From Candidatus Nomurabacteria bacterium (GTDB taxonomy: Bacteria; Patescibacteriota; Minisyncoccia; Phycocordibacterales; UBA9973): a DNA stretch of 57,309 nt. The stretch covers positions 1 to 57,309 of the forward strand of contig CALRHG010000002.1 in the NCBI GenBank assembly GCA_943359365.1. Reading direction: 5' to 3'. Below are positions 1-57,309 of this stretch, piece after piece (positions within the stretch are counted from its first letter, which is position 1; every line of letters begins with the position of its first letter). The notes beneath the pieces are model-generated. The model had not been told where the DNA came from. It saw only the letters and a program-made list of their open reading frames with translations, and did not search any database. Made by a program: the position numbers and the translations under genes.

Positions 1-1
1 T

Positions 2-310
2 CCCGAGACGTGCAAAAACTTTTCCGAAATAATCAAAAATTCCAAAACTGTTTTCTTGGGCGGGCCGATGGGCAAGTTTGAAGATAAAAGATTTACTAAA
101 GGTTCGGAAGCGATACTCGCCGCGATGAAAAACAACAAAGAGAATAAGAGGGATACGATTATTGCCGGGGGAGACACGATAGATGTCGCCCGTAAATATG
201 CAAATTTAGAAGACTATTCCCATGTTAGTCTAGCCGGCGGGGCAACTCTGGAATTTCTAGCCGGCAAAGAGCTCCCAGCCCTTCTGCCGCTTATTGAATC
301 GAAGAAATAA
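2..310 (+). CDS. pgk: phosphoglycerate kinase, C-terminal part (5' end outside window)
   Basis: Frame is open from the window edge (..KTVFLGGPMGKFE..). GGPMG.FE, IAGGDT and LAGGATLEFLAGKELP match conserved PGK C-terminal motifs. Confidence 0.85.
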   Translation, partial: PETCKNFSEIIKNSKTVFLGGPMGKFEDKRFTKGSEAILAAMKNNKENKRDTIIAGGDTIDVARKYANLEDYSHVSLAGGATLEFLAGKELPALLPLIESKK

Positions 311-647
311 TTTTTTCGGCGTTTCCTTTTAAATCTTTTTCATCACCAACAATTTCTGGCCACACCCATATATGAGCATGAGGTATTTCTTCGCCATAAA
401 TTTGAGAGCGAACGATGTCTGCGTTGAACGCTTTCTTTTGAGCTAAAGCTATTTTTTTTGCAACTTCAAAAAATTCTCCGATATTTGGCACATCCCAAAC
501 CCATCTGTAGTGTGTTTTTGGTATTATTTGAGTATGACCTCTGGCTAAAGGTCTGATATCTAAAAAAGCTAGAAAATTTTTATCTTCGTATACTATATTA
601 GCTGGAATTTCTTTATTAATTATTTTGCAAAAAATGCAATTTTCCAT
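291..647 (-). CDS. HIT (histidine triad) family protein
   Basis: 118 aa with a CIFCKI N-terminus and histidine triad HAHIWVWP. Convergent with pgk, 20-nt 3' overlap. Confidence 0.85.
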   Translation of the reverse strand: MENCIFCKIINKEIPANIVYEDKNFLAFLDIRPLARGHTQIIPKTHYRWVWDVPNIGEFFEVAKKIALAQKKAFNADIVRSQIYGEEIPHAHIWVWPEIVGDEKDLKGNAEKIISSIQ

Positions 648-666
648 AAGAATATTCTAACAAATT

Positions 667-2340
667 ATGCTAAGATTGGCTATGCAAAAATTTTCAGAAC
701 TCCTCCGAAATCTTCTAGAAAAGAGAGGAATCACCGATGAAGCGCAGGCGGATATTTTTTTGAGCCCGGATTACAAGCGGGATTTGCATGATCCTTTTTT
801 GATGCGCGATATGGAAAAAGCCTGTGTCCGGCTCTATGAAGCGGTAGAGGCCAGCCAAAAAATAGTTATTTACGCGGACTATGACTGCGACGGCATTCCG
901 GGCGCGGTGATTTTAAACGACCTGTTCGCGCTGATAAATTACAAAAATTATGAAGTGTATATTCCGCAGAGAAACAGCGAGGGTTACGGGCTCAATCTCG
1001 AAGCCATCAAAGGCTTCGCCAAGTCGGGGGTCAAGCTTTTGATTACTGTAGACTTAGGCATCACGGCCGTGACAGAAGTTGCGCAAGCAGAAGTGAACGG
1101 CATTGATGTGATAATTACTGACCACCATCTTCCGCCGGAAGTTTTGCCTAGAGCTTATGCAATTTTGAATCCAAAGACGGATGAATATCCGGAGAAAATG
1201 CTCTGCGGGGCGGGAGTTGCTTTTAAATTTGTGCAGGGATTTTTAAAAAAATACAACGAATATTTCAAAGTTAAAGAAGGTGCGGAGAAATGGATGCTAG
1301 ATATGGCAGGTTTGGCGACGCTTTCGGACATGGTTCCGCTCACGGGAGAGAATCGGGCGATTGCCTGCTTTGGAATGAAGGTTCTCCGGAAATCTCCTCG
1401 TCCTGGATTGCAAAAACTTCTGGCGAAAATGAATATTGACCAGAGATATTTATCACCGGACGATATAGGTTTCATGGTCACACCCAGATTGAACGCCGCT
1501 TCCAGAATGGACAACCCGATGAGGGCTTTTGAGTTGCTGGCGACTGAGGATGAAGTGCAGGGAGGAGTTCTCGCGGACCATTTGACTAAAATAAATGATG
1601 AAAGAAAAACAATAGTTACCGGCATAATGCGCGAGGTGAATAAAAAATTCGAGAAACGCGAAGACACCGAGGTCATAGTCATTGGAAATCCGGCTTGGCG
1701 AGTCGGAATTCTCGGGCTGGTGGCCGGAAAAATTTGCGATCTACACAAGAAGCCCGTTTTTGTCTGGGGCAAGGATGAAAACGAATGTATCAAGGGCTCT
1801 TGCCGCAGCGACGGCTCGGTTTCTGTAGTCGAGCTTATGCGAGAAACGAGCGAATCTTTCTTGGAATTCGGCGGGCATGAGCTGGCTGGCGGTTTCACCG
1901 TGCATACTGATAAGATTCATTTCTTAGAAGAGGCGCTGTCTAAGAATTTTAAAAAAGTAAAACGAGAGAAGGCCGATAGCGTGGCCAATCACGATATGAA
2001 ATTAATTCTAGAAAATATTCATATGAAAAACTGGCGTGAATTAGAAAAACTCGAACCTTTTGGTTTTGGAAATCCAAAGCCTGTTTTTCTTTTTGAAAAT
2101 GTGAAGATAGACAATATCAAAAAGTTTGGTAAGAACGGCTCAGGAGAACATTTGGAAATTGTTTTTTCCGATGCGAGCGATAGATATAAAAAAGCAAAAG
2201 CGGTTTCTTTTTTCTCCGGCATTGATTCATTTAAAAACACTTTGAGAGAGGGGCTGAATGTAAATCTGCTTGCCACTTTCGACTTGTCTAGATTTAGGGG
2301 CAGAGAAGAGTTAAGATTAAGAATCGAGGATATTATATGA
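667..2340 (+). CDS. recJ: single-stranded-DNA-specific exonuclease RecJ
   Basis: 557 aa with DHH-family motifs DYDCDGI, DLGIT, ITDHH and GGHELAGG (DHHA1-type). Confidence 0.85.
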   Translation: MLRLAMQKFSELLRNLLEKRGITDEAQADIFLSPDYKRDLHDPFLMRDMEKACVRLYEAVEASQKIVIYADYDCDGIPGAVILNDLFALINYKNYEVYIPQRNSEGYGLNLEAIKGFAKSGVKLLITVDLGITAVTEVAQAEVNGIDVIITDHHLPPEVLPRAYAILNPKTDEYPEKMLCGAGVAFKFVQGFLKKYNEYFKVKEGAEKWMLDMAGLATLSDMVPLTGENRAIACFGMKVLRKSPRPGLQKLLAKMNIDQRYLSPDDIGFMVTPRLNAASRMDNPMRAFELLATEDEVQGGVLADHLTKINDERKTIVTGIMREVNKKFEKREDTEVIVIGNPAWRVGILGLVAGKICDLHKKPVFVWGKDENECIKGSCRSDGSVSVVELMRETSESFLEFGGHELAGGFTVHTDKIHFLEEALSKNFKKVKREKADSVANHDMKLILENIHMKNWRELEKLEPFGFGNPKPVFLFENVKIDNIKKFGKNGSGEHLEIVFSDASDRYKKAKAVSFFSGIDSFKNTLREGLNVNLLATFDLSRFRGREELRLRIEDII

Positions 2341-2804
2341 AAGATAAAATTATAATTTACACAGACGGAGCGGCAAAGGGGAATCCAGGCAAGGCCGGCT
2401 GGGGCGCTGTTTTCTTGATGGGGAATAAAGTTTTTGAAATTGGCGGAAGTGCAAACCATGCAACAAACAATCAGATGGAACTGACTGCGCCGATAGAAGC
2501 TTTGAAATATATCTCCGCTAGGCAAGACCTAGCGGAGAGTGCAATAGAGATTGTTTCTGATTCAAAATATGTGATACTGGGTATCACCGAATGGATTTTC
2601 AATTGGCAGAAAAATAATTGGCGCAATGCTGCTAAGAAGCCAGTTTTGAACAAAGAACTTTGGGAAGAACTGTATAAGCTAGCGCAAGAACTCAAACCCA
2701 AATGGACTTACGTAAAAGGGCACAACGAAGACAAATACAATGACAGGGCGGACTTAATAGCTACCAGCTTCGCCGAAGGCTCGCCTGTAGAACTTAAAAA
2801 GTAA
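2337..2804 (+). CDS. rnhA: ribonuclease HI
   Basis: 155 aa with YTDGA..GNPG, NNQMEL, SDSKYV and VKGH..NDRADLIA. ATGA start/stop overlap with recJ. Confidence 0.85.
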   Translation: MKDKIIIYTDGAAKGNPGKAGWGAVFLMGNKVFEIGGSANHATNNQMELTAPIEALKYISARQDLAESAIEIVSDSKYVILGITEWIFNWQKNNWRNAAKKPVLNKELWEELYKLAQELKPKWTYVKGHNEDKYNDRADLIATSFAEGSPVELKK

Positions 2805-2845
2805 ATGCGCATTGTTTAATACTCTAGTGATGATATAATTTACAG

Positions 2846-3637
2846 ATGGTCAATCAGCAATTATTGGATTATGTAAAGCAGCAGTTAAAAAATAATGTCA
2901 GCCGAGAACAAATCAAAAGTTCTCTCATGGAGAACGGCTGGGATAACGCCGATGTGGAAGAAGGCTTTGCTGTTTTGTCGCCTGCACCTGCTCCCAAACC
3001 TTCCGCCGTTCCACAGTCTCCAAGACCCGCTTACTCGTCTCCGTCTCTAAATCCGACTATTCAGCCAGTATCCAGCTTTACGAATCCTCAAAGGGTACAG
3101 CCGACTTTTATTGCCAAGGAGAAATCTCCCGCATGGAAAAAAATTTTTCTTTTCTTGATTATACTTGCCGTTTTAGCCGGAGCAGGCTGGGGAGCTTACA
3201 TTTATTTTAATAAACCAAAAACGGAAAATAAAGCAGAAACCTCGCCTCTTAGCAAGGAAGGAAGTCAAAATGTTACTCCAGTTACTCCTCCGGCAAATCC
3301 AGCTTCCAATCCGGATGTTGTCAAAGTAGAAGCTATTCTTAGCGGAGATATGCGTGAAGGGTATCTTACCGCCAACAAAGCCCTTATCATAAAACATGCA
3401 TCTGTAAAAACTGCCGCTTTCCTGGCTTCAGCCAAACTTCCGCGCGCCAGCTCGTTTACTGTAAATAAGATTTCCAAATCAGGTTTGAATATTTTGGCCA
3501 ATTTCACGGCAGTAACTGCGGGAAAAACAGAGGTTCAAGACATGGTTTTTATTCGAGAGGGCGGGGACTGGAAGTTTGATCTTGAAGCAACTATGTTATA
3601 TTTGATGGAAAAAGAAAATGCTGAAACCGGTAATTAA
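2846..3637 (+). CDS. hypothetical membrane-anchored protein (N-terminal ~40-aa module, Pro/Ser linker, one TM helix, extracytoplasmic domain)
   Basis: 263-aa ORF with TM helix IFLFLIILAVLAGAGWGAYIYF. Its N-terminal module is paralogous to that of ORF 10212. Confidence 0.6.
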   Translation: MVNQQLLDYVKQQLKNNVSREQIKSSLMENGWDNADVEEGFAVLSPAPAPKPSAVPQSPRPAYSSPSLNPTIQPVSSFTNPQRVQPTFIAKEKSPAWKKIFLFLIILAVLAGAGWGAYIYFNKPKTENKAETSPLSKEGSQNVTPVTPPANPASNPDVVKVEAILSGDMREGYLTANKALIIKHASVKTAAFLASAKLPRASSFTVNKISKSGLNILANFTAVTAGKTEVQDMVFIREGGDWKFDLEATMLYLMEKENAETGN

Positions 3638-3665
3638 ATAGTAAGTTTTTAATAATTTCGTCCAC

Positions 3666-5165
3666 ATGCGGGACAGAATTTTTCACTCAATTTGTTTCGG
3701 TTTTATATTTGGAGTCCTTTTGCGGTCTTTTTTGTCTGCGGATTTCTATTTAGTTGTTTTGTTTGGCGTAATTGCTTTTAGTTTGTTTTTATTTTTTAGT
3801 TTAGTTTCAAAAAATAATTGGGGAATTATATCTTCTATTTTTATATTCGCATTTTGTCTGGGAATTTTTAGATTTCATGCAGTAGATACTCCGGCGCCTA
3901 GTATCTATGAATCACAAGTTGGCCGAGAAGTATCTATGACAGGTGTTATTGCAGACGCACCGGATATAAGAGAAAATAATCAAAAGTTAACTGTCGAGAT
4001 AAGGACCGTCCTTAAAATACGACCTAAAATACTCATTTCCACGGAGTTCGGCGAAGATTATAAATACGGCGATGAGATAAATTTTGAGGGTAAATTAGAA
4101 AAGCCGGAGAATTTCATTACTGATCAAGGTAAAGAATTTGATTACATAAATTACTTACGCAAAGATGGGATTTTTTATGTGATGAGTTATCCGAGTATTG
4201 AAATAGTTTCTAGGGGGAATGGTAATTTTATCAGAAGCGCGCTGTTTGATATCAAAGAAAAGTTTTTAGAGAAAATGAATCTAGCGGTGCAAAGTCCCGA
4301 ATCGCTCCTTATGGGCGGTCTTATTTTGGGGGAGAAGGCAGCTTTTAGCGACGAATTGCGGCAAAGCTTCATAAATACCGGCACGATACATATAGTCGCT
4401 CTCTCCGGATACAATATCACGATTATTGCGGAGTGGATTATGAAATTATTTTCCAAGGTGCCTTATGTGCCCTTAAATTTTGGCATAGGCGCGGGTATTT
4501 TTACGATTCTGCTTTTCATTTTGATGACCGGCGCGAGCTCGACGGCAATTCGGGCGGGAGTGATGGCGACTTTGGCACTCATAGCCCGCGCGACAGGTAG
4601 AAATTACGATGTCACGCGAGCGCTTCTCCTTGCCGGAGTGTTTATGATCTTACTAAATCCATTTGTCCTTGCTTTTGATGTTTCATTCCAGCTTTCTTTC
4701 ATTGCCACTATCGCCCTAATATTTTTTACTCCGAAAATTGAAAAATATTTTCTGTGGGTCACACCTCACTTCAAACTGCGGGACATAGTTTCCGTCACCT
4801 GCGCGGTCTATATTTTCGTTTTGCCGTTTATTCTCTACAAAATGGGCAATCTCTCCATCGTCGCCTTGCCGGCGAACATTTTAATTCTGCCTCTGATTCC
4901 ATTTACGATGCTTCTAGGTTTTCTGACCGGCTTTATCGGACTAATTTCCTACATTTTAGCCGCACCCCTAGGCTTTATCTCATATTTATTTCTCCACTAC
5001 GAACTCGCAGTAATAAATTTCTTCGCCAATCTGCCCTTTGCTGCATTTTCCATCCCGAATTTTTCTCTCATTCTGACACTTTTAATCTATGTCTATTTTA
5101 TATATAAGCTTTTCGGCAGAAGTATCAAAAAATTCTTCATTGACAATGCGGGTGATGCCTGCTAG
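3666..5165 (+). CDS. comEC: ComEC/Rec2 DNA-uptake channel, DUF4131 + competence domains only (no beta-lactamase domain)
   Basis: 499-aa polytopic membrane protein with an N-terminal TM hairpin. Competence-domain-like stretches GGLILGEK, IHIVALSGYNITII and TGASSTAIRAGVMA. Confidence 0.75.
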   Translation: MRDRIFHSICFGFIFGVLLRSFLSADFYLVVLFGVIAFSLFLFFSLVSKNNWGIISSIFIFAFCLGIFRFHAVDTPAPSIYESQVGREVSMTGVIADAPDIRENNQKLTVEIRTVLKIRPKILISTEFGEDYKYGDEINFEGKLEKPENFITDQGKEFDYINYLRKDGIFYVMSYPSIEIVSRGNGNFIRSALFDIKEKFLEKMNLAVQSPESLLMGGLILGEKAAFSDELRQSFINTGTIHIVALSGYNITIIAEWIMKLFSKVPYVPLNFGIGAGIFTILLFILMTGASSTAIRAGVMATLALIARATGRNYDVTRALLLAGVFMILLNPFVLAFDVSFQLSFIATIALIFFTPKIEKYFLWVTPHFKLRDIVSVTCAVYIFVLPFILYKMGNLSIVALPANILILPLIPFTMLLGFLTGFIGLISYILAAPLGFISYLFLHYELAVINFFANLPFAAFSIPNFSLILTLLIYVYFIYKLFGRSIKKFFIDNAGDAC

Positions 5166-5309
5166 AAAGATGTTAAATGGAAGGTTCCAAACTACACATT
5201 TCCGGCTGTTCCGGAAGTGGGCGAGACCGATTGTCTAGCCAAGTTTCGGGATCATTTTTAATGATCTTTGAAATGATGTAGTTAGTAAAAAATAAACACG
5301 ATTAAAAAA

Positions 5310-6140
5310 ATGAAACTCAAAGGAAGAATTAATCACTCCGCTGTTTTCTGGTGCTTCAACGTCTCCGAGGAAAAGTGGGACATCGAAAAGACGTGCCTGA
5401 ATGCGAAGAGACTCGGTTGCAAGTCGGTCGAAATCTGCGGCCCCGCGGAGTTTGACACGATCAAGAAGCACGGTCTGACATGTGCAATCGCGGCCAATGG
5501 GATGCCCGGTGCGCCATTCATGAAGGGACTGAACAATCTAGCCTATCAACCTGAGGTCATTGCCGTTACGACCAAGATGATTGACGACTGCGCCGCAGCG
5601 AACGTCCCCAGCGTGATTGCCTTCACTGGCTACAAATGGAGGAACGCCGAAAATGCGAACAGTGGTGAGATCTCTCTTGAGAAGGGAGCTGACAACTGCG
5701 TCGCAGGACTCAAGAAGATGGCCATTCATGCCGAGAAGAAGGGTGTTACGATCTGCCTCGAGCAGCTCAATACACGCGACAGTTCGCATCCGATGAAGGG
5801 ACATCCCGGTTATCAGGGAGATGACATCGACTATGTGGCGCACATTGTCCGTCGGGTCGGCTCCCCACGCGTCAAGTTGTTGTTCGACATCTACCACGTG
5901 CAGATCATGAACGGTGATGTGATTCGCCGTCTTGAAGAATGCAAGGATGTGATCGGTCACATCCACACGGCGGGTAATCCTGGACGAGCGGAACTCGACG
6001 ACAACCAGGAGATCAACTATCCACCCATCATGCGGAAGCTGGTCGAGATTGGGTACACGGGTTTCGTCGGTCACGAGTTTATTCCAACACGTGATGCTCT
6101 CACCGGACTTCGCCAAGCCGTCCAGCTTTGCGACGTTTAA
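5310..6140 (+). CDS. xylose-isomerase-like TIM-barrel protein, hydroxypyruvate-isomerase-like
   Basis: 276 aa. N-terminus KGRINHSAVFWCF, then ICLEQLN, FDIYHVQIM, GHIHTAG and GFVGHEF, typical of the Hyi/sugar-phosphate isomerase-epimerase fold. Conspicuously GC-rich codon usage. Confidence 0.7.
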   Translation: MKLKGRINHSAVFWCFNVSEEKWDIEKTCLNAKRLGCKSVEICGPAEFDTIKKHGLTCAIAANGMPGAPFMKGLNNLAYQPEVIAVTTKMIDDCAAANVPSVIAFTGYKWRNAENANSGEISLEKGADNCVAGLKKMAIHAEKKGVTICLEQLNTRDSSHPMKGHPGYQGDDIDYVAHIVRRVGSPRVKLLFDIYHVQIMNGDVIRRLEECKDVIGHIHTAGNPGRAELDDNQEINYPPIMRKLVEIGYTGFVGHEFIPTRDALTGLRQAVQLCDV

Positions 6141-6182
6141 GGCGCATAACATCCTAAATTTTTAAGGAATATCGAAATCAAA

Positions 6183-6216
6183 CACCCTGGGTAGAAATAC
6201 TCAGGGTGCCTTTTTT
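6183..6216. terminator. bidirectional intrinsic terminator between the hyi-like gene and sod
   Basis: CACCCTG (6183-6189) pairs with CAGGGTG (6202-6208). A T6 tract follows on + and an A-rich run precedes it. Confidence 0.6.
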
Positions 6217-6808
6217 ATTTTGCTTTAACAAAATTATTTTCAATAACTTCCCAATTCAAATTCTCAAAAAAAGCTTCCACATATTTTTTCTTTTCCGAAG
6301 TAGGGAAGTCGTAGACGAATGCGTGTTCCCACATATCGATTCCCAGTATCCATTCCACGCCGTTCAGTTGCCCCAAGTGCTGTTCGTCTATCCATATGTG
6401 CAAAAATTGCTCTGTCTTTTTGTCGTAGCCTAAAACCGCCCAACCCACGCCGCGAGTCATCGCTAAAAGCTTAAAGCCAGTCAGCCATGCGTCAAAAGAA
6501 GGCGCTTGCGCTTCTATCGCCGCTTTTAATTTTGAATTTGCCGGCAACTTTTTTTCTCCTCCTTCGAGCGATGAGAAATAATATTCATGATTTCGAATGC
6601 CGTTAAATTCGAAACTAAATCTTCTGCCCAATTCTCCAATCACATAAGCATTTTTCTCCGGATCCGCCATTAATTCGCCGATTTTTTCCGTTACCAGATT
6701 GGCATTTTTCACATAACCCGCATAAAGTTTCAAATGTTCCTCGATATTTTTTGCCGAGATTCCCTTCAATACTCCAATATTAAATTTTGTTTCTTCAAAT
6801 TTTTTCAT
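6215..6808 (-). CDS. Fe/Mn-family superoxide dismutase
   Basis: 197 aa with FNGIRNHEYYF and GIDMWEHAF (metal-ligand D..H motif). The N-terminal helix region is divergent. Confidence 0.75.
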   Translation of the reverse strand: MKKFEETKFNIGVLKGISAKNIEEHLKLYAGYVKNANLVTEKIGELMADPEKNAYVIGELGRRFSFEFNGIRNHEYYFSSLEGGEKKLPANSKLKAAIEAQAPSFDAWLTGFKLLAMTRGVGWAVLGYDKKTEQFLHIWIDEQHLGQLNGVEWILGIDMWEHAFVYDFPTSEKKKYVEAFFENLNWEVIENNFVKAK

Positions 6809-6822
6809 ATAATAAGTATATC

Positions 6823-7701
6823 ATGTTTCACAATCGCAAGAAGCATTTTTTACCTGCTTTTACTTTACTTCTTTTAGTCGCGACTATCTTTCTTTTCTAT
6901 CAGGATTTCAGGAATTCTAACAAAAGACTTACTTTTGCCATGCTAGATGTCGGGCAGGGGGATGCACTCTTCATCGAGTCTCCAACTGGTACGCAGATAT
7001 TGGTGGACGGCGGACCGCCGAGAAAAATTATGAGCCAGCTCGCGCGTGTAATGTCTCCTTTTGACCGAAGCATAGATGCGATTATTGTCACCAATCCAGA
7101 CCTAGACCACATCGGCGGCTTTGAAGATATTTTGAAGACATACAAAGTGGGCGCAGTTTTTGAGTCCGGCACTTTTAATGATTCAAAAACTTATCAGAAT
7201 TTAGAAGCAGAAATAAAAAATAAAAATATTCCGGATATCTTGGCAAAAAGAGGAATGAGATTACACATCGGCGGGGGAGCAGTGATTGATATTTTATTTC
7301 CGGACAGAGATGTCTCGCTTTGGTCTTCAAACGACGGTTCAATTGTGGCAAAACTTTCTTACGGCAAGACTTCCATCATGCTCACAGGCGACAGCACTTC
7401 GGTTACAGAGAAAATAATTCTAGAAAACTCCAAGCAAGATTCAAAAACAAATCTTGCAAGCACCATCTTAAAAGTCGGGCATCATGGCTCGCGGACTTCC
7501 ACCTCGAATGACTTTGTAAAATCTGTTGCTCCCAAATATGCGCTCATATCCAATAGTAAAGACAACAATTATGGCCACCCGCATCCAGACACCCTGAGTA
7601 CTCTGGCTTCTTTCGGCATAAAAATTTTCAGAACCGATTTATTAGGTACAATAATCATAAAATCCGACGGAAAAAGCGAGTTGTTTTCTTTTCAAAAGTA
7701 A
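6823..7701 (+). CDS. metallo-beta-lactamase-fold protein equivalent to the ComEC C-terminal domain, with its own TM anchor
   Basis: Start moved to ATG 6823, in frame with the track ORF at 6787 and avoiding overlap with the sod start. Motifs LDVGQGDA, NPDLDHIGG, TGDS and VGHHGS. Confidence 0.75.
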   Translation: MFHNRKKHFLPAFTLLLLVATIFLFYQDFRNSNKRLTFAMLDVGQGDALFIESPTGTQILVDGGPPRKIMSQLARVMSPFDRSIDAIIVTNPDLDHIGGFEDILKTYKVGAVFESGTFNDSKTYQNLEAEIKNKNIPDILAKRGMRLHIGGGAVIDILFPDRDVSLWSSNDGSIVAKLSYGKTSIMLTGDSTSVTEKIILENSKQDSKTNLASTILKVGHHGSRTSTSNDFVKSVAPKYALISNSKDNNYGHPHPDTLSTLASFGIKIFRTDLLGTIIIKSDGKSELFSFQK

Positions 7702-7718
7702 TCTGTTATATTATAAAT

Positions 7719-8963
7719 ATGAAAGACAAACTAGTAGAAAAATTAATAAAGGGCGAAGAAAAAAGGCAGAGGGAAGGGCTCGAGCTCATTCCATCGGAAA
7801 ACTATGTTTCCGAGGATGTGCTTACGGCGAATGGTTCCGTGTTTACCAACAAATATTCCGAAGGTTACCCTGGCCGGCGCTATTACGGCGGGCAGGATTT
7901 TACCGACCAGATCGAACGCCTTGCCATCGAACGCATTTGCAAATTATTCAACTGCAAGTTTGCCAATGTTCAGCCGCATTCCGGCGCTCCCGCAAACTTA
8001 GCCGTATATGCCGCGCTGCTTGCCCCGGGAGATACGGTTTTGGGCATGGATTTATCCCATGGCGGGCACCTCACGCACGGGCATCCGATGACCCTTCCGG
8101 CCAAGATCTACAAATTCGTCACTTACAAGATGAAAAATCCTGATACGGGAGAGATTGATTACGAGGAACTGCGCCGGGTAGCGATTGAACAAAAACCGAA
8201 AATAATTCTTGCCGGTTTCTCTGCTTATCCGAGGACGCTTGATTACAAAAAGTTCGTGGATATCGCGAAAGAGGTAGGAGCTATCACCATGGCCGACATG
8301 GCGCACATCGCCGGGCTCATCGCCGCGGGTGTTCTGCGCAATCCTTTTGATGACGGATTCGACATAATCACTTCAACCACGCACAAGACTCTCCGCGGAC
8401 CGAGAGGAGGAATAATTTTAACCAGAGAAAACGAGGAGCTCGCGAAAAAAATCGACAAATCAATTTTTCCGGGTATTCAAGGTGGTCCGCATATGCATAC
8501 TATCGCCGCGAAAGCTGTCGCTTTCGGCGAAGCCATGATGCCGAAATACAAAAAATACGCCGCGCAGGTGCTCAAAAACGCCAAAGCCATGGCGGAAGTT
8601 TTGCGAGAACATAAAGTCAGAATGATCGGCGGCGGCACGGATAACCATTTGATACTCGCCGATGTGTTCGGTTCGCTCGGAGTTACCGGTAAGGAAGCGC
8701 AGACAGTGCTCGACGAAGTCGGCATGACTTTAAATATGAATTCGATCGCAGGAGACACACGAAAACCGCTCGATCCTTCCGGCATTCGCTTCGGCACGCC
8801 GGCGATAACTACGCGAGGTTTCAAAGAGAAAGAATGCAAGCGCGTCGCCGAGCTGATGATAAAAGTTTTAAGGAATAAAGATGATAAAGAAATAAAAGAA
8901 GCAGTGCACAAAGAAATAAAAGCGCTGGCTAAAAAGTTTCCGATACCAAAAAGTTTTGTATAA
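7719..8963 (+). CDS. glyA: serine hydroxymethyltransferase
   Basis: 414 aa with ELIPSENY, YPGRRYYGG and the PLP-lysine motif TSTTHKTLRGPRGG. Confidence 0.95.
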   Translation: MKDKLVEKLIKGEEKRQREGLELIPSENYVSEDVLTANGSVFTNKYSEGYPGRRYYGGQDFTDQIERLAIERICKLFNCKFANVQPHSGAPANLAVYAALLAPGDTVLGMDLSHGGHLTHGHPMTLPAKIYKFVTYKMKNPDTGEIDYEELRRVAIEQKPKIILAGFSAYPRTLDYKKFVDIAKEVGAITMADMAHIAGLIAAGVLRNPFDDGFDIITSTTHKTLRGPRGGIILTRENEELAKKIDKSIFPGIQGGPHMHTIAAKAVAFGEAMMPKYKKYAAQVLKNAKAMAEVLREHKVRMIGGGTDNHLILADVFGSLGVTGKEAQTVLDEVGMTLNMNSIAGDTRKPLDPSGIRFGTPAITTRGFKEKECKRVAELMIKVLRNKDDKEIKEAVHKEIKALAKKFPIPKSFV

Positions 8964-8969
8964 AAAATA

Positions 8970-9392
8970 ATGCAAATTATTCTCGATTCGCAAAATAAAA
9001 GCGTCGTCAGGGTAGACAAAGGCGAAGAGTGTCTGAGCATTTTGAAATCTTTTGCGCAAAAAAAGGATGCGTCATTTAATTTTTCCATAATCGGCGCATG
9101 CGCCGAGGTTGAGCTCAGTTATTTTGATGTAGCAATGAAAAAATATTTTAATAAAGTATTTAATACGGGCAATATAGAGATAGTGTCTGTGAACGGTAAT
9201 GTCGCGTGGGCGGAAGGCGAGGCGATGGTTCATGCGCACGGAGTATTTTCCGATGAAGAATATAAATGTTTCGGCGGGCATATTGTGAAATGTATTGTAT
9301 CTATCACCGGCGAGGCAGTTATCGATTGGCTGCCTAACAAAATTAGTAAAAAAATCGACGAAGAAACTGATTTAAAATTTTTGTGTCCGTAG
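8970..9392 (+). CDS. PPC (DUF296) domain protein
   Basis: 140 aa with the ..VHAHGVFSD....GGH pattern typical of DUF296/PPC domains. Confidence 0.6.
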   Translation: MQIILDSQNKSVVRVDKGEECLSILKSFAQKKDASFNFSIIGACAEVELSYFDVAMKKYFNKVFNTGNIEIVSVNGNVAWAEGEAMVHAHGVFSDEEYKCFGGHIVKCIVSITGEAVIDWLPNKISKKIDEETDLKFLCP

Positions 9393-9426
9393 TTACTTTT
9401 CATCTTTTTTCTGCTATATTTTCTAT

Positions 9427-10134
9427 ATGGCAAAAAAAGGAAAACTCATCGTAATAGACGGCACGGACGGGTCTGGCAAGGCTACACAGATAGACCTTTT
9501 GATAAAACATTTAAAGAAGGAAGGACGCAAGGTAAAAGTTGTTGATTTTCCGGAGTACTATTCTAATTTTTTTGGAAAGTTCATCGGGCACTGCTTGTCT
9601 GAGCAATATTATAATTTCGTTAAGATACACCCGAAGATTGCTTCTGTGCTATACGCGGCAGATCGCTTTGAATCAGCAGATAAAATAAAAAAATGGTTAT
9701 CCGCGGGAAACATTGTCGTTGCGAACAGGTATGCGAGCGCGAACCAAATTCATCAGGGCGGCAAAATCGCTAATACAAAAAAAAGAGAGAGTTTCTTGCA
9801 ATGGCTGGCTGAGATGGAGTATGGAGTTTTTAAAATCCCAAAGCCGGACGCGGTTTTTTATCTCTCCGTGCCTATTCCTATAGTTCTGGAACTCATAGAA
9901 AAGAGGAATAGAGAAACACACAGAGCTTATCTCGGCAAGAAAAAAGAAAAAAAGGCCGATGTTCATGAAAAAGATGTAAATTTTCTAGAAAATTCTAGAA
10001 AGAGCGCATTATGGCTGGCAAAGACTCAAAAGGGCTGGATAAAAATAGAATGTACTAGAAATGGGGTTATTGATACTAGGGAGAACATACATAAAGAAAT
10101 TTATAAAAAGATCAAAAAAATTATAACCAAGTAG
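9427..10134 (+). CDS. tmk: thymidylate kinase
   Basis: 235 aa with P-loop IVIDGTDGSGKATQ and a DRF/ANRY region. Confidence 0.85.
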   Translation: MAKKGKLIVIDGTDGSGKATQIDLLIKHLKKEGRKVKVVDFPEYYSNFFGKFIGHCLSEQYYNFVKIHPKIASVLYAADRFESADKIKKWLSAGNIVVANRYASANQIHQGGKIANTKKRESFLQWLAEMEYGVFKIPKPDAVFYLSVPIPIVLELIEKRNRETHRAYLGKKKEKKADVHEKDVNFLENSRKSALWLAKTQKGWIKIECTRNGVIDTRENIHKEIYKKIKKIITK

Positions 10135-10211
10135 GTGGTTTTACTAAATCAAATAAATTTATCAACACACCTCCTTTAGTTTTAAGGCAAAGGAGCATAT
10201 ACTTAACCCAT

Positions 10212-12269
10212 ATGATCAATAGCGAAATGGTTTCTTATATAAAAGCCCTGCAGGCAAAGGGCGTATCTCGGGATATAATCGAGAAAAATCTTGCAGGCGT
10301 CGGATGGAGTGTATCCGACATTTCCGAAGCCTTCGCCTCGCTTGCTTCTCTTCCCGGCCCCGGCCCTTCTGTTGTCCCGATGGCTCCCAAGAATATTCAG
10401 AATAGCCAGAATAGTATGCCGATTACCCAGGAAGAGACTCCAAAGACTCCGAAGCGCCATCCCTTAGTGCTCACGATAATAACTCTAGTGGCGTGCGTTT
10501 TGGTTGCTGGCGGCATATATGCATTTATCAACAAAGTAGGTCCGTTTTCTCCGGCCGTGATGTATACGGAGGCGACTTTATTGTCGGGCATATTGGCTAA
10601 ATCAGAGTCCATAAATTCTTCCTCTTATTCCGCTTCCGGCTCTCTTAGTGTCGGCCCGCGCGATAAGGATGCTGTGCCTTTTATCTTTGAGCGCGACGAG
10701 GACTTTCTTAAAAAATATCAAAATGATGTAGATAGAAGCAAGAATGCACAGAGTATTTTGTCCGCACTTCGATACAGCACAGCATACCCCGACACTCTTG
10801 GTAAACTTAAAAAAAGTAATGATTTATATAATTACGGTGATTTTTCCACAGAGGATCCAGCCACTTCCAGCCCGTACAACTACAAAACCACTGACGGCGG
10901 TAAAAATTTTACTCTAGAAATTGCGTTTGAAACCACAGATGCTATTTCCCAGATTCGCCGCGGGTACAGCTTCTCCGAAGAGAGTACTCCCATAGAAGGG
11001 AAGAAGGTCACTTTCACCAAAGACAGCGAATCTTACTTTTACCTTTCTTCCGCTCCGCCGAAGCCCCTTCTTGCGACTTTAGCGGAACAAGTGGCGTCTC
11101 TTCCCGGAGAAATGAAGGTAGATCTGACGGTGAGTGCCAAGGCTGACTGGCAGCCGGGAGCTTCCCCAGACTGGGCTTTCAATCTAGATGCGAACGGAGA
11201 CTTCGGCGATTTGCAGTACAAGGTCAATGCTGATGTTCTTAAAAAAGACAAAGATTATTATTTCAAAATAAACAATATACCAAGCTTGTTCCTCGGAATG
11301 TTTTCTAATGCAAAAGGGGTCTGGGTAAAGGTAAATCCCGAAGAAGAGGGAGATTCTTCTTACAGCCCGCTTTCGTCTATCACGGGGGATCTTTCCGAGC
11401 AGGAAGAATCTTACAAAGAGTTTCGTGCCGAAGTCGTAAAACTTTTGCATACGGCAGTAAAGTTTGCCGACGAAGAGAAACTGATATCGTTCAAAAAGAG
11501 GCCTTCCGCGGAAAAAATAGATGGCCGCACTTTGTACCGCTACGAGCTCGATATGAAGAAGGAAGCAATTTTGCCTTTCTATGAAAAACTTTTAGCTGAA
11601 GCGCAAAAGACTGAAACAAAAAATTATTTATTTGAAGATGCCAGCCTTGTCGAGTATCTAAAGAGCTCGGAATTCGATGCAGTCTTTGATTACTATCAAA
11701 AGAATATTTTTGTGACATTGTGGACGGACGATAAAGGTTTCCCAGCCATGGCCGAATACCGGTTTCGCGTGGTGCCTTCGGATGATGCAGAACACATGAA
11801 AGACAAACAGGTAAATGTAGTTGTGAATCTTAAGATTTCAGACATCAACAAGCCGGTAGTCATCGAAGCGCCCTCCGGCGCGAAAAGCCTGGACGAAATA
11901 GGGGGCACAGTTCTGGATGTAGCCAGAAACAAGGGAGCCAACGCTTCTATCAAAGCAAATCTCTCTAACATGCGGGCATCCGCCGAGCTTTATTACGACT
12001 CCAAAGGTTCTTACGGCAAATCAAATTCCGGCAGCTGCGAAGCGGCCGGGACCATATTCAGCGATAAAATGATGGCGCCTAGCATCACTGCAGTCAAGGA
12101 AGCTTTGAAAAAAGTCGAGTCATCAGTTGTTTGCTACAGCAGCTCCAAAGCCTGGGCTATTTCTGCCACACTGATAGAAACGAGTGACGAAAAAGGATAT
12201 TGGTGCGTGGACAGCGCTGGAGCTTCCAAGCTCATCACCAAGCCGATTTCTTCGACTTCTTGCAAGTAA
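10212..12269 (+). CDS. hypothetical membrane-anchored extracytoplasmic protein with a pilin-like C-terminal domain
   Basis: 685 aa. N-terminal module as in ORF 2846, one TM helix (LVLTIITLVACVLVAGGIYAF), a long unassigned domain, and a C-terminal ~125 aa resembling a type IV pilin/pseudopilin globular domain. Confidence 0.65.
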   Translation: MINSEMVSYIKALQAKGVSRDIIEKNLAGVGWSVSDISEAFASLASLPGPGPSVVPMAPKNIQNSQNSMPITQEETPKTPKRHPLVLTIITLVACVLVAGGIYAFINKVGPFSPAVMYTEATLLSGILAKSESINSSSYSASGSLSVGPRDKDAVPFIFERDEDFLKKYQNDVDRSKNAQSILSALRYSTAYPDTLGKLKKSNDLYNYGDFSTEDPATSSPYNYKTTDGGKNFTLEIAFETTDAISQIRRGYSFSEESTPIEGKKVTFTKDSESYFYLSSAPPKPLLATLAEQVASLPGEMKVDLTVSAKADWQPGASPDWAFNLDANGDFGDLQYKVNADVLKKDKDYYFKINNIPSLFLGMFSNAKGVWVKVNPEEEGDSSYSPLSSITGDLSEQEESYKEFRAEVVKLLHTAVKFADEEKLISFKKRPSAEKIDGRTLYRYELDMKKEAILPFYEKLLAEAQKTETKNYLFEDASLVEYLKSSEFDAVFDYYQKNIFVTLWTDDKGFPAMAEYRFRVVPSDDAEHMKDKQVNVVVNLKISDINKPVVIEAPSGAKSLDEIGGTVLDVARNKGANASIKANLSNMRASAELYYDSKGSYGKSNSGSCEAAGTIFSDKMMAPSITAVKEALKKVESSVVCYSSSKAWAISATLIETSDEKGYWCVDSAGASKLITKPISSTSCK

Positions 12270-12276
12270 AAGCCGA

Positions 12277-12699
12277 ATGCAGATAAAAATAAAAAAATTA
12301 AAAGAAAACGCGAAATTGCCGACTTACCATCATCCGGGGGATGTAGGTATGGATTTATATTCTATGGAAACCGTGACGGTAAAGCCCGGCGAGCATCATC
12401 GGTTCTGGCACGGTTTTGCGCTGGAGTTTCCTATCGGCTACGCGGGAATTATTATGGATAAAGGCAGCATTTCCAACGCGGGGCTGGCTCATATGGGCGG
12501 AGTGTATGATGCGGGGTATCGGGGAGAATACAATACTCTTTTGGTAAATTTGTCCGATAAGAGTTATACTTTTGAGGTAGGCGACAAGGTTTCCCAGCTG
12601 GTCATTCTGCCGGTCAAAATAGGGAAGTTAAAAGAAGTCAAAAAGTTGAGTGAGTCTGCGCGTGGGGAAGGAAGGTTTGGAAGTACAGGCAAAAAATAG
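12277..12699 (+). CDS. dut: dUTP diphosphatase
   Basis: Start set at ATG 12277; the upstream part of the track ORF overlaps the previous gene. Motifs GDVGMDLY, DAGYRGE and a GEGRFGSTG C-terminal arm. Confidence 0.85.
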   Translation: MQIKIKKLKENAKLPTYHHPGDVGMDLYSMETVTVKPGEHHRFWHGFALEFPIGYAGIIMDKGSISNAGLAHMGGVYDAGYRGEYNTLLVNLSDKSYTFEVGDKVSQLVILPVKIGKLKEVKKLSESARGEGRFGSTGKK

Positions 12700-12700
12700 A

Positions 12701-14449
12701 ATGCAAGAAAAAATAAAAAAATTAATAAAAGGTGCGCTCAAGGATCTGAAAATAACAGATGTTGAGTTCATAGTTGAGCATCCGGAAGATTTAAAGAACG
12801 GGGACTATTCCACAAATGTAGCAATGGCGGGCGCAAAAAAAATCAAAACCAATCCAAAGGAACTGGCGGAAAAAATAGTTGCCAAGCTTCAGCTGGCGCA
12901 GAGCGCAATTTCAGAAATAAAAGAAATCACGGTTGCCGGCGCGGGGTTCATAAATTTTCATTTATCGAGAAAATTTTTCGCTCACAGCATCGAGGGTATA
13001 GTGAACACAGGGGAGAACATCGGACAGAACGGCACTCTCAAAGACCAAAAAATAATGATCGAGTTTACCGATCCGAACCCTTTCAAGCCGTTTCACATCG
13101 GCCACCTGATGACCAACGCCATCGGCGAATCCATCGCGCGGATTCTCGAACACTCCGGCGCAGAGGTAACTCGCGCGAATTATCAGGGCGATGTCGGGCT
13201 GCATGTGGCCAAGGCTATTTACATGCTCCTAGAAAATCCGAAAGAATATCTCGTTCGAAACGAATCTACCAGCAGGCAGGCTATTTTTATCGGCAAAGCC
13301 TACGCCGCCGGTTCGGAAGCGTATGAAAATGATCCTGGAGCCAAAGCAAAAATAGATGAAATAAATAAAAAAATCTACAGCAAAAGCGATGAACAAATAA
13401 ACGAGACTTATGATTGGGGCTTCAAAGTGACCATGGACGCTTTTCAGGATTTGTATGAGATGCTCGGCACAGAATTTGATTTTTACTTTTTGGAGAGCCA
13501 GATGGCGCTAGTCGGCAAGGATATTGTTCTAGCGAATGTCGGCAAAGCCGCAGGTCCTGATGGAAAAGGAACGATTTTTGAAGAATCGGACGGAGCCATT
13601 GTCTTCAAGGCGGAAAAGCACGACCCGAAGCTGCACACCAGAGTTTTCATAACCTCGCAAGGCCTGCCTACTTATGAGACAAAAGAGCTAGGGCTGACCG
13701 AACAAAAATTTGAAAAGGCGCCTGATTTGGATCTTTCCATCATTGTGACTGCGAACGAACAAATGGATTATATGCGAGTGGTTACCAAAGCTGTTTCCCT
13801 CATCAGCCCCGAGCATGCATCAAAGATGAAGCATATTTCCCACGGCATGATGCGTTTCACCGCAGGAAAAATGAGCTCCAGAAAGGGCAATGTCATAACC
13901 GGTGAGTCTCTCTTGAATGATGTTCGAGATAGCATCTTAGAAAAGATGACGGATAGAGAATTTTCCATTGTAGATCAAGAAAAAATTGCTGCGGATGTCG
14001 CCGTGTCGGCGATAAAATATTCAATACTCAAACAATCAACCGGCGGGGACATCATTTATGATTTCGAAAGCTCGATTTCTTCCGAAGGGGACTCCGGCCC
14101 ATACCTGCAATATTCGCATGCCCGCGCGAAGTCCATCTTAGAAAAGGCCGCCAAAGAAAATATCCTGCCCGACCCGCATGCTTTTCCCGAGGAAATTTTT
14201 GAAGTGGAAAAATTGTTGTACAAATTTCCTGAGATCGTCCTGCGTTCGGCAAAAGAATATGAACCGCACTATATTGCCAACTATTTAATAGAAATCGCCC
14301 GCGCGTTCAATAGTTTCTACGGCAACAATTTGATTGTAGATAAAAAAGACGAATCTTCCGGCTACAAAATCGCGCTGACTTATGCATTTTCCTTTGTCAT
14401 GAAAACCGGCTTACACCTCCTCGGTATTAAAGCCCCGGATAAAATGTAG
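12701..14449 (+). CDS. argS: arginyl-tRNA synthetase
   Basis: Start set at ATG 12701, directly after the dut stop. Class I motifs PFHIGHL and GKMSSRKGN, with a DALR-type C-terminus. Confidence 0.9.
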   Translation: MQEKIKKLIKGALKDLKITDVEFIVEHPEDLKNGDYSTNVAMAGAKKIKTNPKELAEKIVAKLQLAQSAISEIKEITVAGAGFINFHLSRKFFAHSIEGIVNTGENIGQNGTLKDQKIMIEFTDPNPFKPFHIGHLMTNAIGESIARILEHSGAEVTRANYQGDVGLHVAKAIYMLLENPKEYLVRNESTSRQAIFIGKAYAAGSEAYENDPGAKAKIDEINKKIYSKSDEQINETYDWGFKVTMDAFQDLYEMLGTEFDFYFLESQMALVGKDIVLANVGKAAGPDGKGTIFEESDGAIVFKAEKHDPKLHTRVFITSQGLPTYETKELGLTEQKFEKAPDLDLSIIVTANEQMDYMRVVTKAVSLISPEHASKMKHISHGMMRFTAGKMSSRKGNVITGESLLNDVRDSILEKMTDREFSIVDQEKIAADVAVSAIKYSILKQSTGGDIIYDFESSISSEGDSGPYLQYSHARAKSILEKAAKENILPDPHAFPEEIFEVEKLLYKFPEIVLRSAKEYEPHYIANYLIEIARAFNSFYGNNLIVDKKDESSGYKIALTYAFSFVMKTGLHLLGIKAPDKM

Positions 14450-14461
14450 TAGAATGTTTGA

Positions 14462-16069
14462 ATGACTCAGACTCAGGCTTTAAATATTTTAAAAACCGGC
14501 GCGAATGTTTTCCTGACCGGCGAGCCGGGCGCGGGCAAGACGCATACGATAAACAATTTCGTAAATTACTTGCGGGATTGCGAAGTAGAGCCGGCGATTA
14601 CCGCTTCGACGGGCATCGCCGCGACGCACATCGGCGGCATGACGATTCATTCCTGGAGTGGCATAGGCATCAAGACAAAACTTGATAAATATGATTTGGA
14701 TAAAATTGCTTCGAGCGAATACATCGCCAAGCGTGTGCATCGCACCAAGGTTTTAATTATAGATGAGATATCCATGCTTTCCACGGGCATGCTCGATATG
14801 GTAGATATGGTTTGCCGGGAAATAAAACAAAAGGGTGAGGCCTTCGGCGGAATACAAATCGTTCTCGTCGGAGATTTTTTTCAGCTGCCGCCGATTATAA
14901 AAAGAGAATTTACACACGAGAAACAAAGTTCACTCATGAGTAATTCTAAAAGCAAACCAATTTTCGCCTACGAAGGGGGAGCATGGGAGCGCTCGAGGCC
15001 AGTTGTCTGCTATTTGAACGAACAACACCGCCAAGACGACTCGGATTTCCTTTCAGTGCTCTCGGCTATACGTGCGAATAATATAAAAGCAGAGCATAAA
15101 GCGCACATAGTCGCGCGAAAGATCGATCATGATGATATGCCTGAAGAGACTATGCATATTACCAAGCTTTTTTCGCACAATATAAATGTCGATCAGGTAA
15201 ATAATTTAGAGTTGGCGAAACTGGAAGAAGAAGTGAAATGTTTTGAGATGCTATCAAGTGGAAATGATAAATTAGTGGAAGTGCTAAAAAAAGGCTGCCT
15301 GTCGCCGGAGAAATTAGAGCTAAAAATCGGCGCGGTGGTGATGTGCACCAAAAATAATCCGAAAGAAAGGTTCGTGAACGGCACACTCGGTACAATTGTG
15401 GACTACGAAGAATTCAGTGGATACCCGATTATTAAAACCAAAAGCGGACACAATATAGTCATAACGCCCATGGATTGGACAGTTGAAGAAAACGGCAAAA
15501 TCCGCGCGCAGATAACCCAAGTTCCGCTCCGTCTCGCTTGGGCGATAACTGTGCACAAGAGTCAGGGCATGAGCATGGACGCGGCGGTGATGGACCTGTC
15601 GCAAGTGTTTGAATTCGGGCAGGGCTATGTGGCGCTCTCGCGAGTGCGCCGGCTCTCGGGGCTGTACCTGCTCGGCATAAATGAACACGCTCTCAAGGTA
15701 CATCCGGAGATTTTGAAAAAAGATGTTGATTTTAAAATTAAATCCGCCGAAGCCGTGCAAGTTTTCGGCAACATCGGCGCAGCCGAACTCAAAAAAATGC
15801 ATGAGAATTTTGTAGTTGTGTGCGGAGGGAAGGTGAAAGAGCCGAACTTGGGAGCTCGGCTCCCAAGTTCGGCTGAAAAGAACGGATTTTCCGAAATAAG
15901 AGAGAAACATCCAAACGCCTATCGCCCCTGGAGCGTAGAGCAAGACGAAGAATTGGCGAAATCATTTTCCGAAGGCGCGAAAATAGAAAACCTAATGCAA
16001 AAATTCGGCCGCAAAAGAGGCGGGATAACATCGAGGCTTGAAAAGCTGGGTTTGCGGAAGCAACTTTAA
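14462..16069 (+). CDS. Pif1/RecD-family ATP-dependent DNA helicase with C-terminal HTH
   Basis: 535 aa with Walker A GEPGAGKTH, Walker B LIIDEISM, VGDFFQLPP and AITVHKSQG, plus a helix-turn-helix tail. Confidence 0.8.
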   Translation: MTQTQALNILKTGANVFLTGEPGAGKTHTINNFVNYLRDCEVEPAITASTGIAATHIGGMTIHSWSGIGIKTKLDKYDLDKIASSEYIAKRVHRTKVLIIDEISMLSTGMLDMVDMVCREIKQKGEAFGGIQIVLVGDFFQLPPIIKREFTHEKQSSLMSNSKSKPIFAYEGGAWERSRPVVCYLNEQHRQDDSDFLSVLSAIRANNIKAEHKAHIVARKIDHDDMPEETMHITKLFSHNINVDQVNNLELAKLEEEVKCFEMLSSGNDKLVEVLKKGCLSPEKLELKIGAVVMCTKNNPKERFVNGTLGTIVDYEEFSGYPIIKTKSGHNIVITPMDWTVEENGKIRAQITQVPLRLAWAITVHKSQGMSMDAAVMDLSQVFEFGQGYVALSRVRRLSGLYLLGINEHALKVHPEILKKDVDFKIKSAEAVQVFGNIGAAELKKMHENFVVVCGGKVKEPNLGARLPSSAEKNGFSEIREKHPNAYRPWSVEQDEELAKSFSEGAKIENLMQKFGRKRGGITSRLEKLGLRKQL

Positions 16070-16095
16070 AAGTCTTAATGTGCACAAATATACAC

Positions 16096-16115
16096 ATCTA
16101 CGCCATGGCGTAGAT
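16096..16115. terminator. perfect 20-nt palindrome after the helicase gene (hairpin, no U tract)
   Basis: ATCTACGC-CATG-GCGTAGAT lies 27 nt after the stop codon. Confidence 0.3.
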
Positions 16116-16208
16116 TAGCTGCAGGGTATATAATTGTGAATATGCAAGGAAGGAAAAAATTCAGCTATAAAGGTGTTTCTGTAAATCTTTTAGGTTTACC
16201 CACTTTCG

Positions 16209-16424
16209 ATGTCTCAAAAAATAAACAAGATATTCCTAAACGTCAGTATCTTCGCTCTTTCTTTTATTATCTACAAGTCCCGCGCGCACCGCGATGCCGT
16301 GAACAAAAAAGTAATGGCAGAGATGAACAGTCCGGAAAACAAAAAGAAGTATGAACACATGCCGATGCCTTTCGACATGAAGCGTTTTGCTTATGGTGGA
16401 TTCAAGGCTATCGTGGAAGCGTAA
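16209..16424 (+). CDS. hypothetical small membrane protein
   Basis: 71-aa ORF with one hydrophobic helix (IFLNVSIFALSFIIY). No family recognised and no clear SD. Confidence 0.3.
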   Translation: MSQKINKIFLNVSIFALSFIIYKSRAHRDAVNKKVMAEMNSPENKKKYEHMPMPFDMKRFAYGGFKAIVEA

Positions 16425-16469
16425 TATGTCGTTGTTGTATTGCTTTTAGTATGTGTTATATTATATATA

Positions 16470-16640
16470 CAAGCGTTGAAGGGGACATCACCCCTGAGCT
16501 TTGGGAAGAACACTAGCTAGAACCGTTCTTGCTAGTATGTAGAACCCAGTAAATGAGAAGCAACAAAGGTGGTACCACGGGTGAGAAACTCGTCCTTGTA
16601 TAGCAATTTTGAATTGTTGTACGAGGACGGGTTTTTTTAT
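16470..16640 (+). promoter_or_regulatory. T-box leader (Ile-specific candidate) with intrinsic terminator upstream of ileS
   Basis: T-box sequence AACAAAGGTGGTACCACGGG at 16562-16581. Terminator CTCGTCCTTGTA (16589-16600) pairs with TACGAGGACGGG (16620-16631) followed by T7; the 5' arm can instead form an antiterminator. Candidate specifier ATC-A lies in the hairpin loop GGGG-ACATCA-CCCC (16481-16494). Confidence 0.75.
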
Positions 16641-16644
16641 TTAT

Positions 16645-19600
16645 ATGAACGAAGAAAATAAAAATTTAAAGAGTGATGCAGCAAAGCGCGAAGAAGCGGT
16701 TTTGGAGTTTTGGAAAGAAAATAAAATTTTTGAAAAGTCTTTGGACCAGACGAAGAAGGGAAAAGAATTTATTTTCTACGAAGGTCCGCCGACGGCGAAT
16801 GGGAAACCGGGGATACACCACTTGGAGGCTCGCGCTTTCAAGGACGCGATTCCGCGGTACAAAACGATGCAGGGTTTTCATGTGCGCCGAAAGGGCGGGT
16901 GGGACACGCATGGTCTGCCGGTGGAACTTCAGGTGGAAAAAAAACTTGGGCTGAATTCTAAAAAAGCGATTGAAGAGTACGGTATAGAAAAATTCAACAA
17001 AGAATGCAAAGAGTCCGTCTGGGAATATTTGGATGTATGGAATAAATTTACGAAGCGCATTGGTTACTGGGTGGATCAGGATAAGCCGTTTGTCACTTAT
17101 GAAAATGATTACATTGAATCCGTATGGAATGTGCTGAAAAAAGTTAATGACCAGAAATTACTTTTCAAGGATTACAAAGTCGTGCCATGGTGCCCGAGAT
17201 GCGGCACAGCTCTTTCTTCGCACGAGCTCGCGCAGGGGTATGAAGATGTGAAAGATTTGTCTGTTTATGTGAAATTTAAAGTGAAAGGAGAAAAATTTAA
17301 GGATACGTATATATTGGCTTGGACAACGACACCTTGGACCTTGCCAGGGAATGTTGCTTTGGCTGTGGGTAAAGACATTAAATATTCTTGGATTCAGACT
17401 GCCAACGATCTTTATATTATAGCTTCGGATTTAATTCCAAAATTATTTACTTCAGAAACAATTAAAGTAAAAGATGAATTTTATAGTAAAGATTTAATTG
17501 GTTTAGAATACGAACCGCTTTTTTCTTTTCTTGCGGATGGTATTTCTGAAAGTGAAAAACCGAAATTGGGAAAAGCTTTCAAGGTATATGCAGCGGATTT
17601 TGTAAACACTCAGGACGGTACAGGCATTGTTCACACGGCCGTCATGTACGGACAAGATGACTTCGCGCTTGGAACGGAAGTTGGCTTGCCGAAGCATCAT
17701 TTGGTGAATCTTGAGGGTAAATTTATAAAAGGCACAGGGTTTTTGGAGGGCAGATTTGTGCGGGAAACGGACCCGAACGGCAAGCCGACGCTTGCGGTGG
17801 ATATAATTGACGACTTAAAGAAAAGAAACTTATTTTTCAAACAGGAAAATTACAAACACTCATATCCGCATTGCTGGCGATGCAAAACCGCGCTCATATA
17901 TTACGCGCGGGATTCTTGGTATATCCGAATGTCGGATCCAAAAATCAAAAAAGAGCTCATCAGCGAAAATAAAAAAATAAATTGGGAGCCGGAATATATC
18001 CGCGAGGGCAGGTTTGGCGAATGGCTCAAAGAGATAAAAGATTGGGCGATATCGCGCGAACGGTACTGGGGCACACCTTTGCCGGTATGGATATGCACGG
18101 ACTGCAAAAAAACTGAGGTCGTCGGAAGTATTGAGGACTTGAAAGAAAAAACAAAAAAGTCCGGCAATAAATATTTTGCTATGCGGCACGGGCAAGCGGA
18201 TAATAATGTAAATGATTTTCATTATAGGGAATTGCAGGAAAGTGCCGCGCTGACTGAGATAGGAAGGGATCAGATAAAAAAAAGTATCAAAAATTTCAAC
18301 CACAAAATAGATGTTGTAATTTCTTCTACTTTAAAAAGAGCCAAACAAACAACACAAGTAGTTTGTGAAAATATTAAATTTCCGCTCGAGAATGTTGTTT
18401 ATGATGAACGCGCAAGGGAGTGGGAAGTCAGCTCTCTTTTTGACGGCAAAGAAAGGGTTGTGTTTAAGAAATATTACAATGTAGATTACTTAGATAATCC
18501 AGGGGAAGTTTTGCCGGAAGGGGAGAGCTTCGCTCAAGTGATTAAAAGAGTCGGAGATTTTATTTATGATTTAGAAAAAAAATATTCAGGCAAAAATATT
18601 CTCATTGTCGGACATGAGGGAGCGACGCGAGCGCTTAGCTTTCTGGCAAAAGGTTTGTCCTTTAGCGATTTGTCGAGCGAGAATGACCCGCTCGTTTCTC
18701 TCAAAAATGCAGAAATCAAAGAATTTAATTTTGTGCCGCTTCCGCATAATGAAAATTATGAATTAGATTTACACAAGCCTTTCATTGATGAAATAAAGCT
18801 TTCTTGCAAATGTGGCGGCGATCTCATACGCACAAAAGAAGTCATGGATGTCTGGTTTGATTCTGGCGCAATGCCTTTCGCGCAGGATCATTATCCGTTT
18901 GACCCCACACCAAAGCAAGCTTGGTACGGGGCAGGAAATAAAAAGTCTCAGCAGATTTTATATCCAGCTGATTTCATATGCGAAGCAGTAGATCAGACTC
19001 GCGGCTGGTTTTATACTCTGCACGCTGTCGGAATTTTGATGGGGCGGGGGAAGGCTTACAAAAATGTGATCTGTCTCGGACACTTGCTCGATGCTAATGG
19101 CAAAAAAATGTCCAAATCTATCGGCAACGTCGTCGACCCGTGGATCATGATGGAGAAATACGGGGTGGACACGCTTCGGCTTTGGATGTATTCGGTTAAT
19201 CAGCCCGGCGAATCGAAAAATTTTGATGAAAAAACTGTGCAGCTGCTTCACAGCCAAGTTTTCGGCCTGCTTTACAATGTACTGGCGTTTTATGAGTTGT
19301 ACCGTGACAAGAATTTAGAAAAAAATGACAAGCTTAAATCAAAAAATATTTTGGATGTTTGGATTTTGGCAAGGCTTGATGAACTTGTGAAGCTCAGCAC
19401 GGAAAATTTGGATAGTTACAAATTGCTTGAGCCGGTGCGTGGAATGCGGGATTTTATCGGCGACCTTTCGACATGGTACTTGCGCCGCTCGCGCGAGAGA
19501 ATTAAAAATGACGACAAAGACGCTAAACAAACTTTGTATTTTGTTTTGAAAAGCTTGGCAAAAATTCTGGCACCCTTTGCGCCTTTTACGGCAGAAGATA

Positions 19601-20643
19601 TTTGGCTTAAGTTAAAAACCAAAGATGATGTAGAAAGTGTGCATTTAGCTGAATGGCCGAAGGCAGGCAAAATTCATTCTGGTATTCTTGAGAATATGAG
19701 AATAGTTAGGAATATTGTGAGTTTAGGGCTAAAAGAAAGACAGAAAGCAATATTGCCTGTGCGTCAAACACTTTCAAAACTTGAAGTGAAAAATTTTGAT
19801 TTGAGCAAAGAATATATTGAACTCGTAAAAGATGAGCTGAATGTGAAAGAGGTAAAGCAAAACAAAAATCTTGAAGCTGAAGTCGCGCTTGATACCACAA
19901 TTACTCCGGAGCTCAAAGCCGAAGGGGATTATCGCGAATTTATGCGCTCCATCCAAGACAAAAGAAAAGAATTAAACCTAGCACCTAGCGATAAAATGGC
20001 ACTTCCAGTGGAAACAATATACAAGATATACAAAATAATGCCTGTATTGGAGATGCACATGCTTCGCGTGGCAGCTGTGGCAACTCTCATCTGCGACAAT
20101 TTTGAGGGATTTGTGCCGAAAGAAGAAATAATCACGGTTTGCTTGCTGCATGATATGGGTAATATTATCAAATCAAATTTTGAGTTTATGCCGGAATCAT
20201 TGGAACCGGAGGGGTTGGAATATTGGCAAAATGTAAAAGATGAGTTCGTAAAAAAATACGGAAATGATGAAGAAAAAGCTCACGGGAAAATCATGGAAGA
20301 AATTGGTGTGTCTAAAAAAATAATAGGACTTGTGAACAAAATTAGCTTTAAATACGCTTGTGATTATAAAGAAAATAAAGACTTTGTTATTAAAATAATA
20401 AATTATGCGGATTGGCGAGTCAGTCCTTGTGGTGTAGTTTCTTTTGATGAACGCATGATTGAATCAAAGAGTCGCTACAAACTTAAAACCAAAGCTGAAG
20501 AAGACGAACGAGAAAGACTGATTATTTGTGCCAAAGAAATCGAAAAGCAAATTTTCGCTAAATGCAAAATAAAACCGGAGGATATCAACGATGAAACTGC
20601 GACGCCAATAATTTCAAAACTAAAAAATTTCATGATAAAATAG
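16645..20643 (+). CDS. ileS: isoleucyl-tRNA synthetase with an inserted histidine-phosphatase domain and a C-terminal HD domain
   Basis: Start set at ATG 16645, after the T-box terminator. Motifs GIHHLEA (HIGH), editing TTPWTLPGN, and KMSKS. Extra RHG..../VGHEG domain at ~18160-18765 and an H..HD domain at ~20010-20640. Confidence 0.95.
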   Translation: MNEENKNLKSDAAKREEAVLEFWKENKIFEKSLDQTKKGKEFIFYEGPPTANGKPGIHHLEARAFKDAIPRYKTMQGFHVRRKGGWDTHGLPVELQVEKKLGLNSKKAIEEYGIEKFNKECKESVWEYLDVWNKFTKRIGYWVDQDKPFVTYENDYIESVWNVLKKVNDQKLLFKDYKVVPWCPRCGTALSSHELAQGYEDVKDLSVYVKFKVKGEKFKDTYILAWTTTPWTLPGNVALAVGKDIKYSWIQTANDLYIIASDLIPKLFTSETIKVKDEFYSKDLIGLEYEPLFSFLADGISESEKPKLGKAFKVYAADFVNTQDGTGIVHTAVMYGQDDFALGTEVGLPKHHLVNLEGKFIKGTGFLEGRFVRETDPNGKPTLAVDIIDDLKKRNLFFKQENYKHSYPHCWRCKTALIYYARDSWYIRMSDPKIKKELISENKKINWEPEYIREGRFGEWLKEIKDWAISRERYWGTPLPVWICTDCKKTEVVGSIEDLKEKTKKSGNKYFAMRHGQADNNVNDFHYRELQESAALTEIGRDQIKKSIKNFNHKIDVVISSTLKRAKQTTQVVCENIKFPLENVVYDERAREWEVSSLFDGKERVVFKKYYNVDYLDNPGEVLPEGESFAQVIKRVGDFIYDLEKKYSGKNILIVGHEGATRALSFLAKGLSFSDLSSENDPLVSLKNAEIKEFNFVPLPHNENYELDLHKPFIDEIKLSCKCGGDLIRTKEVMDVWFDSGAMPFAQDHYPFDPTPKQAWYGAGNKKSQQILYPADFICEAVDQTRGWFYTLHAVGILMGRGKAYKNVICLGHLLDANGKKMSKSIGNVVDPWIMMEKYGVDTLRLWMYSVNQPGESKNFDEKTVQLLHSQVFGLLYNVLAFYELYRDKNLEKNDKLKSKNILDVWILARLDELVKLSTENLDSYKLLEPVRGMRDFIGDLSTWYLRRSRERIKNDDKDAKQTLYFVLKSLAKILAPFAPFTAEDIWLKLKTKDDVESVHLAEWPKAGKIHSGILENMRIVRNIVSLGLKERQKAILPVRQTLSKLEVKNFDLSKEYIELVKDELNVKEVKQNKNLEAEVALDTTITPELKAEGDYREFMRSIQDKRKELNLAPSDKMALPVETIYKIYKIMPVLEMHMLRVAAVATLICDNFEGFVPKEEIITVCLLHDMGNIIKSNFEFMPESLEPEGLEYWQNVKDEFVKKYGNDEEKAHGKIMEEIGVSKKIIGLVNKISFKYACDYKENKDFVIKIINYADWRVSPCGVVSFDERMIESKSRYKLKTKAEEDERERLIICAKEIEKQIFAKCKIKPEDINDETATPIISKLKNFMIK

Positions 20644-20662
20644 GCAGATAGAATAGTCAGCC

Positions 20663-21244
20663 ATGCATCACATTCATCACACCGAAGGAATAATATTGGG
20701 AAGCGTAAATCAGGGGGAAGCGGGGAAATATTTTCATATTTTTACGCGCGATCTGGGAATGGTTTATGCCACCGCACAGGGGGTGCGTAAAATATCTTCG
20801 AAACTGCGTTTTGTTTTGCAGGATTTTGCTTATCTGAAAATTGACCTTGTTCAGGGTAAAAATATTTTCCGAGTCACCAGCGCCTCAAAGACAAATATAC
20901 TAGAAAAAATTACGAAAACGCCGGAAACATTTGAAGTTTTTGCAAATGTTGCCCGCTTGTTAAAAAGACTGCTCGCCGGCGTCGAGCCAAACGAGGCTTT
21001 GTTTAATGATGTGCTAAACGGTTTGTCTATTCTAGAGAAAAGCAAAACAAAAGAAGATTTACTGAATATTGAAGCTATCATTGTCTTGCGGATATTGAAC
21101 AATTTAGGTTATATAGGAGAACATGAGATATCGGACAATTTGACCAAGTCTCCATTCGAGGAAAATTTAGTGTTTGAGATTTCTAAGGATAGAAGCAAAG
21201 TGCTCACCCAGATAAATAAGGCTCTAAAAGAGACGCATTTATGA
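20663..21244 (+). CDS. recO: DNA repair protein RecO (short form)
   Basis: 193 aa. N-terminal OB-fold pattern TEGIILGSVNQGEAGKYFHIFTRDLGMVYATAQGVRK. Confidence 0.7.
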   Translation: MHHIHHTEGIILGSVNQGEAGKYFHIFTRDLGMVYATAQGVRKISSKLRFVLQDFAYLKIDLVQGKNIFRVTSASKTNILEKITKTPETFEVFANVARLLKRLLAGVEPNEALFNDVLNGLSILEKSKTKEDLLNIEAIIVLRILNNLGYIGEHEISDNLTKSPFEENLVFEISKDRSKVLTQINKALKETHL

Positions 21245-21256
21245 TATACTCATATA

Positions 21257-23203
21257 ATGGCGAACGACGGGGATAAACTAAACAGAATAGAAGAACTCAA
21301 AGGCAAACTTTTTAGTAAAAGTTATCAAACAAAGATAGAACACAGAGACAGCTTTACGCATTTAGACAGAAAGGACATACCGGAGGCATGGGAGTCCAGC
21401 TCTAAGGATGCCGGGCCGCATGTCCCGTATCAGGACAGATTTTTTATGAGAACTTCTATATTTAAGAACTTTTTTTATTTTTCATTAGTTTTTTTTATTT
21501 TGACGCTGGCGTACGCCTCGTATGTTTTTTTTGCCGGCGGAAATACTGTCTCTAATGACAACATTGTTATTTCCATAGTCGGAAACAACTTCGTGGCCGG
21601 CGGGGAAGAACTCTCGCTGGTTGTCGGGATTACGAATAAAAATAGCTCTTCACTAGATTTAGTCGACCTCGTTTTGGAATATCCAAAAAATTCTGCTAGC
21701 TCACAAGTCGCGTCTTCGGCAGCAACGGAGAGATTCCGCCAGACCTTGGGCACGATTCCGGCCGGAGCGGTACGCAATGAAAGTTTGAAAATAGTTCTCT
21801 TTGGGCAACAGGGAACGGTGCGTCCGATAAAAATAACTCTGGAGTACCGCGTGGAGGGATCCAATTCTATTTTCGTTAAAGAAAAATTTTATGATGTGAC
21901 TATAAATTCTACCCCGCTAAACCTCACCATAGATGCTCCGATGGTCATAAGTTCGAATCAAGATATTACTCTCAATATCAAAGAGACGCTGAACGCCACA
22001 AAATCCGCCTCTAAAATACTCCTCAAGCTTGATTACCCGGTCGGTTTCCAATTTCTTTCATCAACTCCGGCGCCTACGCTCGGAAACAATGTCTGGAGTC
22101 TGGGGGATATGGCTCCCGGAGCGGTACGCAATATTTCTATCACCGGGAAAATGGTTGATGTCGCTGACGGAGAAGAAAAATTTTTCCATATAACAAGCGG
22201 TTCGCAGTCCAGCACTGACAAGTCTATGATTGATGTTGTTTTCAATGCGATCTCGCACGTAGTTGTCATAAAAAAACCTTTTATTGAAGCAAGGCTTTTG
22301 GTTAACGGAGTGCACCAAAGCGAGTATGCCATTCCTGGGAAAAATACAATCCAAGGACAGATAGAATGGAAGAATAATTTAGATACAAAAGTAAATGATT
22401 TATCCATTACCGCAAAGATTCTGGGAAATGCGGTCAATCGTAAAACGATAAATTCACAAAGAGGCTTTTACAACTCAGCGACTGACGTGATAACGTGGGA
22501 TAAAAATTATATTGAGGCATTTGGAGAGATAAACCCCGGGGATTCTGGGACTGTAAATTTTTCCTTGTCCCCGATGCCGTTATTTTCTGCTACAGAAGGC
22601 ATGCTTTCCGACCCTTCTATCAACATAGAGATTTCTGTATCCGGCAAGCAGTCTATATCCGGTTATGCAACTACCAACTTAAATAATTCTGATTCGGGAG
22701 TTGTGCGGATTATTTCTGACATTGGGCTCGCAGGTAAAGCGCTTTATTATTCGGGACCTTTTACAAACAAAGGCCCGGTGCCGCCGAAAGTTGAACAGGA
22801 AACGACTTATACTATCCAGTGGTCTCTGTCCAATACAGCCAACAATATTTCGAAAGGAGTCGTGCGCTCTTCTTTGCCTCCGTGGATTCGTTTTGTCGGC
22901 ACGATATCGCCTCCTCTGGAAGACCTGACTTACAACGCTTCCACAAGAGAAATCGTCTGGAATGCGGGCAGGATTCCGAAAGGGACCGGCATCACTACAG
23001 CCGACCGCAGTGTTTCTTTTCAGGTTTCCTTTTCTCCTTCGCTTTCTCAAGTCGGAACTATCCCGGTTTTGGTGCGAGATGCAGTTTTGACTGGGCATGA
23101 TGATTTTGCTAATGTAGATGTGCGAGCGACCAAGGGCTCGCTTCGCACTTCGCTCGATAGCGATCCTCTATTCCCTGCGGATGGAGGCACGGTAGTGGAA
23201 TAA
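21257..23203 (+). CDS. hypothetical membrane-anchored protein with a beta-rich extracytoplasmic region
   Basis: 648 aa with a cytoplasmic N-terminus, one TM helix (FFYFSLVFFILTLAYASYVFF) and a long Ig-like-looking region. Confidence 0.6.
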   Translation: MANDGDKLNRIEELKGKLFSKSYQTKIEHRDSFTHLDRKDIPEAWESSSKDAGPHVPYQDRFFMRTSIFKNFFYFSLVFFILTLAYASYVFFAGGNTVSNDNIVISIVGNNFVAGGEELSLVVGITNKNSSSLDLVDLVLEYPKNSASSQVASSAATERFRQTLGTIPAGAVRNESLKIVLFGQQGTVRPIKITLEYRVEGSNSIFVKEKFYDVTINSTPLNLTIDAPMVISSNQDITLNIKETLNATKSASKILLKLDYPVGFQFLSSTPAPTLGNNVWSLGDMAPGAVRNISITGKMVDVADGEEKFFHITSGSQSSTDKSMIDVVFNAISHVVVIKKPFIEARLLVNGVHQSEYAIPGKNTIQGQIEWKNNLDTKVNDLSITAKILGNAVNRKTINSQRGFYNSATDVITWDKNYIEAFGEINPGDSGTVNFSLSPMPLFSATEGMLSDPSINIEISVSGKQSISGYATTNLNNSDSGVVRIISDIGLAGKALYYSGPFTNKGPVPPKVEQETTYTIQWSLSNTANNISKGVVRSSLPPWIRFVGTISPPLEDLTYNASTREIVWNAGRIPKGTGITTADRSVSFQVSFSPSLSQVGTIPVLVRDAVLTGHDDFANVDVRATKGSLRTSLDSDPLFPADGGTVVE

Positions 23204-23206
23204 ATT

Positions 23207-24526
23207 ATGAAAAAAGAAAATATCAAAGAGACACAGAATGATTTAATGGAAAAAATAGTCTCGCTTTGTAAAAGGCGCGGTTTTGTTTTTCAGGGTTCGG
23301 AAATTTATGGGGGACTCGGAGGCACTTTCGACTGGGGGCATTTCGGAGTGGCTTTGAAGAATAATATCAAGCAGGCATGGTGGAAAAAATTCGTCGATGG
23401 CCGGAGGGATATGTACGGCGTCGATGCGGCGATACTAATGAACAGCAAGGTCTGGGAGGCGAGCGGGCATGTGGCTGGATTCTCCGATCCGCTTATAGAA
23501 TGCGAGAAATGCAAAAAAAGATTTCGCGCTGATCAGCTTTCGGATATAAAAAAATGTCCGGAATGCGAAGGCAAACTAGGGAGTATGAGACAGTTTAATA
23601 TGATGTTCGCCACAAAAATAGGCGCAATGGAAGATTCTGCTGCGACTGTCTATTTGCGTCCAGAGACAGCTCAAGGAATGTTTGTGAATTTCAAAAACAC
23701 AGTGGATGCTTTTCACCCGAGGCTGCCTTTCGGCATGGCGCAGATCGGCAAGGCTTTCAGAAATGAAATCACGCCTCGTGATTTTCTTTTCCGCCAGCGA
23801 GAATTTGAGCAGATGGAGATAGAATATTTTGTGCGGCAGGGGACTTGGGAAAAATATTTTGAATATTGGAAAGATGAGATGACCGAATGGATGCAGGAGA
23901 TCGGTATCGATATTAAGAGAGTGCATGAATTGGAAGTGCCGGCTGAGGACAGGGCGCATTATTCCAGCCGCACTATAGATTTCGAGTTTGACTATCCTTT
24001 CGGTAAAAAAGAACTTTTCGGCCTGGCTTACAGGACGGATTTTGACTTGAAAAATCACAAACTTGATTATATTGATGAAGAAATGGGAGAAAAAATAGTT
24101 CCGCATGTCATCGAGCCGACTTTTGGCGTCGATCGCGCGGTGCTCGCGCTGATTGTTTCTGTTTATGCCGAAGACCAAAAAGATGGCGAAGTCCGTTCAT
24201 ATTTAAAATTTAAGCCGAGCATCGCTCCGGTTATCTGTGCCGTATCTCCTTTGCTTAAAAACAAACCTGAACTTGTAGAATATGCCAACACGAAAGTATT
24301 CGCGCCGCTTAAGGCCGAGTTTGGTAGAGTGGCATGGGACGACAATGGCAACATAGGCAAGCGCTATCGCAGGCAGGACGAAATAGGCACGCCGTTTTGC
24401 ATCGTGGTGGACTTTGATACCCTCACAGACAACACAGTTACCGTACGCGACCGCGATACAGGAGAGCAGGAGAGAATACCGGTAGCGGAACTGAAAAATT
24501 ATATAAATTCCAAGATTAGTATATAA
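23207..24526 (+). CDS. glyQS: glycyl-tRNA synthetase (class II, homodimeric type)
   Basis: 439 aa with LRPETAQG, FRNEI.PR, EPTFGVDR and a C-terminal anticodon-binding domain. Confidence 0.9.
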   Translation: MKKENIKETQNDLMEKIVSLCKRRGFVFQGSEIYGGLGGTFDWGHFGVALKNNIKQAWWKKFVDGRRDMYGVDAAILMNSKVWEASGHVAGFSDPLIECEKCKKRFRADQLSDIKKCPECEGKLGSMRQFNMMFATKIGAMEDSAATVYLRPETAQGMFVNFKNTVDAFHPRLPFGMAQIGKAFRNEITPRDFLFRQREFEQMEIEYFVRQGTWEKYFEYWKDEMTEWMQEIGIDIKRVHELEVPAEDRAHYSSRTIDFEFDYPFGKKELFGLAYRTDFDLKNHKLDYIDEEMGEKIVPHVIEPTFGVDRAVLALIVSVYAEDQKDGEVRSYLKFKPSIAPVICAVSPLLKNKPELVEYANTKVFAPLKAEFGRVAWDDNGNIGKRYRRQDEIGTPFCIVVDFDTLTDNTVTVRDRDTGEQERIPVAELKNYINSKISI

Positions 24527-25795
24527 ATGAAATTCTCAAAAAAAGTTTTGCATAACGGGCTGCGGGTTATCACGGTGCCGATGAAAGACAATCCTACTGT
24601 GACTGTCTTGGTATTAGTGGAAGCAGGTTCGAAATATGAGGAGAAAAAAGTGAATGGCATTTCGCATTTTTTGGAGCATATGTGCTTCAAGGGTACGACC
24701 AAACGGCCCAAAGCCGTCGATATTTCAAAGGAACTGGATGCTCTCGGCAGCCAGTACAATGCTTTTACGGCGCAGGAATACACCGGGTATTATGCCAAGT
24801 CCGATGCTCGGCATTTCAAACAGATTTTTGATATTGTGTCGGACGTGTACTTGAATTCCACTTTTCCTAATGCGGAGATGGAGAGGGAGAAAGGCGTGAT
24901 TATCGAGGAAATAAATATGTACGAAGATATGCCTAACCGCCATGTGCAGGATCTGATGATGAAGCTGCTCTATGGAGATACTCCGGCTGGCTGGAACATC
25001 GCCGGCACCAAGGAAAATATTTTAAATATGAAGCGCGATGATTTTGTTTCATATAAAAATTCTCACTATCTGCCGGAAGCCACGGTGCTCGCGGTGGCGG
25101 GGAAGGTTACCGAGAAAGAAGTAATGAGCGAAGTGAATAAAATTTTTGGCATTGTGAAGAGGGGCAAGAAAGGTTCAAAAATAAAAGTTAAAGAAATACA
25201 GAAGAAGCCGGAAGCACTAGTGAAGTTCAAGGAAACAGACCAGACGCATTTTGTGCTGGGTGTGCGCACCTACGGACTTTTTAACAAAAAGAGCGCGGTT
25301 CTTTCTGTGCTCGGCGGGGTGCTCGGCGGGGGAATGAGCTCGCGGCTTTTTGTGAAGCTTCGCGAAGAGATGGGCGTGGGCTACTATGTGCGCGCATATA
25401 ACGATGCTTATACCGACCACGGATTTTTCCAAATTTCCGCCGGAGTGGATAATAAAAGAATTGATGAAGTGATTTACGCGGTTCTCGAAGAATGCAGAAA
25501 ATTGAAAAAATTCAAAGTGACTCCCGAGGAGCTGAATAAAGTCAAAGAATGTCTGATAGGCAACATGAAGCTGACTCTGGAATCAAGCGACGACATCGCT
25601 AACTTTCACGGCGGACAGGAACTTTTGAAAAGAGAAATTTTAACTGCGGAGGAAAAAGCCAAAGAAATACGCAAAGTCACGGCGAGCCAAATCCAAGCTA
25701 TGGCGAAAGATATTTTTAAAAACGAGAAGCTCAATTTAGCGCTTATTGGACCTTTTAAAGAAAAAGAGAAGTTTTTGAAAATGTTGAAGTTTTAG
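24527..25795 (+). CDS. M16-family zinc peptidase
   Basis: 422 aa with the inverted zinc motif HFLEHMCFKGT. Confidence 0.85.
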   Translation: MKFSKKVLHNGLRVITVPMKDNPTVTVLVLVEAGSKYEEKKVNGISHFLEHMCFKGTTKRPKAVDISKELDALGSQYNAFTAQEYTGYYAKSDARHFKQIFDIVSDVYLNSTFPNAEMEREKGVIIEEINMYEDMPNRHVQDLMMKLLYGDTPAGWNIAGTKENILNMKRDDFVSYKNSHYLPEATVLAVAGKVTEKEVMSEVNKIFGIVKRGKKGSKIKVKEIQKKPEALVKFKETDQTHFVLGVRTYGLFNKKSAVLSVLGGVLGGGMSSRLFVKLREEMGVGYYVRAYNDAYTDHGFFQISAGVDNKRIDEVIYAVLEECRKLKKFKVTPEELNKVKECLIGNMKLTLESSDDIANFHGGQELLKREILTAEEKAKEIRKVTASQIQAMAKDIFKNEKLNLALIGPFKEKEKFLKMLKF

Positions 25796-25834
25796 TTCTT
25801 TTGCCTAGAGATACTTTTATGTTATCATGATTCT

Positions 25835-26911
25835 ATGTTTGAAAAGAACCCTAATGCTACTTCCATTTCTATAACTACCGGTACGATGATCCGGGTGGTT
25901 CTTGTTGGTCTCTCTGTATTTTTGGTATGGTTTTTACGGGACTTACTTCTTGTCGTGCTCACTTCTATTGTACTTGCATCTTTTGTGGAATCAGCTGTTC
26001 CTTATTTTAAGAAAATAAGATTTAATAGAGTTTTTGGAATTGTGGTTTTATATGCCGTCTCGCTTTCCATACTCGCCGGTTTATTTTATCTTTTTGCTCC
26101 GCTCTTAATAACTGAAATTTATAATTTTTCCAATTTTATTTCAGCTTACATACCGGGTGTTTCTTTCCTAAATTATTTCCAAAATGAAGCATTTTCCGGA
26201 GCGAAGGATTTGGTGAATTCACTCGGGGGCAACTTTTCAATTGAGACGCTGTTCTCTGTATCCAAAGCTTTCATCCTGAATCTTTCCGGAGGATTTTTCC
26301 AAGCACTTTCTTTTACCTTCGGAAGCGTTTTCAATTTTATATTAATTATTCTTATTTCTTTTTATCTGGCAATTCAGGAAAGAGGAATAGAAAATTTCCT
26401 GCGTCTTATTTTCCCAATTAAGCATGAAGATTATGTGGTAGATTTGTGGGAGCGTTCCCGTCGCAAGATTGCTTTATGGCTAAAGGGGCAGGCAGTGCTA
26501 GGGGTTGTCGTGGGAGTCATTATTTATTTGGTTTTGTCTCTTCTTGGAATCGAGTATGCGCTTCTCTTGGCCATTATCGCGGGAGTTATGGAAATTGTCC
26601 CTTACGGTATCATTGTCGCCCTTATTCCCGCCTTTACTTTTTCTTATCTCTCCGGCGGCATTCAGAGCGCGCTCATGGTTTCCGGCGCTTACTTGATTGT
26701 CCACCAATTTGAAGTTTTTCTCTTTACTCCGATTATCATCAAAAAAATAGTGGGCTTGTCCCCGATAGTCATAATACTTTCCGCGCTTATAGGTTTTGAA
26801 TTGGGAGGAGTTTGGGGCACTGTGCTGGCTATTCCTATCGCCGTCATCGTCATGGAATTTTTGAGCGATATTGAAAAGAATAAAAGTTTAGCGAGAACCG
26901 GCAATAAGTAG
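25835..26911 (+). CDS. AI-2E (PerM/YdiK) family transporter
   Basis: 358-aa polytopic membrane protein with the characteristic E.VPYG region (MEIVPYGIIVA). Confidence 0.75.
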   Translation: MFEKNPNATSISITTGTMIRVVLVGLSVFLVWFLRDLLLVVLTSIVLASFVESAVPYFKKIRFNRVFGIVVLYAVSLSILAGLFYLFAPLLITEIYNFSNFISAYIPGVSFLNYFQNEAFSGAKDLVNSLGGNFSIETLFSVSKAFILNLSGGFFQALSFTFGSVFNFILIILISFYLAIQERGIENFLRLIFPIKHEDYVVDLWERSRRKIALWLKGQAVLGVVVGVIIYLVLSLLGIEYALLLAIIAGVMEIVPYGIIVALIPAFTFSYLSGGIQSALMVSGAYLIVHQFEVFLFTPIIIKKIVGLSPIVIILSALIGFELGGVWGTVLAIPIAVIVMEFLSDIEKNKSLARTGNK

Positions 26912-26922
26912 CTGAAGAAATA

Positions 26923-28371
26923 ATGTCTCAAAAAAAATCTTTTTACATTACGACAACTCTGCCATATGTGAACTCCGATCCGCATATCGGTTTTGCCATG
27001 GAAATTATCCGGGCCGATGTCGTGGCTCGGGCCAAACTCATACAAGGATATGAAGTATTTTTCAATACCGGCACGGACGAACACGGCGCTAAAATTTTCG
27101 CCGCCGCAGTCGCAGAGGGGAAAGACGTCAAAGAATATGTGGATGGATACGAAGCAAAATTCCGCGGGCTGGATGAATTGCTTGGAATTTTAGACGATGT
27201 GCATTTTATCAGGACGACTGATCCGCATCACATATCCGCCGCGCAGGAATTCTGGAGACGCTGCAATGATAACGGATATATTTATAAAAAAATATATAAG
27301 GCGAAATATTGCGTCGGTTGCGAGCTGCAAAAAACCAATTCAGAATTAAATGAAAAAGGACAGTGCCCGCTTCATCCCAACAATAAAATTGAGCTGATTG
27401 ACGAGGAGAATTACTTTTTTCAATTTTCTGCCTTTCAAAAGCCTCTCCTCGAATTATACGAAAAAAATCCAAATTTCGTCTGGCCTGTTTCCCGCTACAG
27501 TGAAATAAAATCTTTTGTGGCGAGAGGTCTCGAAGATTTTTCTATTTCCCGCCTGAAGTCCAAAATGCCCTGGGGTGTGCCTGTGCCGGGGGACGACAAG
27601 CATATAATGTATGTATGGTTTGACGCGCTGGTTAATTACATTTCTACTCTTGGCTGGCCGGAAAACAAAGAAAACTTTGAAAAATTCTGGGTAAATGGCA
27701 CGCCGATGCAATATTGCGGCAAGGATAATCTGCGCCAACAGTCGGCGATGTGGCAGGCGATGCTCATGGCTGCCGGATTGCCACCAACTCACTTTATCGT
27801 TATCAACGGCTTTCTGACGGCGGAAGGCGGAGTCAAAATGTCTAAATCCATTGGGAATGTCGTCAGTCCCTACGATTTGGTAAAAGAATACGGCATGGAC
27901 GCCGTCCGTATTTTTTTTCTGAAAGAAGTTAGCCTCTTTGAAGACAGCCCTTTTACCATGGAGAGATTTAAAGATGCGTATAATGCCAATCTGGCAAATG
28001 GTCTGGGCAATTTAGCGTCTCGCATTTTGACTCTATCTTCCAAGTATCTTGAGAAGTCTCCTGAAATTCCGAAGAATCTGATACTCAGAGATTTTTTTGA
28101 CCATCTGGAAAAGTTTGATATTAAGGAATCGGTGGATTATATCTGGAGTGAAATTGCGGAAATTGATAAGTCGATTCAGGAGACCGAGCCTTTTAAATTA
28201 GTCAAAGTAAATGAGAAAGAAGGCAAAGAATTAATTTCTAACTTAGTGGTGCAATTGTTTACTATTGCCAATATGCTGAAGCCTATACTGCCTCAGACGA
28301 GCGACATCTTAAAGACTTTGATTAAAGAAAATAAAAAGCCCGAGACTCCTTTATTCCCCAGAAAAGATTAA
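26923..28371 (+). CDS. metG: methionyl-tRNA synthetase (short form)
   Basis: 482 aa with LPYVNSDPHIGF (HIGH), a CVGCE/CPLH zinc knuckle and KMSKSIGN. Confidence 0.95.
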   Translation: MSQKKSFYITTTLPYVNSDPHIGFAMEIIRADVVARAKLIQGYEVFFNTGTDEHGAKIFAAAVAEGKDVKEYVDGYEAKFRGLDELLGILDDVHFIRTTDPHHISAAQEFWRRCNDNGYIYKKIYKAKYCVGCELQKTNSELNEKGQCPLHPNNKIELIDEENYFFQFSAFQKPLLELYEKNPNFVWPVSRYSEIKSFVARGLEDFSISRLKSKMPWGVPVPGDDKHIMYVWFDALVNYISTLGWPENKENFEKFWVNGTPMQYCGKDNLRQQSAMWQAMLMAAGLPPTHFIVINGFLTAEGGVKMSKSIGNVVSPYDLVKEYGMDAVRIFFLKEVSLFEDSPFTMERFKDAYNANLANGLGNLASRILTLSSKYLEKSPEIPKNLILRDFFDHLEKFDIKESVDYIWSEIAEIDKSIQETEPFKLVKVNEKEGKELISNLVVQLFTIANMLKPILPQTSDILKTLIKENKKPETPLFPRKD

Positions 28372-28373
28372 GA

Positions 28374-28411
28374 ACCTCACCCCAGCCCTCTCCTTGTTAA
28401 GGAGAGGGGGA
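28374..28411 (+). repeat. GC-rich hairpin repeat, family A (38 nt identical to 39184-39221)
   Basis: ACCTCACCCCAGCCCTCTCCTTGTTAAGGAGAGGGGGA. The internal stem CCCTCTCCTT/AAGGAGAGGG spans 28386-28408. Confidence 0.85.
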
Positions 28412-28452
28412 AAGTCGTTGACTTTTTTATGAAAAGGAGTAATATATAAGGT

Positions 28453-28530
28453 ATGCAAAGTACAGTTCCAAAAATGATGGCAATGATGATGGGAACCCAA
28501 AAATTCGGGGCTATTCATTGCGTTGCATAA
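28453..28530 (+). CDS. candidate Met-rich leader peptide (25 aa, MQSTVPKMMAMMMGTQKFGAIHCVA)
   Basis: Five ATG codons within six consecutive codons (28474-28491). Its 3' third overlaps the first arm of alternative hairpins. Confidence 0.5.
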   Translation: MQSTVPKMMAMMMGTQKFGAIHCVA

Positions 28531-28584
28531 TTAAACTTTAAAACATGAACACAAAAAATAGCCCCGAATAAGGGCTATTTTTTT
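28503..28584 (+). promoter_or_regulatory. candidate leader-peptide attenuator: antiterminator (1:2) versus intrinsic terminator (2:3)
   Basis: ATTCGGGGCTATT (28503-28515) is the exact reverse complement of AATAGCCCCGAAT (28557-28569). AATAGCCC (28557-28564) also pairs with GGGCTATT (28572-28579), which runs into a T tract ending at 28584. Confidence 0.6.
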
Positions 28585-28615
28585 ACTCTATTATTAATAA
28601 CTTTTAAAAAATCAT

Positions 28616-29308
28616 ATGCAAGAAAAACTAAAAAATTATCTTAAAGATGCAGGGCTGCAAATTTCCAATTTGGAAGTTGCAGAAAAGTTTGGCAATGATT
28701 TAGGTGCTGTTCTGGAGACAGTATTAAATACACAGGAAGATGTAGAAAAGTTGCTTACTTATCAAGTGCCAAAACTCGGGGAAGACGGGATCGTTTCTAT
28801 CATAGATGAATTAAGCGACACTCCGTATAAGTTAAAAAAAATTCTACTGTACAATAATTTTAATGATGAAGAAATTAATAAATTGGTTTATAAGCTAAAT
28901 AAAGTTATGGAATTGTTGCACAGTGAAATCGGCTCTGATTGGACGGGAATTTACAAAAAACTAAATACGGAGACGGGGCCCGCTCTGGTTAAATTGGCCT
29001 ATAAAGGCATTGCAAGCAGAGTGGAATTTCCTCTGACGAAAGAATTTTCCAAACACAGCACTAACTCTACCGTCGGCCTATCTGGCAAAGCGGTTTTAGT
29101 GACTAACGTAGGGAAGCATAGACAAGAAGGCAAGCCGTATTACACCTACGATGAAAAAATAAAATCCGAATTGTGCATGCCAATTTTTTCGAAAGATAAA
29201 GAAGTAATTGGAATTATTAATCTTGAATCCCTGCAGGAAAACTTTTTCGATGAAGAAAAAATAGAAAAAGCGGCAGTGGCTTGTGTATTGCTGTCGGAAA
29301 AATTATAA
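28616..29308 (+). CDS. GAF-domain protein (fRMsr/GAF_2-like fold with an N-terminal extension)
   Basis: 230 aa. The C-terminal ~130 aa show W.GIY..., SELCMPIF and IGIINLES...F.EE, the pattern of free-Met-sulfoxide-reductase-type GAF domains. Confidence 0.6.
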   Translation: MQEKLKNYLKDAGLQISNLEVAEKFGNDLGAVLETVLNTQEDVEKLLTYQVPKLGEDGIVSIIDELSDTPYKLKKILLYNNFNDEEINKLVYKLNKVMELLHSEIGSDWTGIYKKLNTETGPALVKLAYKGIASRVEFPLTKEFSKHSTNSTVGLSGKAVLVTNVGKHRQEGKPYYTYDEKIKSELCMPIFSKDKEVIGIINLESLQENFFDEEKIEKAAVACVLLSEKL

Positions 29309-29320
29309 TTGGTCATTGTT

Positions 29321-30175
29321 ATGACCCCCAAATACATAGACATACACAGCCATGTAAACTTCAAAGCGTTCGACGAGGATCGAGATGAAGTTATTCGCCG
29401 TGCTTTGGCGAATGATACTTGGATAATCAATGTGGGCACGCAGGTGGACACTTCCCAAAAGGCGGTGGAGATGGCAAATCAGTATCCTGAGGGCGTTTAC
29501 GCTATTATTGGGTTGCACCCTATACACACCGGCGCTTCATATCATGATGAGAAAGAATTGGGTGAAGGGGGAAAAGAATTTACTTCGCGCGGAGAAAGTT
29601 TCGACAAAGAATCTTACCGAGAACTTTTGAAAGACCCGAAAGCAAATAAAAAAATAGTGGGCATAGGGGAATGCGGGTTGGATTATTATAGGTGTACGCC
29701 GGAATCAATTGCAAAACAAAAAAAAGATTTTATTAGCCAGATAGAATTGGCGAATGAATTTAATAAGCCTTTGATGCTGCATATCCGCAATAATCCTGAA
29801 GACAAAATAAAAAATGCATACAAAGATAGTCTTGAAATTTTAAAACAGCACGCGAAGGTCAAAGGTGATGTACATTTTTTTGCGGGGACCATAGAAGAAG
29901 CAAAAAGTTTTGTTGATTTCGGCTTCGCTCTTTCTTTTACAGGAGTTATAACTTTTACCAAGGATTATGATGAAGTCATTAGAAACACTCCGCTTGATAT
30001 GATTATGTCTGAGACAGATTCTCCCTATGTGACGCCCACGCCATACAGAGGTAAGAGAAATGAGCCTTCTTATGTGCGGGAAGTGGTCAAAAAAATTGCT
30101 GAGGTTAAAAACTTGCCTGAAGAGAAGGTTGCAAAGGCAATAATAGAAAATGCTAAGCGGGTGTTTACTTTCTAG
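29321..30175 (+). CDS. tatD: TatD-family metal-dependent hydrolase/DNase
   Basis: Start set at ATG 29321. Motifs DIHSHVN, GECGLDY, LHIR, HFFAG and ETDSPY. Confidence 0.85.
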   Translation: MTPKYIDIHSHVNFKAFDEDRDEVIRRALANDTWIINVGTQVDTSQKAVEMANQYPEGVYAIIGLHPIHTGASYHDEKELGEGGKEFTSRGESFDKESYRELLKDPKANKKIVGIGECGLDYYRCTPESIAKQKKDFISQIELANEFNKPLMLHIRNNPEDKIKNAYKDSLEILKQHAKVKGDVHFFAGTIEEAKSFVDFGFALSFTGVITFTKDYDEVIRNTPLDMIMSETDSPYVTPTPYRGKRNEPSYVREVVKKIAEVKNLPEEKVAKAIIENAKRVFTF

Positions 30176-30201
30176 AGTGTTTTTGCTAAGATGAAATCCA
30201 C

Positions 30202-30702
30202 ATGTCAGACGAAGAAGTTAAAGCTAATATCGAAGAAGTAGAGGGAGTGGAAGCGAATTCCAAGGTATACGAACTCGGCTATCTTTTGGTGCCGACGATT
30301 GCGGCAGATGATGTGCCAGTTTCTTATGGTAATTTGAAAGAACTCGTCTCGTCCTTGGGTGGAGAGAATATTGCGGATGAAATGCCAAAGATGATCAGCC
30401 TCGCTTACTCTATGACAAAAGTTATTTCCAATGTGCGAAGCAAATTTAACACTGCTTATTTCGGTTGGGTCAAGTTCACTATGGACGCGCAAAAAGTTTT
30501 AGAATTAAAGAAAGTTCTTGATCTTGATATAAAAATTATTAGATTTTTACTCTTAAAAACTGTCAAAGAAAATACTATTGCCGCAAAAAGATTCGTACGC
30601 GGAGAAACATACAAGCGGCCGGTGAAGAAGGAAAACGAGACAGCCACTCCTATCAACAAAGAAGAAATTGATAAAGAAATCGACGCTTTGGTCGCAGTAT
30701 AA
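30202..30702 (+). CDS. rpsF: 30S ribosomal protein S6 (with N- and C-terminal extensions)
   Basis: 166 aa with the YELGYLLVP core. Conserved rpsF-ssb-rpsR gene order. Confidence 0.8.
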   Translation: MSDEEVKANIEEVEGVEANSKVYELGYLLVPTIAADDVPVSYGNLKELVSSLGGENIADEMPKMISLAYSMTKVISNVRSKFNTAYFGWVKFTMDAQKVLELKKVLDLDIKIIRFLLLKTVKENTIAAKRFVRGETYKRPVKKENETATPINKEEIDKEIDALVAV

Positions 30703-30750
30703 TTATTAGTAACTTACCCCGCCCATTACGGGCGGGGTGAATAAATCACT

Positions 30751-31206
30751 ATGTATTTAAATAAAGCAATAATTGTAGGCAATCTAACTCGCGATCCGGA
30801 ACTCGCTACTATTCCTTCCGGCCAAAAAGTTTGTAAATTTGGAGTGGCGACGAACCGAGTTTGGAAAGATAAGAGCGGTGCCAAACAAGAATCGGTTACA
30901 TTTCATAATGTCGTAGTCTGGGGCAGGCAGGCGGAAACTTCAGCGCAATATTTAAAGAAAGGCCAGCAAGTGATGATCGAGGGGCGCATAGAGACTCGCA
31001 GCTGGGACGACAAGACTTCTGGGGAGAAAAAATATCGAACAGAAATCATTGCGGATAGAGTGCAGTTTGGTTCAAAAGGGGGAGCGGCAGGTGCAAGCGG
31101 TGCAGCACCAAGCACGGGAGCCGGCAAAGCTGCATCAAGCACTGGCGAAGTCGACAGTATAGAATACCCGGAAGAAGACATTAATCCTGAAGACATTCCG
31201 TTTTAA
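30751..31206 (+). CDS. ssb: single-stranded DNA-binding protein
   Basis: 151 aa with OB-fold N-terminus LNKAIIVGNLTRDPE, a Gly/Ala-rich linker and an acidic DIPF tail. Confidence 0.9.
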   Translation: MYLNKAIIVGNLTRDPELATIPSGQKVCKFGVATNRVWKDKSGAKQESVTFHNVVVWGRQAETSAQYLKKGQQVMIEGRIETRSWDDKTSGEKKYRTEIIADRVQFGSKGGAAGASGAAPSTGAGKAASSTGEVDSIEYPEEDINPEDIPF

Positions 31207-31221
31207 TAATTAACAAAAAAT

Positions 31222-31422
31222 ATGAAACAAGATTATTTTTCAGCCAATAACATAAAGTTTATAGACTACAAGGATATTGAAATCCTGAAGAAATTTTTAA
31301 ATCCCAACGGTAAAATCGTGAGCCACAAGCGCACGGGGGTGACGGCAAAAAACCAGCGTCAGCTTGCTATGGCTATCAAGCACGCGCGATTCCTGGGCTT
31401 GCTGCCTTTTGTAGTAAAATAA
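31222..31422 (+). CDS. rpsR: 30S ribosomal protein S18
   Basis: 66 aa with IDYKD...LKKF and [26 protein letters not shown]. Confidence 0.9.
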
Positions 31423-31539
31423 AAACTCTTTCTTGGCATACTTTTTATAAAGCAATCTATCTGGCACTGCTGTGCCAGCGAACTTCTCGCGCCGTCGCGC
31501 TGCGAAAGGCTTTCTAAAAAGTACGCCTGCGACGAGTTT

Positions 31540-32121
31540 TTATATTCTTTCCACGTATTCTCCAGTTTCTGTGTTGATACTGACTACATCTCCTTCAGCG
31601 ATAAACATCGGAGCGTTCAGGGTCGCACCGTTTTCTAGCGTTATGATTTTCATGCCGCCCTTTGAGGTGTCTCCGCGTACGGCCGGGGGAGCTTCCTTGA
31701 CTACGAAATTCATTTTGATCGGCAGAGTAATTTTAATTATTTTTTCCTCATCATCGTCGTTGGTCCAGACCAAGGCCGTGACATTGCCATTTTGTTTCAG
31801 AAATTTTGCCGCATCGCCGATGAGCGCGAGGTCTAATTTGAACCTGTTGCTTTTATCAGCAGGGTCGCAGAACCAGTACTCACCTTTGTTGGTATAAAGA
31901 AAAGTAACTTCTTTTTTTTCTATATCTGCTTCGTCCGCTGATTCAGACACATGGAAAGTGGCATTTATGGTCTTGCCGGATATGAGAGTCTTGAGTTTGA
32001 CTTGATTCTGAGGCTTTCGCTGCTGAGTGCGAGCCACATGGGACTCGATGACTTCGCAAGGTTCACCATCGTAAATAATTATTTTCTTTTCGCGAATTTC
32101 GCTGTATTCAAGTTTGGACAT
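31540..32121 (-). CDS. efp: elongation factor P (divergent modification loop)
   Basis: 193 aa with a DGEP..V N-terminal barrel and the C-terminal GDT.KGG.K...LENGA....P.FI..GD...INTETGEYVERI pattern. Confidence 0.85.
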   Translation of the reverse strand: MSKLEYSEIREKKIIIYDGEPCEVIESHVARTQQRKPQNQVKLKTLISGKTINATFHVSESADEADIEKKEVTFLYTNKGEYWFCDPADKSNRFKLDLALIGDAAKFLKQNGNVTALVWTNDDDEEKIIKITLPIKMNFVVKEAPPAVRGDTSKGGMKIITLENGATLNAPMFIAEGDVVSINTETGEYVERI

Positions 32122-32150
32122 GGGTTCATATTAGCAGAAAAAGCTTTTTT

Positions 32151-32187
32151 AGCAAACTTGTCAACCTGGCAGGTTGACAAGTTTGCT
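32151..32187. repeat. REP-like palindrome copy 1 (perfect 18-nt arms)
   Basis: AGCAAACTTGTCAACCTG-G-CAGGTTGACAAGTTTGCT. Confidence 0.9.
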
Positions 32188-32208
32188 GGGTTTACGGAGA
32201 ATTAAAAT

Positions 32209-33207
32209 ATGCTTGATTGTGTTTTTAAAAACATGTTACAATTTATACACATGACTAAAAAAATTAGCTTAAAATTGAAAAGCATAAAATATTCAGGTGA
32301 TTCCATAGGTGACGACATTCGTTTAGAAGTTGATATTTTGGGAAAATCTTCTAGTGTGAAGAAAAATATCAAAACAGGTACACAACAAAAGTTTGATAAA
32401 ATAGTTGGCGAATTTGATACGGATAAAAAAATATTTGAATCTAATATTAATCTAAGAATTATCGAGGATGATCCAGTTTTTAATGATATTGGAAATCTGG
32501 AAACTAAAATTAAAATTGATACCTCTAAGCAAAATCAGGAGTTTTCATATGAAGTTTCAGTAAAAGAGTTCAGAGTTAATTTTTCTAAAGCCAAAGCAAT
32601 TTTTGTCATTACCTTACAAGCGGAAATATTGGGACCGGAAACATACTTATCTGAAACGCAGGACGGCTGGCTAGCGGTTAAGATTAAGGGACTAGTAGAG
32701 GAAAAATCTTTACCTGCTTTTTTGCGAGTTAAATTGCTTAAGTCTGATAATAAGCGAGATTATTTTAATGTTTTAGAAGGTTTTTATACAGGGAAACAGG
32801 CATCGGTCAAGAAAAGACCCGATAATACTTCTTATATACAGAATGGAATTTTGGAGCGTGAACCTACTGAGCTAGTTTATTCAATTTCTAAAAAAAGTTT
32901 TACAGCAGACGATCAGACTTATGTGGCTGATGATGATCCAAATAATTTATTAAAACTCGGAATTTACGATATTGAGATCCCAGATGCTCCGCACGAACTG
33001 GGAAGAAAATATCTTGATAGAGCTCGTTTTGCTCTTGTGTGGTTTCGCATTGGTCATAGTGGAGACCGATATGTACACACGGGAAGTGTTTCGGCAGGTT
33101 GTTTATCTATGAATGAAATTAAAAAATGGGATAGTTTATGCATAAAAATGTTAAAGGCTAGAAAAGGGGATAGAGTAAGTGTCGGCACTTTACGGGTAAT
33201 AGAATAA
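32209..33207 (+). CDS. hypothetical protein with an L,D-transpeptidase-fold / Tlde1 (DUF2778)-like C-terminal domain
   Basis: 332 aa. GGAGA lies 8 nt upstream of ATG 32209 (alternative start ATG 32251). C-terminus: GIYDIEIP...FRIGHSGDRYVHTGSVSAGCLSM, with His 15 residues before an S-x-G-C motif. Confidence 0.55.
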   Translation: MLDCVFKNMLQFIHMTKKISLKLKSIKYSGDSIGDDIRLEVDILGKSSSVKKNIKTGTQQKFDKIVGEFDTDKKIFESNINLRIIEDDPVFNDIGNLETKIKIDTSKQNQEFSYEVSVKEFRVNFSKAKAIFVITLQAEILGPETYLSETQDGWLAVKIKGLVEEKSLPAFLRVKLLKSDNKRDYFNVLEGFYTGKQASVKKRPDNTSYIQNGILEREPTELVYSISKKSFTADDQTYVADDDPNNLLKLGIYDIEIPDAPHELGRKYLDRARFALVWFRIGHSGDRYVHTGSVSAGCLSMNEIKKWDSLCIKMLKARKGDRVSVGTLRVIE

Positions 33208-33213
33208 AATTCG

Positions 33214-34146
33214 ATGAGATCGAAAGTAAAATTACTTATTTTTTCATTAGCTTTACTGGTATTTTTATCTGTGATTTTGTTTTCGTATAAGCAGACTGAT
33301 AAGATAATTTCGTCTCCATCAGTTGCCGAATACTTAGAAGATAAAGGTTTACCGAATGAAATTGGAGAATTTAAAGTTGGGGACGACGCCCCATTCAAAC
33401 CAGGGGAAGAAATTCAAGAATCTTTTAAAAAGATTCCACCTTCTAAATTTTATATGTATTTATGGAGTCCAAATATTGATTATGGATGTGTGTATGAAGA
33501 GTGTGGAAAAAATGGGGAGGTCGTGGCTTCACTTAGGGGCTGGCTGCAAGGGACAGGTACCACATACAGTGAATTAGTGCCTTTGGTAAATTCGTCAAAA
33601 GTGGAATCTTTAATTCTGGTTGCGGATAAAGATTCTAAAGTAGTTGGAGTTTATCCGAATAAAGATATGCCAGATATTCTGAATATTTTAGCTAAGCATA
33701 AAGATTTAGTGGATTTTAAAATGCTGGAAGGAATAAAAGAATTAGGCAATTTAGAATTAAATTCTATGTTGCCATTTGACCCAGCAAATTATGCGATGTC
33801 AAAATTAAAAGAAGAAATTAAAACTCCCAATTATTATTTAATAGTCGTTCACGAAACTATATCAGACGAGGGTTATTGCCCATATCGTGAGTGCGGTGTT
33901 TTCTTGGAAACTATTTTCGAACAAAAAGGCTGGTTCATAAGCATCAACCACAAGAATCCAGAGATAATAGAAAAATTAGGGTTGGATGCTAATCAAGTGG
34001 CGCAGGGAGAAATCACCTTAATTGTTTTGGCGGATAAAAATAAGAAAATTGTTTCCATTCACCCAAATTATGATATTCGTGATATATATACTGTACTTGC
34101 CCAACATCCGGAGTTAGCGCCCTTTAAAGATTTTCCTTGGCGGTAG
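33214..34146 (+). CDS. hypothetical exported/membrane-anchored protein with two tandem thioredoxin-like-looking domains (C-x4-C in each)
   Basis: 310 aa with an N-terminal signal/TM (LLIFSLALLVFLSVILF). Internal duplication: ..GCVYEECG..LILVADKDSKVVGVYPNKDMPDILNILAKHKDL.. versus ..YCPYRECG..LIVLADKNKKIVSIHPNYDIRDIYTVLAQHPEL.. Confidence 0.55.
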   Translation: MRSKVKLLIFSLALLVFLSVILFSYKQTDKIISSPSVAEYLEDKGLPNEIGEFKVGDDAPFKPGEEIQESFKKIPPSKFYMYLWSPNIDYGCVYEECGKNGEVVASLRGWLQGTGTTYSELVPLVNSSKVESLILVADKDSKVVGVYPNKDMPDILNILAKHKDLVDFKMLEGIKELGNLELNSMLPFDPANYAMSKLKEEIKTPNYYLIVVHETISDEGYCPYRECGVFLETIFEQKGWFISINHKNPEIIEKLGLDANQVAQGEITLIVLADKNKKIVSIHPNYDIRDIYTVLAQHPELAPFKDFPWR

Positions 34147-34147
34147 A

Positions 34148-34173
34148 TGTCAACCTGTCAGGTTGACAAGTTT
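34148..34173. repeat. REP-like palindrome copy 2 (left arm truncated)
   Basis: TGTCAACCTG-T-CAGGTTGACAAGTTT, starting 2 nt after the stop of ORF 33214. Confidence 0.85.
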
Positions 34174-34196
34174 ATAGGATTTGAGAAAATAGGGTA

Positions 34197-34883
34197 ATGG
34201 TGGGAGATATTTATCATATTTGCAATAGAGGCATTAGAAAAGAAAAAATTTTTGACAATGATGCTGATTATTTTAGATTTGTTTTGAATTTATATCGTTT
34301 GAATAATAAAGGGGAAAGTTTGAGGATGAATCCACACAGAAAATCTATTGATTCTTTTCCGGAACAAGATAAAATAGTTGAAGTTTTAAAATGGACTTTA
34401 CTGTCGAATCACTACCACCTTCTTTTATATGAAAAAGTTGACGGCGGAGTTTTAGAATTTGTTAAAAGACTCGGTAACTCATTTACTAAGTATATAAACA
34501 TCAAAAGGGAAGCTAGTGGCTACCTATTTCAAAATTCTGCCCGTATTATTCAGATTCAAAGCGATAAGCATTTTTTGTATATTCCATTTTATATTGATCT
34601 TAATTTACTGGATTTAATTTATTCAAAGACTGAACACAGGAAAATTGATATTAAAAAGTCACTGGATTTTTTCAAAAATTATAAATGGTCTAGCTTCCGC
34701 GATTATTTTGGGGATCAAAATTCCCCCTTTTTAAAAATTATAAATAAGGATTTATTTTATGAAACTTTCGATGTGAATCCTAAAACTTACCAAAAAGAAC
34801 TCTCCGATTTCTTAAAAGGGGACGAATATGAAACATTAAAATGCGATCTTATAAAAGAAAAACTTGTCGACGTGGCAGGTTGA
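34197..34883 (+). CDS. IS200-like Y1 (HUH) transposase, REP-associated tyrosine transposase (RAYT)-like
   Basis: 228 aa with YHICNRG, the HUH motif SNHYHLLL, catalytic-Tyr region FTKYIN, GYLFQ and YKWSSFRDY. Flanked on both sides by the same palindrome. Confidence 0.75.
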   Translation: MVGDIYHICNRGIRKEKIFDNDADYFRFVLNLYRLNNKGESLRMNPHRKSIDSFPEQDKIVEVLKWTLLSNHYHLLLYEKVDGGVLEFVKRLGNSFTKYINIKREASGYLFQNSARIIQIQSDKHFLYIPFYIDLNLLDLIYSKTEHRKIDIKKSLDFFKNYKWSSFRDYFGDQNSPFLKIINKDLFYETFDVNPKTYQKELSDFLKGDEYETLKCDLIKEKLVDVAG

Positions 34884-34890
34884 CAAGTTT
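34860..34890. repeat. REP-like palindrome copy 3 (two arm mismatches)
   Basis: AAACTTGTCGACGTG-G-CAGGTTGACAAGTTT. It encodes the last 8 codons and the stop of the RAYT-like gene and abuts the recA stop. Confidence 0.85.
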
Positions 34891-35958
34891 CTAGGCCTCC
34901 TCGGCAAACTTCTTTCTGATTTCTTTTAATATCTGATCAGATATTTTTTTATTCTCTTTCAGGAAAGTACGAGTAGCGTCGTAGCCCACGCCGAGCTTTA
35001 CTTTCTCTGATTTCTCCTCACCCTTGGGAAGGGGGAGGTCAGGTGGGGGTACGAAGAAATACGAATTCCCAGATTTTTCTATGATTTTAAATTTCTCTCC
35101 GAGCGCCATGATTTCGCCTTCTTTGGAAATGCCTTCATTGTAGATGATATCGAATTCCGTCTGTTTGAACGGAGCGGCGACTTTGTTTTTGACTATTTTC
35201 ACGCGCGTGCGGCTGCCCACGACTTCCTCTCCTTTTTTGATTTGGGCGATTTTGCGGATATCGAGGCGGATAGAAGTGTAAAATTTGAGGGCTTTGCCTC
35301 CCGGAGTCGTTTCCGGATTGCCGAACATTACGCCTATTTGCATGCGGATCTGGTTGATGAAAATGACAACTGTTTTAGACCTCGCGACGATGGCGGTGAG
35401 CTTGCGAAGGGCTTGGGACATGAGCCGAGCCTGCTTGCCGACATGGTACGCGCCCATATCGCCCTCGATTTCATCTTTCGGTGTCAGAGCTGCCACGGAG
35501 TCAATGACGATGACATCTATCTTGCCTGTGCGCACGAGGGACTCTACGATTTCGAGCGCCTGTTCGCCGTTGTCGGGCTGGGAGATGAGCAAATTATTTA
35601 TATTTACTCCGAGTTTTTTCGTATATTCCGGATCCATCGCGTGTTCGGCATCTATGTAGGCGCAAACTCCGCCGAGTCTTTGCGCTTCGCCGACGATGTG
35701 GAGGGATAGGGTAGTCTTGCCGGAAGATTCCGGTCCGAATATTTCTATGATTCTCCCGCGGGGGATTCCGCCCACGCCGAGCGCCATGTCGAGGCCGATG
35801 GAGCCTGTCGGGATCACATTCACGTCCACTTTAGGAGAGTCCCCAAATTTCATGATTGCTCCTTCGCCGAATTTTGTCTGAATGGATTTCAGGGTGTCCT
35901 CCAGCACAGCCATGCCTACCGTCTTGTCTTCTTTCTTCTCTTTTTTCTTGTTCATCAT
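34891..35958 (-). CDS. recA: recombinase RecA
   Basis: 355 aa with Walker [18 protein letters not shown] and [10 protein letters not shown]. Carries a short in-frame insertion ([15 protein letters not shown]) in the C-terminal domain. Confidence 0.95.
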
Positions 35959-35959
35959 G

Positions 35960-36304
35960 TTAGTAAATTAGCTTATAATTTTTTTGGTCAACATATCCAA
36001 ATTTATCTTTGGCAGTTATATTTATTATATTATATCCCGGTAGGAGCGCAATCGTTTCGTTAAAATTGCCTTTTTCGTCTATCGTAATTTCTCGTCCGTT
36101 TAAAGTTAAATTTATCGCGTTCTCCGCGTTACCGGCGACTTCTATAATATTGTTTACAACTTTTGCTCCTTCAACTATGTTCACATTTTTTATTTTTATT
36201 CCAAAAATTAAATCCTGAGAGCGGGAAAAGCCGTAGATAACAATAAATAGAAAAAAAATAGTAAGAGAAGCTATCTTTAATATTTTTTTGACATCAGTGG
36301 TCAT
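35960..36304 (-). CDS. hypothetical membrane-anchored small protein with an Ig-like beta domain
   Basis: 114 aa with an N-terminal TM ([16 protein letters not shown]). 4-nt overlap with the ftsK stop. Confidence 0.55.
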
Positions 36305-38508
36305 ACAACATTCTCCCCAGTGTCGGTGCGTTCGATTTTTTCCAGCACTTCGCGGGGCTTGGCGCCGTCACCCGGGCCGATGACTCCGCGTTCTTCCAAT
36401 TTATCCATCAGACGCGCCGCTCGAGCGTAGCCTAATTTTAATTTTCTTTGCAAGTATGAAGTCGAAGCGCGTCCGGCCTCGATCACGCAGGCTCGAGCTT
36501 CTTCATACATCTCATCATCGTCTTCCAAGTCTTCTTCGCTATTTAAAGTGCTTTCGAAAATACTTTTGTCGGCCGAAATGGATCCTGTTGACAGCGCTAT
36601 TTCTTCCGAAACTTCGTCTTTGTAGGCATCGGCTAAATATTTTACAACTTTTTTAACTTCAGATTCAGAGATGAAGGCGCTCTGTAGTCTCTCCGGCTGA
36701 GCTTCGCCCGAAGAATAGAGCATATCGCCGGCGCCGAGGAGCTTTTCCGCTCCGCCGGTATCGAGAATAGTGCGTGAGTCCACCTGTGAAGACACTTTCA
36801 AAGCGATGCGGGCAGGAATGTTTGCCTTGATGAGTCCGGTGATGATGTTTACTTCGGGGCGCTGAGTGGAAAGTATCAGATGTATGCCCACCGCTCGGGA
36901 CATTTGGGCTAAGCGTACGATGGCGGACTCAAGTTCCCTAGGATAAGAGCTCATTATGTCTGCGAGCTCGTCTATGATAACGACAATGTAAGGCATGCGG
37001 TCGGCATTTACTTCCTCTTTGCCGTCTTCGCTTTTCTTGCTCTTAACTTTGCCAAAAATATTGCTGTGATAAGACTCTATATCTCTCACGGACTCCGATT
37101 CCAATATGTCATAGCGGCGGTCCATTTCTTTAGCTGCCCATTTTAAAGCCAAGATCGCTTTCTTGGCATCTGTGATTACAGGAGTGAGTAAGTGCGGAAT
37201 ATTGTTGTATAAAGTAAGCTCCACGCGCTTTGGGTCTATCAGAATAAATTTCAAATCATCCGGACCGTTTCTATATAAAAGGGAAGTTACTATCGAGTGG
37301 ATAGTGACTGATTTTCCCGAGCCAGTCGTGCCGGCGACAAGGCAGTGCGGCATCTTGGCGAGGTTGCCAAAGATAGATTTGCCTCCAATGTTTCGCCCGA
37401 GGGCGATGGTGATAGGTTTTGCCGAGTTCTGGAACTTATCATCCGCGAGGAGAGTGGCCAGTCCGACAATAGACTTTGATCTGTTTGGGATTTCAATGCC
37501 GACGAGAGATTTTCCCGGGATCGGCGCTTCGATTCTGATCGGGTGCGCGGCAAGCGCTAGCGCTAAGTCATTTTGCAGGCCGAGAATTCGGGAGAGCTTC
37601 ATGCCTTCCGCCGGCTTGAGAGCATAACGGGTGACGGTCGGGCCGACAGTAATCTCGTCCATCTCGACTTCGATGCCGAAGTTGAGAAGCGTGCGCTTGA
37701 TGATGTTCGCGTTTGCTTTGATGTCGCCGGTGTTCGGCTTGCCCTGATCTTCTTCTAGAAGCGAGAGCGGGGGAGGGACGTATGTGGAAATAAGTCCGCT
37801 TCTTTTCTTGATCGGCATTTCTTCTTCCTCTTCCGCCTCTTCTTTATTTTTTATGCCTAGTGCTTTTTTAATTTTCTCGCCGGTGGTTTCTTTTGGTTCT
37901 TCAATCTCTTCTTCAGGCTCGGGTACCCCCTCCGCCTCCGGCACCTCCCCCTTCGGAAGGGGGAGGTCGGGATCGGTTTTTTTCCTCGTTATAAAGTTCC
38001 AAACTTTTTTCAAAAATGGCATTAAGTCCAGCTTTGCGTCAAACAGTACTAGAATTGAAATTATTAAAATTGCTCCGAGAAAAATAATACTTGCGTATAT
38101 ATCAAAAAGAGATACTAGGGGGTTTGCTAAAATTTTTCCCAAAAGTCCACCGGAGTGAGCTCCCGCGGCCGCCCTGGACGAACCTCCGGCGATATCTATC
38201 AAGCCGAGTCCTGAGAGTAGAAACATTGCCGCACTTATTATATTTTTCCATCCGACATTCGGGGTCTCTGATTTCAAAAATGAGTATCCTAAAATAACCA
38301 AAAGAGTCGGCAAGAGGACATAGCCGACTCCTAAAAGATAAAAAAGTTTTTCGTGAATAAACCCGCCGGCGACTCCCGTCATGTCGAATGCGGACATTAA
38401 AAAAAATAGCGCGAAGACAAAAAATATGACCGCAAATATTCCGTTCTTAGTTTGGGTTTTCAGGCCTGATTTTTTTTCTTCTTCTACATCTTCTGTATTT
38501 TTTTTCAT
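36301..38508 (-). CDS. ftsK: DNA translocase FtsK/SpoIIIE
   Basis: N-terminal TM helices, an acidic/Pro linker, motor domain with Walker A GTTGSGKS and Walker B VIIDELAD, and a C-terminal gamma wHTH. Start chosen at ATG 38508; the track start 38526 lies inside a hairpin repeat. Confidence 0.9.
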   Translation of the reverse strand: MKKNTEDVEEEKKSGLKTQTKNGIFAVIFFVFALFFLMSAFDMTGVAGGFIHEKLFYLLGVGYVLLPTLLVILGYSFLKSETPNVGWKNIISAAMFLLSGLGLIDIAGGSSRAAAGAHSGGLLGKILANPLVSLFDIYASIIFLGAILIISILVLFDAKLDLMPFLKKVWNFITRKKTDPDLPLPKGEVPEAEGVPEPEEEIEEPKETTGEKIKKALGIKNKEEAEEEEEMPIKKRSGLISTYVPPPLSLLEEDQGKPNTGDIKANANIIKRTLLNFGIEVEMDEITVGPTVTRYALKPAEGMKLSRILGLQNDLALALAAHPIRIEAPIPGKSLVGIEIPNRSKSIVGLATLLADDKFQNSAKPITIALGRNIGGKSIFGNLAKMPHCLVAGTTGSGKSVTIHSIVTSLLYRNGPDDLKFILIDPKRVELTLYNNIPHLLTPVITDAKKAILALKWAAKEMDRRYDILESESVRDIESYHSNIFGKVKSKKSEDGKEEVNADRMPYIVVIIDELADIMSSYPRELESAIVRLAQMSRAVGIHLILSTQRPEVNIITGLIKANIPARIALKVSSQVDSRTILDTGGAEKLLGAGDMLYSSGEAQPERLQSAFISESEVKKVVKYLADAYKDEVSEEIALSTGSISADKSIFESTLNSEEDLEDDDEMYEEARACVIEAGRASTSYLQRKLKLGYARAARLMDKLEERGVIGPGDGAKPREVLEKIERTDTGENVV

Positions 38509-38515
38509 AATTTTT

Positions 38516-38552
38516 CCCGCCTGCATCGCTTATGCGAAGCATTGCGGGCAGG
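38516..38552 (+). repeat. GC-rich hairpin repeat, family C copy 1
   Basis: CCCGC-C-TGCATCGC-TTAT-GCGAAGCA-TT-GCGGGCAGG; compare 46917-46953. Confidence 0.75.
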
Positions 38553-38580
38553 TGCCATGCGAGTATTTTAACATATCTCT

Positions 38581-38693
38581 GAGAAAATGTGATTATTATT
38601 TTATAAGGTACATATATTTTTCTGCTGAAAAATTATTCCTGCTCGGCCCGCCGGCCTGCGCAAGCCCTTCTAAAACAATAATCACATTTTCTC
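38581..38693. repeat. 113-bp element bounded by perfect 17-bp inverted repeats (MITE-like, or paired operators in the ftsK / ORF 38729 divergent promoter region)
   Basis: GAGAAAATGTGATTATT (38581-38597) is the exact reverse complement of AATAATCACATTTTCTC (38677-38693). The interior carries the GC-rich stretch CTCGGCCCGCCGGCCTGCGCAAGCCC. Confidence 0.6.
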
Positions 38694-38728
38694 TTGCGTT
38701 TTTCTTTGTCCTATAGTATAAAAGACAG

Positions 38729-39571
38729 ATGTTGTCGGCTAATAAGGACATGAAAGAAAATATAAAAGACCCCGAACGAAAGCTCTCTGCTTCGTACGGG
38801 GCAGGCACAGAAAATATGTCCATTACATTGTCTTATACCAAGACTAATAAGCTAATTACTGCCCTATATATGGTAACGGACATAATAGACAAAGATGAGC
38901 CAATTAGAAATAAATTAAGGAGTTTGGGTGCAGAGATTATATCGGACCCCGAACGAATCCGACCTGAGGTCAGATCATACGGGGCAGGCATGTCCATGAG
39001 AATAGAGCAGATAATAGCTTTTTTAAATATCTCTTCTGCGATGAATTTTATTTCGGAAATGAACTGCAATATTCTCAAAAAAGAATTTATTGAACTGAAA
39101 GCATCAATACAGGAGGGTATGAATATGAAACCCGCTTGGCTAACAGAATTTTTTTCTGAGCCAGCGATTTCTAAATCCAATTCACCTCACCCCAGCCCTC
39201 TCCTTGTTAAGGAGAGGGGGAACCCAAATTCTAACAGACATAAAAGACATACACGTCTTGGTGTCCAAAAGGGAAGCACTCTAATGGACGCACTAAGCGG
39301 AGTAGAAATGTCCAATAGAAAATTGGATCATATAAGCCACAATGTATTTAATGAATTAAAGAAAGAAAGGCGTAATTTTATAACCAATACTATTAAAAAT
39401 AGCGGGGGGAATATTAGCATAAAGGACATATTAACTAAAATGAACGCAGTAGAAAAAAACGAACTGTCTTTTAGTGAAAAAACTCTTCAAAGAGAACTGG
39501 TGTCCATGACGAAAGACGGGATACTAAACAAAGCGGGGGAGAAACGTTGGAGCAGGTATTCTGTAAAATAA
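38729..39571 (+). CDS. hypothetical protein with a C-terminal winged-helix-like domain; contains three in-frame GC-rich hairpin repeats
   Basis: 280-aa ORF (alternative start ATG 38816). The C-terminus ISIKDILTKMN....SEKTLQRELVSMTKDGILNKAGEKRWSRYSV looks wHTH-like. Confidence 0.5.
   Translation: MLSANKDMKENIKDPERKLSASYGAGTENMSITLSYTKTNKLITALYMVTDIIDKDEPIRNKLRSLGAEIISDPERIRPEVRSYGAGMSMRIEQIIAFLNISSAMNFISEMNCNILKKEFIELKASIQEGMNMKPAWLTEFFSEPAISKSNSPHPSPLLVKERGNPNSNRHKRHTRLGVQKGSTLMDALSGVEMSNRKLDHISHNVFNELKKERRNFITNTIKNSGGNISIKDILTKMNAVEKNELSFSEKTLQRELVSMTKDGILNKAGEKRWSRYSVK
39184..39221 (+). repeat. GC-rich hairpin repeat, family A copy 2 (inside ORF 38729, read as SPHPSPLLVKERGN)
   Basis: 38 nt identical to 28374-28411. 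Confidence 0.85.
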
Positions 39572-39648
39572 AGAATTCGCGGGAATCTTGCATTAATGTT
39601 CAAAATATGAGAAGATATACAAGTGGACTTTATTCGCTTAAATGCGAG

Positions 39649-39657
39649 TTATCCACA
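39649..39657 (+). promoter_or_regulatory. perfect DnaA-box 9-mer TTATCCACA upstream of the promoter-like TATAAT at 39689
   Basis: GTTATCCACAT 11-mer identical to those at 45328 and 53603. 31 nt separate the box from TATAAT (39689-39694). Confidence 0.4.
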
Positions 39658-40016
39658 TAATATATTGCTCTATCTTGGAGCTATATATTATAATGTTCTT
39701 GTGTTTAGCGAATGCGCATTTTTGCGCGTTATCTTTAACACAGAATTTGTATTTGTTTTCTCTTTAGATTCTCGCTTGCGATTTCGTCGAAAAAATTTCA
39801 AGTGAGGCTTTAGGAAAATAAATGGTCATTGAAAATTGAATAAAAAGTTTTTGTTCAGTTTTCATTAAGTCAACATCTGTTCTTTATTTGTTTGTCCGCT
39901 GCATTATCATTGTTCGCAATTATTATTTATTAGCGGATAAAAAATAAAGATAAGAAAAAATACGCTTTTAGTTTTGTCGAAACTAATTAATGGCGTAGAA
40001 AAATTAGAAAAAATTT

Positions 40017-43000
40017 ATGAGTAATATATTAAATTTAAAAGCAGTGAAGCTTTTTGCCATCGTTTTGTTGGCAGTAGCTGTCCTTGCAACATTCGGTATG
40101 GTTGCTGTGCAAACAGCAAGCGCTGATTGTTCGATCACTACTACATTGAGAGTAGGTTCGAAAGGAGAAGAAGTTAAATGTCTTCAGATGGCTGTCGGAG
40201 TCACTGCGGACGGAAGCTTTGGTCCGATAACTAGAGCTGCCGTTGTCGCTTGGCAGAAGAGCGTAGGTTTATCGGCCGATGGAGTATTCGGTCCTAAATC
40301 TCGCGCTGTCTGGATAGCGGCTGGTGGCACAGTTTCAACTAGCTTCGCTCCTGCAGGCTGTACATCAGCTTCAGGATACAGTCCTACATTAGGACTAGCT
40401 GGTGGACTATGTTACGCAGTAGGTTCTGTAACACCTCCAGCTCCAGCAACAGGTTGCCAGCCAGGTTGGTTGTTTAATCCAACTACTGGTGTATCTTGTT
40501 CTGTAGTAGTTCCTCCACCTATAAGCGGCTCTGTATCAGTAAGCTTGGCTTCTGATAACCCAGCTTCAGGAACTCTTCTTATTGATGACACAACTGGTGT
40601 TATGCAAAATGCTGCTCCAATCGTTAAGTTTGTTTTCTCAAACGGTACTGGTTCAGCGGTCAATGTAAACACACTTAGGCTTACCCGCACGGGTATTGCG
40701 GCTGATGGAGATATTAACAATCTCTTCCTCTATGAAGGGGTAACTAAATTAGCAGAACTCAGTTCTGTTTCCACTAAAGTTTTTTCTTTCAATAGTTCAT
40801 CTGGCTTGTTTACTATCCCTGCAAATAGCTCAAAGGCTATCTGGGTAGGTATCAATATGGCTGTGGCTACGAGTGGTCCTACGACTATCGGTTTTGCTAT
40901 TAATTCAGCATCTGATGTCGTCGCTTCCAATACGGCTACGGTCGGCGGTTCATTCCCTATCAAGAGCAACGAGTTCCAGACTGCTTTCATTACCGACCTT
41001 GGATACATCAACCTTACAAACACGACTACATTTCCAGCTACTGTAGATCCTAAGCCAGAAGCTCAGGAACTATGGAGATTTACCGCTACGGCGAATAGCC
41101 AAAAGATGAATCTTAAGAGAATCGTAATGACAGTTGTCGGCACGACTTCTCCTGGCGACATCCAAGATTTGACGCTTTCTGTCGGTGGTGTCCAAGTTGG
41201 AGCAATTGCTCAGATTGGTCTAGACAACAAAGTTGTCTTTGATTGGTCAGCTACTCCTTACACTCTACTTTCAGGACAAAACAAAGTTTTCGTTCTTAGC
41301 GGTAAAGTTGTAAAGGGTACTGGACGAGCAGTTAAATTCACAATCCGTTCTACAGCTGATTTTGTATCAACAGACTTTAACTACACCGCAGACACGGCTC
41401 CTTTACTTTCTGGCGCTGCTCTTACTGTAGTTGATCCTGATTCTTCAGGTGATGGTACAAACATCAACAACGGTAGTCTTACTATTTCACGTTCTGCAAA
41501 TTCAACTTCAGGCAATATTGCCTCAGGTGCCCTTGATGTCCCTCTAGCTCGTTTTGATTACAGAGCAAATGGTGAAGATATCAAAGTATCATATGTACGC
41601 GTATCTGTGAACAACTCACAAAACGTGACTATGGACGACGGTAAGCTTTACTTCAACGGTTCACAAGTTGGTACGACAGATGATTCTGTTGCTGATGCGA
41701 CAGACAATGTCTTCTCTCTCGGTAACACGGTTATCATTCCTGCCGGTACAACTGGCGTGTTTGAATACCGAGCTAACATACAAGAAGCTTCTGGTACTGA
41801 TTTGACTGCTGATGGGACAGTTGTTGTTTCATTGTCGGCTGGTACATCTGGCGACGCTATCGGGCAGATTTCATTAACAAGTCTTACCCCTTCAGCTTCC
41901 ACTGGACAGACTTTGACAGTTAAGACTGGGACTCTTACTCAATCTACAAACTCTTCATTCCCTAGCGCGACGACCGTGAACACTTCCGGTGTTGTCGGAG
42001 CTACGAATGTAAAAGTTGCTTCCCTTATTCTTACTGCTGGTTCTGGTGAATCTGTGAATGTCACTCAAGTAGTCCTTGGTGACGATCCAGGTGATGCTAC
42101 TTCAGACTTTGGTGATAACTTCCAGAATTTAACTATCCGAAATGGCGCGTTAAGTTCAACTTCTACTCCTCTCGCAACTGTACAGGGAACACTCTCTGGC
42201 ACAGCTGGCGCAGACTTCACATTTAGTTTGAGTCCTTCCATAACAATTGCTGCCGGCACTCAATATGTGATAGATGTATACGCGGATATCTTGACTGGCG
42301 CTGCTGGTTTTGCTACCGCTCAGCCAGGTCTTGAATTCGTGAATGTTTCTGCTACTGGTATCAGCACTAGCGCAGATGCATATCCTACTGCGACTGTTGC
42401 AGATCTTCAGAGCGTAGTGATTGCTTCTTCTGGCTCTCTGACAATTACAGCTAATGCCGCTACTCCAGTAGCTGGCCAGCTCGTAATGGGTGAGACAGGT
42501 CAGACAGTTGCTATTCTTGATTTTGCTGCGGGTTCGGCTGAAGATGTGAATGTATCAGTGATCATACTTACAGATACTTCTTCTTTCGCTGGTTCTCTCT
42601 CAAACATCAAGCTTTACGCTCAAGGTATAACTGCTCCAATTGGCGAGTTATCTTCGTTCAGCGCACAGTCAAACGGTACAGCGACATTCAACCTTGCTTC
42701 AGACTGGGTTATTCCTAAGAATTTGACAAAGACTTTGACAGTCAAGGCCGATGTTAATGCTTACGGTTCTGCAGTTTCTGGCGGTTCACACACTGTGAAC
42801 TTGGCAAGTAATGCGAATGTAACTACTCGTGGTCATGCTTCCGGTGTGGCTATTGCTGAGACAGTTACTACTGCTACTGGCACAGCTCAGACTGTATATC
42901 GAACACGCGTAATATCTGATCTAGCTTCTACTTCACCTTCCGGTTCTTCAACTGTTGGTGCAGGCAAGAGCGTATTTGAGTTTACTGTTACAGCTAACCC

Positions 43001-43925
43001 TGCATACGCTGCAGTTGTTAATGTAGCAGCATTGACTATGTCAGGCTCTGCAAATATGACCAGCTCTGGAAACGCAGTTCTATACAAGAGTACAGATCTT
43101 AACACTGCTCTTGCTACAGAGGCTTATGTAACTGACACAGCAACAAGTGGTACTACTACTACTTTTGTTAACTCGGCTGGTTGCGATAGTGGTATCCCTG
43201 TAGGCGCGAATGTTCGTATCTACGATACATCAGCGTCTGCTTACATGACCACTTCCGGTGGATATGAAGTAGTTACTGTTGATTCAACAGGTACATGTAC
43301 TTGGACTATTACTCCTGCTACAAGCGCAGCTATAGCTTCAGGCGACATAATGTACTACCGCCCAATGCAGCCTGGAACTGGTAAGCTCTACTTCGGAGCT
43401 CAGACCACTCTTACTGCTGATGTTGCAAACTCTGCTACATCTCTAACAGTTACAAGTACAGACGGATTCGCGGTTGGTGATACTGTCGCTTTGACAGGAC
43501 ACACCACTGCCGGTGTTGCCACTTCAGTCGCTTCAGGCTGTGTAATTACATACATCGCCTCTGCTACTGCTTTGACGACAACTGCTTGTGTGTTAACACC
43601 TACTACTGGTATCGATTACGATTATCTAAGTGGTACGGCTGCTAATGCTATTGCGAACTACCATAACAGTGCTGCATTTGCGACAACTGGCTTGATCAGT
43701 CAGGAAATTGCTGCAGGCTCTAGTATGACATTCGTAGTAAAGGGTGATACGACATCCACAGGTACAGCGGCTGACAACCTTGGTGCTGCTAGAACAAGCG
43801 CAACCTTGCAGGCTAGCCTTGCTGCAGTCGGCGACTTGAACTGGGATGACAAACTTATTAACGGTATTATCACTGTTACTAAGAACCTCCCTATCAACGG
43901 CAACACGCTTACTTACGCTTACTAA
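40017..43925 (+). CDS. giant secreted Thr/Ser/Ala/Gly/Val-rich surface protein with an N-terminal PG_binding_1 domain (S-layer/adhesin candidate)
   Basis: 1302 aa with signal peptide ..AVQTASA and PG-binding motif LRVGSKGEEVKCLQMAVGVTADGSFGPITRAAVVAWQKSVGLSADGVFGP. The remainder is almost devoid of charged residues. Confidence 0.7.
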   Translation: MSNILNLKAVKLFAIVLLAVAVLATFGMVAVQTASADCSITTTLRVGSKGEEVKCLQMAVGVTADGSFGPITRAAVVAWQKSVGLSADGVFGPKSRAVWIAAGGTVSTSFAPAGCTSASGYSPTLGLAGGLCYAVGSVTPPAPATGCQPGWLFNPTTGVSCSVVVPPPISGSVSVSLASDNPASGTLLIDDTTGVMQNAAPIVKFVFSNGTGSAVNVNTLRLTRTGIAADGDINNLFLYEGVTKLAELSSVSTKVFSFNSSSGLFTIPANSSKAIWVGINMAVATSGPTTIGFAINSASDVVASNTATVGGSFPIKSNEFQTAFITDLGYINLTNTTTFPATVDPKPEAQELWRFTATANSQKMNLKRIVMTVVGTTSPGDIQDLTLSVGGVQVGAIAQIGLDNKVVFDWSATPYTLLSGQNKVFVLSGKVVKGTGRAVKFTIRSTADFVSTDFNYTADTAPLLSGAALTVVDPDSSGDGTNINNGSLTISRSANSTSGNIASGALDVPLARFDYRANGEDIKVSYVRVSVNNSQNVTMDDGKLYFNGSQVGTTDDSVADATDNVFSLGNTVIIPAGTTGVFEYRANIQEASGTDLTADGTVVVSLSAGTSGDAIGQISLTSLTPSASTGQTLTVKTGTLTQSTNSSFPSATTVNTSGVVGATNVKVASLILTAGSGESVNVTQVVLGDDPGDATSDFGDNFQNLTIRNGALSSTSTPLATVQGTLSGTAGADFTFSLSPSITIAAGTQYVIDVYADILTGAAGFATAQPGLEFVNVSATGISTSADAYPTATVADLQSVVIASSGSLTITANAATPVAGQLVMGETGQTVAILDFAAGSAEDVNVSVIILTDTSSFAGSLSNIKLYAQGITAPIGELSSFSAQSNGTATFNLASDWVIPKNLTKTLTVKADVNAYGSAVSGGSHTVNLASNANVTTRGHASGVAIAETVTTATGTAQTVYRTRVISDLASTSPSGSSTVGAGKSVFEFTVTANPAYAAVVNVAALTMSGSANMTSSGNAVLYKSTDLNTALATEAYVTDTATSGTTTTFVNSAGCDSGIPVGANVRIYDTSASAYMTTSGGYEVVTVDSTGTCTWTITPATSAAIASGDIMYYRPMQPGTGKLYFGAQTTLTADVANSATSLTVTSTDGFAVGDTVALTGHTTAGVATSVASGCVITYIASATALTTTACVLTPTTGIDYDYLSGTAANAIANYHNSAAFATTGLISQEIAAGSSMTFVVKGDTTSTGTAADNLGAARTSATLQASLAAVGDLNWDDKLINGIITVTKNLPINGNTLTYAY

Positions 43926-43974
43926 TCTTTAGTTAATTAATAAATTTTGCAGGGGTCGAATACTGCAAAATTAC

Positions 43975-44004
43975 AAAAAACCACTCCGCAAGGGGTGGTT
44001 TTTT
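43975..44004 (+). terminator. intrinsic terminator of the giant surface-protein gene
   Basis: AAAAAA-CCACTCC-GCAA-GGGGTGG-TTTTTT. Confidence 0.8.
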
Positions 44005-44009
44005 GCTTG

Positions 44010-44039
44010 CCCCGTACCAAGCTGTGCTTTGGTTCGGGG
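44010..44039 (+). repeat. GC-rich hairpin repeat, family B (CCCCGTAC...GTTCGGGG)
   Basis: CCCCGTACCAAG-CTGTG-CTTTGGTTCGGGG; related to 38770-38801 and 38947-38984. Confidence 0.65.
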
Positions 44040-44074
44040 TTGGCTTTTTTATAATTTGTGCTATCATACAATTT

Positions 44075-44803
44075 ATGGAAAAAAATTTAACAAGTGCGTC
44101 AACTCAGGTTAACGCTAAGAATATAATTATAATTATTGTTTTAGTCTTGGTCGTTTTTGGGGTCATATATAATAGTAAAAAGTCTAAGGTTGCTGAACCC
44201 GTAGTTACTGATATACCGAATATCATTGTTCCTAGTACCTTGCCTGTCAATGATCAGGAAAAAGCAAGGCAAGAAATAAAAAGTTTAAATGAGAAGATAT
44301 CTTCTAATACTTGTATAGAAACAGGGGAAAGGTCTTGTTATGACGAGCATTTACAGCTTGGCATAAAGTATGAATCTCTCGGTCAATTGAGTGACGCTAT
44401 TGCCTCATATAGAAAAGCTTCAGCAATATCGCCTAAAGATTATGTGCCATACTCCAATATTGGGTCTGCATACTATGGCATAAAGAAGTTCGCCGAAGCG
44501 GAAATAGCCTTTTTAAAGGCTATAGACATAACCCCTAACAATGTCTCTGTATATACAAAGCTTTATGACCTATATTTTCATGGTTTAAAAAGGCTTCCAC
44601 ACGAAATGAACGCATTTTTCACCGATGCCATGAAAAATACAAATAACGATATAAATATAGTAAAACTATATGCTCTATACTTGGAAGAAATAAACGATTT
44701 GGAGTCTGCCTTGCCTATATGGGAGTCGTTGCTCAATTTGGAGCCAAATAATGCTGCATACAAAGCTAAAGTAGGGGCTTTACAAAAGAAAATAAAACAT
44801 TAA
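44075..44803 (+). CDS. membrane-anchored TPR-repeat protein
   Basis: Start set at ATG 44075; the upstream part of the track ORF runs through the terminator and repeat, and TATAAT sits at 44050. One TM helix (IIIIIVLVLVVFGVIY) and TPR-like repeats (..AIASYRKASAISPKDYVPYSNIGSAYY..). Confidence 0.65.
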   Translation: MEKNLTSASTQVNAKNIIIIIVLVLVVFGVIYNSKKSKVAEPVVTDIPNIIVPSTLPVNDQEKARQEIKSLNEKISSNTCIETGERSCYDEHLQLGIKYESLGQLSDAIASYRKASAISPKDYVPYSNIGSAYYGIKKFAEAEIAFLKAIDITPNNVSVYTKLYDLYFHGLKRLPHEMNAFFTDAMKNTNNDINIVKLYALYLEEINDLESALPIWESLLNLEPNNAAYKAKVGALQKKIKH

Positions 44804-44845
44804 GATAAGAGTAGCAAATTATTAGTTAATTTTTTTAGTGCAGAT

Positions 44846-45217
44846 ATGAATACAAATATGAGCAAGAAAAATATTGTTATCGCGGTTTTGGTGGTTTTGG
44901 TTGTAGTGGGGGTTGGTTTTTGGATGAAAAAGCAGAATGCAGAGAGTATGTATTCTATTGTGTATTTAACGACTAAGGAAGTATATGTCGGTAAACTAAC
45001 GACTTTTCCTGACTTACAGCTTTCGGATGGTTACATTTTGAATACTGTGCCGGATGCCACTGATCCTAAAAAGACTAATTTCCAGCTTACCCCTATGAGC
45101 GAAGCTCTTTGGGCGCCAGAGAAGGGCATACATCTCGTAAAGGACAATGTTGTCTTTTATGGAGCTCTATCGGACAATAGTTCTATTGCCAAGACTTTGG
45201 CGGAGAAGGGGAAATAA
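44846..45217 (+). CDS. hypothetical membrane-anchored protein
   Basis: 123 aa with N-terminal TM IVIAVLVVLVVVGVGFW. Confidence 0.55.
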   Translation: MNTNMSKKNIVIAVLVVLVVVGVGFWMKKQNAESMYSIVYLTTKEVYVGKLTTFPDLQLSDGYILNTVPDATDPKKTNFQLTPMSEALWAPEKGIHLVKDNVVFYGALSDNSSIAKTLAEKGK

Positions 45218-45218
45218 A

Positions 45219-45320
45219 ATTCTCCTCTTGAGGAGTACCCTGAGGCTTTTCCTCAGGGGGAGGTGGATGAATTTTGTCCACCCCGTCTCGGATTACCGAG
45301 CCACCCCTCAAGAGGGGAAT
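45219..45320 (+). repeat. GC-rich multi-hairpin repeat, family D copy 1
   Basis: ATTCTCCTCTTGAGGAGTACCCT..AGGGGGAGGTGGA..TCCACCCC..(variable hairpin)..CACCCCTCAAGAGGGGAAT. Begins 2 nt after the stop codon. Confidence 0.85.
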
Positions 45321-45328
45321 AAACAAAG

Positions 45329-45337
45329 TTATCCACA
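45329..45337 (+). promoter_or_regulatory. perfect DnaA-box 9-mer TTATCCACA upstream of TATAAT at 45371
   Basis: Same GTTATCCACAT 11-mer. 33 nt separate it from TATAAT (45371-45376), ahead of gene 45516. Confidence 0.4.
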
Positions 45338-45515
45338 TTTTTTGTTGTGTTGTAATTTTGGTTTGTGCTGTATAATTATAAGTGTATAAAAGTGTCGAAT
45401 ACTTTTTACTATCTTTGATTATTTATAAATGCATTATTAAGTAATTTAAGAAATATTAAAAGTTATTATTAATTTTATTTATTTTTTTAGATAAATAAAG
45501 GTTCTATTATAAATT

Positions 45516-46904
45516 ATGAAAAAATTATTTAAAGGTTTAGGCATTAGTTTCTTGGCTCTAGCCCTTGTCGTGGGTGTCGGAGCAGGTTCTGCAAACGCAG
45601 CCCTTACTTTTGGTGCTACGAGTGTTACTACTGATGGAGCTTTTACGGTTACAAGTGTAGCTGGTACTTCTGTTAACATGTTTGCGGCAAATACTACTGG
45701 TTCTATAAACATCGGTGGTACTTCTCAAACTTCTGGTGCTACCACTCTGTATGGTGGTACAGGAACAGGTGCCATTACTTTGACTCCAGGAACTGCTGGA
45801 ACAATAGTTATCGGTGCTGCTGCTGGAACAGGGGCGATTAGTTTAGGTACTTCATCAGCTGCTCAGTCAATCAATATTGGTACTGGTGACGCTGTCAAGA
45901 CAATTGTCGTAGGTAATTCTACAGCCGGTGGTGCTTCTATAACTACCATCCACGCTGGTACGGGTGGTTTGAATTTGGCTACTACCGCTGACGCTCGAAC
46001 TATAGCTATCGGCACAGGCGCTGCGGCGAATACTTGGAACATTGGTACAGGTGATGCTATTCAGACCGCCAATCTTTTCACTGCTTCCTCTGCTCATGTG
46101 ATCACAATCGGTCACAACACAGCTGGTGAAGCTAGTCAGTTGATATTGGGTGTTGGTACAGGAGGTTTAAGCATTGGTACTACAGCTGATGCCAGAACTT
46201 CTAATATCTTAACCGGTGCAGCTATTCAAACAGTTAACATTGCTACTGGCGCTGCTGCGAATGTTGTAACCATTGGTTCTACGACTGGCGCTGCGTCTAT
46301 GACTTTGAATGTTGGTACAGGCAACTTTGCTTTGGTTACTGCCGCTACTTCAACTATTACTATAGGTGCTGCTCAAACATCTGGAACTACGACTCTCGGT
46401 GGTACTGCTCAAACAGGAACTATTACTCTCGGATCTTCATCAGGTACAAATATAGTTAATGTTGGTACTGGTGCAGGAGCTACCACTGTAAACATTGCAA
46501 CTGGTGTTGCCGCAGATGTTGTTAATATTGCTACTGGTGGTACTGGAGCACAAGTCGTGACTATTGGTACTGCAACTTCACGAAGTAATCTTGCTGGCAA
46601 GCTTGTTATAAGTAGTACAGAAACTATTGTAGCAGGTGGTACAACTACTGCTCTTAGCTTATTTAAACCCGTTCATTATATAGATTCTGATGCAGGTGGT
46701 GATATTTTTACTCTTGCTGATGGTGTAGATGGACAAATTACTACAATACTCTTAACTTCAAGTACTGGTGTTGCAACAGTTACTCCTGCAAATGCTGCGG
46801 GTGGTACAAGCTACACTTTAAATGCCGATGGAGAGAGTTTAATCCTTCAATTCATGGACACAGAGTGGTTTATTGTTGGAGGAAATGGTTACACAATAAT
46901 CTAA
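45516..46904 (+). CDS. secreted Gly/Thr/Ala-rich beta-solenoid-like repeat protein
   Basis: 462 aa with signal peptide ..GAGSANA. More than 20 degenerate repeats of the type x-I-G-T-G-x-A-x-x-T-x-x-I-G, then a non-repetitive ~100-aa C-terminal domain. Confidence 0.7.
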   Translation: MKKLFKGLGISFLALALVVGVGAGSANAALTFGATSVTTDGAFTVTSVAGTSVNMFAANTTGSINIGGTSQTSGATTLYGGTGTGAITLTPGTAGTIVIGAAAGTGAISLGTSSAAQSINIGTGDAVKTIVVGNSTAGGASITTIHAGTGGLNLATTADARTIAIGTGAAANTWNIGTGDAIQTANLFTASSAHVITIGHNTAGEASQLILGVGTGGLSIGTTADARTSNILTGAAIQTVNIATGAAANVVTIGSTTGAASMTLNVGTGNFALVTAATSTITIGAAQTSGTTTLGGTAQTGTITLGSSSGTNIVNVGTGAGATTVNIATGVAADVVNIATGGTGAQVVTIGTATSRSNLAGKLVISSTETIVAGGTTTALSLFKPVHYIDSDAGGDIFTLADGVDGQITTILLTSSTGVATVTPANAAGGTSYTLNADGESLILQFMDTEWFIVGGNGYTII

Positions 46905-46916
46905 TTATTTTGTTTT

Positions 46917-46953
46917 CCGCCTGCAACGCTTTAGCGTAGCACTGCGGGCAGGC
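46917..46953 (+). repeat. GC-rich hairpin repeat, family C copy 2
   Basis: CCGC-C-TGCAACGC-TTTA-GCGTAGCA-C-TGCGGGCAGG. One stem pair is swapped T-A to A-T relative to copy 1. Confidence 0.75.
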
Positions 46954-47071
46954 TTAAGTCTATTATCAACAAAAAAATATGCAGGATTTTTCTAAATCTT
47001 TCTTGCTTGCCCGCCGAAGCCTTGGCGTAGGCGGGAGGTCGAATCCTGTATATATAATCTTAAAAAACAAA

Positions 47072-48226
47072 ATGATTAATAAATTAAAATTGGGTTTACT
47101 GTCTCTAGTGGCGCTCACGCTTTTCGGATTTGTCGGTGTGCAAAGTGTAAATGCTCAAGCGTTGACTTACAGTGCAGATACGCCTATTAATTTTTCTGGA
47201 AGTGGTTATACTTTAACTATCAAGTCCGGTTCGGTAGCTACTTCAGTCGTGGTGAATGCAAGTAGCTTAGATGTGGTTGTACCGATAAGTAGTACCTTTA
47301 CTATTGCATCAACCAACAATACAGACCTTTCCGGTGTTGGTGGTGCGACCAGCACTACTAATACCTGTAGCGGTACTACCAATACTCGGGTTATTACAAC
47401 CGGAGCCGGTGATACGGGAACTTATACCATCACTCCAAACGGTAGTGTCTGTGCCGCTAGTTCTGGAGGTGGTGGAGGAGGTGGTGGGGGTTCTTATACT
47501 CCACCTGCTGCGGACACAACTCCTCCATCTGCTACTTCAGTCAGCATAAATGCTGGAGCAGTGACAAGCACTACTCTTACAGCTACTCTGACTCTCGCCG
47601 CTACAGATGCTACGCAAATGATTATTTCCAATGATGCCGGTTTTACTGGAGCACCTTGGGAAACATATGCAACTAGTAAAACTTGGACGCTTACGACAGG
47701 TGACGGAGTGAAGACAGTTTATGCTAAGTTTCGAGATGCTGCTGGTAATATGTCAACGGCCGTCTCAGACACCATAACTGTTTCTGGGACTGGAACCATC
47801 GCGGTAGTCACACCGCCTACGCAAGGTTGTTCTGGTAGTAACCAGTACAACATTTCGACTGGAGCATTGTGTGTGAACAATACTGTCAATCCTTCGGGTC
47901 AAATTCCAGGATGTGGCAATAACACAACTGGATTTAGCACAGCGACAGGTGGGTCTTGTGTTGGAAATCGTCCAACAACTGTTACTGCATCAATATCATA
48001 CAACTTAGGCACTGCTACTCTTAAAAATGGGAGTAAGGGTGAAGCAGTCAAGGAACTTCAGAGAGTCTTGAATAAGATTCTTAATCTTGGCTTGGTGGTT
48101 GATGGTAAATTGGGTCCAAAGACTATTGCTGTGATCAAAACATGGCAGAAGAATCATGGTCTCAAAGCTGATGGTCTCGTCGGTAAGCTCACAAAAGCTG
48201 CGATGAAAGCTGAAGCGGAGAAATAA
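47072..48226 (+). CDS. secreted protein with a Gly9 linker, an Ig-like domain, two Cys-loop modules and a C-terminal PG_binding_1 domain
   Basis: Start set at ATG 47072; the track start 46979 runs through hairpin repeats. Signal peptide ..VQSVNA, GDGVKTVYAKFRDAAGNMS, and C-terminus LKNGSKGEAVKELQRVL...DGKLGPKT...WQKNHGLKADGLVG. Confidence 0.7.
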   Translation: MINKLKLGLLSLVALTLFGFVGVQSVNAQALTYSADTPINFSGSGYTLTIKSGSVATSVVVNASSLDVVVPISSTFTIASTNNTDLSGVGGATSTTNTCSGTTNTRVITTGAGDTGTYTITPNGSVCAASSGGGGGGGGGSYTPPAADTTPPSATSVSINAGAVTSTTLTATLTLAATDATQMIISNDAGFTGAPWETYATSKTWTLTTGDGVKTVYAKFRDAAGNMSTAVSDTITVSGTGTIAVVTPPTQGCSGSNQYNISTGALCVNNTVNPSGQIPGCGNNTTGFSTATGGSCVGNRPTTVTASISYNLGTATLKNGSKGEAVKELQRVLNKILNLGLVVDGKLGPKTIAVIKTWQKNHGLKADGLVGKLTKAAMKAEAEK

Positions 48227-48228
48227 TA

Positions 48229-48394
48229 ATTCTCCTCTTTGAGGTGAGCTTGGGGTAGGAACCCAAGCGCAAGACCTTGAGCACTGAAAGTGCGAAAGGT
48301 GTACAGCTCCTGTAAGGAGTACCCTTTAGGGGGAGGTGGAAGAATTCATCCACCCCGCTCCGACTTTGGTCGGAGCACCCCTCAAGAGGGGAAT
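48229..48394 (+). repeat. GC-rich multi-hairpin repeat, family D copy 2 (with a ~70-nt internal insertion)
   Basis: Same termini and core as 45219-45320. Begins 3 nt after the stop codon. Confidence 0.85.
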
Positions 48395-48444
48395 AAAATC
48401 TCACAAAAAATCTCACAAATGGGGGATTTTTTGTTTTGGGAAAG

Positions 48445-48453
48445 TTATGCACT
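48445..48453 (+). promoter_or_regulatory. DnaA-box-like 9-mer TTATGCACT (8/9) upstream of TGtTATAAT at 48483
   Basis: 29 nt separate it from the extended -10 ahead of gene 48534. Confidence 0.3.
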
Positions 48454-48533
48454 TTTTGTATTGTTAAAAATATATTAAATGTTATAATGAGCGCATTAAA
48501 AGTCGTTCCAATTATTAGCTATTTATAATTTTT

Positions 48534-49646
48534 ATGAACAAAAATGTAATCATAGGTGTGCTAGCAGTAGCAGTTATCGTCGGGGGCGGGTATTTATTGT
48601 CGCAAAATAAACCGGTTCCTAAAGAAGAAACTAAAACAGAGACAAAAACAGATACAAAAACTCCTGTAACGAAGACCCCTGCGACTCCTCCGGCGACAGT
48701 TCCGCCGCTTGTGCTCGGCGCGCCGACAGTAGAGACAAGTCCAAATTATAACGCTTCGATCTCTACGGCATTTGTGACGGGCCTAGTAAATCCAAAAGGG
48801 GTTTCCACTATTTATTGGTTTGAATATGGCGAAACTGCGTCGCTTGGCAGTAGGACAACAACGCAACAGATCGGTTCCGGTTTTTATAATATTTCTGCGC
48901 CGGCGCTTATCACAGGCTTGCGTTCAAATACTTCGTACTATTTTCGCCTCATGGCAAACAATAATTTTGGCACGGTCTATGGCGCCACTTTCTCTCTGAA
49001 GACAAACATGAATCCTGCGCCAAAAGCAGCAATGCCTACTGTCAAGACAAACAGCGCGAGCGACGTCTCGCGCACGAGTGCGAAACTAAATGGGCAAGTA
49101 AATCCAAACGGCTGGCAGACGAATTATTGGTTTGAGTACGGCACGACTACCGGTTTGGGAAGTGTAAGTTCGATAACGGGGGTGGCTGATAATTCTACTT
49201 CCTCATCTTCTGTATCTGATTCTCTCTCCGGTCTTGCGCCTCTGACTAAATACTATTTCCGCATCAATGCGCAAAATCAGTACGGCACGGTGAACGGCTC
49301 AACTTTGAATTTCACTACTTCCGGTCCGGCCAACCCTTCGGCTCCGGCAGTCACTACCAACAACGCTTCCAATATCACGAAGAATGAAGCAAGGCTAAAC
49401 GGACGCATCAACCCAAACGGAGCGGAGGCTAATTATTGGTTTGAATACAGCGAGGATTCCTTGCTCGGATCTATTCTCGGCACCACTTCGCCTATTAAGA
49501 CTATCAATGCCGGCAATAATAGTGTCAGTGTAAATGAAAACATAAGCGGACTCGCCAAAGATACTAAATACTACTATCGCCTGGTGGGCAGGAATTCAAT
49601 CGGCACAGTTCAAGGTAGCATAGTTTCTTTCACGACTAGGGATTAA
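48534..49646 (+). CDS. membrane-anchored protein with three tandem ~95-aa Fn3/Ig-like repeats
   Basis: 370 aa with an N-terminal TM and Thr/Pro linker. Three repeats share ..LNG.VNPNG..T.YWFEYG.....GS......LSGL...TKYYFR..A.N..GTV.G....FTT. Confidence 0.7.
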   Translation: MNKNVIIGVLAVAVIVGGGYLLSQNKPVPKEETKTETKTDTKTPVTKTPATPPATVPPLVLGAPTVETSPNYNASISTAFVTGLVNPKGVSTIYWFEYGETASLGSRTTTQQIGSGFYNISAPALITGLRSNTSYYFRLMANNNFGTVYGATFSLKTNMNPAPKAAMPTVKTNSASDVSRTSAKLNGQVNPNGWQTNYWFEYGTTTGLGSVSSITGVADNSTSSSSVSDSLSGLAPLTKYYFRINAQNQYGTVNGSTLNFTTSGPANPSAPAVTTNNASNITKNEARLNGRINPNGAEANYWFEYSEDSLLGSILGTTSPIKTINAGNNSVSVNENISGLAKDTKYYYRLVGRNSIGTVQGSIVSFTTRD

Positions 49647-49690
49647 GTGGTACAATAGATTCATTAATAATTATTATATAAGCTATATTT

Positions 49691-50149
49691 ATGAATAAAG
49701 ATAAAAAGATATTTGTTGAGCTAGCGATAGTTGTGATTTTGGTTGTTGTTGGATTCTGGATAATGGGTAAAAGTTCTACTGCTCCTGTGGTAGATAAAAG
49801 CGGAGCTGAAGTGACTCCGGTAGAGGATGTAAGCGAAGGTAGCGTGAATGTCGGCGTGCCTGCGGCGTCTATCAGTTATACGCAAGCTTTGACAAAGTAT
49901 AAAGATGCCCGTATTCAGCTCGATATGGATTGTCGGGCGAATCCAAACAATGCCACTTACAAGAACAACTCTTCTATTATGATTGATAATCGTTCAGATA
50001 AAGTGCGCACAATCAAAGTCGGCTCGACGTTTTCTATCAAGGCTTATGGCTTTAAGATCGTAAATCTTTCTAGCGCAACCTTGCCGACTACATGGTATGT
50101 AGACTGCGACGGCTCTCAAAATGTCGCGACTATTTTGATTCAGAAGTAA
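49691..50149 (+). CDS. hypothetical membrane-anchored protein
   Basis: 152 aa with N-terminal TM FVELAIVVILVVVGFWIM. Confidence 0.55.
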   Translation: MNKDKKIFVELAIVVILVVVGFWIMGKSSTAPVVDKSGAEVTPVEDVSEGSVNVGVPAASISYTQALTKYKDARIQLDMDCRANPNNATYKNNSSIMIDNRSDKVRTIKVGSTFSIKAYGFKIVNLSSATLPTTWYVDCDGSQNVATILIQK

Positions 50150-50154
50150 AACCC

Positions 50155-50223
50155 CCTCACCCCGTCTGCTGCTGCATCCACCCCTCTCCATAAAAATTTT
50201 ATGGAGAGGGGCCAGGGGTGAGG
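50155..50223 (+). repeat. GC-rich nested hairpin repeat, family A variant (complete form)
   Basis: Outer stem CCTCACCCC (50155-50163) / GGGGTGAGG (50215-50223). Inner stem CCCCTCTCCATAAAA / TTTTATGGAGAGGGG (50181-50211). Confidence 0.8.
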
Positions 50224-50225
50224 CG

Positions 50226-50258
50226 AAAAATACCCACTTTATTGTGGGTATTTTTTTT
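50226..50258 (+). terminator. intrinsic terminator
   Basis: AAAAATACCCAC-TTTATT-GTGGGTATTTTTTTT. Confidence 0.8.
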
Positions 50259-50275
50259 GCTACAATAGCTAATAT

Positions 50276-50467
50276 ATGATGGAAATTGTGTTCAAAATCT
50301 GGTATTTGGTTGCGATCTTGCCTTTTATAATTTTTTTGGAGGGCAGTTCTAAATTCGCGGTTTTTTTGAAGAAAAAGGGGATATATGCATATTGGGATGT
50401 GTTTCATTCTTATATTGTGATTTTGATTATTTTGGGTGTTATATTATGGCTGCAGGGATACCGTTGA
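50276..50467 (+). CDS. hypothetical small membrane protein
   Basis: 63 aa with two hydrophobic helices. TGCTACAAT extended -10 at 50259-50267, so possibly a near-leaderless mRNA. Confidence 0.35.
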   Translation: MMEIVFKIWYLVAILPFIIFLEGSSKFAVFLKKKGIYAYWDVFHSYIVILIILGVILWLQGYR

Positions 50468-50574
50468 ATCTAGCTAGGCAAGACCTAGCTATAAATATAT
50501 GATTACAAAACATTTTTTCAAAACACTGCTGATTTTCACACTACTAATTGCCCTCGGGCTTTTGGCTGTTTATT

Positions 50575-50602
50575 TTGCAAAATAAAGCAAATATGTTATA
50601 GT
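50575..50602 (+). promoter_or_regulatory. sigma70-type promoter for rplJ-rplL
   Basis: TTGCAA - 16 nt - TATAGT with TGt immediately upstream (extended -10). Confidence 0.55.
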
Positions 50603-50686
50603 GGTTTTACCGCAGAGAAAGCAGGCTCAAGATTTTTCTTGTCTAAGTCCTGCCCAGTGGGTCGAGCGGTTTTGACCGTTTTTTTT

Positions 50687-50770
50687 ATTCTCCTCGTTGA
50701 GGAGTACCCTTCAGGGGGAGGTGGAGAATTCATCCACCCCGGCGCAAGCGCCACCCCTCAAGAGGGGAAT
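50687..50770 (+). repeat. GC-rich multi-hairpin repeat, family D copy 3 (inside the rplJ 5' leader)
   Basis: Same termini and core as copies 1 and 2. Ends 10 nt before the rplJ ATG. Confidence 0.85.
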
Positions 50771-50780
50771 CAAATACACT

Positions 50781-51269
50781 ATGTTACAAAAATCAAAAAA
50801 AGAAGAAATAGTGAAAGGTCTGGAGAGCGCGATAAAGGGTTCGGAGTCTTTGGTCTTCGTGAACTTCCATGGACTGAAAGTAAGCGATGAGACGAAGTTA
50901 CGACGTGAACTGCGAGCCGGAGGAGTCGGCTACAAAGTTTCCAGAAAGACTCTGCTCGCCCGCGCACTCAAAGGCAAAGCGGAGGGAGAAGTTCCAAAGC
51001 TTGATGGGGAAGTGGCTATAGCTTACTCTAAGGACGAGATAGCGAGTCCGCGCGAAGTTTACAACTTCCAAAAGACGCACAAGGGAATAGTTCTTACCAT
51101 CTTGGGAGGAATCTTTCAGGGGAAATTTGTGGGCAAAGAAATGATGATGGAGCTCGCAACCATACCAAGCAGGGAAGTATTGCTTTCCAAATTAGCGTTC
51201 TTGCTACAGAGTCCTATGCAACGCTTGGCTATCGCGGTGAATGAAGTGTCGAAAGGGAAAGGTGCATAA
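50781..51269 (+). CDS. rplJ: 50S ribosomal protein L10
   Basis: Start set at ATG 50781; the in-frame upstream part of track ORF 50697 is the family D repeat. MLQKSKKEEIVKGL...LVFVNFHGLKVSD..KLRRELR..G...KVSRKTL. Confidence 0.9.
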   Translation: MLQKSKKEEIVKGLESAIKGSESLVFVNFHGLKVSDETKLRRELRAGGVGYKVSRKTLLARALKGKAEGEVPKLDGEVAIAYSKDEIASPREVYNFQKTHKGIVLTILGGIFQGKFVGKEMMMELATIPSREVLLSKLAFLLQSPMQRLAIAVNEVSKGKGA

Positions 51270-51286
51270 TTATAAGATAACAGGTT

Positions 51287-51349
51287 CTAGTTTCTAGGTT
51301 CTAGGAAATGAAAATTACTAGCAACTAGTCACTAGCACCTAGCAACTAA
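51287..51349 (+). repeat. heptad-periodic CTAG array in the rplJ-rplL spacer
   Basis: CTAG starts at 51287, 51294, 51301 and at 51318, 51325, 51332, 51339. CTAA at 51346 continues the phase. Confidence 0.9.
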
Positions 51350-51353
51350 TACA

Positions 51354-51722
51354 ATGTCAAAATTTGATGCATTTTTAAAAGATTTAGAGGGAGCTTCCGT
51401 CTTGGAGCTCAATGAACTAGTAAAGGCTATCGAAACAAAGTTCGGAGTATCAGCTGCTGCTGTGGCTGCTGGTCCTGCCGCAGGCGCAGGTGCCCCGGCA
51501 GCGGAAGAGCAGAGCGCATACACTGTGATGCTCGCATCTGCCGGCGAACAGAAAATCGCGGTCATGAAGATCGTGAAAGAAGTCTTGGGTCTAGGTCTAA
51601 AAGAGGCAAAGGACTTAGTTGACGCCGCTCCTTCAAAGCTGAAAGACGGCATGAAGAAAGAAGAGGCTAATACACTCAAGAAAAAGATTGAGGAAGCTGG
51701 TGGGAAAATCGAATTGAAGTAA
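51354..51722 (+). CDS. rplL: 50S ribosomal protein L7/L12
   Basis: 122 aa with [32 protein letters not shown], an Ala/Pro/Gly hinge and C-terminal domain ..[24 protein letters not shown].... Confidence 0.95.
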
Positions 51723-51762
51723 GCTTTGCTAAAAAGTGTAATTTATGGTATAAACAACAGAT

Positions 51763-52893
51763 ATGAAGAAAATATCTGTTGTTTTCGTTTCCGCATTACT
51801 ATTCAGTTTTTTAGGTTTGTATAACACTACTAGTGCAGCCAACTGCGCTCCGGGGGACTTATTTAATACGGCTAACGGCCAGCCTTGCGGTTCTATCAGT
51901 ACTTCACCAAGCCGATTTCTCACAATCGGTTCAAAAGGGGAAGATGTTAGAAGTGTCCAGAAAATTTTAGGCAAGGAAGGCTATTCTGTCGGCGTAGCTG
52001 ATGGCAACTACGGAAAGAGAACAGCCCGCACAATCCGAGAATTCCAGGAAGACAATGACCTTGCGATAACAGGCAATGTGGATGCCAGCACTTGGGTGAA
52101 GCTCAGCACTTTTGGGACTATCGTGGCGTCTCCTGTCTTTGTTCCTGTTCCGACATCTTCGACTTTGAGCTGCGGCGCTTTGGAGCAGACAAAACAGTAC
52201 TACTACAATATCTGCAAAACAAGCGGCTATGAAAATGTTTGTTTCACCAAAGATGGTGTTTATAATGGCTGCACAAACAATAGCAATAATGACTGTACTG
52301 CAAATAACACAAATGCGAATACTAATACTCTCTGTTCTGTCGGTCCGACGACGCCGACCATCATCGCTTCGGCGAGCGAGGGCGGAACGATTTATCCTTC
52401 CGGCAATGTTTCTGTGGCTCGAGGCGCAAACCAGACTTTTATTTTTTACCCAAATCCCGGTTATCAGGTAAGCAACATAGGTATTGATAATAGTTCTTCC
52501 GCGCCAGTCGCCAATTCCTATACATTTTATAATGTTACCGGGAGTCATGGTATCGGAGTAAGTTTTAGTGTGATTCCGCCGACTCCTCAACTCTCTACAG
52601 TCCTTTCGCCAAACGTAGGAGGAGTATACAATCTCAATCAACAGCTTCCGGTCAGTTTTACTCCCGCATATGGGCAGCGTGTCTATATAAATCTAGTAGA
52701 TAGCAACAACGGTGCATATGATTTGCTCTCATATAATTATATAAATTATCTCACGGGAATTGCTGCCGATAGGCAGTCTATTTCCTTGAGTCTTCCTACA
52801 AGCTGGATAGCGACACATGGCTATCAATACAAAGTAGAGGTGTGTACGGCAAATATCTGCGACAGAAGCGACAATTATTTCACCATATATTAG
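51763..52893 (+). CDS. secreted protein with a Cys-loop module and PG_binding_1 domain
   Basis: 376 aa with signal peptide ..NTTSA. NCAPGDLFNTANGQPC is followed by LTIGSKGEDVRSVQKILGKEGY..ADGNYGKRTARTIREFQEDNDLAITGNVD. Confidence 0.7.
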   Translation: MKKISVVFVSALLFSFLGLYNTTSAANCAPGDLFNTANGQPCGSISTSPSRFLTIGSKGEDVRSVQKILGKEGYSVGVADGNYGKRTARTIREFQEDNDLAITGNVDASTWVKLSTFGTIVASPVFVPVPTSSTLSCGALEQTKQYYYNICKTSGYENVCFTKDGVYNGCTNNSNNDCTANNTNANTNTLCSVGPTTPTIIASASEGGTIYPSGNVSVARGANQTFIFYPNPGYQVSNIGIDNSSSAPVANSYTFYNVTGSHGIGVSFSVIPPTPQLSTVLSPNVGGVYNLNQQLPVSFTPAYGQRVYINLVDSNNGAYDLLSYNYINYLTGIAADRQSISLSLPTSWIATHGYQYKVEVCTANICDRSDNYFTIY

Positions 52894-52955
52894 TCTCTTT
52901 ATCCGATTTGCTTACTTTTCCTTGATTTTTACTGGAAAAGGTCTAGAATAAAATA

Positions 52956-53561
52956 ATGGAAATTCTGGGGAAAATACTGGGTAATCCGGCTCGAGTTAAA
53001 ATAATGAGACTATTTTTGCTTAATAGAGGCAAGGGTTTTAAGAGCAAAGATATTGCAAAGCGAAGCAGGGTTAATTCTGATACTGTTCGCAGAGAGCTCA
53101 AGGTGCTTGCTTCTGTTGGTTTTATTAAAAAGCGGGGGAGAACTTCTATGGATTGGTGTTTCAATTCCGATTTTAAATACGCGGGGGAATTTGAAGATTT
53201 ACTGGTGCGCTCTGAAAGCTTGAATAAACAAAAGATTTTAGACCATTTTAAAAAAGTCGGGCAAGTAAAGCTCTTGATAGTTTCCGGCGTATTCATTAAA
53301 AATTATGATTCCAGAGTGGATCTGCTGATTGTCGGAGACAAGATGAAAAAGAGCAAAATCGAACAGGGGATTCGCAAGCTGGAAGCGGAGCTTGGCGCAG
53401 AGCTGGTCTATGCTATTTTCAATACAAAAGAATTTATTTATCGGGTTAACATGTATGACAAGCTAGTCCGAGATATTCTTGATTATCCCAACGAGGTGCT
53501 TTTTCAAGGGAAGGAGTTATCCCCCACACTTATTTCTACTAAATATACTTCTAGAGCTTGA
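52956..53561 (+). CDS. winged-helix (ArsR-like) putative transcriptional regulator
   Basis: 201 aa with N-terminal ILGNPARVKIMRLFLLN.....SKDIAKRSRVNSDTVRRELKVLASVGFI. Confidence 0.5.
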   Translation: MEILGKILGNPARVKIMRLFLLNRGKGFKSKDIAKRSRVNSDTVRRELKVLASVGFIKKRGRTSMDWCFNSDFKYAGEFEDLLVRSESLNKQKILDHFKKVGQVKLLIVSGVFIKNYDSRVDLLIVGDKMKKSKIEQGIRKLEAELGAELVYAIFNTKEFIYRVNMYDKLVRDILDYPNEVLFQGKELSPTLISTKYTSRA

Positions 53562-53603
53562 TTTACCCTTATTTTTCAAGCTTCTGAAAATAAGTGTGGG
53601 GGG

Positions 53604-53612
53604 TTATCCACA
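53604..53612 (+). promoter_or_regulatory. perfect DnaA-box 9-mer TTATCCACA upstream of TGgTATACT at 53641
   Basis: Same GTTATCCACAT 11-mer. 28 nt separate it from the -10 hexamer ahead of gene 53694. Confidence 0.4.
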
Positions 53613-53693
53613 TAAACCCTTAAAAAGGTCTAAAATTTGGTATACTAGTAGGTAGAATTTTAAGGTCGAAACTTAAAAGGCATTTTATTAATA

Positions 53694-54437
53694 ATGGTTA
53701 ATTTTTTTATGATTGATAATTTAGGTTTGAATGTATGGGGCGATGTTTTCAACGCATCCCTTCTAGATTTGTGGGCAAGTTTTATTCAATTTGCTCCAAA
53801 GCTAGTAATCGCGATTTTGTTTTTTATAGTCGGCTGGGTTTTGGGCAGTATCATTGCTAGGGCTGTAGAGCAAGTCTTTCGTTCTATCAAGGTAGACAAT
53901 CTTTTGCGTTCTATCGGAGTAGAAAATTTCTTTAGAAAGGCGGGGCTGACTCTAGATTCCGGATACTTTGTCGGACAAGTGATAAAGTGGTTCGTGATCG
54001 TGGTTTTCCTTATCCCTTCGCTAGACTTGGTTTTTCCAGCGAATCCTTTGACAGGCACCAATGCTATAACTTCCTTCTTGAAGGATGATGTATTGAATTT
54101 CTTGCCGAAGGTAATCGTGGCGGCTCTTATCCTCATCATCGCTTCTATCGTAGCTGAAGCTTTGGCGAAGACAGTCAAGGCTTCCGCAAGAACTATGAAT
54201 CTGACTTCCGCAAACATGCTCGGCACTATCACAAAATATTCCATTTGGATATTTGCTTTGCTGATCGCGCTCGGCCAGCTCGGAATCGCTGATTACTACA
54301 TGAGCGTTCTCTTTACCGGCATCGTTGCCATGATCTCAATCGGTGGCGGACTTGCTTTCGGTTTGGGAGGCAAAGAAGCGGCTCAAAAGTTTATCGCGAA
54401 GGTGAGCGAAGAAGTTTCTCATTCTCATCACAGCTAA
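53694..54437 (+). CDS. membrane protein with conserved-TM-helix repeats (small mechanosensitive-channel-like)
   Basis: 247 aa (alternative start ATG 53709). Repeated amphipathic/TM helices of the PF05552-like type. Confidence 0.45.
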   Translation: MVNFFMIDNLGLNVWGDVFNASLLDLWASFIQFAPKLVIAILFFIVGWVLGSIIARAVEQVFRSIKVDNLLRSIGVENFFRKAGLTLDSGYFVGQVIKWFVIVVFLIPSLDLVFPANPLTGTNAITSFLKDDVLNFLPKVIVAALILIIASIVAEALAKTVKASARTMNLTSANMLGTITKYSIWIFALLIALGQLGIADYYMSVLFTGIVAMISIGGGLAFGLGGKEAAQKFIAKVSEEVSHSHHS

Positions 54438-54461
54438 ATTTTTTAAGTTTAGTTTTTTAAG

Positions 54462-54490
54462 AAAAAGCCCATAAATTATGGGCTTTTTCT
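54462..54490 (+). terminator. intrinsic terminator
   Basis: AAAAAGCCCAT-AAATT-ATGGGCTTTTTCTTTTT. Confidence 0.8.
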
Positions 54491-54511
54491 TTTTCATGCT
54501 ACAATTATGTC

Positions 54512-55372
54512 ATGAAAATAATATATAAATTTTTGATTATATTTGTAACTTTGTTTATATCAGGCAGTGCGCTGGCTACCGTCGGTGGACCGACTTTTAT
54601 ATACACTTTCAAATACAATCCGCTCGATGAGTCAGTTTATTATATCGAGAATTCTGAAAGCGGCCGAGGCTGCCCGCCGGAATTAATGAAAATATCTTTA
54701 AATTCAGGCAAAGTGGAAGTAGCCCTTTCTTGCGATGAAGGAGAAAAAATAATAGAAGGCAATGGCTATGAATTTTCGCCTGTGTATGCTGAAATTGAAA
54801 GAAGGACTGGAAGTTTTAAACAGCTGGTACCCATAAATTTGAAAGATAATAGAATTTCTATTGATGTTTCTTTCGTGAATTATACGAATTTTAGCCCGGA
54901 AATCTCTGAAATAAAAAATGCTAATTTTGTCGCTTCAGTTTATCAGGACAACAAAAAAATTCTTGATTTTCCCATAAGTGGCTGCAGTTTGAAACAACCT
55001 TTCGTTTTCGGAGGCTATGCAGTGCCGGGTTTTGATAAAAAAATTGTCCTGCTTCTTTCTGCGAAGGGGGATTGTTGGGAGGGAGGCTATATTTATGAGT
55101 CTTTGCATGTTGTTGGCGGCGTAAGTAATCTGGACAAAACATATCTTGGCAATTTTTATAAAGGGCCGTCGGCTTTAGTCCCCAATGAAGGCACTTTGGT
55201 TGTTTTTGAAGCGGACACTATAAACAAAAACATTGCAGCAACGAACAATCCTGAATTGTCTGCAGAAACTGATGCTAATTCTAAGAATACCGGCATGATT
55301 CCATATGCAATTTTAGCAGTTGTTCTAGGGCTGGGATTGGGGTATTTCTTTGGGCGAAAAACGAAAAACTAA
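54512..55372 (+). CDS. hypothetical exported protein with a C-terminal TM anchor
   Basis: 286 aa with signal peptide ..SGSALA and C-terminal helix IPYAILAVVLGLGLGYFFG. Confidence 0.55.
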   Translation: MKIIYKFLIIFVTLFISGSALATVGGPTFIYTFKYNPLDESVYYIENSESGRGCPPELMKISLNSGKVEVALSCDEGEKIIEGNGYEFSPVYAEIERRTGSFKQLVPINLKDNRISIDVSFVNYTNFSPEISEIKNANFVASVYQDNKKILDFPISGCSLKQPFVFGGYAVPGFDKKIVLLLSAKGDCWEGGYIYESLHVVGGVSNLDKTYLGNFYKGPSALVPNEGTLVVFEADTINKNIAATNNPELSAETDANSKNTGMIPYAILAVVLGLGLGYFFGRKTKN

Positions 55373-55378
55373 ATGTAA

Positions 55379-55615
55379 ATGGCGATCATATTTACTACAC
55401 ATTTAAGAATAAAACTTGAGCAAAGAAAAATAAATAGAGTCTTTGTTCTTGAAACAATAAAGAACCCTGATTTAGTAAGACCAACTTATGGTTTTCGAGA
55501 GGAGTTGTACAGAAAATTTGGCAAATATTATCTCAAGGTTATTATTAAAAGGAGAAAAGTACATGTGATAGTTTTAACTACGCATTGGGTTGCAAAAACA
55601 AAGGACAAGTTGTAA
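55379..55615 (+). CDS. DUF4258-family toxin-like protein
   Basis: 78 aa with N-terminal FTTHLRIKLEQRKI pattern. Followed 9 nt later by a DUF2283 gene. Confidence 0.6.
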   Translation: MAIIFTTHLRIKLEQRKINRVFVLETIKNPDLVRPTYGFREELYRKFGKYYLKVIIKRRKVHVIVLTTHWVAKTKDKL

Positions 55616-55624
55616 AATGAATTT

Positions 55625-55849
55625 ATGAAGATAAGCTACGACAAAGAGGCAGATGCCCTAAATATAGTTTTAAAGACAGGTCCGGTAGAAAAAACTGTGG
55701 AGCTTTCTCCTTTGATTTTTTTGGATTTGGATAAAAAAGGTGATCCGTTATATATCGAAATATTGGGTGCGAGTGAAAGGGTCGGCAAGAAAAATTTCGG
55801 TAAAATAATGATAGGCAAAAAACTTGTCGGCTTGCCAGCGTTTGCGTAA
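55625..55849 (+). CDS. DUF2283-family antitoxin-like protein
   Basis: 74 aa with ISYDKEADALNIVL....LDLDKKGDPLYIEILGASE. Confidence 0.65.
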   Translation: MKISYDKEADALNIVLKTGPVEKTVELSPLIFLDLDKKGDPLYIEILGASERVGKKNFGKIMIGKKLVGLPAFA

Positions 55850-55894
55850 TTTTAAGCAGTCGAAAATTAAAAAGTTAAAATAAAAAATAAATTT

Positions 55895-56101
55895 ATGCCA
55901 AGTGAAAAACTACCAGAAACAGGAGGGGAAAGTATGGTTCAAGATTCAATGAGTATTTGGGCAGAAGAAGTGAAAAAGAATCCTGAAGTTACAACTATTT
56001 TGAGAAATGCTAGGGCTTTATTGAAGAATGAAGCACTGCAACAAGCAGATAAAGAGTTGTTAGAAGCTATCATAATTAGTGCAACAAAATTGTTACAATA
56101 A
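55895..56101 (+). CDS. hypothetical small helical protein
   Basis: 68-aa ORF; no family recognised. Confidence 0.35.
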   Translation: MPSEKLPETGGESMVQDSMSIWAEEVKKNPEVTTILRNARALLKNEALQQADKELLEAIIISATKLLQ

Positions 56102-56160
56102 TAGATTTTTCTCGAAAAAGATGTCCCCAGGTTATCCCCGCAGGGGTTTACGGGGCCTAT

Positions 56161-56189
56161 TTGACATAGTATTTCCTTTCGTATATACT
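56161..56189 (+). promoter_or_regulatory. near-consensus sigma70 promoter upstream of the 23S rRNA
   Basis: TTGACA (56161-56166) - 17 nt - TATACT (56184-56189). Confidence 0.65.
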
Positions 56190-56263
56190 CTTCTAATCAG
56201 TATGATAATAACAAGAAACAAGTTCAAAAGGCGGCCTTAATTGCAGACTTTCTTTTGTCTGTT

Positions 56264-56286
56264 AGCCGCCCGAAAGGCGGTTTTTT
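56264..56286 (+). terminator. terminator-like hairpin in the 23S leader (competes with an upstream helix)
   Basis: CCGCC-CGAAA-GGCGG followed by T6. GCCGCC (56265-56270) can pair instead with GGCGGC (56230-56235). Confidence 0.5.
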
Positions 56287-56489
56287 GTTTGTAAAATCAG
56301 GACGAATGACACTTTGAAAATTGAAAAATCTATCAAGAACTTGGAAGGGGTCTTCCGAGGCTTAGATAGATAAAGGCCAAAAAGTTACTTTAGGTAGCGA
56401 GCGGTCGCAAACAAAGTATCTGTTAATTTTTTTGGCTTTGTTTTCTCCTCGCCGAAAGGCGAGGATTGTGGTTTTCAAATTTCTTAACA

Positions 56490-57309
<820 letters not shown>

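Follow-up and report, generated by a model that had tools for sequence, protein, structure and literature searches.

The window, by which we mean the whole stretch of 57,309 nucleotides analysed here from a contig of Candidatus Nomurabacteria, contains between metG and a pair of genes encoding a GAF protein and a TatD-family protein a short element made of a promoter-like site, a mini-ORF rich in methionine codons, several alternative helices and a predicted intrinsic terminator (Table 1). The element lies 82 nt past the stop codon of metG, and a GC-rich hairpin belonging to metG itself was located at 28386-28408 by the repeat finder. The tatD gene is probably carried on the same transcript as the GAF gene.

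Table 1. Features of the leader region and of the genes behind it (positions are those of the window)
Feature	Position	Strand	Description or evidence
Promoter-like TTGACT-16 nt-TAATAT	28418..28445	+	promoter scan; recurrence in relatives
Leader mini-ORF	28453..28530	+	25 codons and TAA; encodes MQSTVPKMMAMMMGTQKFGAIHCVA
Regulatory codon run ATG ATG GCA ATG ATG ATG	28474..28491	+	5 Met in 6 codons
Segment 1, GCAATGATGATGG, proposed anti-antiterminator arm inside the Met run	28480..28492	+	pairs with 28515-28526
Segment 2	28503..28529	+	core ATTCGGGGCTATT at 28503-28515 pairs with segment 3
Segment 3	28545..28569	+	core AATAGCCCCGAAT at 28557-28569 forms the antiterminator with segment 2; 28553-28564 is the terminator 5' arm
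Segment 4, GGGCTATTTTTT, and T tract at 28578-28584	28572..28584	+	with 28553-28564, predicted intrinsic-terminator hairpin
Possible weak proximal GAF promoter TTTACT-17 nt-TAAAAA	28582..28610	+	ends 5 nt before the ATG; read from sequence
First downstream gene, 230-aa fRMsr-like GAF protein with N-terminal extension	28616..29308	+	Pfam GAF; AlphaFold2 pLDDT 91
tatD-family gene, abutting the GAF gene	29309..30175	+	sequence match

The mini-ORF, its promoter-like site and the alternative helices

The mini-ORF had been predicted to comprise 25 codons with five ATG in six positions at 28474-28491, and both statements proved exact. A run with at least five ATG in seven codons is a single occurrence in the window and is found in none of 100 shuffles of the window, and it occurs once in 533 kb of related genomes read in six frames. 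No usable Shine-Dalgarno sequence was found upstream of the mini-ORF, so that its translation rests on an inferred leaderless start. As 7 nt separate the -10 box from the ATG, the leader mRNA is probably leaderless, and starts of this type appear to be common in this genome, most genes of the window having no Shine-Dalgarno sequence and a TAnnnT motif 5-8 nt ahead of the ATG. The TTGACT-16-TAATAT pair named in the original prediction was recovered by the promoter scan but is not significant when taken alone (3 sites versus 3.1 expected); it carries weight because it is conserved in relatives, 11 of which have a TTGACT or TTGATT box and a -10 box of the TTAAAT, TAATAT or TTAACT type, with 28-31 nt from the -35 box to the ATG. 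The candidate proximal promoter of the GAF gene lies downstream of the terminator stem, its -35 box overlapping the T tract, and homologous TTTACT-16/17-TATAAT/TAAAAT sites are present 7-8 nt before the ATG of the GAF genes in L006, L008 and L094, where no leader is found directly upstream. The GAF gene of the window may have an extra weak promoter of its own, which counts against the attenuator.

The reverse complementarity claimed between 28503-28515 and 28557-28569 is exact over 13 bp, and the repeat finder extends the arms of this antiterminator to 22 nt (28503-28524 with 28548-28569, 86% complementary). The expected hairpin running into a T tract is also present, but its stem is longer than the partner at 28572-28579 originally assigned to it, AAAAAATAGCCC (28553-28564) being paired with 28572-28583 at 12 of 12 positions, with seven T at 28578-28584. 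Antiterminator and terminator share positions 28557-28564 and are therefore mutually exclusive, in agreement with the proposal that segment 3 is forced to choose between two partners. The design is probably not the three-segment layout first put forward but the classical one with four segments, since the Met run (28480-28492) can pair with 28515-28526; this 3' part of segment 2, TCATTGCGTTGC, can have either segment 1 or segment 3 as its partner and is followed by the stop codon of the mini-ORF (28528-28530).

The transcript from 28453 to 28571, which includes the antiterminator, folds at -32.7 kcal/mol (z = -4.4, none of 200 shuffles being as good), and the values for the terminator region are -14.1 kcal/mol and z = -5.4. 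The segment 1:2 pairing appears in the MFE structure of the first 80 nt, with an unexceptional energy (z = -0.09). The hairpin at 28553-28583 was not listed by a generic terminator scan of the window, presumably because its stem was extended through A/T pairs and too few T were left behind, and the repeat finder and folding were therefore used instead.

Conservation of the element in Patescibacteria

Fifteen distinct homologous copies were collected, all from Patescibacteria (Paceibacteria/Minisyncoccia), namely the window, L010, L093, L008, L012, L099, L100, L117, L124 (identical to L181), L139, L154, L166 (two copies), L173 and L178. Hainich groundwater is the source of the samples for L117, L124 and L181. 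Eight of them were retrieved by a pattern requiring ATGATGATG; of 83 metagenome pattern matches, mostly due to chance, nhmmer confirmed homology for only 12 loci (8 distinct sequences). In these relatives the mini-ORF, the Met run and the pairing that the original prediction had numbered 1:2, which is the antiterminator of Table 1, are kept, with covariation. An ORF of 78-90 nt is present in all 15 copies, and 14 of the 15 have 4-6 Met within 5-7 codons, the Met runs of the eight pattern-derived copies being partly obtained by construction; among the seven copies found without requiring ATG repeats, six have an in-frame run of 4-6 Met codons. The exception is a paralogous copy, L166:2706-2846, in which the same scaffold is present without a Met run.

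The position of the leader ATG is fixed relative to the promoter across the copies, and the indels located 5' of the Met run or within it are only of 3 or 6 nt. Just past the run, a 1-nt indel gives two C-terminal frames, ending in ...FGVAYCVA or ...IVRGYSLRCIN, on the conserved nucleotides TTCGGGGYTRYTYRTTGCGTTGCATAA; since the frame splits after the run while the nucleotides stay conserved, this region is constrained as RNA and not as peptide. Whatever the frame, the stop codon is always found no more than about 9 nt from the 3' end of segment 2. The 11-nt spacer between the last Met codon and the antiterminator arm, regarded as a caveat in the original prediction, should be harmless. Thirteen Met-run copies have a spacer of 11-12 nt, and the divergent L012 has one of 9 nt. 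This is close to the distance that a ribosome covers ahead of its A site, and one stalled even on the last Met codon should therefore stop just short of the antiterminator arm.

Across the family, the antiterminator helix is 90.9% paired versus 33-53% in slid controls, 8 pairs are changed on both sides versus 2.5 +/- 1.1 in shuffles, and the covariation score is 0.190 versus 0.120; none of 500 shuffles reaches the observed value for pairing, double changes or covariation. The divergent L012 rebuilds the same helix with other bases, CCAAGGGGCC... pairing with ...GCCCCTTTGG. By per-sequence folding, a terminator hairpin with a U-rich tail was obtained in all 14 folded copies with differing stem sequences (for example UAGCCC/GGGCUA, CAGCCC/GGGCUG, CCAGCC/GGCUGG and CAGCCUC/GAGGUUG). 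This approach, together with an alignment guided by a covariance model, replaced MAFFT, which left the terminator 3' arms out of register; on the guided alignment the terminator helix is 87.9% paired, a value that undercounts the pairing because four stems are misaligned. The segment 1:2 helix has 92.6% of its cells paired (24-57% when slid) and is present in the full-length MFE structure of most relatives; it displays no covariation, because the Met run cannot vary. Eleven of the 15 copies have TTGCGTTGC unchanged, three carry one substitution in it and L012 has an unrelated sequence instead, and a pairing of the Met run with the 3' half of segment 2 would explain this invariance.

The antiterminator and terminator states are close in energy. 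Ten of 14 copies have the terminator state as their full-length MFE structure, and the antiterminator fold is obtained in 12 of 14 when the transcript is cut before segment 4. For the window, L093 and L100 the antiterminator is the full-length MFE structure, which means that kinetics or the ribosome must bring about termination in these copies. Read-through in the absence of a ribosome had been considered as a designed feature and was dropped as a general claim, given the terminator MFE of the 10 copies.

Genes found behind the leader

Downstream genes were absent from all the search patterns, and those which could be identified are methionine-related. The original prediction had proposed a look ahead of GAF, tatD or met genes in relatives, and the element is indeed found before orthologous GAF genes as well as before other genes of methionine metabolism. 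Every copy has the same orientation and lies directly upstream of a cargo gene, with which the leader appears to travel. Among 80 related species (species representatives gathered via metG), metG and tatD abut in many cases and neither the leader nor a GAF gene was found near metG in the stretches examined, which indicates that the leader and the GAF gene were inserted between metG and tatD in the window. From this comparison, tatD appears to be the ancestral neighbour of metG and to lie outside the inserted cassette. The cassette of L178, leader and gene together, runs in the opposite direction to metG and tatD, and some copies are located after rplU. In L008 and L012 the leader is one gene further up from the GAF gene, and the SAM_HAT gene of a Kerfeldbacteria genome (L184) has no leader.

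The cargo of the relatives includes a homocysteine S-methyltransferase (PF02574, E = 1.8e-57; also NF007020), a relative of the methionine S-methyltransferase MmtN (PDB 7vvv, E = 1.8e-30; 7vvv is MmtN, PMC9135737), SAM-hydrolase-like proteins of the SAM_HAT family in L117 and L178, and fRMsr-like GAF proteins, encoded alone or behind a FAD oxidoreductase-like gene. In relatives, the GAF protein that comes with the FAD oxidoreductase-like gene contains the Cys. Visual inspection added relatives of the SAM_HAT proteins behind the leader of L124/L181, of L154 and, in a frameshifted form, of L099. The SAM_HAT-like protein gave one non-significant PDB match (E 0.86) and nothing in NCBIfam, and a 390-aa protein X gave nothing in PDB or NCBIfam; family links were drawn from Pfam and from distant homologues. 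Most of the downstream genes are predicted to yield methionine; MmtN consumes it and three cargo genes have no assigned function, so that not all of the cargo fits a methionine-yielding role.

The best sequence matches of the GAF protein of the window in PDB are fRMsr/MsrC structures (1f5m, 1vhm, 3ksf, 3mmh and 4mmn), all of them weak (E about 0.008), and it differs from fRMsr by an N-terminal extension of about 90 aa. With the AlphaFold2 model, Foldseek places 1f5m, 4mmn (TM 0.83), 3mmh, 3ksf and 1vhm among the best matches, interleaved with other GAF structures such as 3ci6, and relatives bear the JGI name L-methionine (R)-S-oxide reductase. Most members of the GAF family keep the Cys of the ...ACD/ECD motif (PYYECD in the family, HIACD in yeast fRMsr), whereas the window has PYYTYD, in which the Cys aligned with the catalytic one of fRMsr is missing. 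The N-terminal Cys of the GSCS motif is missing as well, and only Cys187 (SELCMPI) is kept. All the GAF proteins found directly behind the leader (window, L010 and L093) have Tyr or Leu at the position of the catalytic Cys and lack the GSCS Cys. The canonical reductase activity of the GAF protein of the window is therefore doubtful, and its link to methionine is weaker than in the relatives.

A putative methionine-codon attenuator and its alternatives

Taken together, these data make it probable that the element is a ribosome-mediated leader-peptide transcription attenuator with methionine as the regulatory codon. Transcription would start at the ATG at 28453 or within 1-2 bases of it, and the ribosome would enter the 25-codon leader on a leaderless mRNA. 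In the case where charged elongator Met-tRNA is plentiful, the ribosome would cross the Met run and segment 2 and reach the stop codon at 28528; segment 2 being masked, segment 3 would pair with segment 4 and the hairpin at 28553-28583 with its T tract would end transcription ahead of the GAF gene. Should Met-tRNA run short, the ribosome would stall at 28474-28491, covering segment 1 and ending about 11 nt short of segment 2, so that 28503-28529 could pair with 28545-28569 once the latter is made, the terminator would not form and the RNA polymerase would enter the GAF gene. Without any ribosome, the Met run in segment 1 could pair with the 3' half of segment 2. As this switch stands, in relatives, before other genes related to methionine, the majority of them predicted to yield methionine, it can be read as one starvation signal driving methionine salvage. 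The host bacteria are generally thought to make few amino acids themselves.

Several other explanations could be issued. The same RNA switch could be operated by a nascent peptide sensing a ligand, as for TnaC or SpeFL, with MQYxAQN-MMAMMM arresting the ribosome on Met or SAM; this is in agreement with the fairly conserved N-terminal MQ(Y/S)(K/R)AQN and MMAMMM spacing, and the regulated genes touch both Met and SAM. We nevertheless consider it improbable, since the interrupting codon (A, G, T or P-G) and the number of Met (4-6) vary, the peptide behind the run is not conserved and uses two frames, and a run of codons for the amino acid that most of the downstream enzymes are predicted to make is a hallmark of attenuation based on tRNA charging. 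The lack of conservation of the C-terminal half of the peptide also argues against an autonomous small gene, for a small RNA or for a Met-rich micro-protein, equipped with a promoter and a terminator of its own and lying next to a GAF gene that uses the proximal promoter. A unit of about 135 nt is indeed bracketed by the promoter-like site and the terminator, TTTACT-17-TAAAAA between the terminator and the GAF ATG is homologous to the promoters of leader-free GAF genes, and attenuator RNAs and their leader peptides are reported to work in trans elsewhere among bacteria. Such a gene would have no need for a conserved and covarying helix competing with its own terminator, and all the copies are co-oriented directly upstream of a cargo that is mostly related to Met or SAM, even when the cassette is inverted, which leaves this reading a shade less credible than peptide-induced arrest.

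A further alternative is a structured RNA that is not translated, either as a riboswitch or as a leader bound by a protein; AUGAUG..AUGAUGAUG would then be an RNA motif and not a series of codons, and a ligand or a protein would set the switch. This would account for the mini-ORF having no Shine-Dalgarno sequence; moreover the Met run is complementary to the invariant UUGCGUUGC, and this pairing alone could explain its conservation. On the other hand, all 15 copies keep the frame open from the promoter-adjacent ATG, the restriction of indels to multiples of three ceases where the run ends, and the stop falls at the end of segment 2 in either frame. Three simple helices use up all the conserved blocks, with no pocket-like junction, and no Rfam family is matched at threshold; we give this explanation slightly less credit again than the autonomous gene. 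A chance ORF followed by the ordinary 3' terminator of metG can hardly be retained. The 82-nt distance from the metG stop and a hairpin with flanking A and T runs that looks bidirectional would suit it, but metG has the hairpin of its own mentioned above, copies are found after rplU or inverted relative to metG, none lies around metG in the 80 related species, and Met runs so dense are very rare, so that the comparative data already contradict it.

The ribosome-mediated attenuator being the preferred reading, we are inclined, on balance, to regard it as the first methionine-specific leader-peptide attenuator and as the first cis-regulatory switch defined in Patescibacteria (CPR). It would be leaderless, with initiation by fMet-tRNA and elongation by Met-tRNA both depending on the sensed amino acid, and would define a methionine-salvage regulon. 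To it would belong SAM hydrolase-like proteins, the S-methylmethionine cycle, an fRMsr-like system served by an FAD reductase of its own, and a number of small proteins of unknown nature. If true, this regulon would show how reduced symbionts cope with a shortage of methionine and would give a physiological context to otherwise unannotated genes. It would also provide a rare regulatory handle in uncultivated CPR bacteria, by which genes sharing the switch could be assigned to methionine salvage (the FAD oxidoreductase-like and GAF pair, the Cys-less GAF protein, the SAM-hydrolase-like protein and small ORFs), and would raise the question of how a switch behaves when the amino acid it senses also starts the translation of the sensor. 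So far, control of methionine genes has been ascribed to SAM riboswitches, T-boxes or proteins, and a Met-codon attenuator would fill a conspicuous gap in the attenuation repertoire.

Comparison with known systems agrees with the earlier claim that no Met-codon member had been described: Rfam gave nothing in this region at the gathering threshold, and no published Met-codon leader-peptide attenuator was found in the full-text literature. At a permissive E <= 10, neither a SAM riboswitch aptamer nor a T-box was detected in 28300-28700, the best score being that of Thr_leader (24.4 bits versus a threshold of 55, matching the terminator only), with Phe_leader at 15 versus 55; no tRNA or tmRNA was found in the window. 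Textbooks describe leader-peptide attenuation for Trp, His, Leu, Thr, Phe and Ile/Val, and to our knowledge Met codons are used by none of the classical leader families. The element resembles trpL, hisL, leuL, thrL, pheL and ilvL of E. coli (Rfam Trp_, His_, Leu_, Thr_ and Phe_leader) by its short ORF with a run of cognate codons, by the regulatory codons in the proposed segment 1, by the alternative 2:3 and 3:4 helices and a possible 1:2 helix, by the predicted intrinsic terminator before the structural genes and by a stop codon that would let a finishing ribosome mask segment 2. It differs from them by its Met codons, by the absence of a sequence or covariance-model match to the Rfam leaders, by a probably leaderless mRNA and by its Patescibacteria host; furthermore, the genes concerned are salvage and interconversion enzymes and not a de novo pathway, and in some copies, that of the window among them, the antiterminator is favoured at equilibrium when no ribosome is present.

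Leaders of this type have also been proposed for histidine before hisS/hisZ in Firmicutes (PMC2965389) and for Ile/Val/Leu before ilvB and leuA in Actinobacteria; the mutation of the candidate regulatory codons of S. coelicolor ilvB had no effect, which is a warning for predicted leaders (PMC1262725). The present element would share with them a mechanism proposed in several phyla, in which leaders can swap with T-boxes or riboswitches before equivalent genes, and differs by the amino acid and by the absence of homology. SAM riboswitches (S-box and others) sense SAM directly, and Met-specific T-boxes sense uncharged tRNA-Met by RNA-RNA contact. Both control Met/SAM genes through premature termination versus read-through, as is proposed here, whereas the sensor of the Patescibacteria element would be the translating ribosome.

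Leader of the window and its copies

We consider it likely that the leader located between metG and the GAF-tatD genes (28453-28584) is an attenuator of four segments, based on Met codons, that controls genes for methionine salvage. The sequence claims of the original prediction matched exactly when the window was re-read, and its leader-peptide attenuator interpretation is supported by the copies, the frame constraint, the covarying antiterminator and the terminators. The attenuator logic stands, while the three-segment design is refined to four successive arms, 2:3 being the antiterminator, 3:4 the terminator and 1:2 an only plausible anti-antiterminator. The leader ORF reads ATG CAA AGT ACA GTT CCA AAA ATG ATG GCA ATG ATG ATG GGA ACC CAA AAA TTC GGG GCT ATT CAT TGC GTT GCA TAA. 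At least five ATG in seven codons occur at one place in the window; 100 shuffles gave none, and a six-frame reading of 533 kb of related DNA gave a single case.

Leader copies were gathered by three independent routes. Homologues of the GAF protein gave loci L010 (MQSKAKDMMMGMMMNSRTFVVAYCVA) and L093 (MQAKAPKMMMAMMMRNPIVRGYPLRSID); a metagenome scan with the pattern ATGATGATGN{16,34}TTGCGTTNCATA, followed by an nhmmer filter, added L099, L100, L117, L124, L139, L154, L166 and L173, the nhmmer run also showing copies in L008 and L012; homologues of another cargo gene (the gene directly downstream of a leader copy) gave L178 and L181. A covariance model found 15 distinct copies at E < 1e-10. Since the metagenome pattern demanded three consecutive ATG, the copies derived from it are not independent evidence for the Met run; among the seven found otherwise (L010, L093, L008, L012, L178, L181 and a second copy in L166), the Met run is present in six, with 4-6 Met codons in a stretch of 5-7 positions. 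The second L166 copy is a paralogous scaffold without Met run, whose Lys- and Thr-rich ORF (MQYGLAQNTKTKKLNRKFGVAYCVA) lies upstream of a small ORF and which may be degenerate or a switch of other specificity.

Positions and assignments of the features in the window and in related loci
Locus	Feature	Position	Assignment
Window	metG, flanking the leader	26923-28371	
Window	perfect GC-rich hairpin CCCTCTCCTTgttAAGGAGAGGG after the metG stop codon	28381-28412	
Window	AUGCAA (5' terminus); UUGCAU just 5' of the stop	28453-28458; 28523-28528	
Window	1:2 pairing	28480-28492 x 28515-28526	
Window	antiterminator arms ATTCGGGGCTATT x AATAGCCCCGAAT	28503-28515 x 28557-28569	
Window	terminator arms AAAAAATAGCCC x GGGCTATTTTTT	28553-28564 x 28572-28583	
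Window	common to both helices	28557-28564	
Window	230-aa GAF protein gene, flanking the leader	28616-29308	
Window	starts with TAnnnT-like box (examples)	2846, 7719, 9427, 14462, 20663, 21257, 25835, 33214, 38729, 51763, 54512	
Window	5' part of 23S rRNA gene	56486-57309	
L006; L008; L094	conserved region between oxidoreductase-like and GAF genes	430-520; 2905-3000; 505-600	
L139	420-aa ORF directly upstream of leader	91-1350 (oriented coordinates)	IS110-like transposase, read by eye (putative)
L166 (= L172)	Met-less scaffold directly after rplU	2706-2846 (= 10490-10630 approx.)	
L166/L172	relative of the methionine S-methyltransferase MmtN		PDB 7vvv, E = 1.8e-30
L166/L172	homocysteine S-methyltransferase, after MmtN-like		PF02574, E = 1.8e-57; NF007020
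L117, L178	~275-aa SAM hydroxide adenosyltransferase family protein		PF20257, at its cut-off
L124/L181, L154, L099 (frameshifted)	relatives of the ~275-aa protein after leader		translations read by eye
L008, L012	leader, ~390-aa protein (390 aa), then GAF protein		distant homologues: Pyr_redox_2, named FAD-dependent oxidoreductase
Window, L010, L093	GAF protein alone		
L100, L139, L173	ORFs, small in L100 and L139 (roughly 40-80 aa), ~180 aa in L173		

Constraint on reading frame and on RNA pairing

Between the ATG and the last codon of the Met run, copies differ in length by 3 or 6 nt only, so that the reading frame counts over this whole stretch, which argues against an untranslated RNA. Directly after it, a 1-nt indel splits the copies (...FGVAYCVA-stop vs ...IVRGYSLRCIN-stop), the nucleotides that follow (TTCGGGGYTRYTYRTTGCGTTGCATAA) are conserved regardless of frame and in both frames a stop codon lies no more than about 9 nt from where this block ends. 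The frame therefore matters only through the Met run and beyond it the RNA matters; a functional micro-protein fits poorly, the post-run peptide being of no matter and its nucleotides being kept across two frames. As judged from these alignments, the post-run region would be constrained as RNA and not as peptide, and such a frame-then-RNA constraint is what a leader-peptide attenuator would be expected to show, the reading that we retain.

The perfect complementarity proposed for the antiterminator arms was confirmed and extends, imperfectly, to arms of 22 nt; the terminator forms 12 of 12 pairs with its 3' arm in a seven-T run. Since part of segment 3 is common to both helices, they are mutually exclusive. 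Relative to shuffles, far better folding was obtained both for the window transcript containing the antiterminator (z = -4.4) and for the terminator (z = -5.4). Across copies, the antiterminator is paired in 90.9% of cells vs 33-53% with the partner slid, and eight pairs changed on both sides vs 2.5 +/- 1.1 in shuffles, a level reached by 0 of 500. Its closing pair is G-C in seven copies and A-U in three, another pair is G-C in nine and A-U in two, and the divergent L012 has the helix rebuilt from different bases. The terminator hairpin and its U-rich tail are present in 14/14 folded copies (-10.7 to -16.4 kcal/mol), with several compensated stem variants; its pairing reaches 87.9% on the model-guided alignment, where four stems remain misaligned. 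The full-length MFE is the terminator state in 10/14 copies and, when segment 4 is removed, the antiterminator in 12/14: the two states are balanced in energy.

In the full-length MFE of most relatives the 3' half of segment 2 (YUCRUUGCGUUGC) is paired with the Met run (GGCAAUGAUGAUGA), and the corresponding window pairing belongs to the MFE of the leader's first 80 nt. This 1:2 pairing holds in 92.6% of cells vs 24-57% when slid; no covariation was seen across copies and the window energy is unexceptional (z = -0.09). The helix is a plausible fourth element, and the near invariance of TTGCGTTGC would arise because its partner consists of unchangeable AUG codons. Between the last Met codon and segment 2 lie 11-12 nt in 13 copies with a Met run and 9 nt in L012; a ribosome covers roughly 11-12 nt past its A site. 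Wherever in the run it stalled, a ribosome would hide segment 1, and segment 2 would stay free.

Expression signals and genomic setting

Upstream of the leader ATG are found a TTGACT-type -35, a spacer of ~17 nt and a TTAAAT/TAATAT-type -10, the -35 box lying 28-31 nt from the ATG in copies with an intergenic promoter; in copies after rplU, a -10-like TAAAAT stands equally far from the ATG, within the 3' end of rplU. No Shine-Dalgarno is conserved before the leader ORF across copies. Most window genes also have none and carry a TAnnnT-like -10 box 5-8 nt upstream of their ATG, suggesting that leaderless translation is common in this organism; by extension from these gene starts, the leader ORF is probably translated from a leaderless mRNA. 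The terminal AUGCAA and UUGCAU are complementary, both are kept in most copies and their pairing is part of the MFE of the first 80 leader nt in the window; it could sequester the start codon of such an mRNA.

The 30 nt before the window GAF ATG hold TTTACT-17-TAAAAA, homologous to the TTTACT-16/17-TATAAT/TAAAAT located 7-8 nt before the GAF ATG in L006, L008 and L094. Partial, attenuator-independent transcription of the window GAF gene is thus possible; the window -10, without the final T, would in our judgement be the weaker consensus match. Just before this promoter in the same three loci, two overlapping AT-rich hairpins (CTTTTCAAAgttATGAA..TTCATgaTTTTGAAAAG and AAAGTGAAAATgtcgATTTTTACTTT) may serve as an operator or as another switch. 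GTTCTTT(G) directly follows the terminator T tract in most copies (L139, L117, L124, L154, L173, L099, L008, L100 and L166), and at least six copies, as well as L012, have a second one 20-40 nt beyond; it is absent downstream of the window terminator.

The window comes from a Patescibacteria MAG, and AI-2E transporter, tatD, rpsF and ssb genes also flank the leader. In 80 species representatives (metG 58-75% identical) the usual order is AI-2E, metG, tatD, rpsF, metG abutting tatD in many, and neither a GAF gene nor a Met-run ORF was found near metG in the stretch covered. A leader+GAF insertion between metG and tatD is therefore present in the window and in L010 (metG 86% identical). The leader+gene cassette of L178 is inverted relative to metG and tatD, so the leader belongs to its downstream gene and not to metG. 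The IS110-like ORF of L139 hints that the metG-tatD interval is an insertion hotspot. The post-metG hairpin is preceded by CCTCACCC(C/T)AGCC, near-identical just after the much more diverged metG of L124/L181; this region could act as a conserved terminator of metG or represent a small repeat element. At the 3' end of the window, no 16S rRNA or tRNA gene was found in the 56 kb upstream of the 23S rRNA gene, and the rRNA genes appear unlinked.

Downstream genes and comparison with known attenuators

No search criterion involved the cargo genes. The two methyltransferases of L166/L172 would presumably make an S-methylmethionine cycle. The PF20257 domain is present in most listed homologues of the ~275-aa protein, one being named SAM-dependent chlorinase/fluorinase, and the reaction of this family yields adenosine and methionine. 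The structure 7vvv is the methionine S-methyltransferase MmtN (PMC9135737).

The best PDB sequence matches of the GAF protein are free methionine-(R)-sulfoxide reductases (fRMsr), weakly (E about 0.008). Its structure model is confident (pLDDT 91), with fRMsr (1f5m, 4mmn, 3mmh, 3ksf, 1vhm) among the best structural matches, interleaved with other GAF domains. Most family members keep PYYECD and GSCS motifs (protein alignment A1), the PYYECD Cys aligning with the HIACD Cys that is catalytic in yeast fRMsr. Both cysteines are lost in 3/3 GAF proteins whose gene immediately follows a leader (window, PYYTYD; L010/L093, PYYKLD and PYYRYD), and their loci also lack an adjacent FAD oxidoreductase-like gene. 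It is plausible that leader-oxidoreductase-GAF became leader-GAF by oxidoreductase loss, after which the Cys-less protein may have changed function.

An actinobacterial survey gives methionine control as S-box only and reports that mutational tests need not bear out a predicted leader peptide (PMC1262725); experimental confirmation of the attenuator is therefore needed. As originally stated for the classical set, no Met member was found among known attenuators, neither in Rfam nor in full-text literature searches, which likewise returned no methionine leader-peptide attenuator and no description of a cis-regulatory RNA in Patescibacteria. In the Rfam scan no family reached threshold, the best being Thr_leader (24.4 bits vs 55), with a match confined to the terminator. 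Leader-peptide attenuation is a textbook mechanism class; the features that appear new here are the specificity for methionine, a leader that is probably leaderless, a regulon of the salvage type and the phylum.

Follow-up and report, generated by a model that had tools for sequence, protein, structure and literature searches.

What is the short GC-rich, hairpin-forming sequence that recurs three times on this Candidatus Nomurabacteria contig, twice directly behind a stop codon and once ahead of a ribosomal protein gene? Within the window, which here means the whole 57,309-nt stretch of DNA that was analyzed, an initial annotation had pointed out a structured repeat (family D) and suggested a MITE- or REP-like nature. 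The element is indeed a real dispersed, structured, GC-rich repeat, and MITEs and REPs are the right neighborhood for it. The tiny, gene-dense genomes of Patescibacteria are usually viewed as streamlined; we conclude that family D is probably a palindromic mobile element of these ultra-small bacteria (Nomurabacteria/Paceibacteria), short, GC-rich and non-autonomous.

Three copies of family D in the window

The three copies, all on the + strand and sharing invariant blocks, lie where they had been reported. Copy 1 (45219..45320, +, 102 nt, covariance model 88.8 bits) begins 1 nt past the TAA stop (45215-45217, +) of the ORF at 44846-45217. It comprises the 5′ arm of a closing stem, P1 (ATTCTCCTCTTGAGG, 45219..45233, from the fold dot-bracket and direct reading), which doubles as a local palindrome (CTCCTC-TT-GAGGAG); hairpin P2 (CCCTGAGG-CTTTT-CCTCAGGG, 45238..45258, from the fold), whose length varies among family members; hairpin P3 (GGAGGTGGA-loop-TCCACCCC, 45259..45284, from the fold and the family alignment), in which a Shine-Dalgarno-like GGAGGTG is paired with TCCACC; the variable palindrome P4 (CTCGG-ATTA-CCGAG, 45287..45300), one of ∼8 recurring P4 types; and the 3′ arm of P1 (CCTCAAGAGGGGAAT, 45306..45320), a portion of a cross-phylum 19-mer. 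Copy 2 (48229..48394, +, 166 nt, from the repeat match and fold) begins 2 nt past the TAA stop (48224-48226) of a PG_binding_1 gene (46979-48226, +). It is the canonical element with an insert of ∼73 nt (48245..48317, +) that holds two hairpins, runs from the P1 5′ arm to AGTACCC and splits the 5′ closing arm (48229-48244) from the remainder; the covariance model aligns 48303..48394 (54.5 bits), P4 reads GCTCCGAC-TTTG-GTCGGAGC (48357-48376), and a segment related to the insert is present in a second locus, L118. Copy 3 (50687..50770, +, 84 nt, 88.5 bits), with P4 GGCG-CAAG-CGCC at 50741-50752, is bordered on its 5′ side by a terminator-like hairpin and T-run (50660..50686, +) that lie outside the element and close the conserved rplJ leader, and on its 3′ side by rplJ itself (ribosomal protein L10, 50781..51269, +), whose ATG at 50781 follows 10 nt after the element, as annotated.

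The covariance model finds only three matches in the whole window, all on the same strand and corresponding to copies 1 to 3; GGGGGAGGTGGA likewise occurs exactly three times, and the 3′ 19-mer CACCCCTCAAGAGGGGAAT has three exact occurrences versus 0.01 expected by chance. Our analysis bears out the annotated anatomy of complementary ends that are each also local palindromes, a conserved GGTGGA/TCCACC and a following hairpin that differs between copies but always pairs. The stop codons ahead of copies 1 and 2 end at 45217 and 48226, leaving 1 and 2 nt, respectively, between stop and element. Both upstream genes had been called envelope genes; this holds for copy 2 (PG_binding_1), whereas for the ORF ahead of copy 1 no Pfam domain reached significance.

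Fold and module architecture

Each copy adopts a closed multibranch fold in which a 15-bp closing stem encloses at least three hairpins, with predicted energies of −60.6, −89.2, and −43.5 kcal/mol for copies 1, 2, and 3 (z = −7.0, −8.0, and −4.1 against dinucleotide shuffles). The stem is formed by terminal inverted repeats (ATTCTCCTCTTGAGG and CCTCAAGAGGGGAAT, 15 bp with one T-G) that are paired in ∼99% of cells, so that in a single strand, whether DNA or RNA, three hairpins are enclosed by the paired outer 15 nt. Read as sequence, the element contains a ∼40-nt double-hairpin module twice, in inverted orientation and diverged: the right arm is TCCACCCCG-[palindrome]-CACCCCTCAAGAGGGGAAT, and the left arm, ATTCTCCTCTTGAGGAGTACCC-loop-GGGGGAGGTGGA, is its diverged reverse complement.

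The initial annotation had described the variation as compensatory, and in the sense that the hairpins differ yet pair this is right, but it is not RNA-type covariation. Among 99 distinct copies the conserved stems are ∼99% invariant, double changes occur in only 4/28 pairs, and 12/15 changed cells are a single C-G to U-A switch. P4 exists as ∼8 discrete, swappable, perfect palindromes with 145 Watson-Crick pairs versus 2 G-U pairs. Together, the invariance of the stems and the discrete, perfect palindromes of P4 point to DNA-level palindromic cassettes. The U-G pair in P1 is retained in 97/99 copies, where the opposite strand would give a C-A mismatch.

Searches of Rfam returned no family for the element, either at the gathering score or, beyond noise, at E up to 10, and a tRNA/tmRNA search found none. 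Intrinsic termination was considered and ruled out: the 3′ flanks are A-rich and lack a U-tract, and a terminator scan of the + strand called none after copies 1 and 2.

Family size, host range and a cross-phylum module

A search with a covariance model gave 101 sense-strand matches in related MAGs, and more than 100 family D copies are present in Nomurabacteria/Paceibacteria genomes. The 5′ 19-mer occurs in at least 118 stretches, nearly all labeled Patescibacteria; some MAGs hold several copies. Elements range from 80 to 170 nt in length, leaving room for no enzyme ORF. The 3′ half (TCCACCCCG-hairpin-CACCCCTCAAGAGGGGAAT) is found without the rest of the element in at least eight other phyla, and a 27-nt core of family D is common to repeats of other phyla. 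Singlet modules are common (95/141 matches), and symmetric doublets occur in loci L011 and L081. Plasmid and phage collections gave no match; the 19-mer is present on one viral contig. A protein-level search with the doubled element peptide returned two matches, from a word index ill-suited to a 29-aa motif. Literature searches by sequence strings and by topic found nothing tying such elements to Patescibacteria.

Copies between genes

Among the ∼30 intergenic copies with an upstream gene on the same strand, 18 start −1 to +3 nt from its stop codon. No split gene was seen among 21 intergenic copies sampled, which include all 18 stop-adjacent ones; on either side, the ORFs read as ends and starts of distinct genes. 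The sense orientation prevails by 37 versus ∼8 in genes and by 24 versus 6 between co-directional genes, or 4-5 to 1 relative to genes. Stop codons fail to explain this bias, as there are 1.22 open frames in sense versus 1.05 in antisense. It could reflect selection at the RNA level, but could equally be the product of a strand-specific insertion mechanism, since gene and replication orientation coincide here.

Copy 3 had been placed within the rplJ leader. The conserved leader stops at the T-run immediately upstream, and when the same spacer was compared in 80 relatives family D was present in only 3/80, most were empty, and at least four other families occupied it. Copy 3 thus occupies an insertion hot spot that is optionally filled, and lies outside the leader proper.

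Copies inside genes

In about a third of cases the element lies within a coding sequence. According to a crude ORF caller, 37 of ∼100 copies are in frame on the sense strand within ORFs, always with the same entry frame, and 34/37 have host ORFs of at least 200 aa; antisense copies in ORFs number ∼8 and read NSPLEGW..SSRGEL. The open frame was first noted as a source of spurious ORFs. The frame is real, but among relatives it does more than that. Pfam confirmed ten host genes, nine with the element in sense and RNase R with it in antisense: UvrB, PheT, PolA, IF-2, Tgt, RNase R, UvrD, RsmA, a FAD oxidase, and PGM. These proteins are unrelated to one another, and the insert usually sits in inter-domain linkers; in most confirmed hosts domains flank it on both sides or one domain spans it. 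Independent assemblies repeatedly show in-frame copies at identical sites.

Element length leaves a remainder of 2 on division by 3 in 33/37 sense in-ORF copies, whereas intergenic copies fall in every length class, and AAT triplets match at element start and end in most in-gene copies. The same nucleotides give different peptides by internal frame (YPLGGGG.. versus YPKGEVDEF.., and ..TPQEGN versus ..PPLKRGI), a switch that depends on 1-nt loop differences. Frame conservation is the sole ground on which we infer that in-gene copies would be translated, as a Pro/Gly/Glu-rich loop of ∼27-30 aa.

Evidence for mobility

An identical 86-mer is found at four unrelated loci (tgt, uvrD, and two others); at tgt, two diverged genomes whose flanks differ have it in the same site. 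Copies are as similar between genomes (identity 0.805) as within one (0.809). At the UvrB site of 80 relatives, 48/80 orthologs carry some insert and 32 are empty; three inserts are family D, one is a short module alone, and many are unrelated. Comparison of the window with locus L303 shows identical flanks with different elements between them. The conserved blocks are near-invariant though the hosts differ by 20-30%, which is unusual for decaying selfish DNA and speaks against a mobile element.

The flanks are A/T-rich, with a consensus of T-W-A before and A-A-W after an element that begins ATTC and ends GAAT; the 5′ motif is only T(60%)-W-A(66%), with no fixed tetra- or pentanucleotide. Direct repeats in 100 pairs of flanks are in modest excess (2 nt, 28 versus ∼17 expected; 3 nt, 11 versus ∼4 expected), and among five identical copies no consistent target-site duplication was detected. 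We compared models with an external 2-3 bp duplication, AAT, AT, or none, and no single one was favored. The net gain in genes equals the element length minus 2, which is compatible with no duplication at a site between A and T or with a hidden AT duplication. A search for near-identical empty and filled alleles yielded no pair, and a metagenome search with the empty copy 1 locus gave no match.

No transposase was found among the scanned ORFs of the window (46 were called, with five, at 291-647 and 52956-55372, outside the scan), nor in the module neighborhoods examined in Thermotogaceae and Kapabacteria. Inverted pairs of ends 60-4000 nt apart in 217 loci were nearly all separated by 80-212 nt, with no transposase between them, and in L033, the sole locus checked for ORFs, wider-spaced ends just join neighboring short elements. 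Among the fetched loci, none held a parent insertion sequence whose ends match those of the element.

Alternative explanations and a proposed mechanism

Could the element instead be mainly a functional cis-acting RNA, whether a REP-like 3′-end protector, operon punctuation or a translation modulator, maintained by selection on the sense strand? The dominance of the sense orientation beyond what stop-codon content explains, the clustering of intergenic copies at upstream stops, the very stable folds, the retention of a U-G pair in P1 that would be a mismatch on the other strand, and copies 1 and 2 having no intrinsic terminator behind them all fit such a role. We nevertheless regard it as unlikely, given that the stems are invariant without covariation, that only 2/147 pairs in P4 are G-U, unlike a selected RNA helix, that Rfam holds no match, and that orthologous sites are optionally filled and may be occupied by unrelated elements. 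Moreover, one third of copies lie in ORFs, where the ribosome must melt the structure, and strand-specific insertion is equally able to give the bias. Chance, low complexity or assembly error has nothing but the GC-rich, simple composition in its favor and is negligible in view of the three occurrences where 0.01 were expected, the presence of over 100 copies in MAGs that many separate studies produced, and the same-site in-frame copies in independent assemblies.

Two further readings concern the coding copies, and both are very improbable. That family D is a conserved protein-coding module, with the intergenic copies as decayed gene fragments, would agree with one frame being open in most copies and with the 37 read in frame within ORFs. 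Conservation at the amino-acid level was the outcome that the initial annotation had set against a structured repeat; instead, the nucleotides stay constant while the peptide frame shifts, so that one nucleotide sequence encodes several peptides, conservation tracks stems and not codons, the hosts are unrelated and hold the insert mostly in inter-domain linkers, and other copies stand directly after stop codons. This effectively refutes a peptide domain. Alternatively, in-gene copies might go untranslated, being cut out of the message or passed over by the ribosome as in yeast mitochondrial byp elements and T4 gene 60, and the closing stem would indeed juxtapose both ends, with matching AAT triplets at each in most in-gene copies. 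Against removal or bypass, all 37 sense in-ORF copies keep an open frame, 34 of them in hosts of at least 200 aa, and 33 belong to one length class while intergenic copies occupy all; neither constraint would be expected of sequence that is excised or bypassed. The sampled intergenic copies also split no gene.

In the favored reading, family D is a mobile palindromic element, which may be mobilized in trans by a putative enzyme. The leading guess is a single-strand HUH/Y1-type enzyme, on the basis of the terminal hairpins, the strand bias and the apparent lack of target-site duplications. Copies persist at harmless places, namely at or just past stop codons, in operon spacers, and, within housekeeping proteins, in frame in loops that act as linkers. 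Copies 1 and 2 would then be co-transcribed 3′-UTR structures and copy 3 would lie in the rplJ 5′ UTR; putative effects on mRNA 3′-end stability, on termination at the adjacent stop, and on rplJ initiation would be by-products.

Relation to known elements

Compared by behavior and not by RPE sequences, the closest analog is the Rickettsia palindromic element (RPE), a resemblance that is functional only. RPEs are summarized in PMC10969869 as dispersed palindromic repeats that also occur in frame within unrelated housekeeping genes (Ogata et al. 2000, 2002). In terms of that summary, family D is likewise a dispersed palindrome of ∼80-150 nt that lacks a transposase of its own, would add a short peptide in frame and resides in a host-dependent bacterium with a reduced genome. 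Unlike RPEs, it belongs to a different phylum, is GC-rich within an AT-rich genome, forms a four-way junction from two diverged inverted modules, shares its 27-nt core with repeats of other phyla, competes with many sister families for its insertion hot spots, and is strongly stop-codon-adjacent. Bacterial MITEs include Correia, ERIC, and the QMITEs of Coxiella (PMC5896051). Family D resembles MITEs in being small (<∼500 bp) and multicopy, with 15-nt terminal inverted repeats and no coded transposase, in its presumed co-transcription with neighboring genes and in its in-frame fusions, which are occasional in MITEs. It differs in having neither a demonstrated target-site duplication nor a parent insertion sequence with matching ends, and in a far higher share of copies within genes.

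REPs near stop codons affect mRNA stability and translation and are, to our knowledge, strictly extragenic; REPs and REPINs are reportedly mobilized by RAYT, a Y1/HUH transposase. As in REPINs, the replicating unit of family D joins two inverted copies of a short palindromic module that also occurs as singlets, and its location at gene ends and apparent lack of a target-site duplication are REP/REPIN-like. In contrast to REPs, about one third of its copies are intragenic, and no RAYT gene was present among the window ORFs scanned. The GC clusters, double-hairpin elements and byp elements of fungal mitochondria are GC-rich hairpins that invade compact AT-rich genomes and, like family D, also enter coding regions and hot spots. 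All three are, however, organellar, and byp is bypassed by the ribosome, making its frame dispensable, whereas family D keeps its frame. With the IS200/IS605-derived PATEs family D shares hairpins at both ends, the apparent absence of a target-site duplication, a strand bias and a 5′-flank preference; unlike them, it has true terminal inverted repeats, hairpins only 2-3 nt from its ends and a degenerate flank motif (T-W-A), and TnpA was not found.

Implications

With a guild of such GC-rich palindromic elements at stop codons and in frame within essential genes, Patescibacteria would be a second host-dependent lineage that shows the Rickettsia theme of selfish DNA in genes. The cross-phylum module suggests a putative conserved mobilizing or binding activity. 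More tentatively, and with much more doubt than confidence, we speculate that this module (CCACCCCG-hairpin-CACCCCTCAAGAGGGGAAT) is the recognition substrate of a widespread single-strand DNA enzyme, which would have given rise in Patescibacteria to a guild of families with shared ATTC...GAAT termini that repeatedly hit a few permissive sites and replace each other there; the different elements between identical flanks in the window and L303, and the 86-mer at tgt in two diverged genomes, would fit this. On this reading the elements would keep supplying essential proteins with new loops, and transcripts with new 3′-UTR structures, at recurrent sites, and their mobility would resemble a cassette exchange, which is undescribed for MITEs, REPs, and RPEs.

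On the practical side, such elements create spurious ORFs, inflate protein lengths and break homology-based domain calls, and, with one 19-mer present in many phyla, can mislead binning. As natural experiments, they can show which protein loops tolerate insertions.

Three copies of family D in the window

Family D was initially annotated at 45219-45320 (copy 1), 48229-48394 (copy 2) and 50687-50770 (copy 3), and all three copies are present there, on the + strand. The repeat exceeds chance: the 3' 19-mer CACCCCTCAAGAGGGGAAT occurs exactly three times in the window versus 0.01 expected, the one further near-match comes from a copy's own 5' arm, read as its reverse complement, and GGGGGAGGTGGA is likewise found exactly three times. 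A covariance model, which had been proposed as a check and was built from family members, matched only these three copies in the window, at 88.8 (copy 1), 88.5 (copy 3) and 54.5 bits (copy 2), and retrieved 101 sense-strand copies (99 distinct) from 100 sources (the window and 99 loci of related genomes). Searches of family D against Rfam returned no family, with the gathering score as cutoff or with E values allowed up to 10, and a tRNA search found none.

Folding bore out the proposed multi-branch closure. The ends of each copy pair through a 15-bp stem (P1) around three hairpins in copies 1 and 3 and five to six in copy 2, with energies far lower than those of shuffled sequences (z of -7.0, -8.0 and -4.1 for copies 1, 2 and 3). 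Copy 2 is the canonical element with an extra two-hairpin segment of ∼73 nt between the 5' closing arm and the remainder, and a related segment is present in L118, one of the loci compared. The minus strand folds nearly as strongly, as is expected of a palindromic DNA element, and folding alone does not point to RNA.

The window is AT-rich (∼42% GC), with almost all genes on the + strand and a rising cumulative GC skew, and carries housekeeping genes with a 23S rRNA gene at its end. No transposase was detected in the scanned ORFs, which comprised all but five of those called (291-647 and 52956-55372). Copy 1 starts 1 nt past the stop of ORF 44846-45217 and copy 2 starts 2 nt past the stop of a PG_binding_1 gene; both lie upstream of promoter-like sequences of the next gene, and a terminator scan revealed no terminator-like site after either. 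Copy 3 occupies the space between a terminator-like hairpin with a T-run (50660-50686) and the rplJ start at 50781. A DnaA-box-like perfect 9-mer, TTATCCACA, occurs three times on the + strand of the window (39649, 45329 and 53604; 0.38 expected), each time downstream of a gene end and ∼30 to 40 nt upstream of a -10-like TATAAT or TATACT; in L152 and L214 family D copies are followed by its reverse complement, TGTGGATAA, and the 9-mer may be a promoter-associated motif.

Anatomy and distribution of the family

The family D consensus reads (A)ATTCTCCTCTTGAGG-AGTA-CCC(loop or longer stem)GGG-GGAGGTGGA-loop-TCCACCCC-G-(palindrome)-CA-CCCCTCAAGAGGGGAAT. Read directly from the sequences, the element consists of two diverged inverted modules: the reverse complement of the right arm, ATTCCCCTCTTGAGGGGTGG-(palindrome)-CGGGGTGGA, aligns with the left arm, ATTCTCCTCTTGAGGAGTACC-(palindrome)-GGAGGTGGA, and symmetric versions with two near-identical inverted modules occur in Paceibacteria (L011 and L081). 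In the left terminal hairpin, a C to T and a G to A change compensate each other locally (CTCCTC/GAGGAG versus CCCCTC/GAGGGG), so that each end retains its own hairpin and the ends still pair, with one T-G.

The census was based on genome scans for the 5' and 3' 19-mers, the former using one genome per species, and both give lower bounds, in relatives that are all MAGs, some with unreliable taxonomic labels. The 5' 19-mer was found in at least 118 stretches, nearly all labeled Patescibacteria (Nomurabacteria, Paceibacteria, third-party MAGs labeled 'Saccharibacteria', Gracilibacteria and Minisyncoccia), with several copies in some MAGs and a few matches labeled Simkania, Limisphaerales or Burkholderiales. 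At least the 'Burkholderiales' MAG appears mislabeled because its UvrB and L10 are Nomurabacteria-like. More broadly, the records JAMPXW01 ('Burkholderiales'; L195, L246 and L347), DATDXK01 ('Nanoarchaeia'; L302) and JAGXTH01 ('Simkania'; L002 and L115) encode UvrB or L10 proteins 76 to 84% identical to those of Nomurabacteria, or carry full family D, and their labels or binning look wrong. The nearest relatives of the L10 of the window, and of its elements, are Nomurabacteria/Paceibacteria MAGs.

The 3' 19-mer alone has a wider range, with 141 occurrences in at least 119 stretches; among the matches listed, 26 are full elements and 95 a short form, TCCACCCCG-(palindrome)-CACCCCTCAAGAGGGGAAT, usually followed by T. 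By label, the short form is found in Bacteroidota, including isolates (Pedobacter mendelii, Parasediminibacterium sp. and Flavobacterium sp.), on Ignavibacteria/Kapabacteria chromosomes, at more than 10 loci of a termite-gut Bacillota MAG, and in Thermotogaceae, Nitrospirota, Desulfobulbaceae, Limisphaerales, Hyphomicrobiales, Bdellovibrionales and Sulfurovum. By our arithmetic, a 19-mer should yield ∼4 chance matches in a collection of this size. The tally itself, the way the matches cluster in certain genomes and their common upstream CCACCCCG box exclude a chance origin of the cross-phylum module. We found no description of this motif in the literature.

Copies inside genes

By a simple, crude ORF heuristic, 37 of ∼100 copies lie in the sense orientation within ORFs, 34 of which are at least 200 aa long. 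The entry frame of these copies is always xAT TCT CCT, and in 33 of the 37 the length modulo 3 equals 2, which makes the net gain (length minus 2) divisible by 3, versus every length class among intergenic copies. Ten hosts were verified by Pfam, nine with sense copies (UvrB, PheT, PolA, IF-2, Tgt, UvrD/PcrA, RsmA, FAD-linked oxidase and phosphoglucomutase) and one, RNase R, with an antisense copy. In most of them Pfam domains flank the insert on both sides or a single domain spans it; in RsmA and the FAD oxidase a domain reaches the insert from one side only. Inter-domain linkers are the usual location, and some insertions fall within a domain (RNB, TGT and UvrD_C). Some eight in-gene copies, including that in RNase R, are antisense and read NSPLEGW...SSRGEL. 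Among 21 sampled intergenic copies, the 18 that abut stop codons included, no gene was seen to be interrupted out of frame: on either side the ORF ends belong to whole neighboring genes, with pairs such as S15/next gene, rplJ/rplL, HtpX/GatC and GyrA/methyltransferase named from terminal peptides rather than by Pfam. From the constant frame, the length class, the Pfam-verified hosts and the absence of split genes, we infer translation of the in-gene copies, in preference to their excision or bypass.

The alternative that the element is a protein domain conserved at the peptide level draws on this in-frame reading, and fails on the peptide itself, which varies with frame: a 1-nt change in the P2 loop turns YPLGGGG.. 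into YPKGEVDEF.., and the peptide of some copies finishes with ..PPLKRGI, not ..TPQEGN. Separately, the isoleucyl-tRNA synthetase ORF of the window (16609-20643, 1344 aa) has a complete histidine-phosphatase domain (His_Phos_1, residues 524-703) in the middle of its catalytic domain.

Filled and empty sites

Family D behaves like mobile DNA. It is multicopy, non-autonomous, terminally inverted and hairpin-rich, is gained and lost at orthologous sites, and appears to tolerate translation. A single 86-nt sequence recurs without change at four separate loci, in tgt, in uvrD and at two others. Two genomes share it at one and the same tgt site, and between them the codons beside it already diverge at the edge of the element. 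Mean copy identity is 0.809 within genomes versus 0.805 between them, and only 11 of 45 copies have their nearest neighbor in their own genome.

Of 80 Nomurabacteria/Paceibacteria UvrB orthologs (L219-L298), 32 have an IRPTGL...TTLTK segment of 50 aa, and 48 have in-frame inserts of 1 to 46 aa in this linker, which is an insertion hot spot. Family D accounts for three of the inserts and the short module on its own for one; the others come from several unrelated GC-rich families (such as ..LRHSHSVLEGQ..RSEYSS.., ..GQTFVNGLAGVGDPENRGPE.. and ..PLLAKERG..). The rplJ spacer (80 loci, L299-L378) is similar: only three relatives have family D at the copy 3 site, most are empty (for example CCGTTTTTTTTGTTTAAAATTATG), and at least four other element families occur there, with L303 and the window having identical flanks, TTTTTTTT and CAAATACA, around different elements. 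Copy 3, initially assigned to the rplJ leader, is thus an optional insertion at a hot spot and does not belong to the leader. Other occupants of the spacer between the leader and the ATG are a ∼120-nt element (..cggtacggatttttt.aagcttaaaaaatcctgaagttctcggctcg.cagcctcgaaacccc..) in eight genomes (L299, L305, L307, L308, L328, L338, L359 and L373) and a further family (gaaaataaggagcatagcgactatatttt..) in about nine. The conserved leader itself, at ∼50600-50686 (TACCGCAGAGAAAGYAGGC...TAAGTCCTRYTTAGTGGGTCGAT...hairpin...GCCGTTTTTTT), is common to the window and ∼80 relatives, ends in the terminator-like hairpin and has no Rfam match; it may be a divergent L10-leader attenuator.

Insertion sites and orientation

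Family D flanks are A/T-rich (-3 T 60%, -2 A/T 89%, -1 A 66%; +1 A 53%, +2 A 65%) around element ends ATTCTCC (93%) and GGGGAAT (90%). Direct repeats in the flanks number 28 versus ∼17 expected for 2 nt and 11 versus ∼4 for 3 nt, by our arithmetic from column frequencies, and no consistent duplication surrounds five identical, presumably young copies. The in-gene arithmetic fits either insertion of TTCTCC...GGGGAA between host A and T without duplication or a 2-nt AT duplication.

Eighteen of ∼30 intergenic copies with an upstream same-strand gene, copies 1 and 2 of the window among them, start -1 to +3 nt from its stop codon, and several antisense copies abut the stop codon of an opposite-strand gene. 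This adjacency probably arises because the preferred site, which resembles T-W-A-A-T-A-A, contains stop triplets; selection against hitting promoters or ribosome-binding sites in very short spacers must contribute, and together these causes explain the adjacency in long spacers only partly. Sense copies outnumber antisense copies within genes (37 versus ∼8) and between co-directional genes (24 versus 6). Open frames are similar per strand (1.22 sense versus 1.05 antisense), so the bias is intrinsic, and its source is either a strand-specific insertion mechanism or selection on the transcript, two causes confounded in the window by the coincidence of gene and replication direction.

Probable DNA-level palindromes, proposed mobilization and possible effects

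The initial annotation described compensatory variation, and the variable hairpin P4 does nearly always pair; the pattern of change is otherwise unlike that of an RNA under selection. Paired cells make up 99.1% across the 99 distinct copies, stems hardly vary, and only four of 28 pairs show a double change, mostly one C-G to U-A switch in P2 common to 12 copies. The 49 distinct sequences of P4 sort into some eight types, among them CTCG-CAAG-CGAG, CTCGG-ATTA-CCGAG, CTTTG-AGTA-CAAAG, GGCG-CAAG-CGCC and GGC-TTTC-AGCC. The same types recur in different genomes, joined to different P2 and loop variants. A helix selected as RNA normally tolerates G-U pairs; P4 has 145 Watson-Crick pairs versus 2 G-U, with occasional unpaired mutations, and the short module of other phyla likewise has perfect palindromes. 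These statistics argue for palindromes at the DNA level.

Such an element would be mobilized in trans, and the leading candidate for the mobilizer is a single-strand HUH/Y1 enzyme acting by REPIN/RAYT or IS200/IS605 logic rather than a cut-and-paste DDE enzyme of the MITE type. Terminal hairpins 2 to 3 nt from the ends, the lack of clear duplication, the strand bias and the doublet/singlet architecture recall both systems, but the degenerate flank motif, true terminal inverted repeats and intragenic copies fit neither, and we regard this route, suggested by analogy, as rather unlikely. Searches for a mobilizing enzyme of family D, in the scanned ORFs of the window and at the loci examined in other genomes, found none. 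MITEs, REP/REPINs, IS200/IS605-derived elements and mitochondrial GC clusters/byp elements each match family D in some traits and fail in others; the nearest functional analog is the Rickettsia palindromic element. Family D adds three features to those of the known examples: a cross-phylum core, a guild of sister families at the same hot spots, and one element found unchanged at a site that diverged genomes share. Literature searches by topic and by sequence string brought up no work on such elements in Patescibacteria.

Transcripts of the genes upstream of copies 1 and 2 would carry these elements at their 3' ends, and to reach the stop codon a ribosome would have to melt much of the 15-bp stem. 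E. coli REP elements within ∼15 nt of stop codons offer an analogy in mRNA decay and termination, and copies 1 and 2 could affect either process. Copy 3 is predicted to form a -43 kcal/mol structure that would sequester GGAGGTG and GAGGGG 10 nt before the rplJ start.

Other repeats of the window

A second GC-rich palindromic family, ACCTCACCCCAGCCCTCTCCTTGTTAAGGAGAGGGGGAA, has two 100% identical copies, at 28374-28412 and 39184-39222, one 2 nt past the MetRS stop and the other in frame within ORF 38729-39571, reading NSPHPSPLLVKERGN. It behaves like family D and has similar ends (AATTC...GGGGAA); a relative fills the rplJ spacer in L303, and in L100 a family D copy has such a relative nested in its P3 loop. 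A third repeat, TTTYCCGCCTGCA.CGCTT..GCG.AGCA.TGCGGGCAGG, forms a GC-rich hairpin in two copies 85% identical (38513-38552 and 46913-46952), the latter 9 nt past the stop of ORF 45516-46904. Lastly, the palindromic box TGTCAACCTGNCAGGTTGACAAGTTT occurs three times (32159-32193, 34148-34182 and 34865-34899) and is more suggestive of an operator or regulatory site than of a mobile repeat; two boxes lie 14 to 15 nt upstream of the ORF starts at 32209 and 34197, which encode proteins without a Pfam match.

Follow-up and report, generated by a model that had tools for sequence, protein, structure and literature searches.

We argue that the CTAG array in the spacer between rplJ and rplL is a single member of a dispersed family of palindromic repeats, each about 70 nt long. 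The reading we prefer, at a probability of roughly 0.5, is that a REP/REPIN-like hairpin repeat made of CTAG heptads doubles as a leader that does not depend on a Shine-Dalgarno site. The plan of the element may be written as TTAG/AGG-(GTTCTAG)n, a loop, and (CTAG-MAM)n-CTAA, where each arm is a tandem run of CTAG-centred heptads. The window referred to throughout is the whole stretch of 57,309 nt that was analysed. The operon and the parts of the element are as follows.

50574 to 50602, + strand: promoter-like site of the operon, from the promoter scan.
50610 to 50690, + strand: rplJ leader with an intrinsic terminator (terminator scan), conserved in relatives with compensatory changes.
50697 to 50775, + strand: GC-rich palindromic repeat of a different family, with copies at 45250-45323 and 48323-48397.
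50781 to 51269, + strand: rplJ, ribosomal protein L10, with a TAA stop (Pfam Ribosomal_L10; homologues in Candidatus Nomurabacteria).
51282 to 51304, + strand: 5' arm AGGTTCTAGTTTCTAGGTTCTAG, three CTAG heptads of the G/T type, without variation among the five copies aligned, which come from four different gene junctions.
51305 to 51317, + strand: hairpin loop GAAATGAAAATTA of 13 nt, the least conserved part of the element, with about four differences from the relative L052.
51318 to 51349, + strand: 3' arm CTAGCAA CTAGTCA CTAGCAC CTAGCAA CTAA, heptads of the A/C type, an arm type that adjoins many start codons.
51350 to 51356, + strand: TACA linker and the ATG of rplL, in the recurrent CTAA-N2-10-ATG architecture.
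51354 to 51722, + strand: rplL, ribosomal protein L7/L12 (Pfam Ribosomal_L12 and Ribosomal_L12_N).

The rplJ-rplL spacer is 84 nt long (51270-51353). CTAG starts at 51287, 51294 and 51301 and again at 51318, 51325, 51332 and 51339, exactly where the initial annotation had placed it, and a CTAA at 51346 keeps the 7-nt phase. That makes seven CTAG and one CTAA, and the array ends 4 nt before the ATG of rplL. Chance would put 0.11 CTAG into 56 nt (P(>=7) 3.8e-11), and the cluster still has a P of about 2e-6 once all window positions are allowed for. Tandem Repeats Finder reports two period-7 arrays, one at 51282-51305 and one at 51317-51348. The pattern CTAGN3CTAGN3CTAG occurs three times in the window, each time in this spacer, and never in 100 dinucleotide shuffles. 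The claim that the array puts stop codons in all six frames holds too, with 3-5 stops per frame in the spacer. The rarity of the tetranucleotide holds by one measure and fails by another. The window has 114 CTAG in its 57,309 nt. The observed/expected ratio is 0.54 if base composition sets the expectation and 1.06 if a Markov model does, so the tetranucleotide is no more than mildly rare in this DNA. Rfam has no family that matches the spacer, either at the gathering threshold or with E<=10. Its matches otherwise were to 23S rRNA, plus a chance L20_leader match upstream (E 8).

The initial annotation also remarked that rplL has no Shine-Dalgarno site. This is true, but it is not a peculiarity of rplL. 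An SD-like tetramer at -18 to -6 is found in 3 of the 47 window genes, which makes its absence the norm in a genome almost without such sites. In many window genes a TGnTAnAAT box precedes the ATG by 6-8 nt, and this indicates leaderless transcripts. The G-poor, A/C-rich 3' arm is compatible with initiation that does not need a Shine-Dalgarno site and probably serves it. The element itself lies downstream of the rplJ leader and, judging from its position, is transcribed within the rplJ-rplL mRNA. An upstream ORF with reinitiation was considered, since the loop has an ATG at 51308, and was rejected. The 6-codon ORF that it opens is not conserved in other copies.

The two CTAG blocks are complementary to each other, a point absent from the initial annotation. 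The arms 51288-51304 and 51332-51348 match over 17 nt at 88%. The spacer RNA has a fold of -20.9 kcal/mol (z = -2.35), and the spacer alone has one of -19.3 kcal/mol (z = -3.3). The hairpin is imperfect, as each heptad contributes a helix of about 6 bp and then a U.C mismatch. Since the two arms share the 7-nt period, they can pair in at least two registers. In the minimum-energy fold of the single sequence the 5' arm has its partners among the distal 3' units, and the pairing stops 5 nt short of the AUG. In the consensus fold of five copies the partners are the proximal units, and about 15-20 nt ahead of the AUG stay unpaired. It must be noted that the five-copy alignment gives no covariation support for the hairpin, and that this test is uninformative because the arms are invariant. 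The spacer element is, like REP and REPIN sequences, a short imperfect palindrome with hairpin potential.

The element belongs to a family whose members fill the spacers of other genes. Copies about 90% identical to it occupy the rplV-rpsC, rpsN-rpsH, rpsH-rplF and pre-rplI spacers of related genomes. On low-GC contigs there are near-identical copies, loop included, before rplI (L229) and at both rpsN-rpsH and rpsH-rplF (L298, whose S8 protein is Nomurabacteria-like). A longer contig of the L298 organism, L327, has the element at rplV-rpsC, rpsN-rpsH and rpsH-rplF and a single arm at rplP-rpmC, which is three full copies and one partial copy within 8 kb. The homologous operons have none in L329 and L330 and one copy, before rpsN, in L328. 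Five copies were aligned (rplJ-rplL of two species, pre-rplI, rpsN-rpsH and rpsH-rplF), with a mean column identity of 78% and an invariant 5' arm. A covariance model made from them scores 95-105 bits at L229, at the three L298/L327 sites and at the strain-level relative L321, and 90 bits at L052. In the unbiased L10-centred set it matches only in rplJ leaders and rplJ-rplL spacers.

The placement of the copies is strand-specific. At the high-scoring sites the strand of the downstream gene scores 95-105 bits against 40-45 bits for the opposite strand, and all six independent high-scoring copies are oriented with the downstream gene. A wider sample comes from a metagenome scan with the pattern GGTTCTAGN3CTAGGTTCTAG, which gave at least 120 loci and is a pattern-selected, partial sample for context statistics. 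The contigs among the matches listed range from 30 to 70% GC and hold pure (GTTCTAG)n runs as well as many hairpin arrangements. The pattern (CTAGN3)x4 has at least 120 matches in viral contigs, and hence is no test of specificity. Orientation was counted over the at least 120 metagenome loci by looking for an ATG ORF of at least 80 aa within 20 nt of an array in both reading directions. Among the matches listed such an ORF comes next for 32 of 144 arrays read as (CTAG-AAC)n and for 4 of 144 read as (GTTCTAG)n (sign test 2e-6). The bias is also there among the listed arrays that have no partner arm (21/109 vs 4/109, p = 9e-4). The usual ending of an array in these matches is CTAA-N2-10-ATG, and the window array, like those 32, is a run of tandem heptamers that ends close to a start codon in this orientation. 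Related arrays precede rplJ, rplT, rpmA, rpsJ, frr and ftsZ, and downstream genes confirmed by Pfam among the matches listed are L20, S8, L6, L27, S10, RRF, FtsZ, L9 and Clp. About 10 of the 19 recognised downstream genes belong to the translation apparatus (low-GC contigs, among the matches listed).

Occupancy of any one site is patchy. The L10 homologues place the window in Candidatus Nomurabacteria (Paceibacteria / Patescibacteria). L10 homology was used to fetch 80 species-level loci, 78 of which have both rplJ and rplL, and the related rplJ-rplL spacers run from 11 to 153 nt. With the window included, 36 of 79 spacers are 45 nt or shorter, AT-rich (typically ttattaattaa...atattATG) and without an insert. 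Another 43 are longer than 45 nt, and 38 of these fold with z<=-2. Their inserts belong to many unrelated families, including GC-rich REP-like palindromes, and one insert family is identical to the window's 85-nt repeat upstream of rplJ. In the window the GC-rich repeat at 50697-50775 occupies the operon's other untranslated segment, from the leader terminator to rplJ, and its family recurs in the rplJ-rplL spacers of L009 and L036. Heptad arrays of CTAG and CTAA are found in about 8 of the rplJ-rplL spacers (L052, L016, L017, L064, L072 and L007; weakly in L004 and L021) and also between the leader terminator and the rplJ ATG in L006, L014, L064 and L071. On a rough tree of L10 and L12 this distribution is patchy. 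The strain-level relative L321 (99.3% identical) has an element identical to that of the window. The nearest relatives at the next distance (L10 identity 88-89%) have other hairpins in the spacer, and sister species hold unrelated hairpin repeats there. L052 differs from the window by one extra CTAGCAC unit in the 3' arm, so copy number varies between relatives by slippage, as in a simple-sequence repeat.

The initial annotation had suggested that the array could set the L12:L10 stoichiometry, and that it should recur in the rplJ-rplL spacers of relatives. In most of them it does not. The array is absent from about 70 of the 78 related spacers, and the 90% identical copies stand before genes for other ribosomal proteins. 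Since the array is patchy among relatives and the nearest of them carry other hairpins, it is no conserved solution to L12:L10 stoichiometry.

The window has several families of small palindromic repeats. A tblastn search with the Y1 transposase of L329 finds RAYT-like genes in the window (34197-34883), L329, L328, L026 and L261. The L329 gene scores 26.5 bits against Pfam Y1_Tnp, above the 23-bit cut-off. The window ORF scores 16.6 bits against Y1_Tnp and is 30% identical to the L329 protein (E 1e-16). The palindrome TGTCAACCTGnCAGGTTGACAAGTTT stands on both sides of the window ORF. Beside the L329 gene there is another hairpin family, which has members in the rplJ-rplL spacers of L019 and L027 as well. 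With palindromes of their own around such RAYT-like genes, REP/RAYT-type biology is present in this clade. The flanks of the CTAG element have no target-site duplication (tgaa, ataa or ttaa before it; tcaa, tcat, ttt or taca after it).

From this we infer how the repeat spreads and what it does. It would be copied from site to site and leave no target duplications, and the enzyme may be a Y1 (RAYT-like) transposase of the kind that the clade encodes. In highly expressed operons it would land or persist in intercistronic spacers, directly ahead of the start codon. There it may be tolerated, and is probably retained, only where the A/C-rich arm serves as the Shine-Dalgarno-independent leader of the downstream cistron, and the hairpin would modulate access to that cistron or its stability. 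Some points count against this scenario. The 57-kb window has a single copy. No Y1 transposase was seen flanked by CTAG-type hairpins in the flanks of the window and L329 genes, and the CTAG arrays of L261 are about 6 kb or more from its RAYT-like gene. The rplJ-rplL copy is also conserved above synonymous sites, which is unusual for a selfish repeat.

This conservation can be seen in the comparison of the window with L052. At four-fold sites the identity is 39% for rplJ and 57% for rplL, which is near saturation. The spacer reaches 88%, with the one extra heptad as its main difference. In a sliding window the spacer has an identity of 0.90-1.00 with a dip to 0.77 across the 7-nt indel, the coding sequence is at about 0.75, and the non-coding DNA after rplL is at 0.23-0.50. 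On this alignment the spacer is the best-conserved segment of the rplJ-rplL locus. The arrays of the L016 type point the same way. Their 32-nt 3' arm CTAGAAGCTAGAACCTAGCAACTAGAACCTAA is invariant in four species (L016, L017, L072 and L218), while four-fold identity is 37-47% in pairs with L072 and 67-71% between L016 and L017. The 5' arm decays among these relatives and the 3' arm does not, so the target of selection may be the linear 3' array, and neither the hairpin nor mobility. The element is under sequence constraint or is repeatedly renewed, and the constraint is strongest on the arm that adjoins the AUG.

The main rival to the repeat-and-leader reading is a host regulatory operator. The (C)UAG heptads would then be a platform for a sequence-specific, probably oligomeric RNA-binding factor, which could be ribosomal protein S1, a cold-shock protein or a novel ring protein. 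In these bacteria without Shine-Dalgarno sites, the factor would enhance or jointly regulate translation from ribosomal-protein and other highly expressed cistrons. This accounts better for the sequence-level conservation and worse for the patchiness. What is conserved is sequence and not structure, with the 3' arm triplets invariant despite near-saturated four-fold sites. The strand-specific placement beside the AUG, the enrichment before translation genes and a 7-nt phase like that of HutP sites all fit an operator, and the TAACTGA repeats have prompted the same proposal (PMC4679880). Against this, searches of the window and the fetched loci yielded no candidate protein. Most orthologous junctions have no array or have unrelated hairpins, which is odd for a regulon, and the near-identical copies within one genome (L327) look like copy-and-paste. 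We consider a host operator unlikely.

A bolder form of the same idea is that CUAG arrays are the cis-element of an undescribed post-transcriptional system in Patescibacteria without Shine-Dalgarno sites, in which a factor binds the array upstream of AUGs. By analogy with HutP the factor would possibly be ring-shaped, with one UAG per subunit. It would drive or tune initiation on the internal cistrons of ribosomal-protein operons, and the hairpin-forming 5' arm would be a built-in anti-operator. We regard this as a long shot.

One can also ask if the heptads simply arose in place by replication slippage and do nothing. The one-unit difference between the window and L052 is what slippage would leave, and among the matches listed, from metagenomes and from viral contigs, pure (GTTCTAG)n runs turn up often. 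Heptanucleotides are the commonest long simple-sequence repeats in bacteria, according to Mrazek 2007 as cited in PMC4679880. However, the units are not uniform (ttt/gtt in one arm; caa/tca/cac/caa in the other), and the same irregular order recurs at other loci, which argues for copying rather than repeated local origin. The spacer is also better conserved than four-fold sites, and the arrays show an orientation bias toward start codons. A neutral origin is quite improbable.

It is still harder to place the function in DNA, as an operator for a CTAG-recognising DNA-binding protein or as an internal promoter of rplL. Some repressors do make use of CTAG steps, as at the trp operator. A consensus scan finds a weak promoter-like match here, TAGTCA-18-TACAAT at 51326-51355. 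However, its -10-like hexamer lies across the ATG, and a transcript from it would begin within rplL. Genuine promoters in this genome have a TGnTAnAAT box that precedes the ATG by 6-8 nt, and there is none such in this place. The strand-specific placement of single arms relative to genes points to RNA. We think a DNA-level role very improbable.

The least credible explanation is the one that the initial annotation put forward, a HutP- or TRAP-like antiterminator or repressor that would set the L12:L10 ratio from two UAG-N4-UAG-N4-UAG sites. A HutP or TRAP operator is not supported, and the array is not specific to L10 and L12. The HutP site in the hut leader of Bacillus subtilis has UAG triplets separated by 4 nt in two clusters. 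The likeness in spacing is real, as UAG triplets stand at 51288/95/302 and at 51319/26/33/40 with 4-nt spacers, three or four at each of two sites. It goes no further. A HutP leader overlaps a terminator and keeps its UAG sites single-stranded, but the terminator scan finds no terminator-like site in 51270-51353 and the two clusters are complementary to each other. There is no terminator/antiterminator arrangement, and the element is not associated with hut genes. TRAP (MtrB) sites have 9-11 (G/U)AG triplets with 2-3-nt spacers. The array shares with them phased (G/U)AG triplets near a start codon, but its period is 7 nt and its blocks have three and four to five triplets, so the comparison with TRAP fails.

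Neither protein turned up in the DNA that was searched. Pfam finds no HutP (PF09021) among the 47 window genes, and tblastn over the window and the rplJ and metagenome loci (about 1.08 Mb) gives no match to HutP or TRAP. A HutP query has 768 homologues, and all the named ones among the 120 listed of these 768 are from Bacillaceae. CsrA and Hfq have no match in the window. The metagenome loci contain two CspA-like matches, and there was one non-significant CsrA match (E 0.2). In general form the suggestion of the initial annotation has support, as a strand-specific, conserved element at the start of rplL, to which a sequence-specific factor may bind. A functional cis-element at the rplL translation start is plausible and partly supported by the sequence comparisons.

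The element bears on how internal cistrons are translated in bacteria that have no Shine-Dalgarno sites and rely on leaderless transcripts, above all in Patescibacteria. We found nothing specific in the literature on leaderless or Shine-Dalgarno usage in this group. The CTAG element is compact and recognisable, and it stands exactly at internal start sites before ribosomal-protein genes, which makes it an experimental handle. Its conservation at one locus exceeds even that of the genes. Even if it is only a REP-like passenger, it still documents the fast turnover of hairpin repeats in the essential operons of streamlined genomes. We found no paper that describes CTAG-heptad elements in Patescibacteria.

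Several known repeats have to be compared with it. Cyanobacteria have heptanucleotide repeats called STRRs, reportedly described by Mazel in 1990. These repeats, the long simple-sequence repeats already mentioned (Mrazek 2007, in PMC4679880) and the four-heptanucleotide elements of Geobacter metallireducens (PMC2700814) all resemble the CTAG element in being non-coding tandem 7-nt units that occur in many copies and vary by slippage. Their units are different, and neither strand-specific placement close to start codons nor hairpin pairing is described for them in the texts consulted.

There is a likeness to REP and REPIN as well. Both kinds of element have two inverted arms of about 25-30 nt, are extragenic or intercistronic, and leave no evident target-site duplication. 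Both form lineage-specific families. REP and REPIN have several near-identical copies per genome; for the CTAG element there are three full copies in L327 and one in the window. The RAYT-like genes flanked by their own palindromes in the clade and in the window are as expected for REP/REPIN. The differences are that no RAYT was found adjoining the CTAG element, that its arms are heptad-periodic, and that its orthologous copy is conserved beyond synonymous sites. It also stands directly 5' of start codons, whereas REP and REPIN sequences are found at 3' ends. REP and REPIN elements, which go with RAYT (Y1) transposases, are short imperfect palindromes (Nunvar 2010; Bertels & Rainey 2011; Ton-Hoang 2012).

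The closest known parallel is the TAACTGA heptamer, which marine Beggiatoaceae, and with them some Cyanobacteria and Bacteroidetes, carry as a direct repeat (MacGregor 2015, PMC4679880). A role in translational regulation has been proposed for them (PMC4679880). Both are tandem heptamers that contain stop codons, with TAACTGA in 2-6 copies. TAACTGA repeats are, like the CTAG arrays, mostly intergenic, in the 'forward' orientation, and end a few nt from the start codon, usually without a Shine-Dalgarno site (PMC4679880). They are over-represented before translation and ribosomal-protein genes and inside ribosomal-protein operons, and they too are taxonomically patchy (PMC4679880). Unlike TAACTGA, the CTAG unit is a fixed core with a variable A/C triplet, its host belongs to the Patescibacteria, and its irregular unit order is copied between loci. 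The CTAG array typically has an inverted arm and can form a hairpin, whereas the TAACTGA repeats are not predicted to be structured (PMC4679880). The little-studied class of start-codon-proximal heptamers known from the Beggiatoaceae is extended to a second unit in a very distant lineage, and two such units so far apart suggest a general phenomenon.

The rplJ leader is preceded by a promoter-like site and runs from CCGCAGAGA to AGTGGGTCGA before an intrinsic terminator.

50574-50602, promoter-like site
50610-50690, conserved rplJ leader

The window and 80 Nomurabacteria loci were scanned, and the leader was recovered from 68 of these 81 sequences. In the consensus fold a CCGC/GUGG helix is invariant, and a 7-bp helix has compensatory changes at 4 pairs (UA<->CG 11:8; CG<->UA 13:8). 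The leader has no match in Rfam. It is a candidate for an unannotated L10 leader or attenuator.

Translation starts across the window have their own pattern. SD motifs are nearly absent (3 of 47 genes), and many of the genes have a TGnTAnAAT box that ends 6-8 nt 5' of the ATG. The placement of these boxes implies that leaderless mRNAs are widespread here.

Hairpins with 7-nt-periodic arms were also found at five other comparison loci.

L043, 1831-1858
L045, 1794-1828
L071, 1780-1807
L060, 1834-1868
L322, in the spacer

Their arms are built from units other than CTAG (AATTACG/CGTAATT; AAAGTNN/ACTTTAT). This implies that heptad-periodic hairpins recur in this clade. In high-GC bacteria (L204, L240, L283, L292 and L314, on contigs of 62-68% GC) CTAG itself is found in (GGTKCTA)n - GGGAAGAGCGCTCTTCCC - (TAGMACC)n hairpins, some of which adjoin start codons. 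IMG/VR viral contigs have plentiful (CTAGN3)x4 arrays, with at least 120 matches. Together these show that CTAG-heptad arrays range far beyond the Patescibacteria. A single arm, aggttCTAGttgCTAGgttCTAGt, is near-identical to the 5' arm of the window's CTAG hairpin.

L011 (a comparison locus), 4350-4371, single arm

An MscS-like gene ends immediately upstream of it and a terminator-like hairpin follows downstream; it has no partner arm.

Some features of gene content stand out in the window and in the ribosomal-protein operons of two comparison contigs (L330 and L327).

Window 16645-20643, isoleucyl-tRNA-synthetase-like protein, 1332 aa
Window 56486-57309, 23S rRNA, 5' 800 nt
L330 7094-9600, diversity-generating retroelement (RVT_1 + bAvd), between rplE and rpsN
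L327 4425-6868, pilin-like (N_methyl) genes, between rplE and rpsH

In the synthetase-like protein, residues 512-691 form an inserted histidine-phosphatase domain (His_Phos_1), and the C-terminus gives a weak HD match; this architecture is unusual. No 16S rRNA gene is found in the 56 kb upstream of the 23S rRNA; the rRNA genes are apparently unlinked. The retroelement, the pilin-like genes and a HicA-like gene upstream of rpsS are foreign to these operons.

Several other palindromic repeats and a RAYT-like ORF are present in the window.

45250-45323, 48323-48397 and 50707-50773, GC-rich palindromic repeat, ~85 nt
28374-28412 and 39184-39222, perfect 39-nt repeat ACCTCACCCCAGCCCTCTCCTTGTTAAGGAGAGGGGGAA
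35016-35039 and 37943-37966, inverted pair related to ACCTCACCCCAGCCCTCTCCTTGTTAAGGAGAGGGGGAA
34197-34883, RAYT-like (IS200/Y1 transposase-like) ORF
32154-32184, 34148-34173 and 34860-34890, palindromes TGTCAACCTGnCAGGTTGACAAGTTT

The GC-rich palindrome recurs in other species, in the rplJ leaders of L003, L008 and L015 and within the rplJ-rplL spacers of L009 and L036. The 39-nt repeat and its related inverted pair are REP-like, and they are similar to inserts in the spacers of L001, L002, L053 and L071. The RAYT-like ORF itself scores 16.6 bits against Y1_Tnp, and it shares 30% identity (E 1e-16) with a protein on another ribosomal-protein operon contig (L329) that passes Pfam Y1_Tnp. A copy of TGTCAACCTGnCAGGTTGACAAGTTT lies on either side of this ORF and a third is 2 kb upstream. 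The ORF and its palindromes have the look of a patescibacterial REP/RAYT system.
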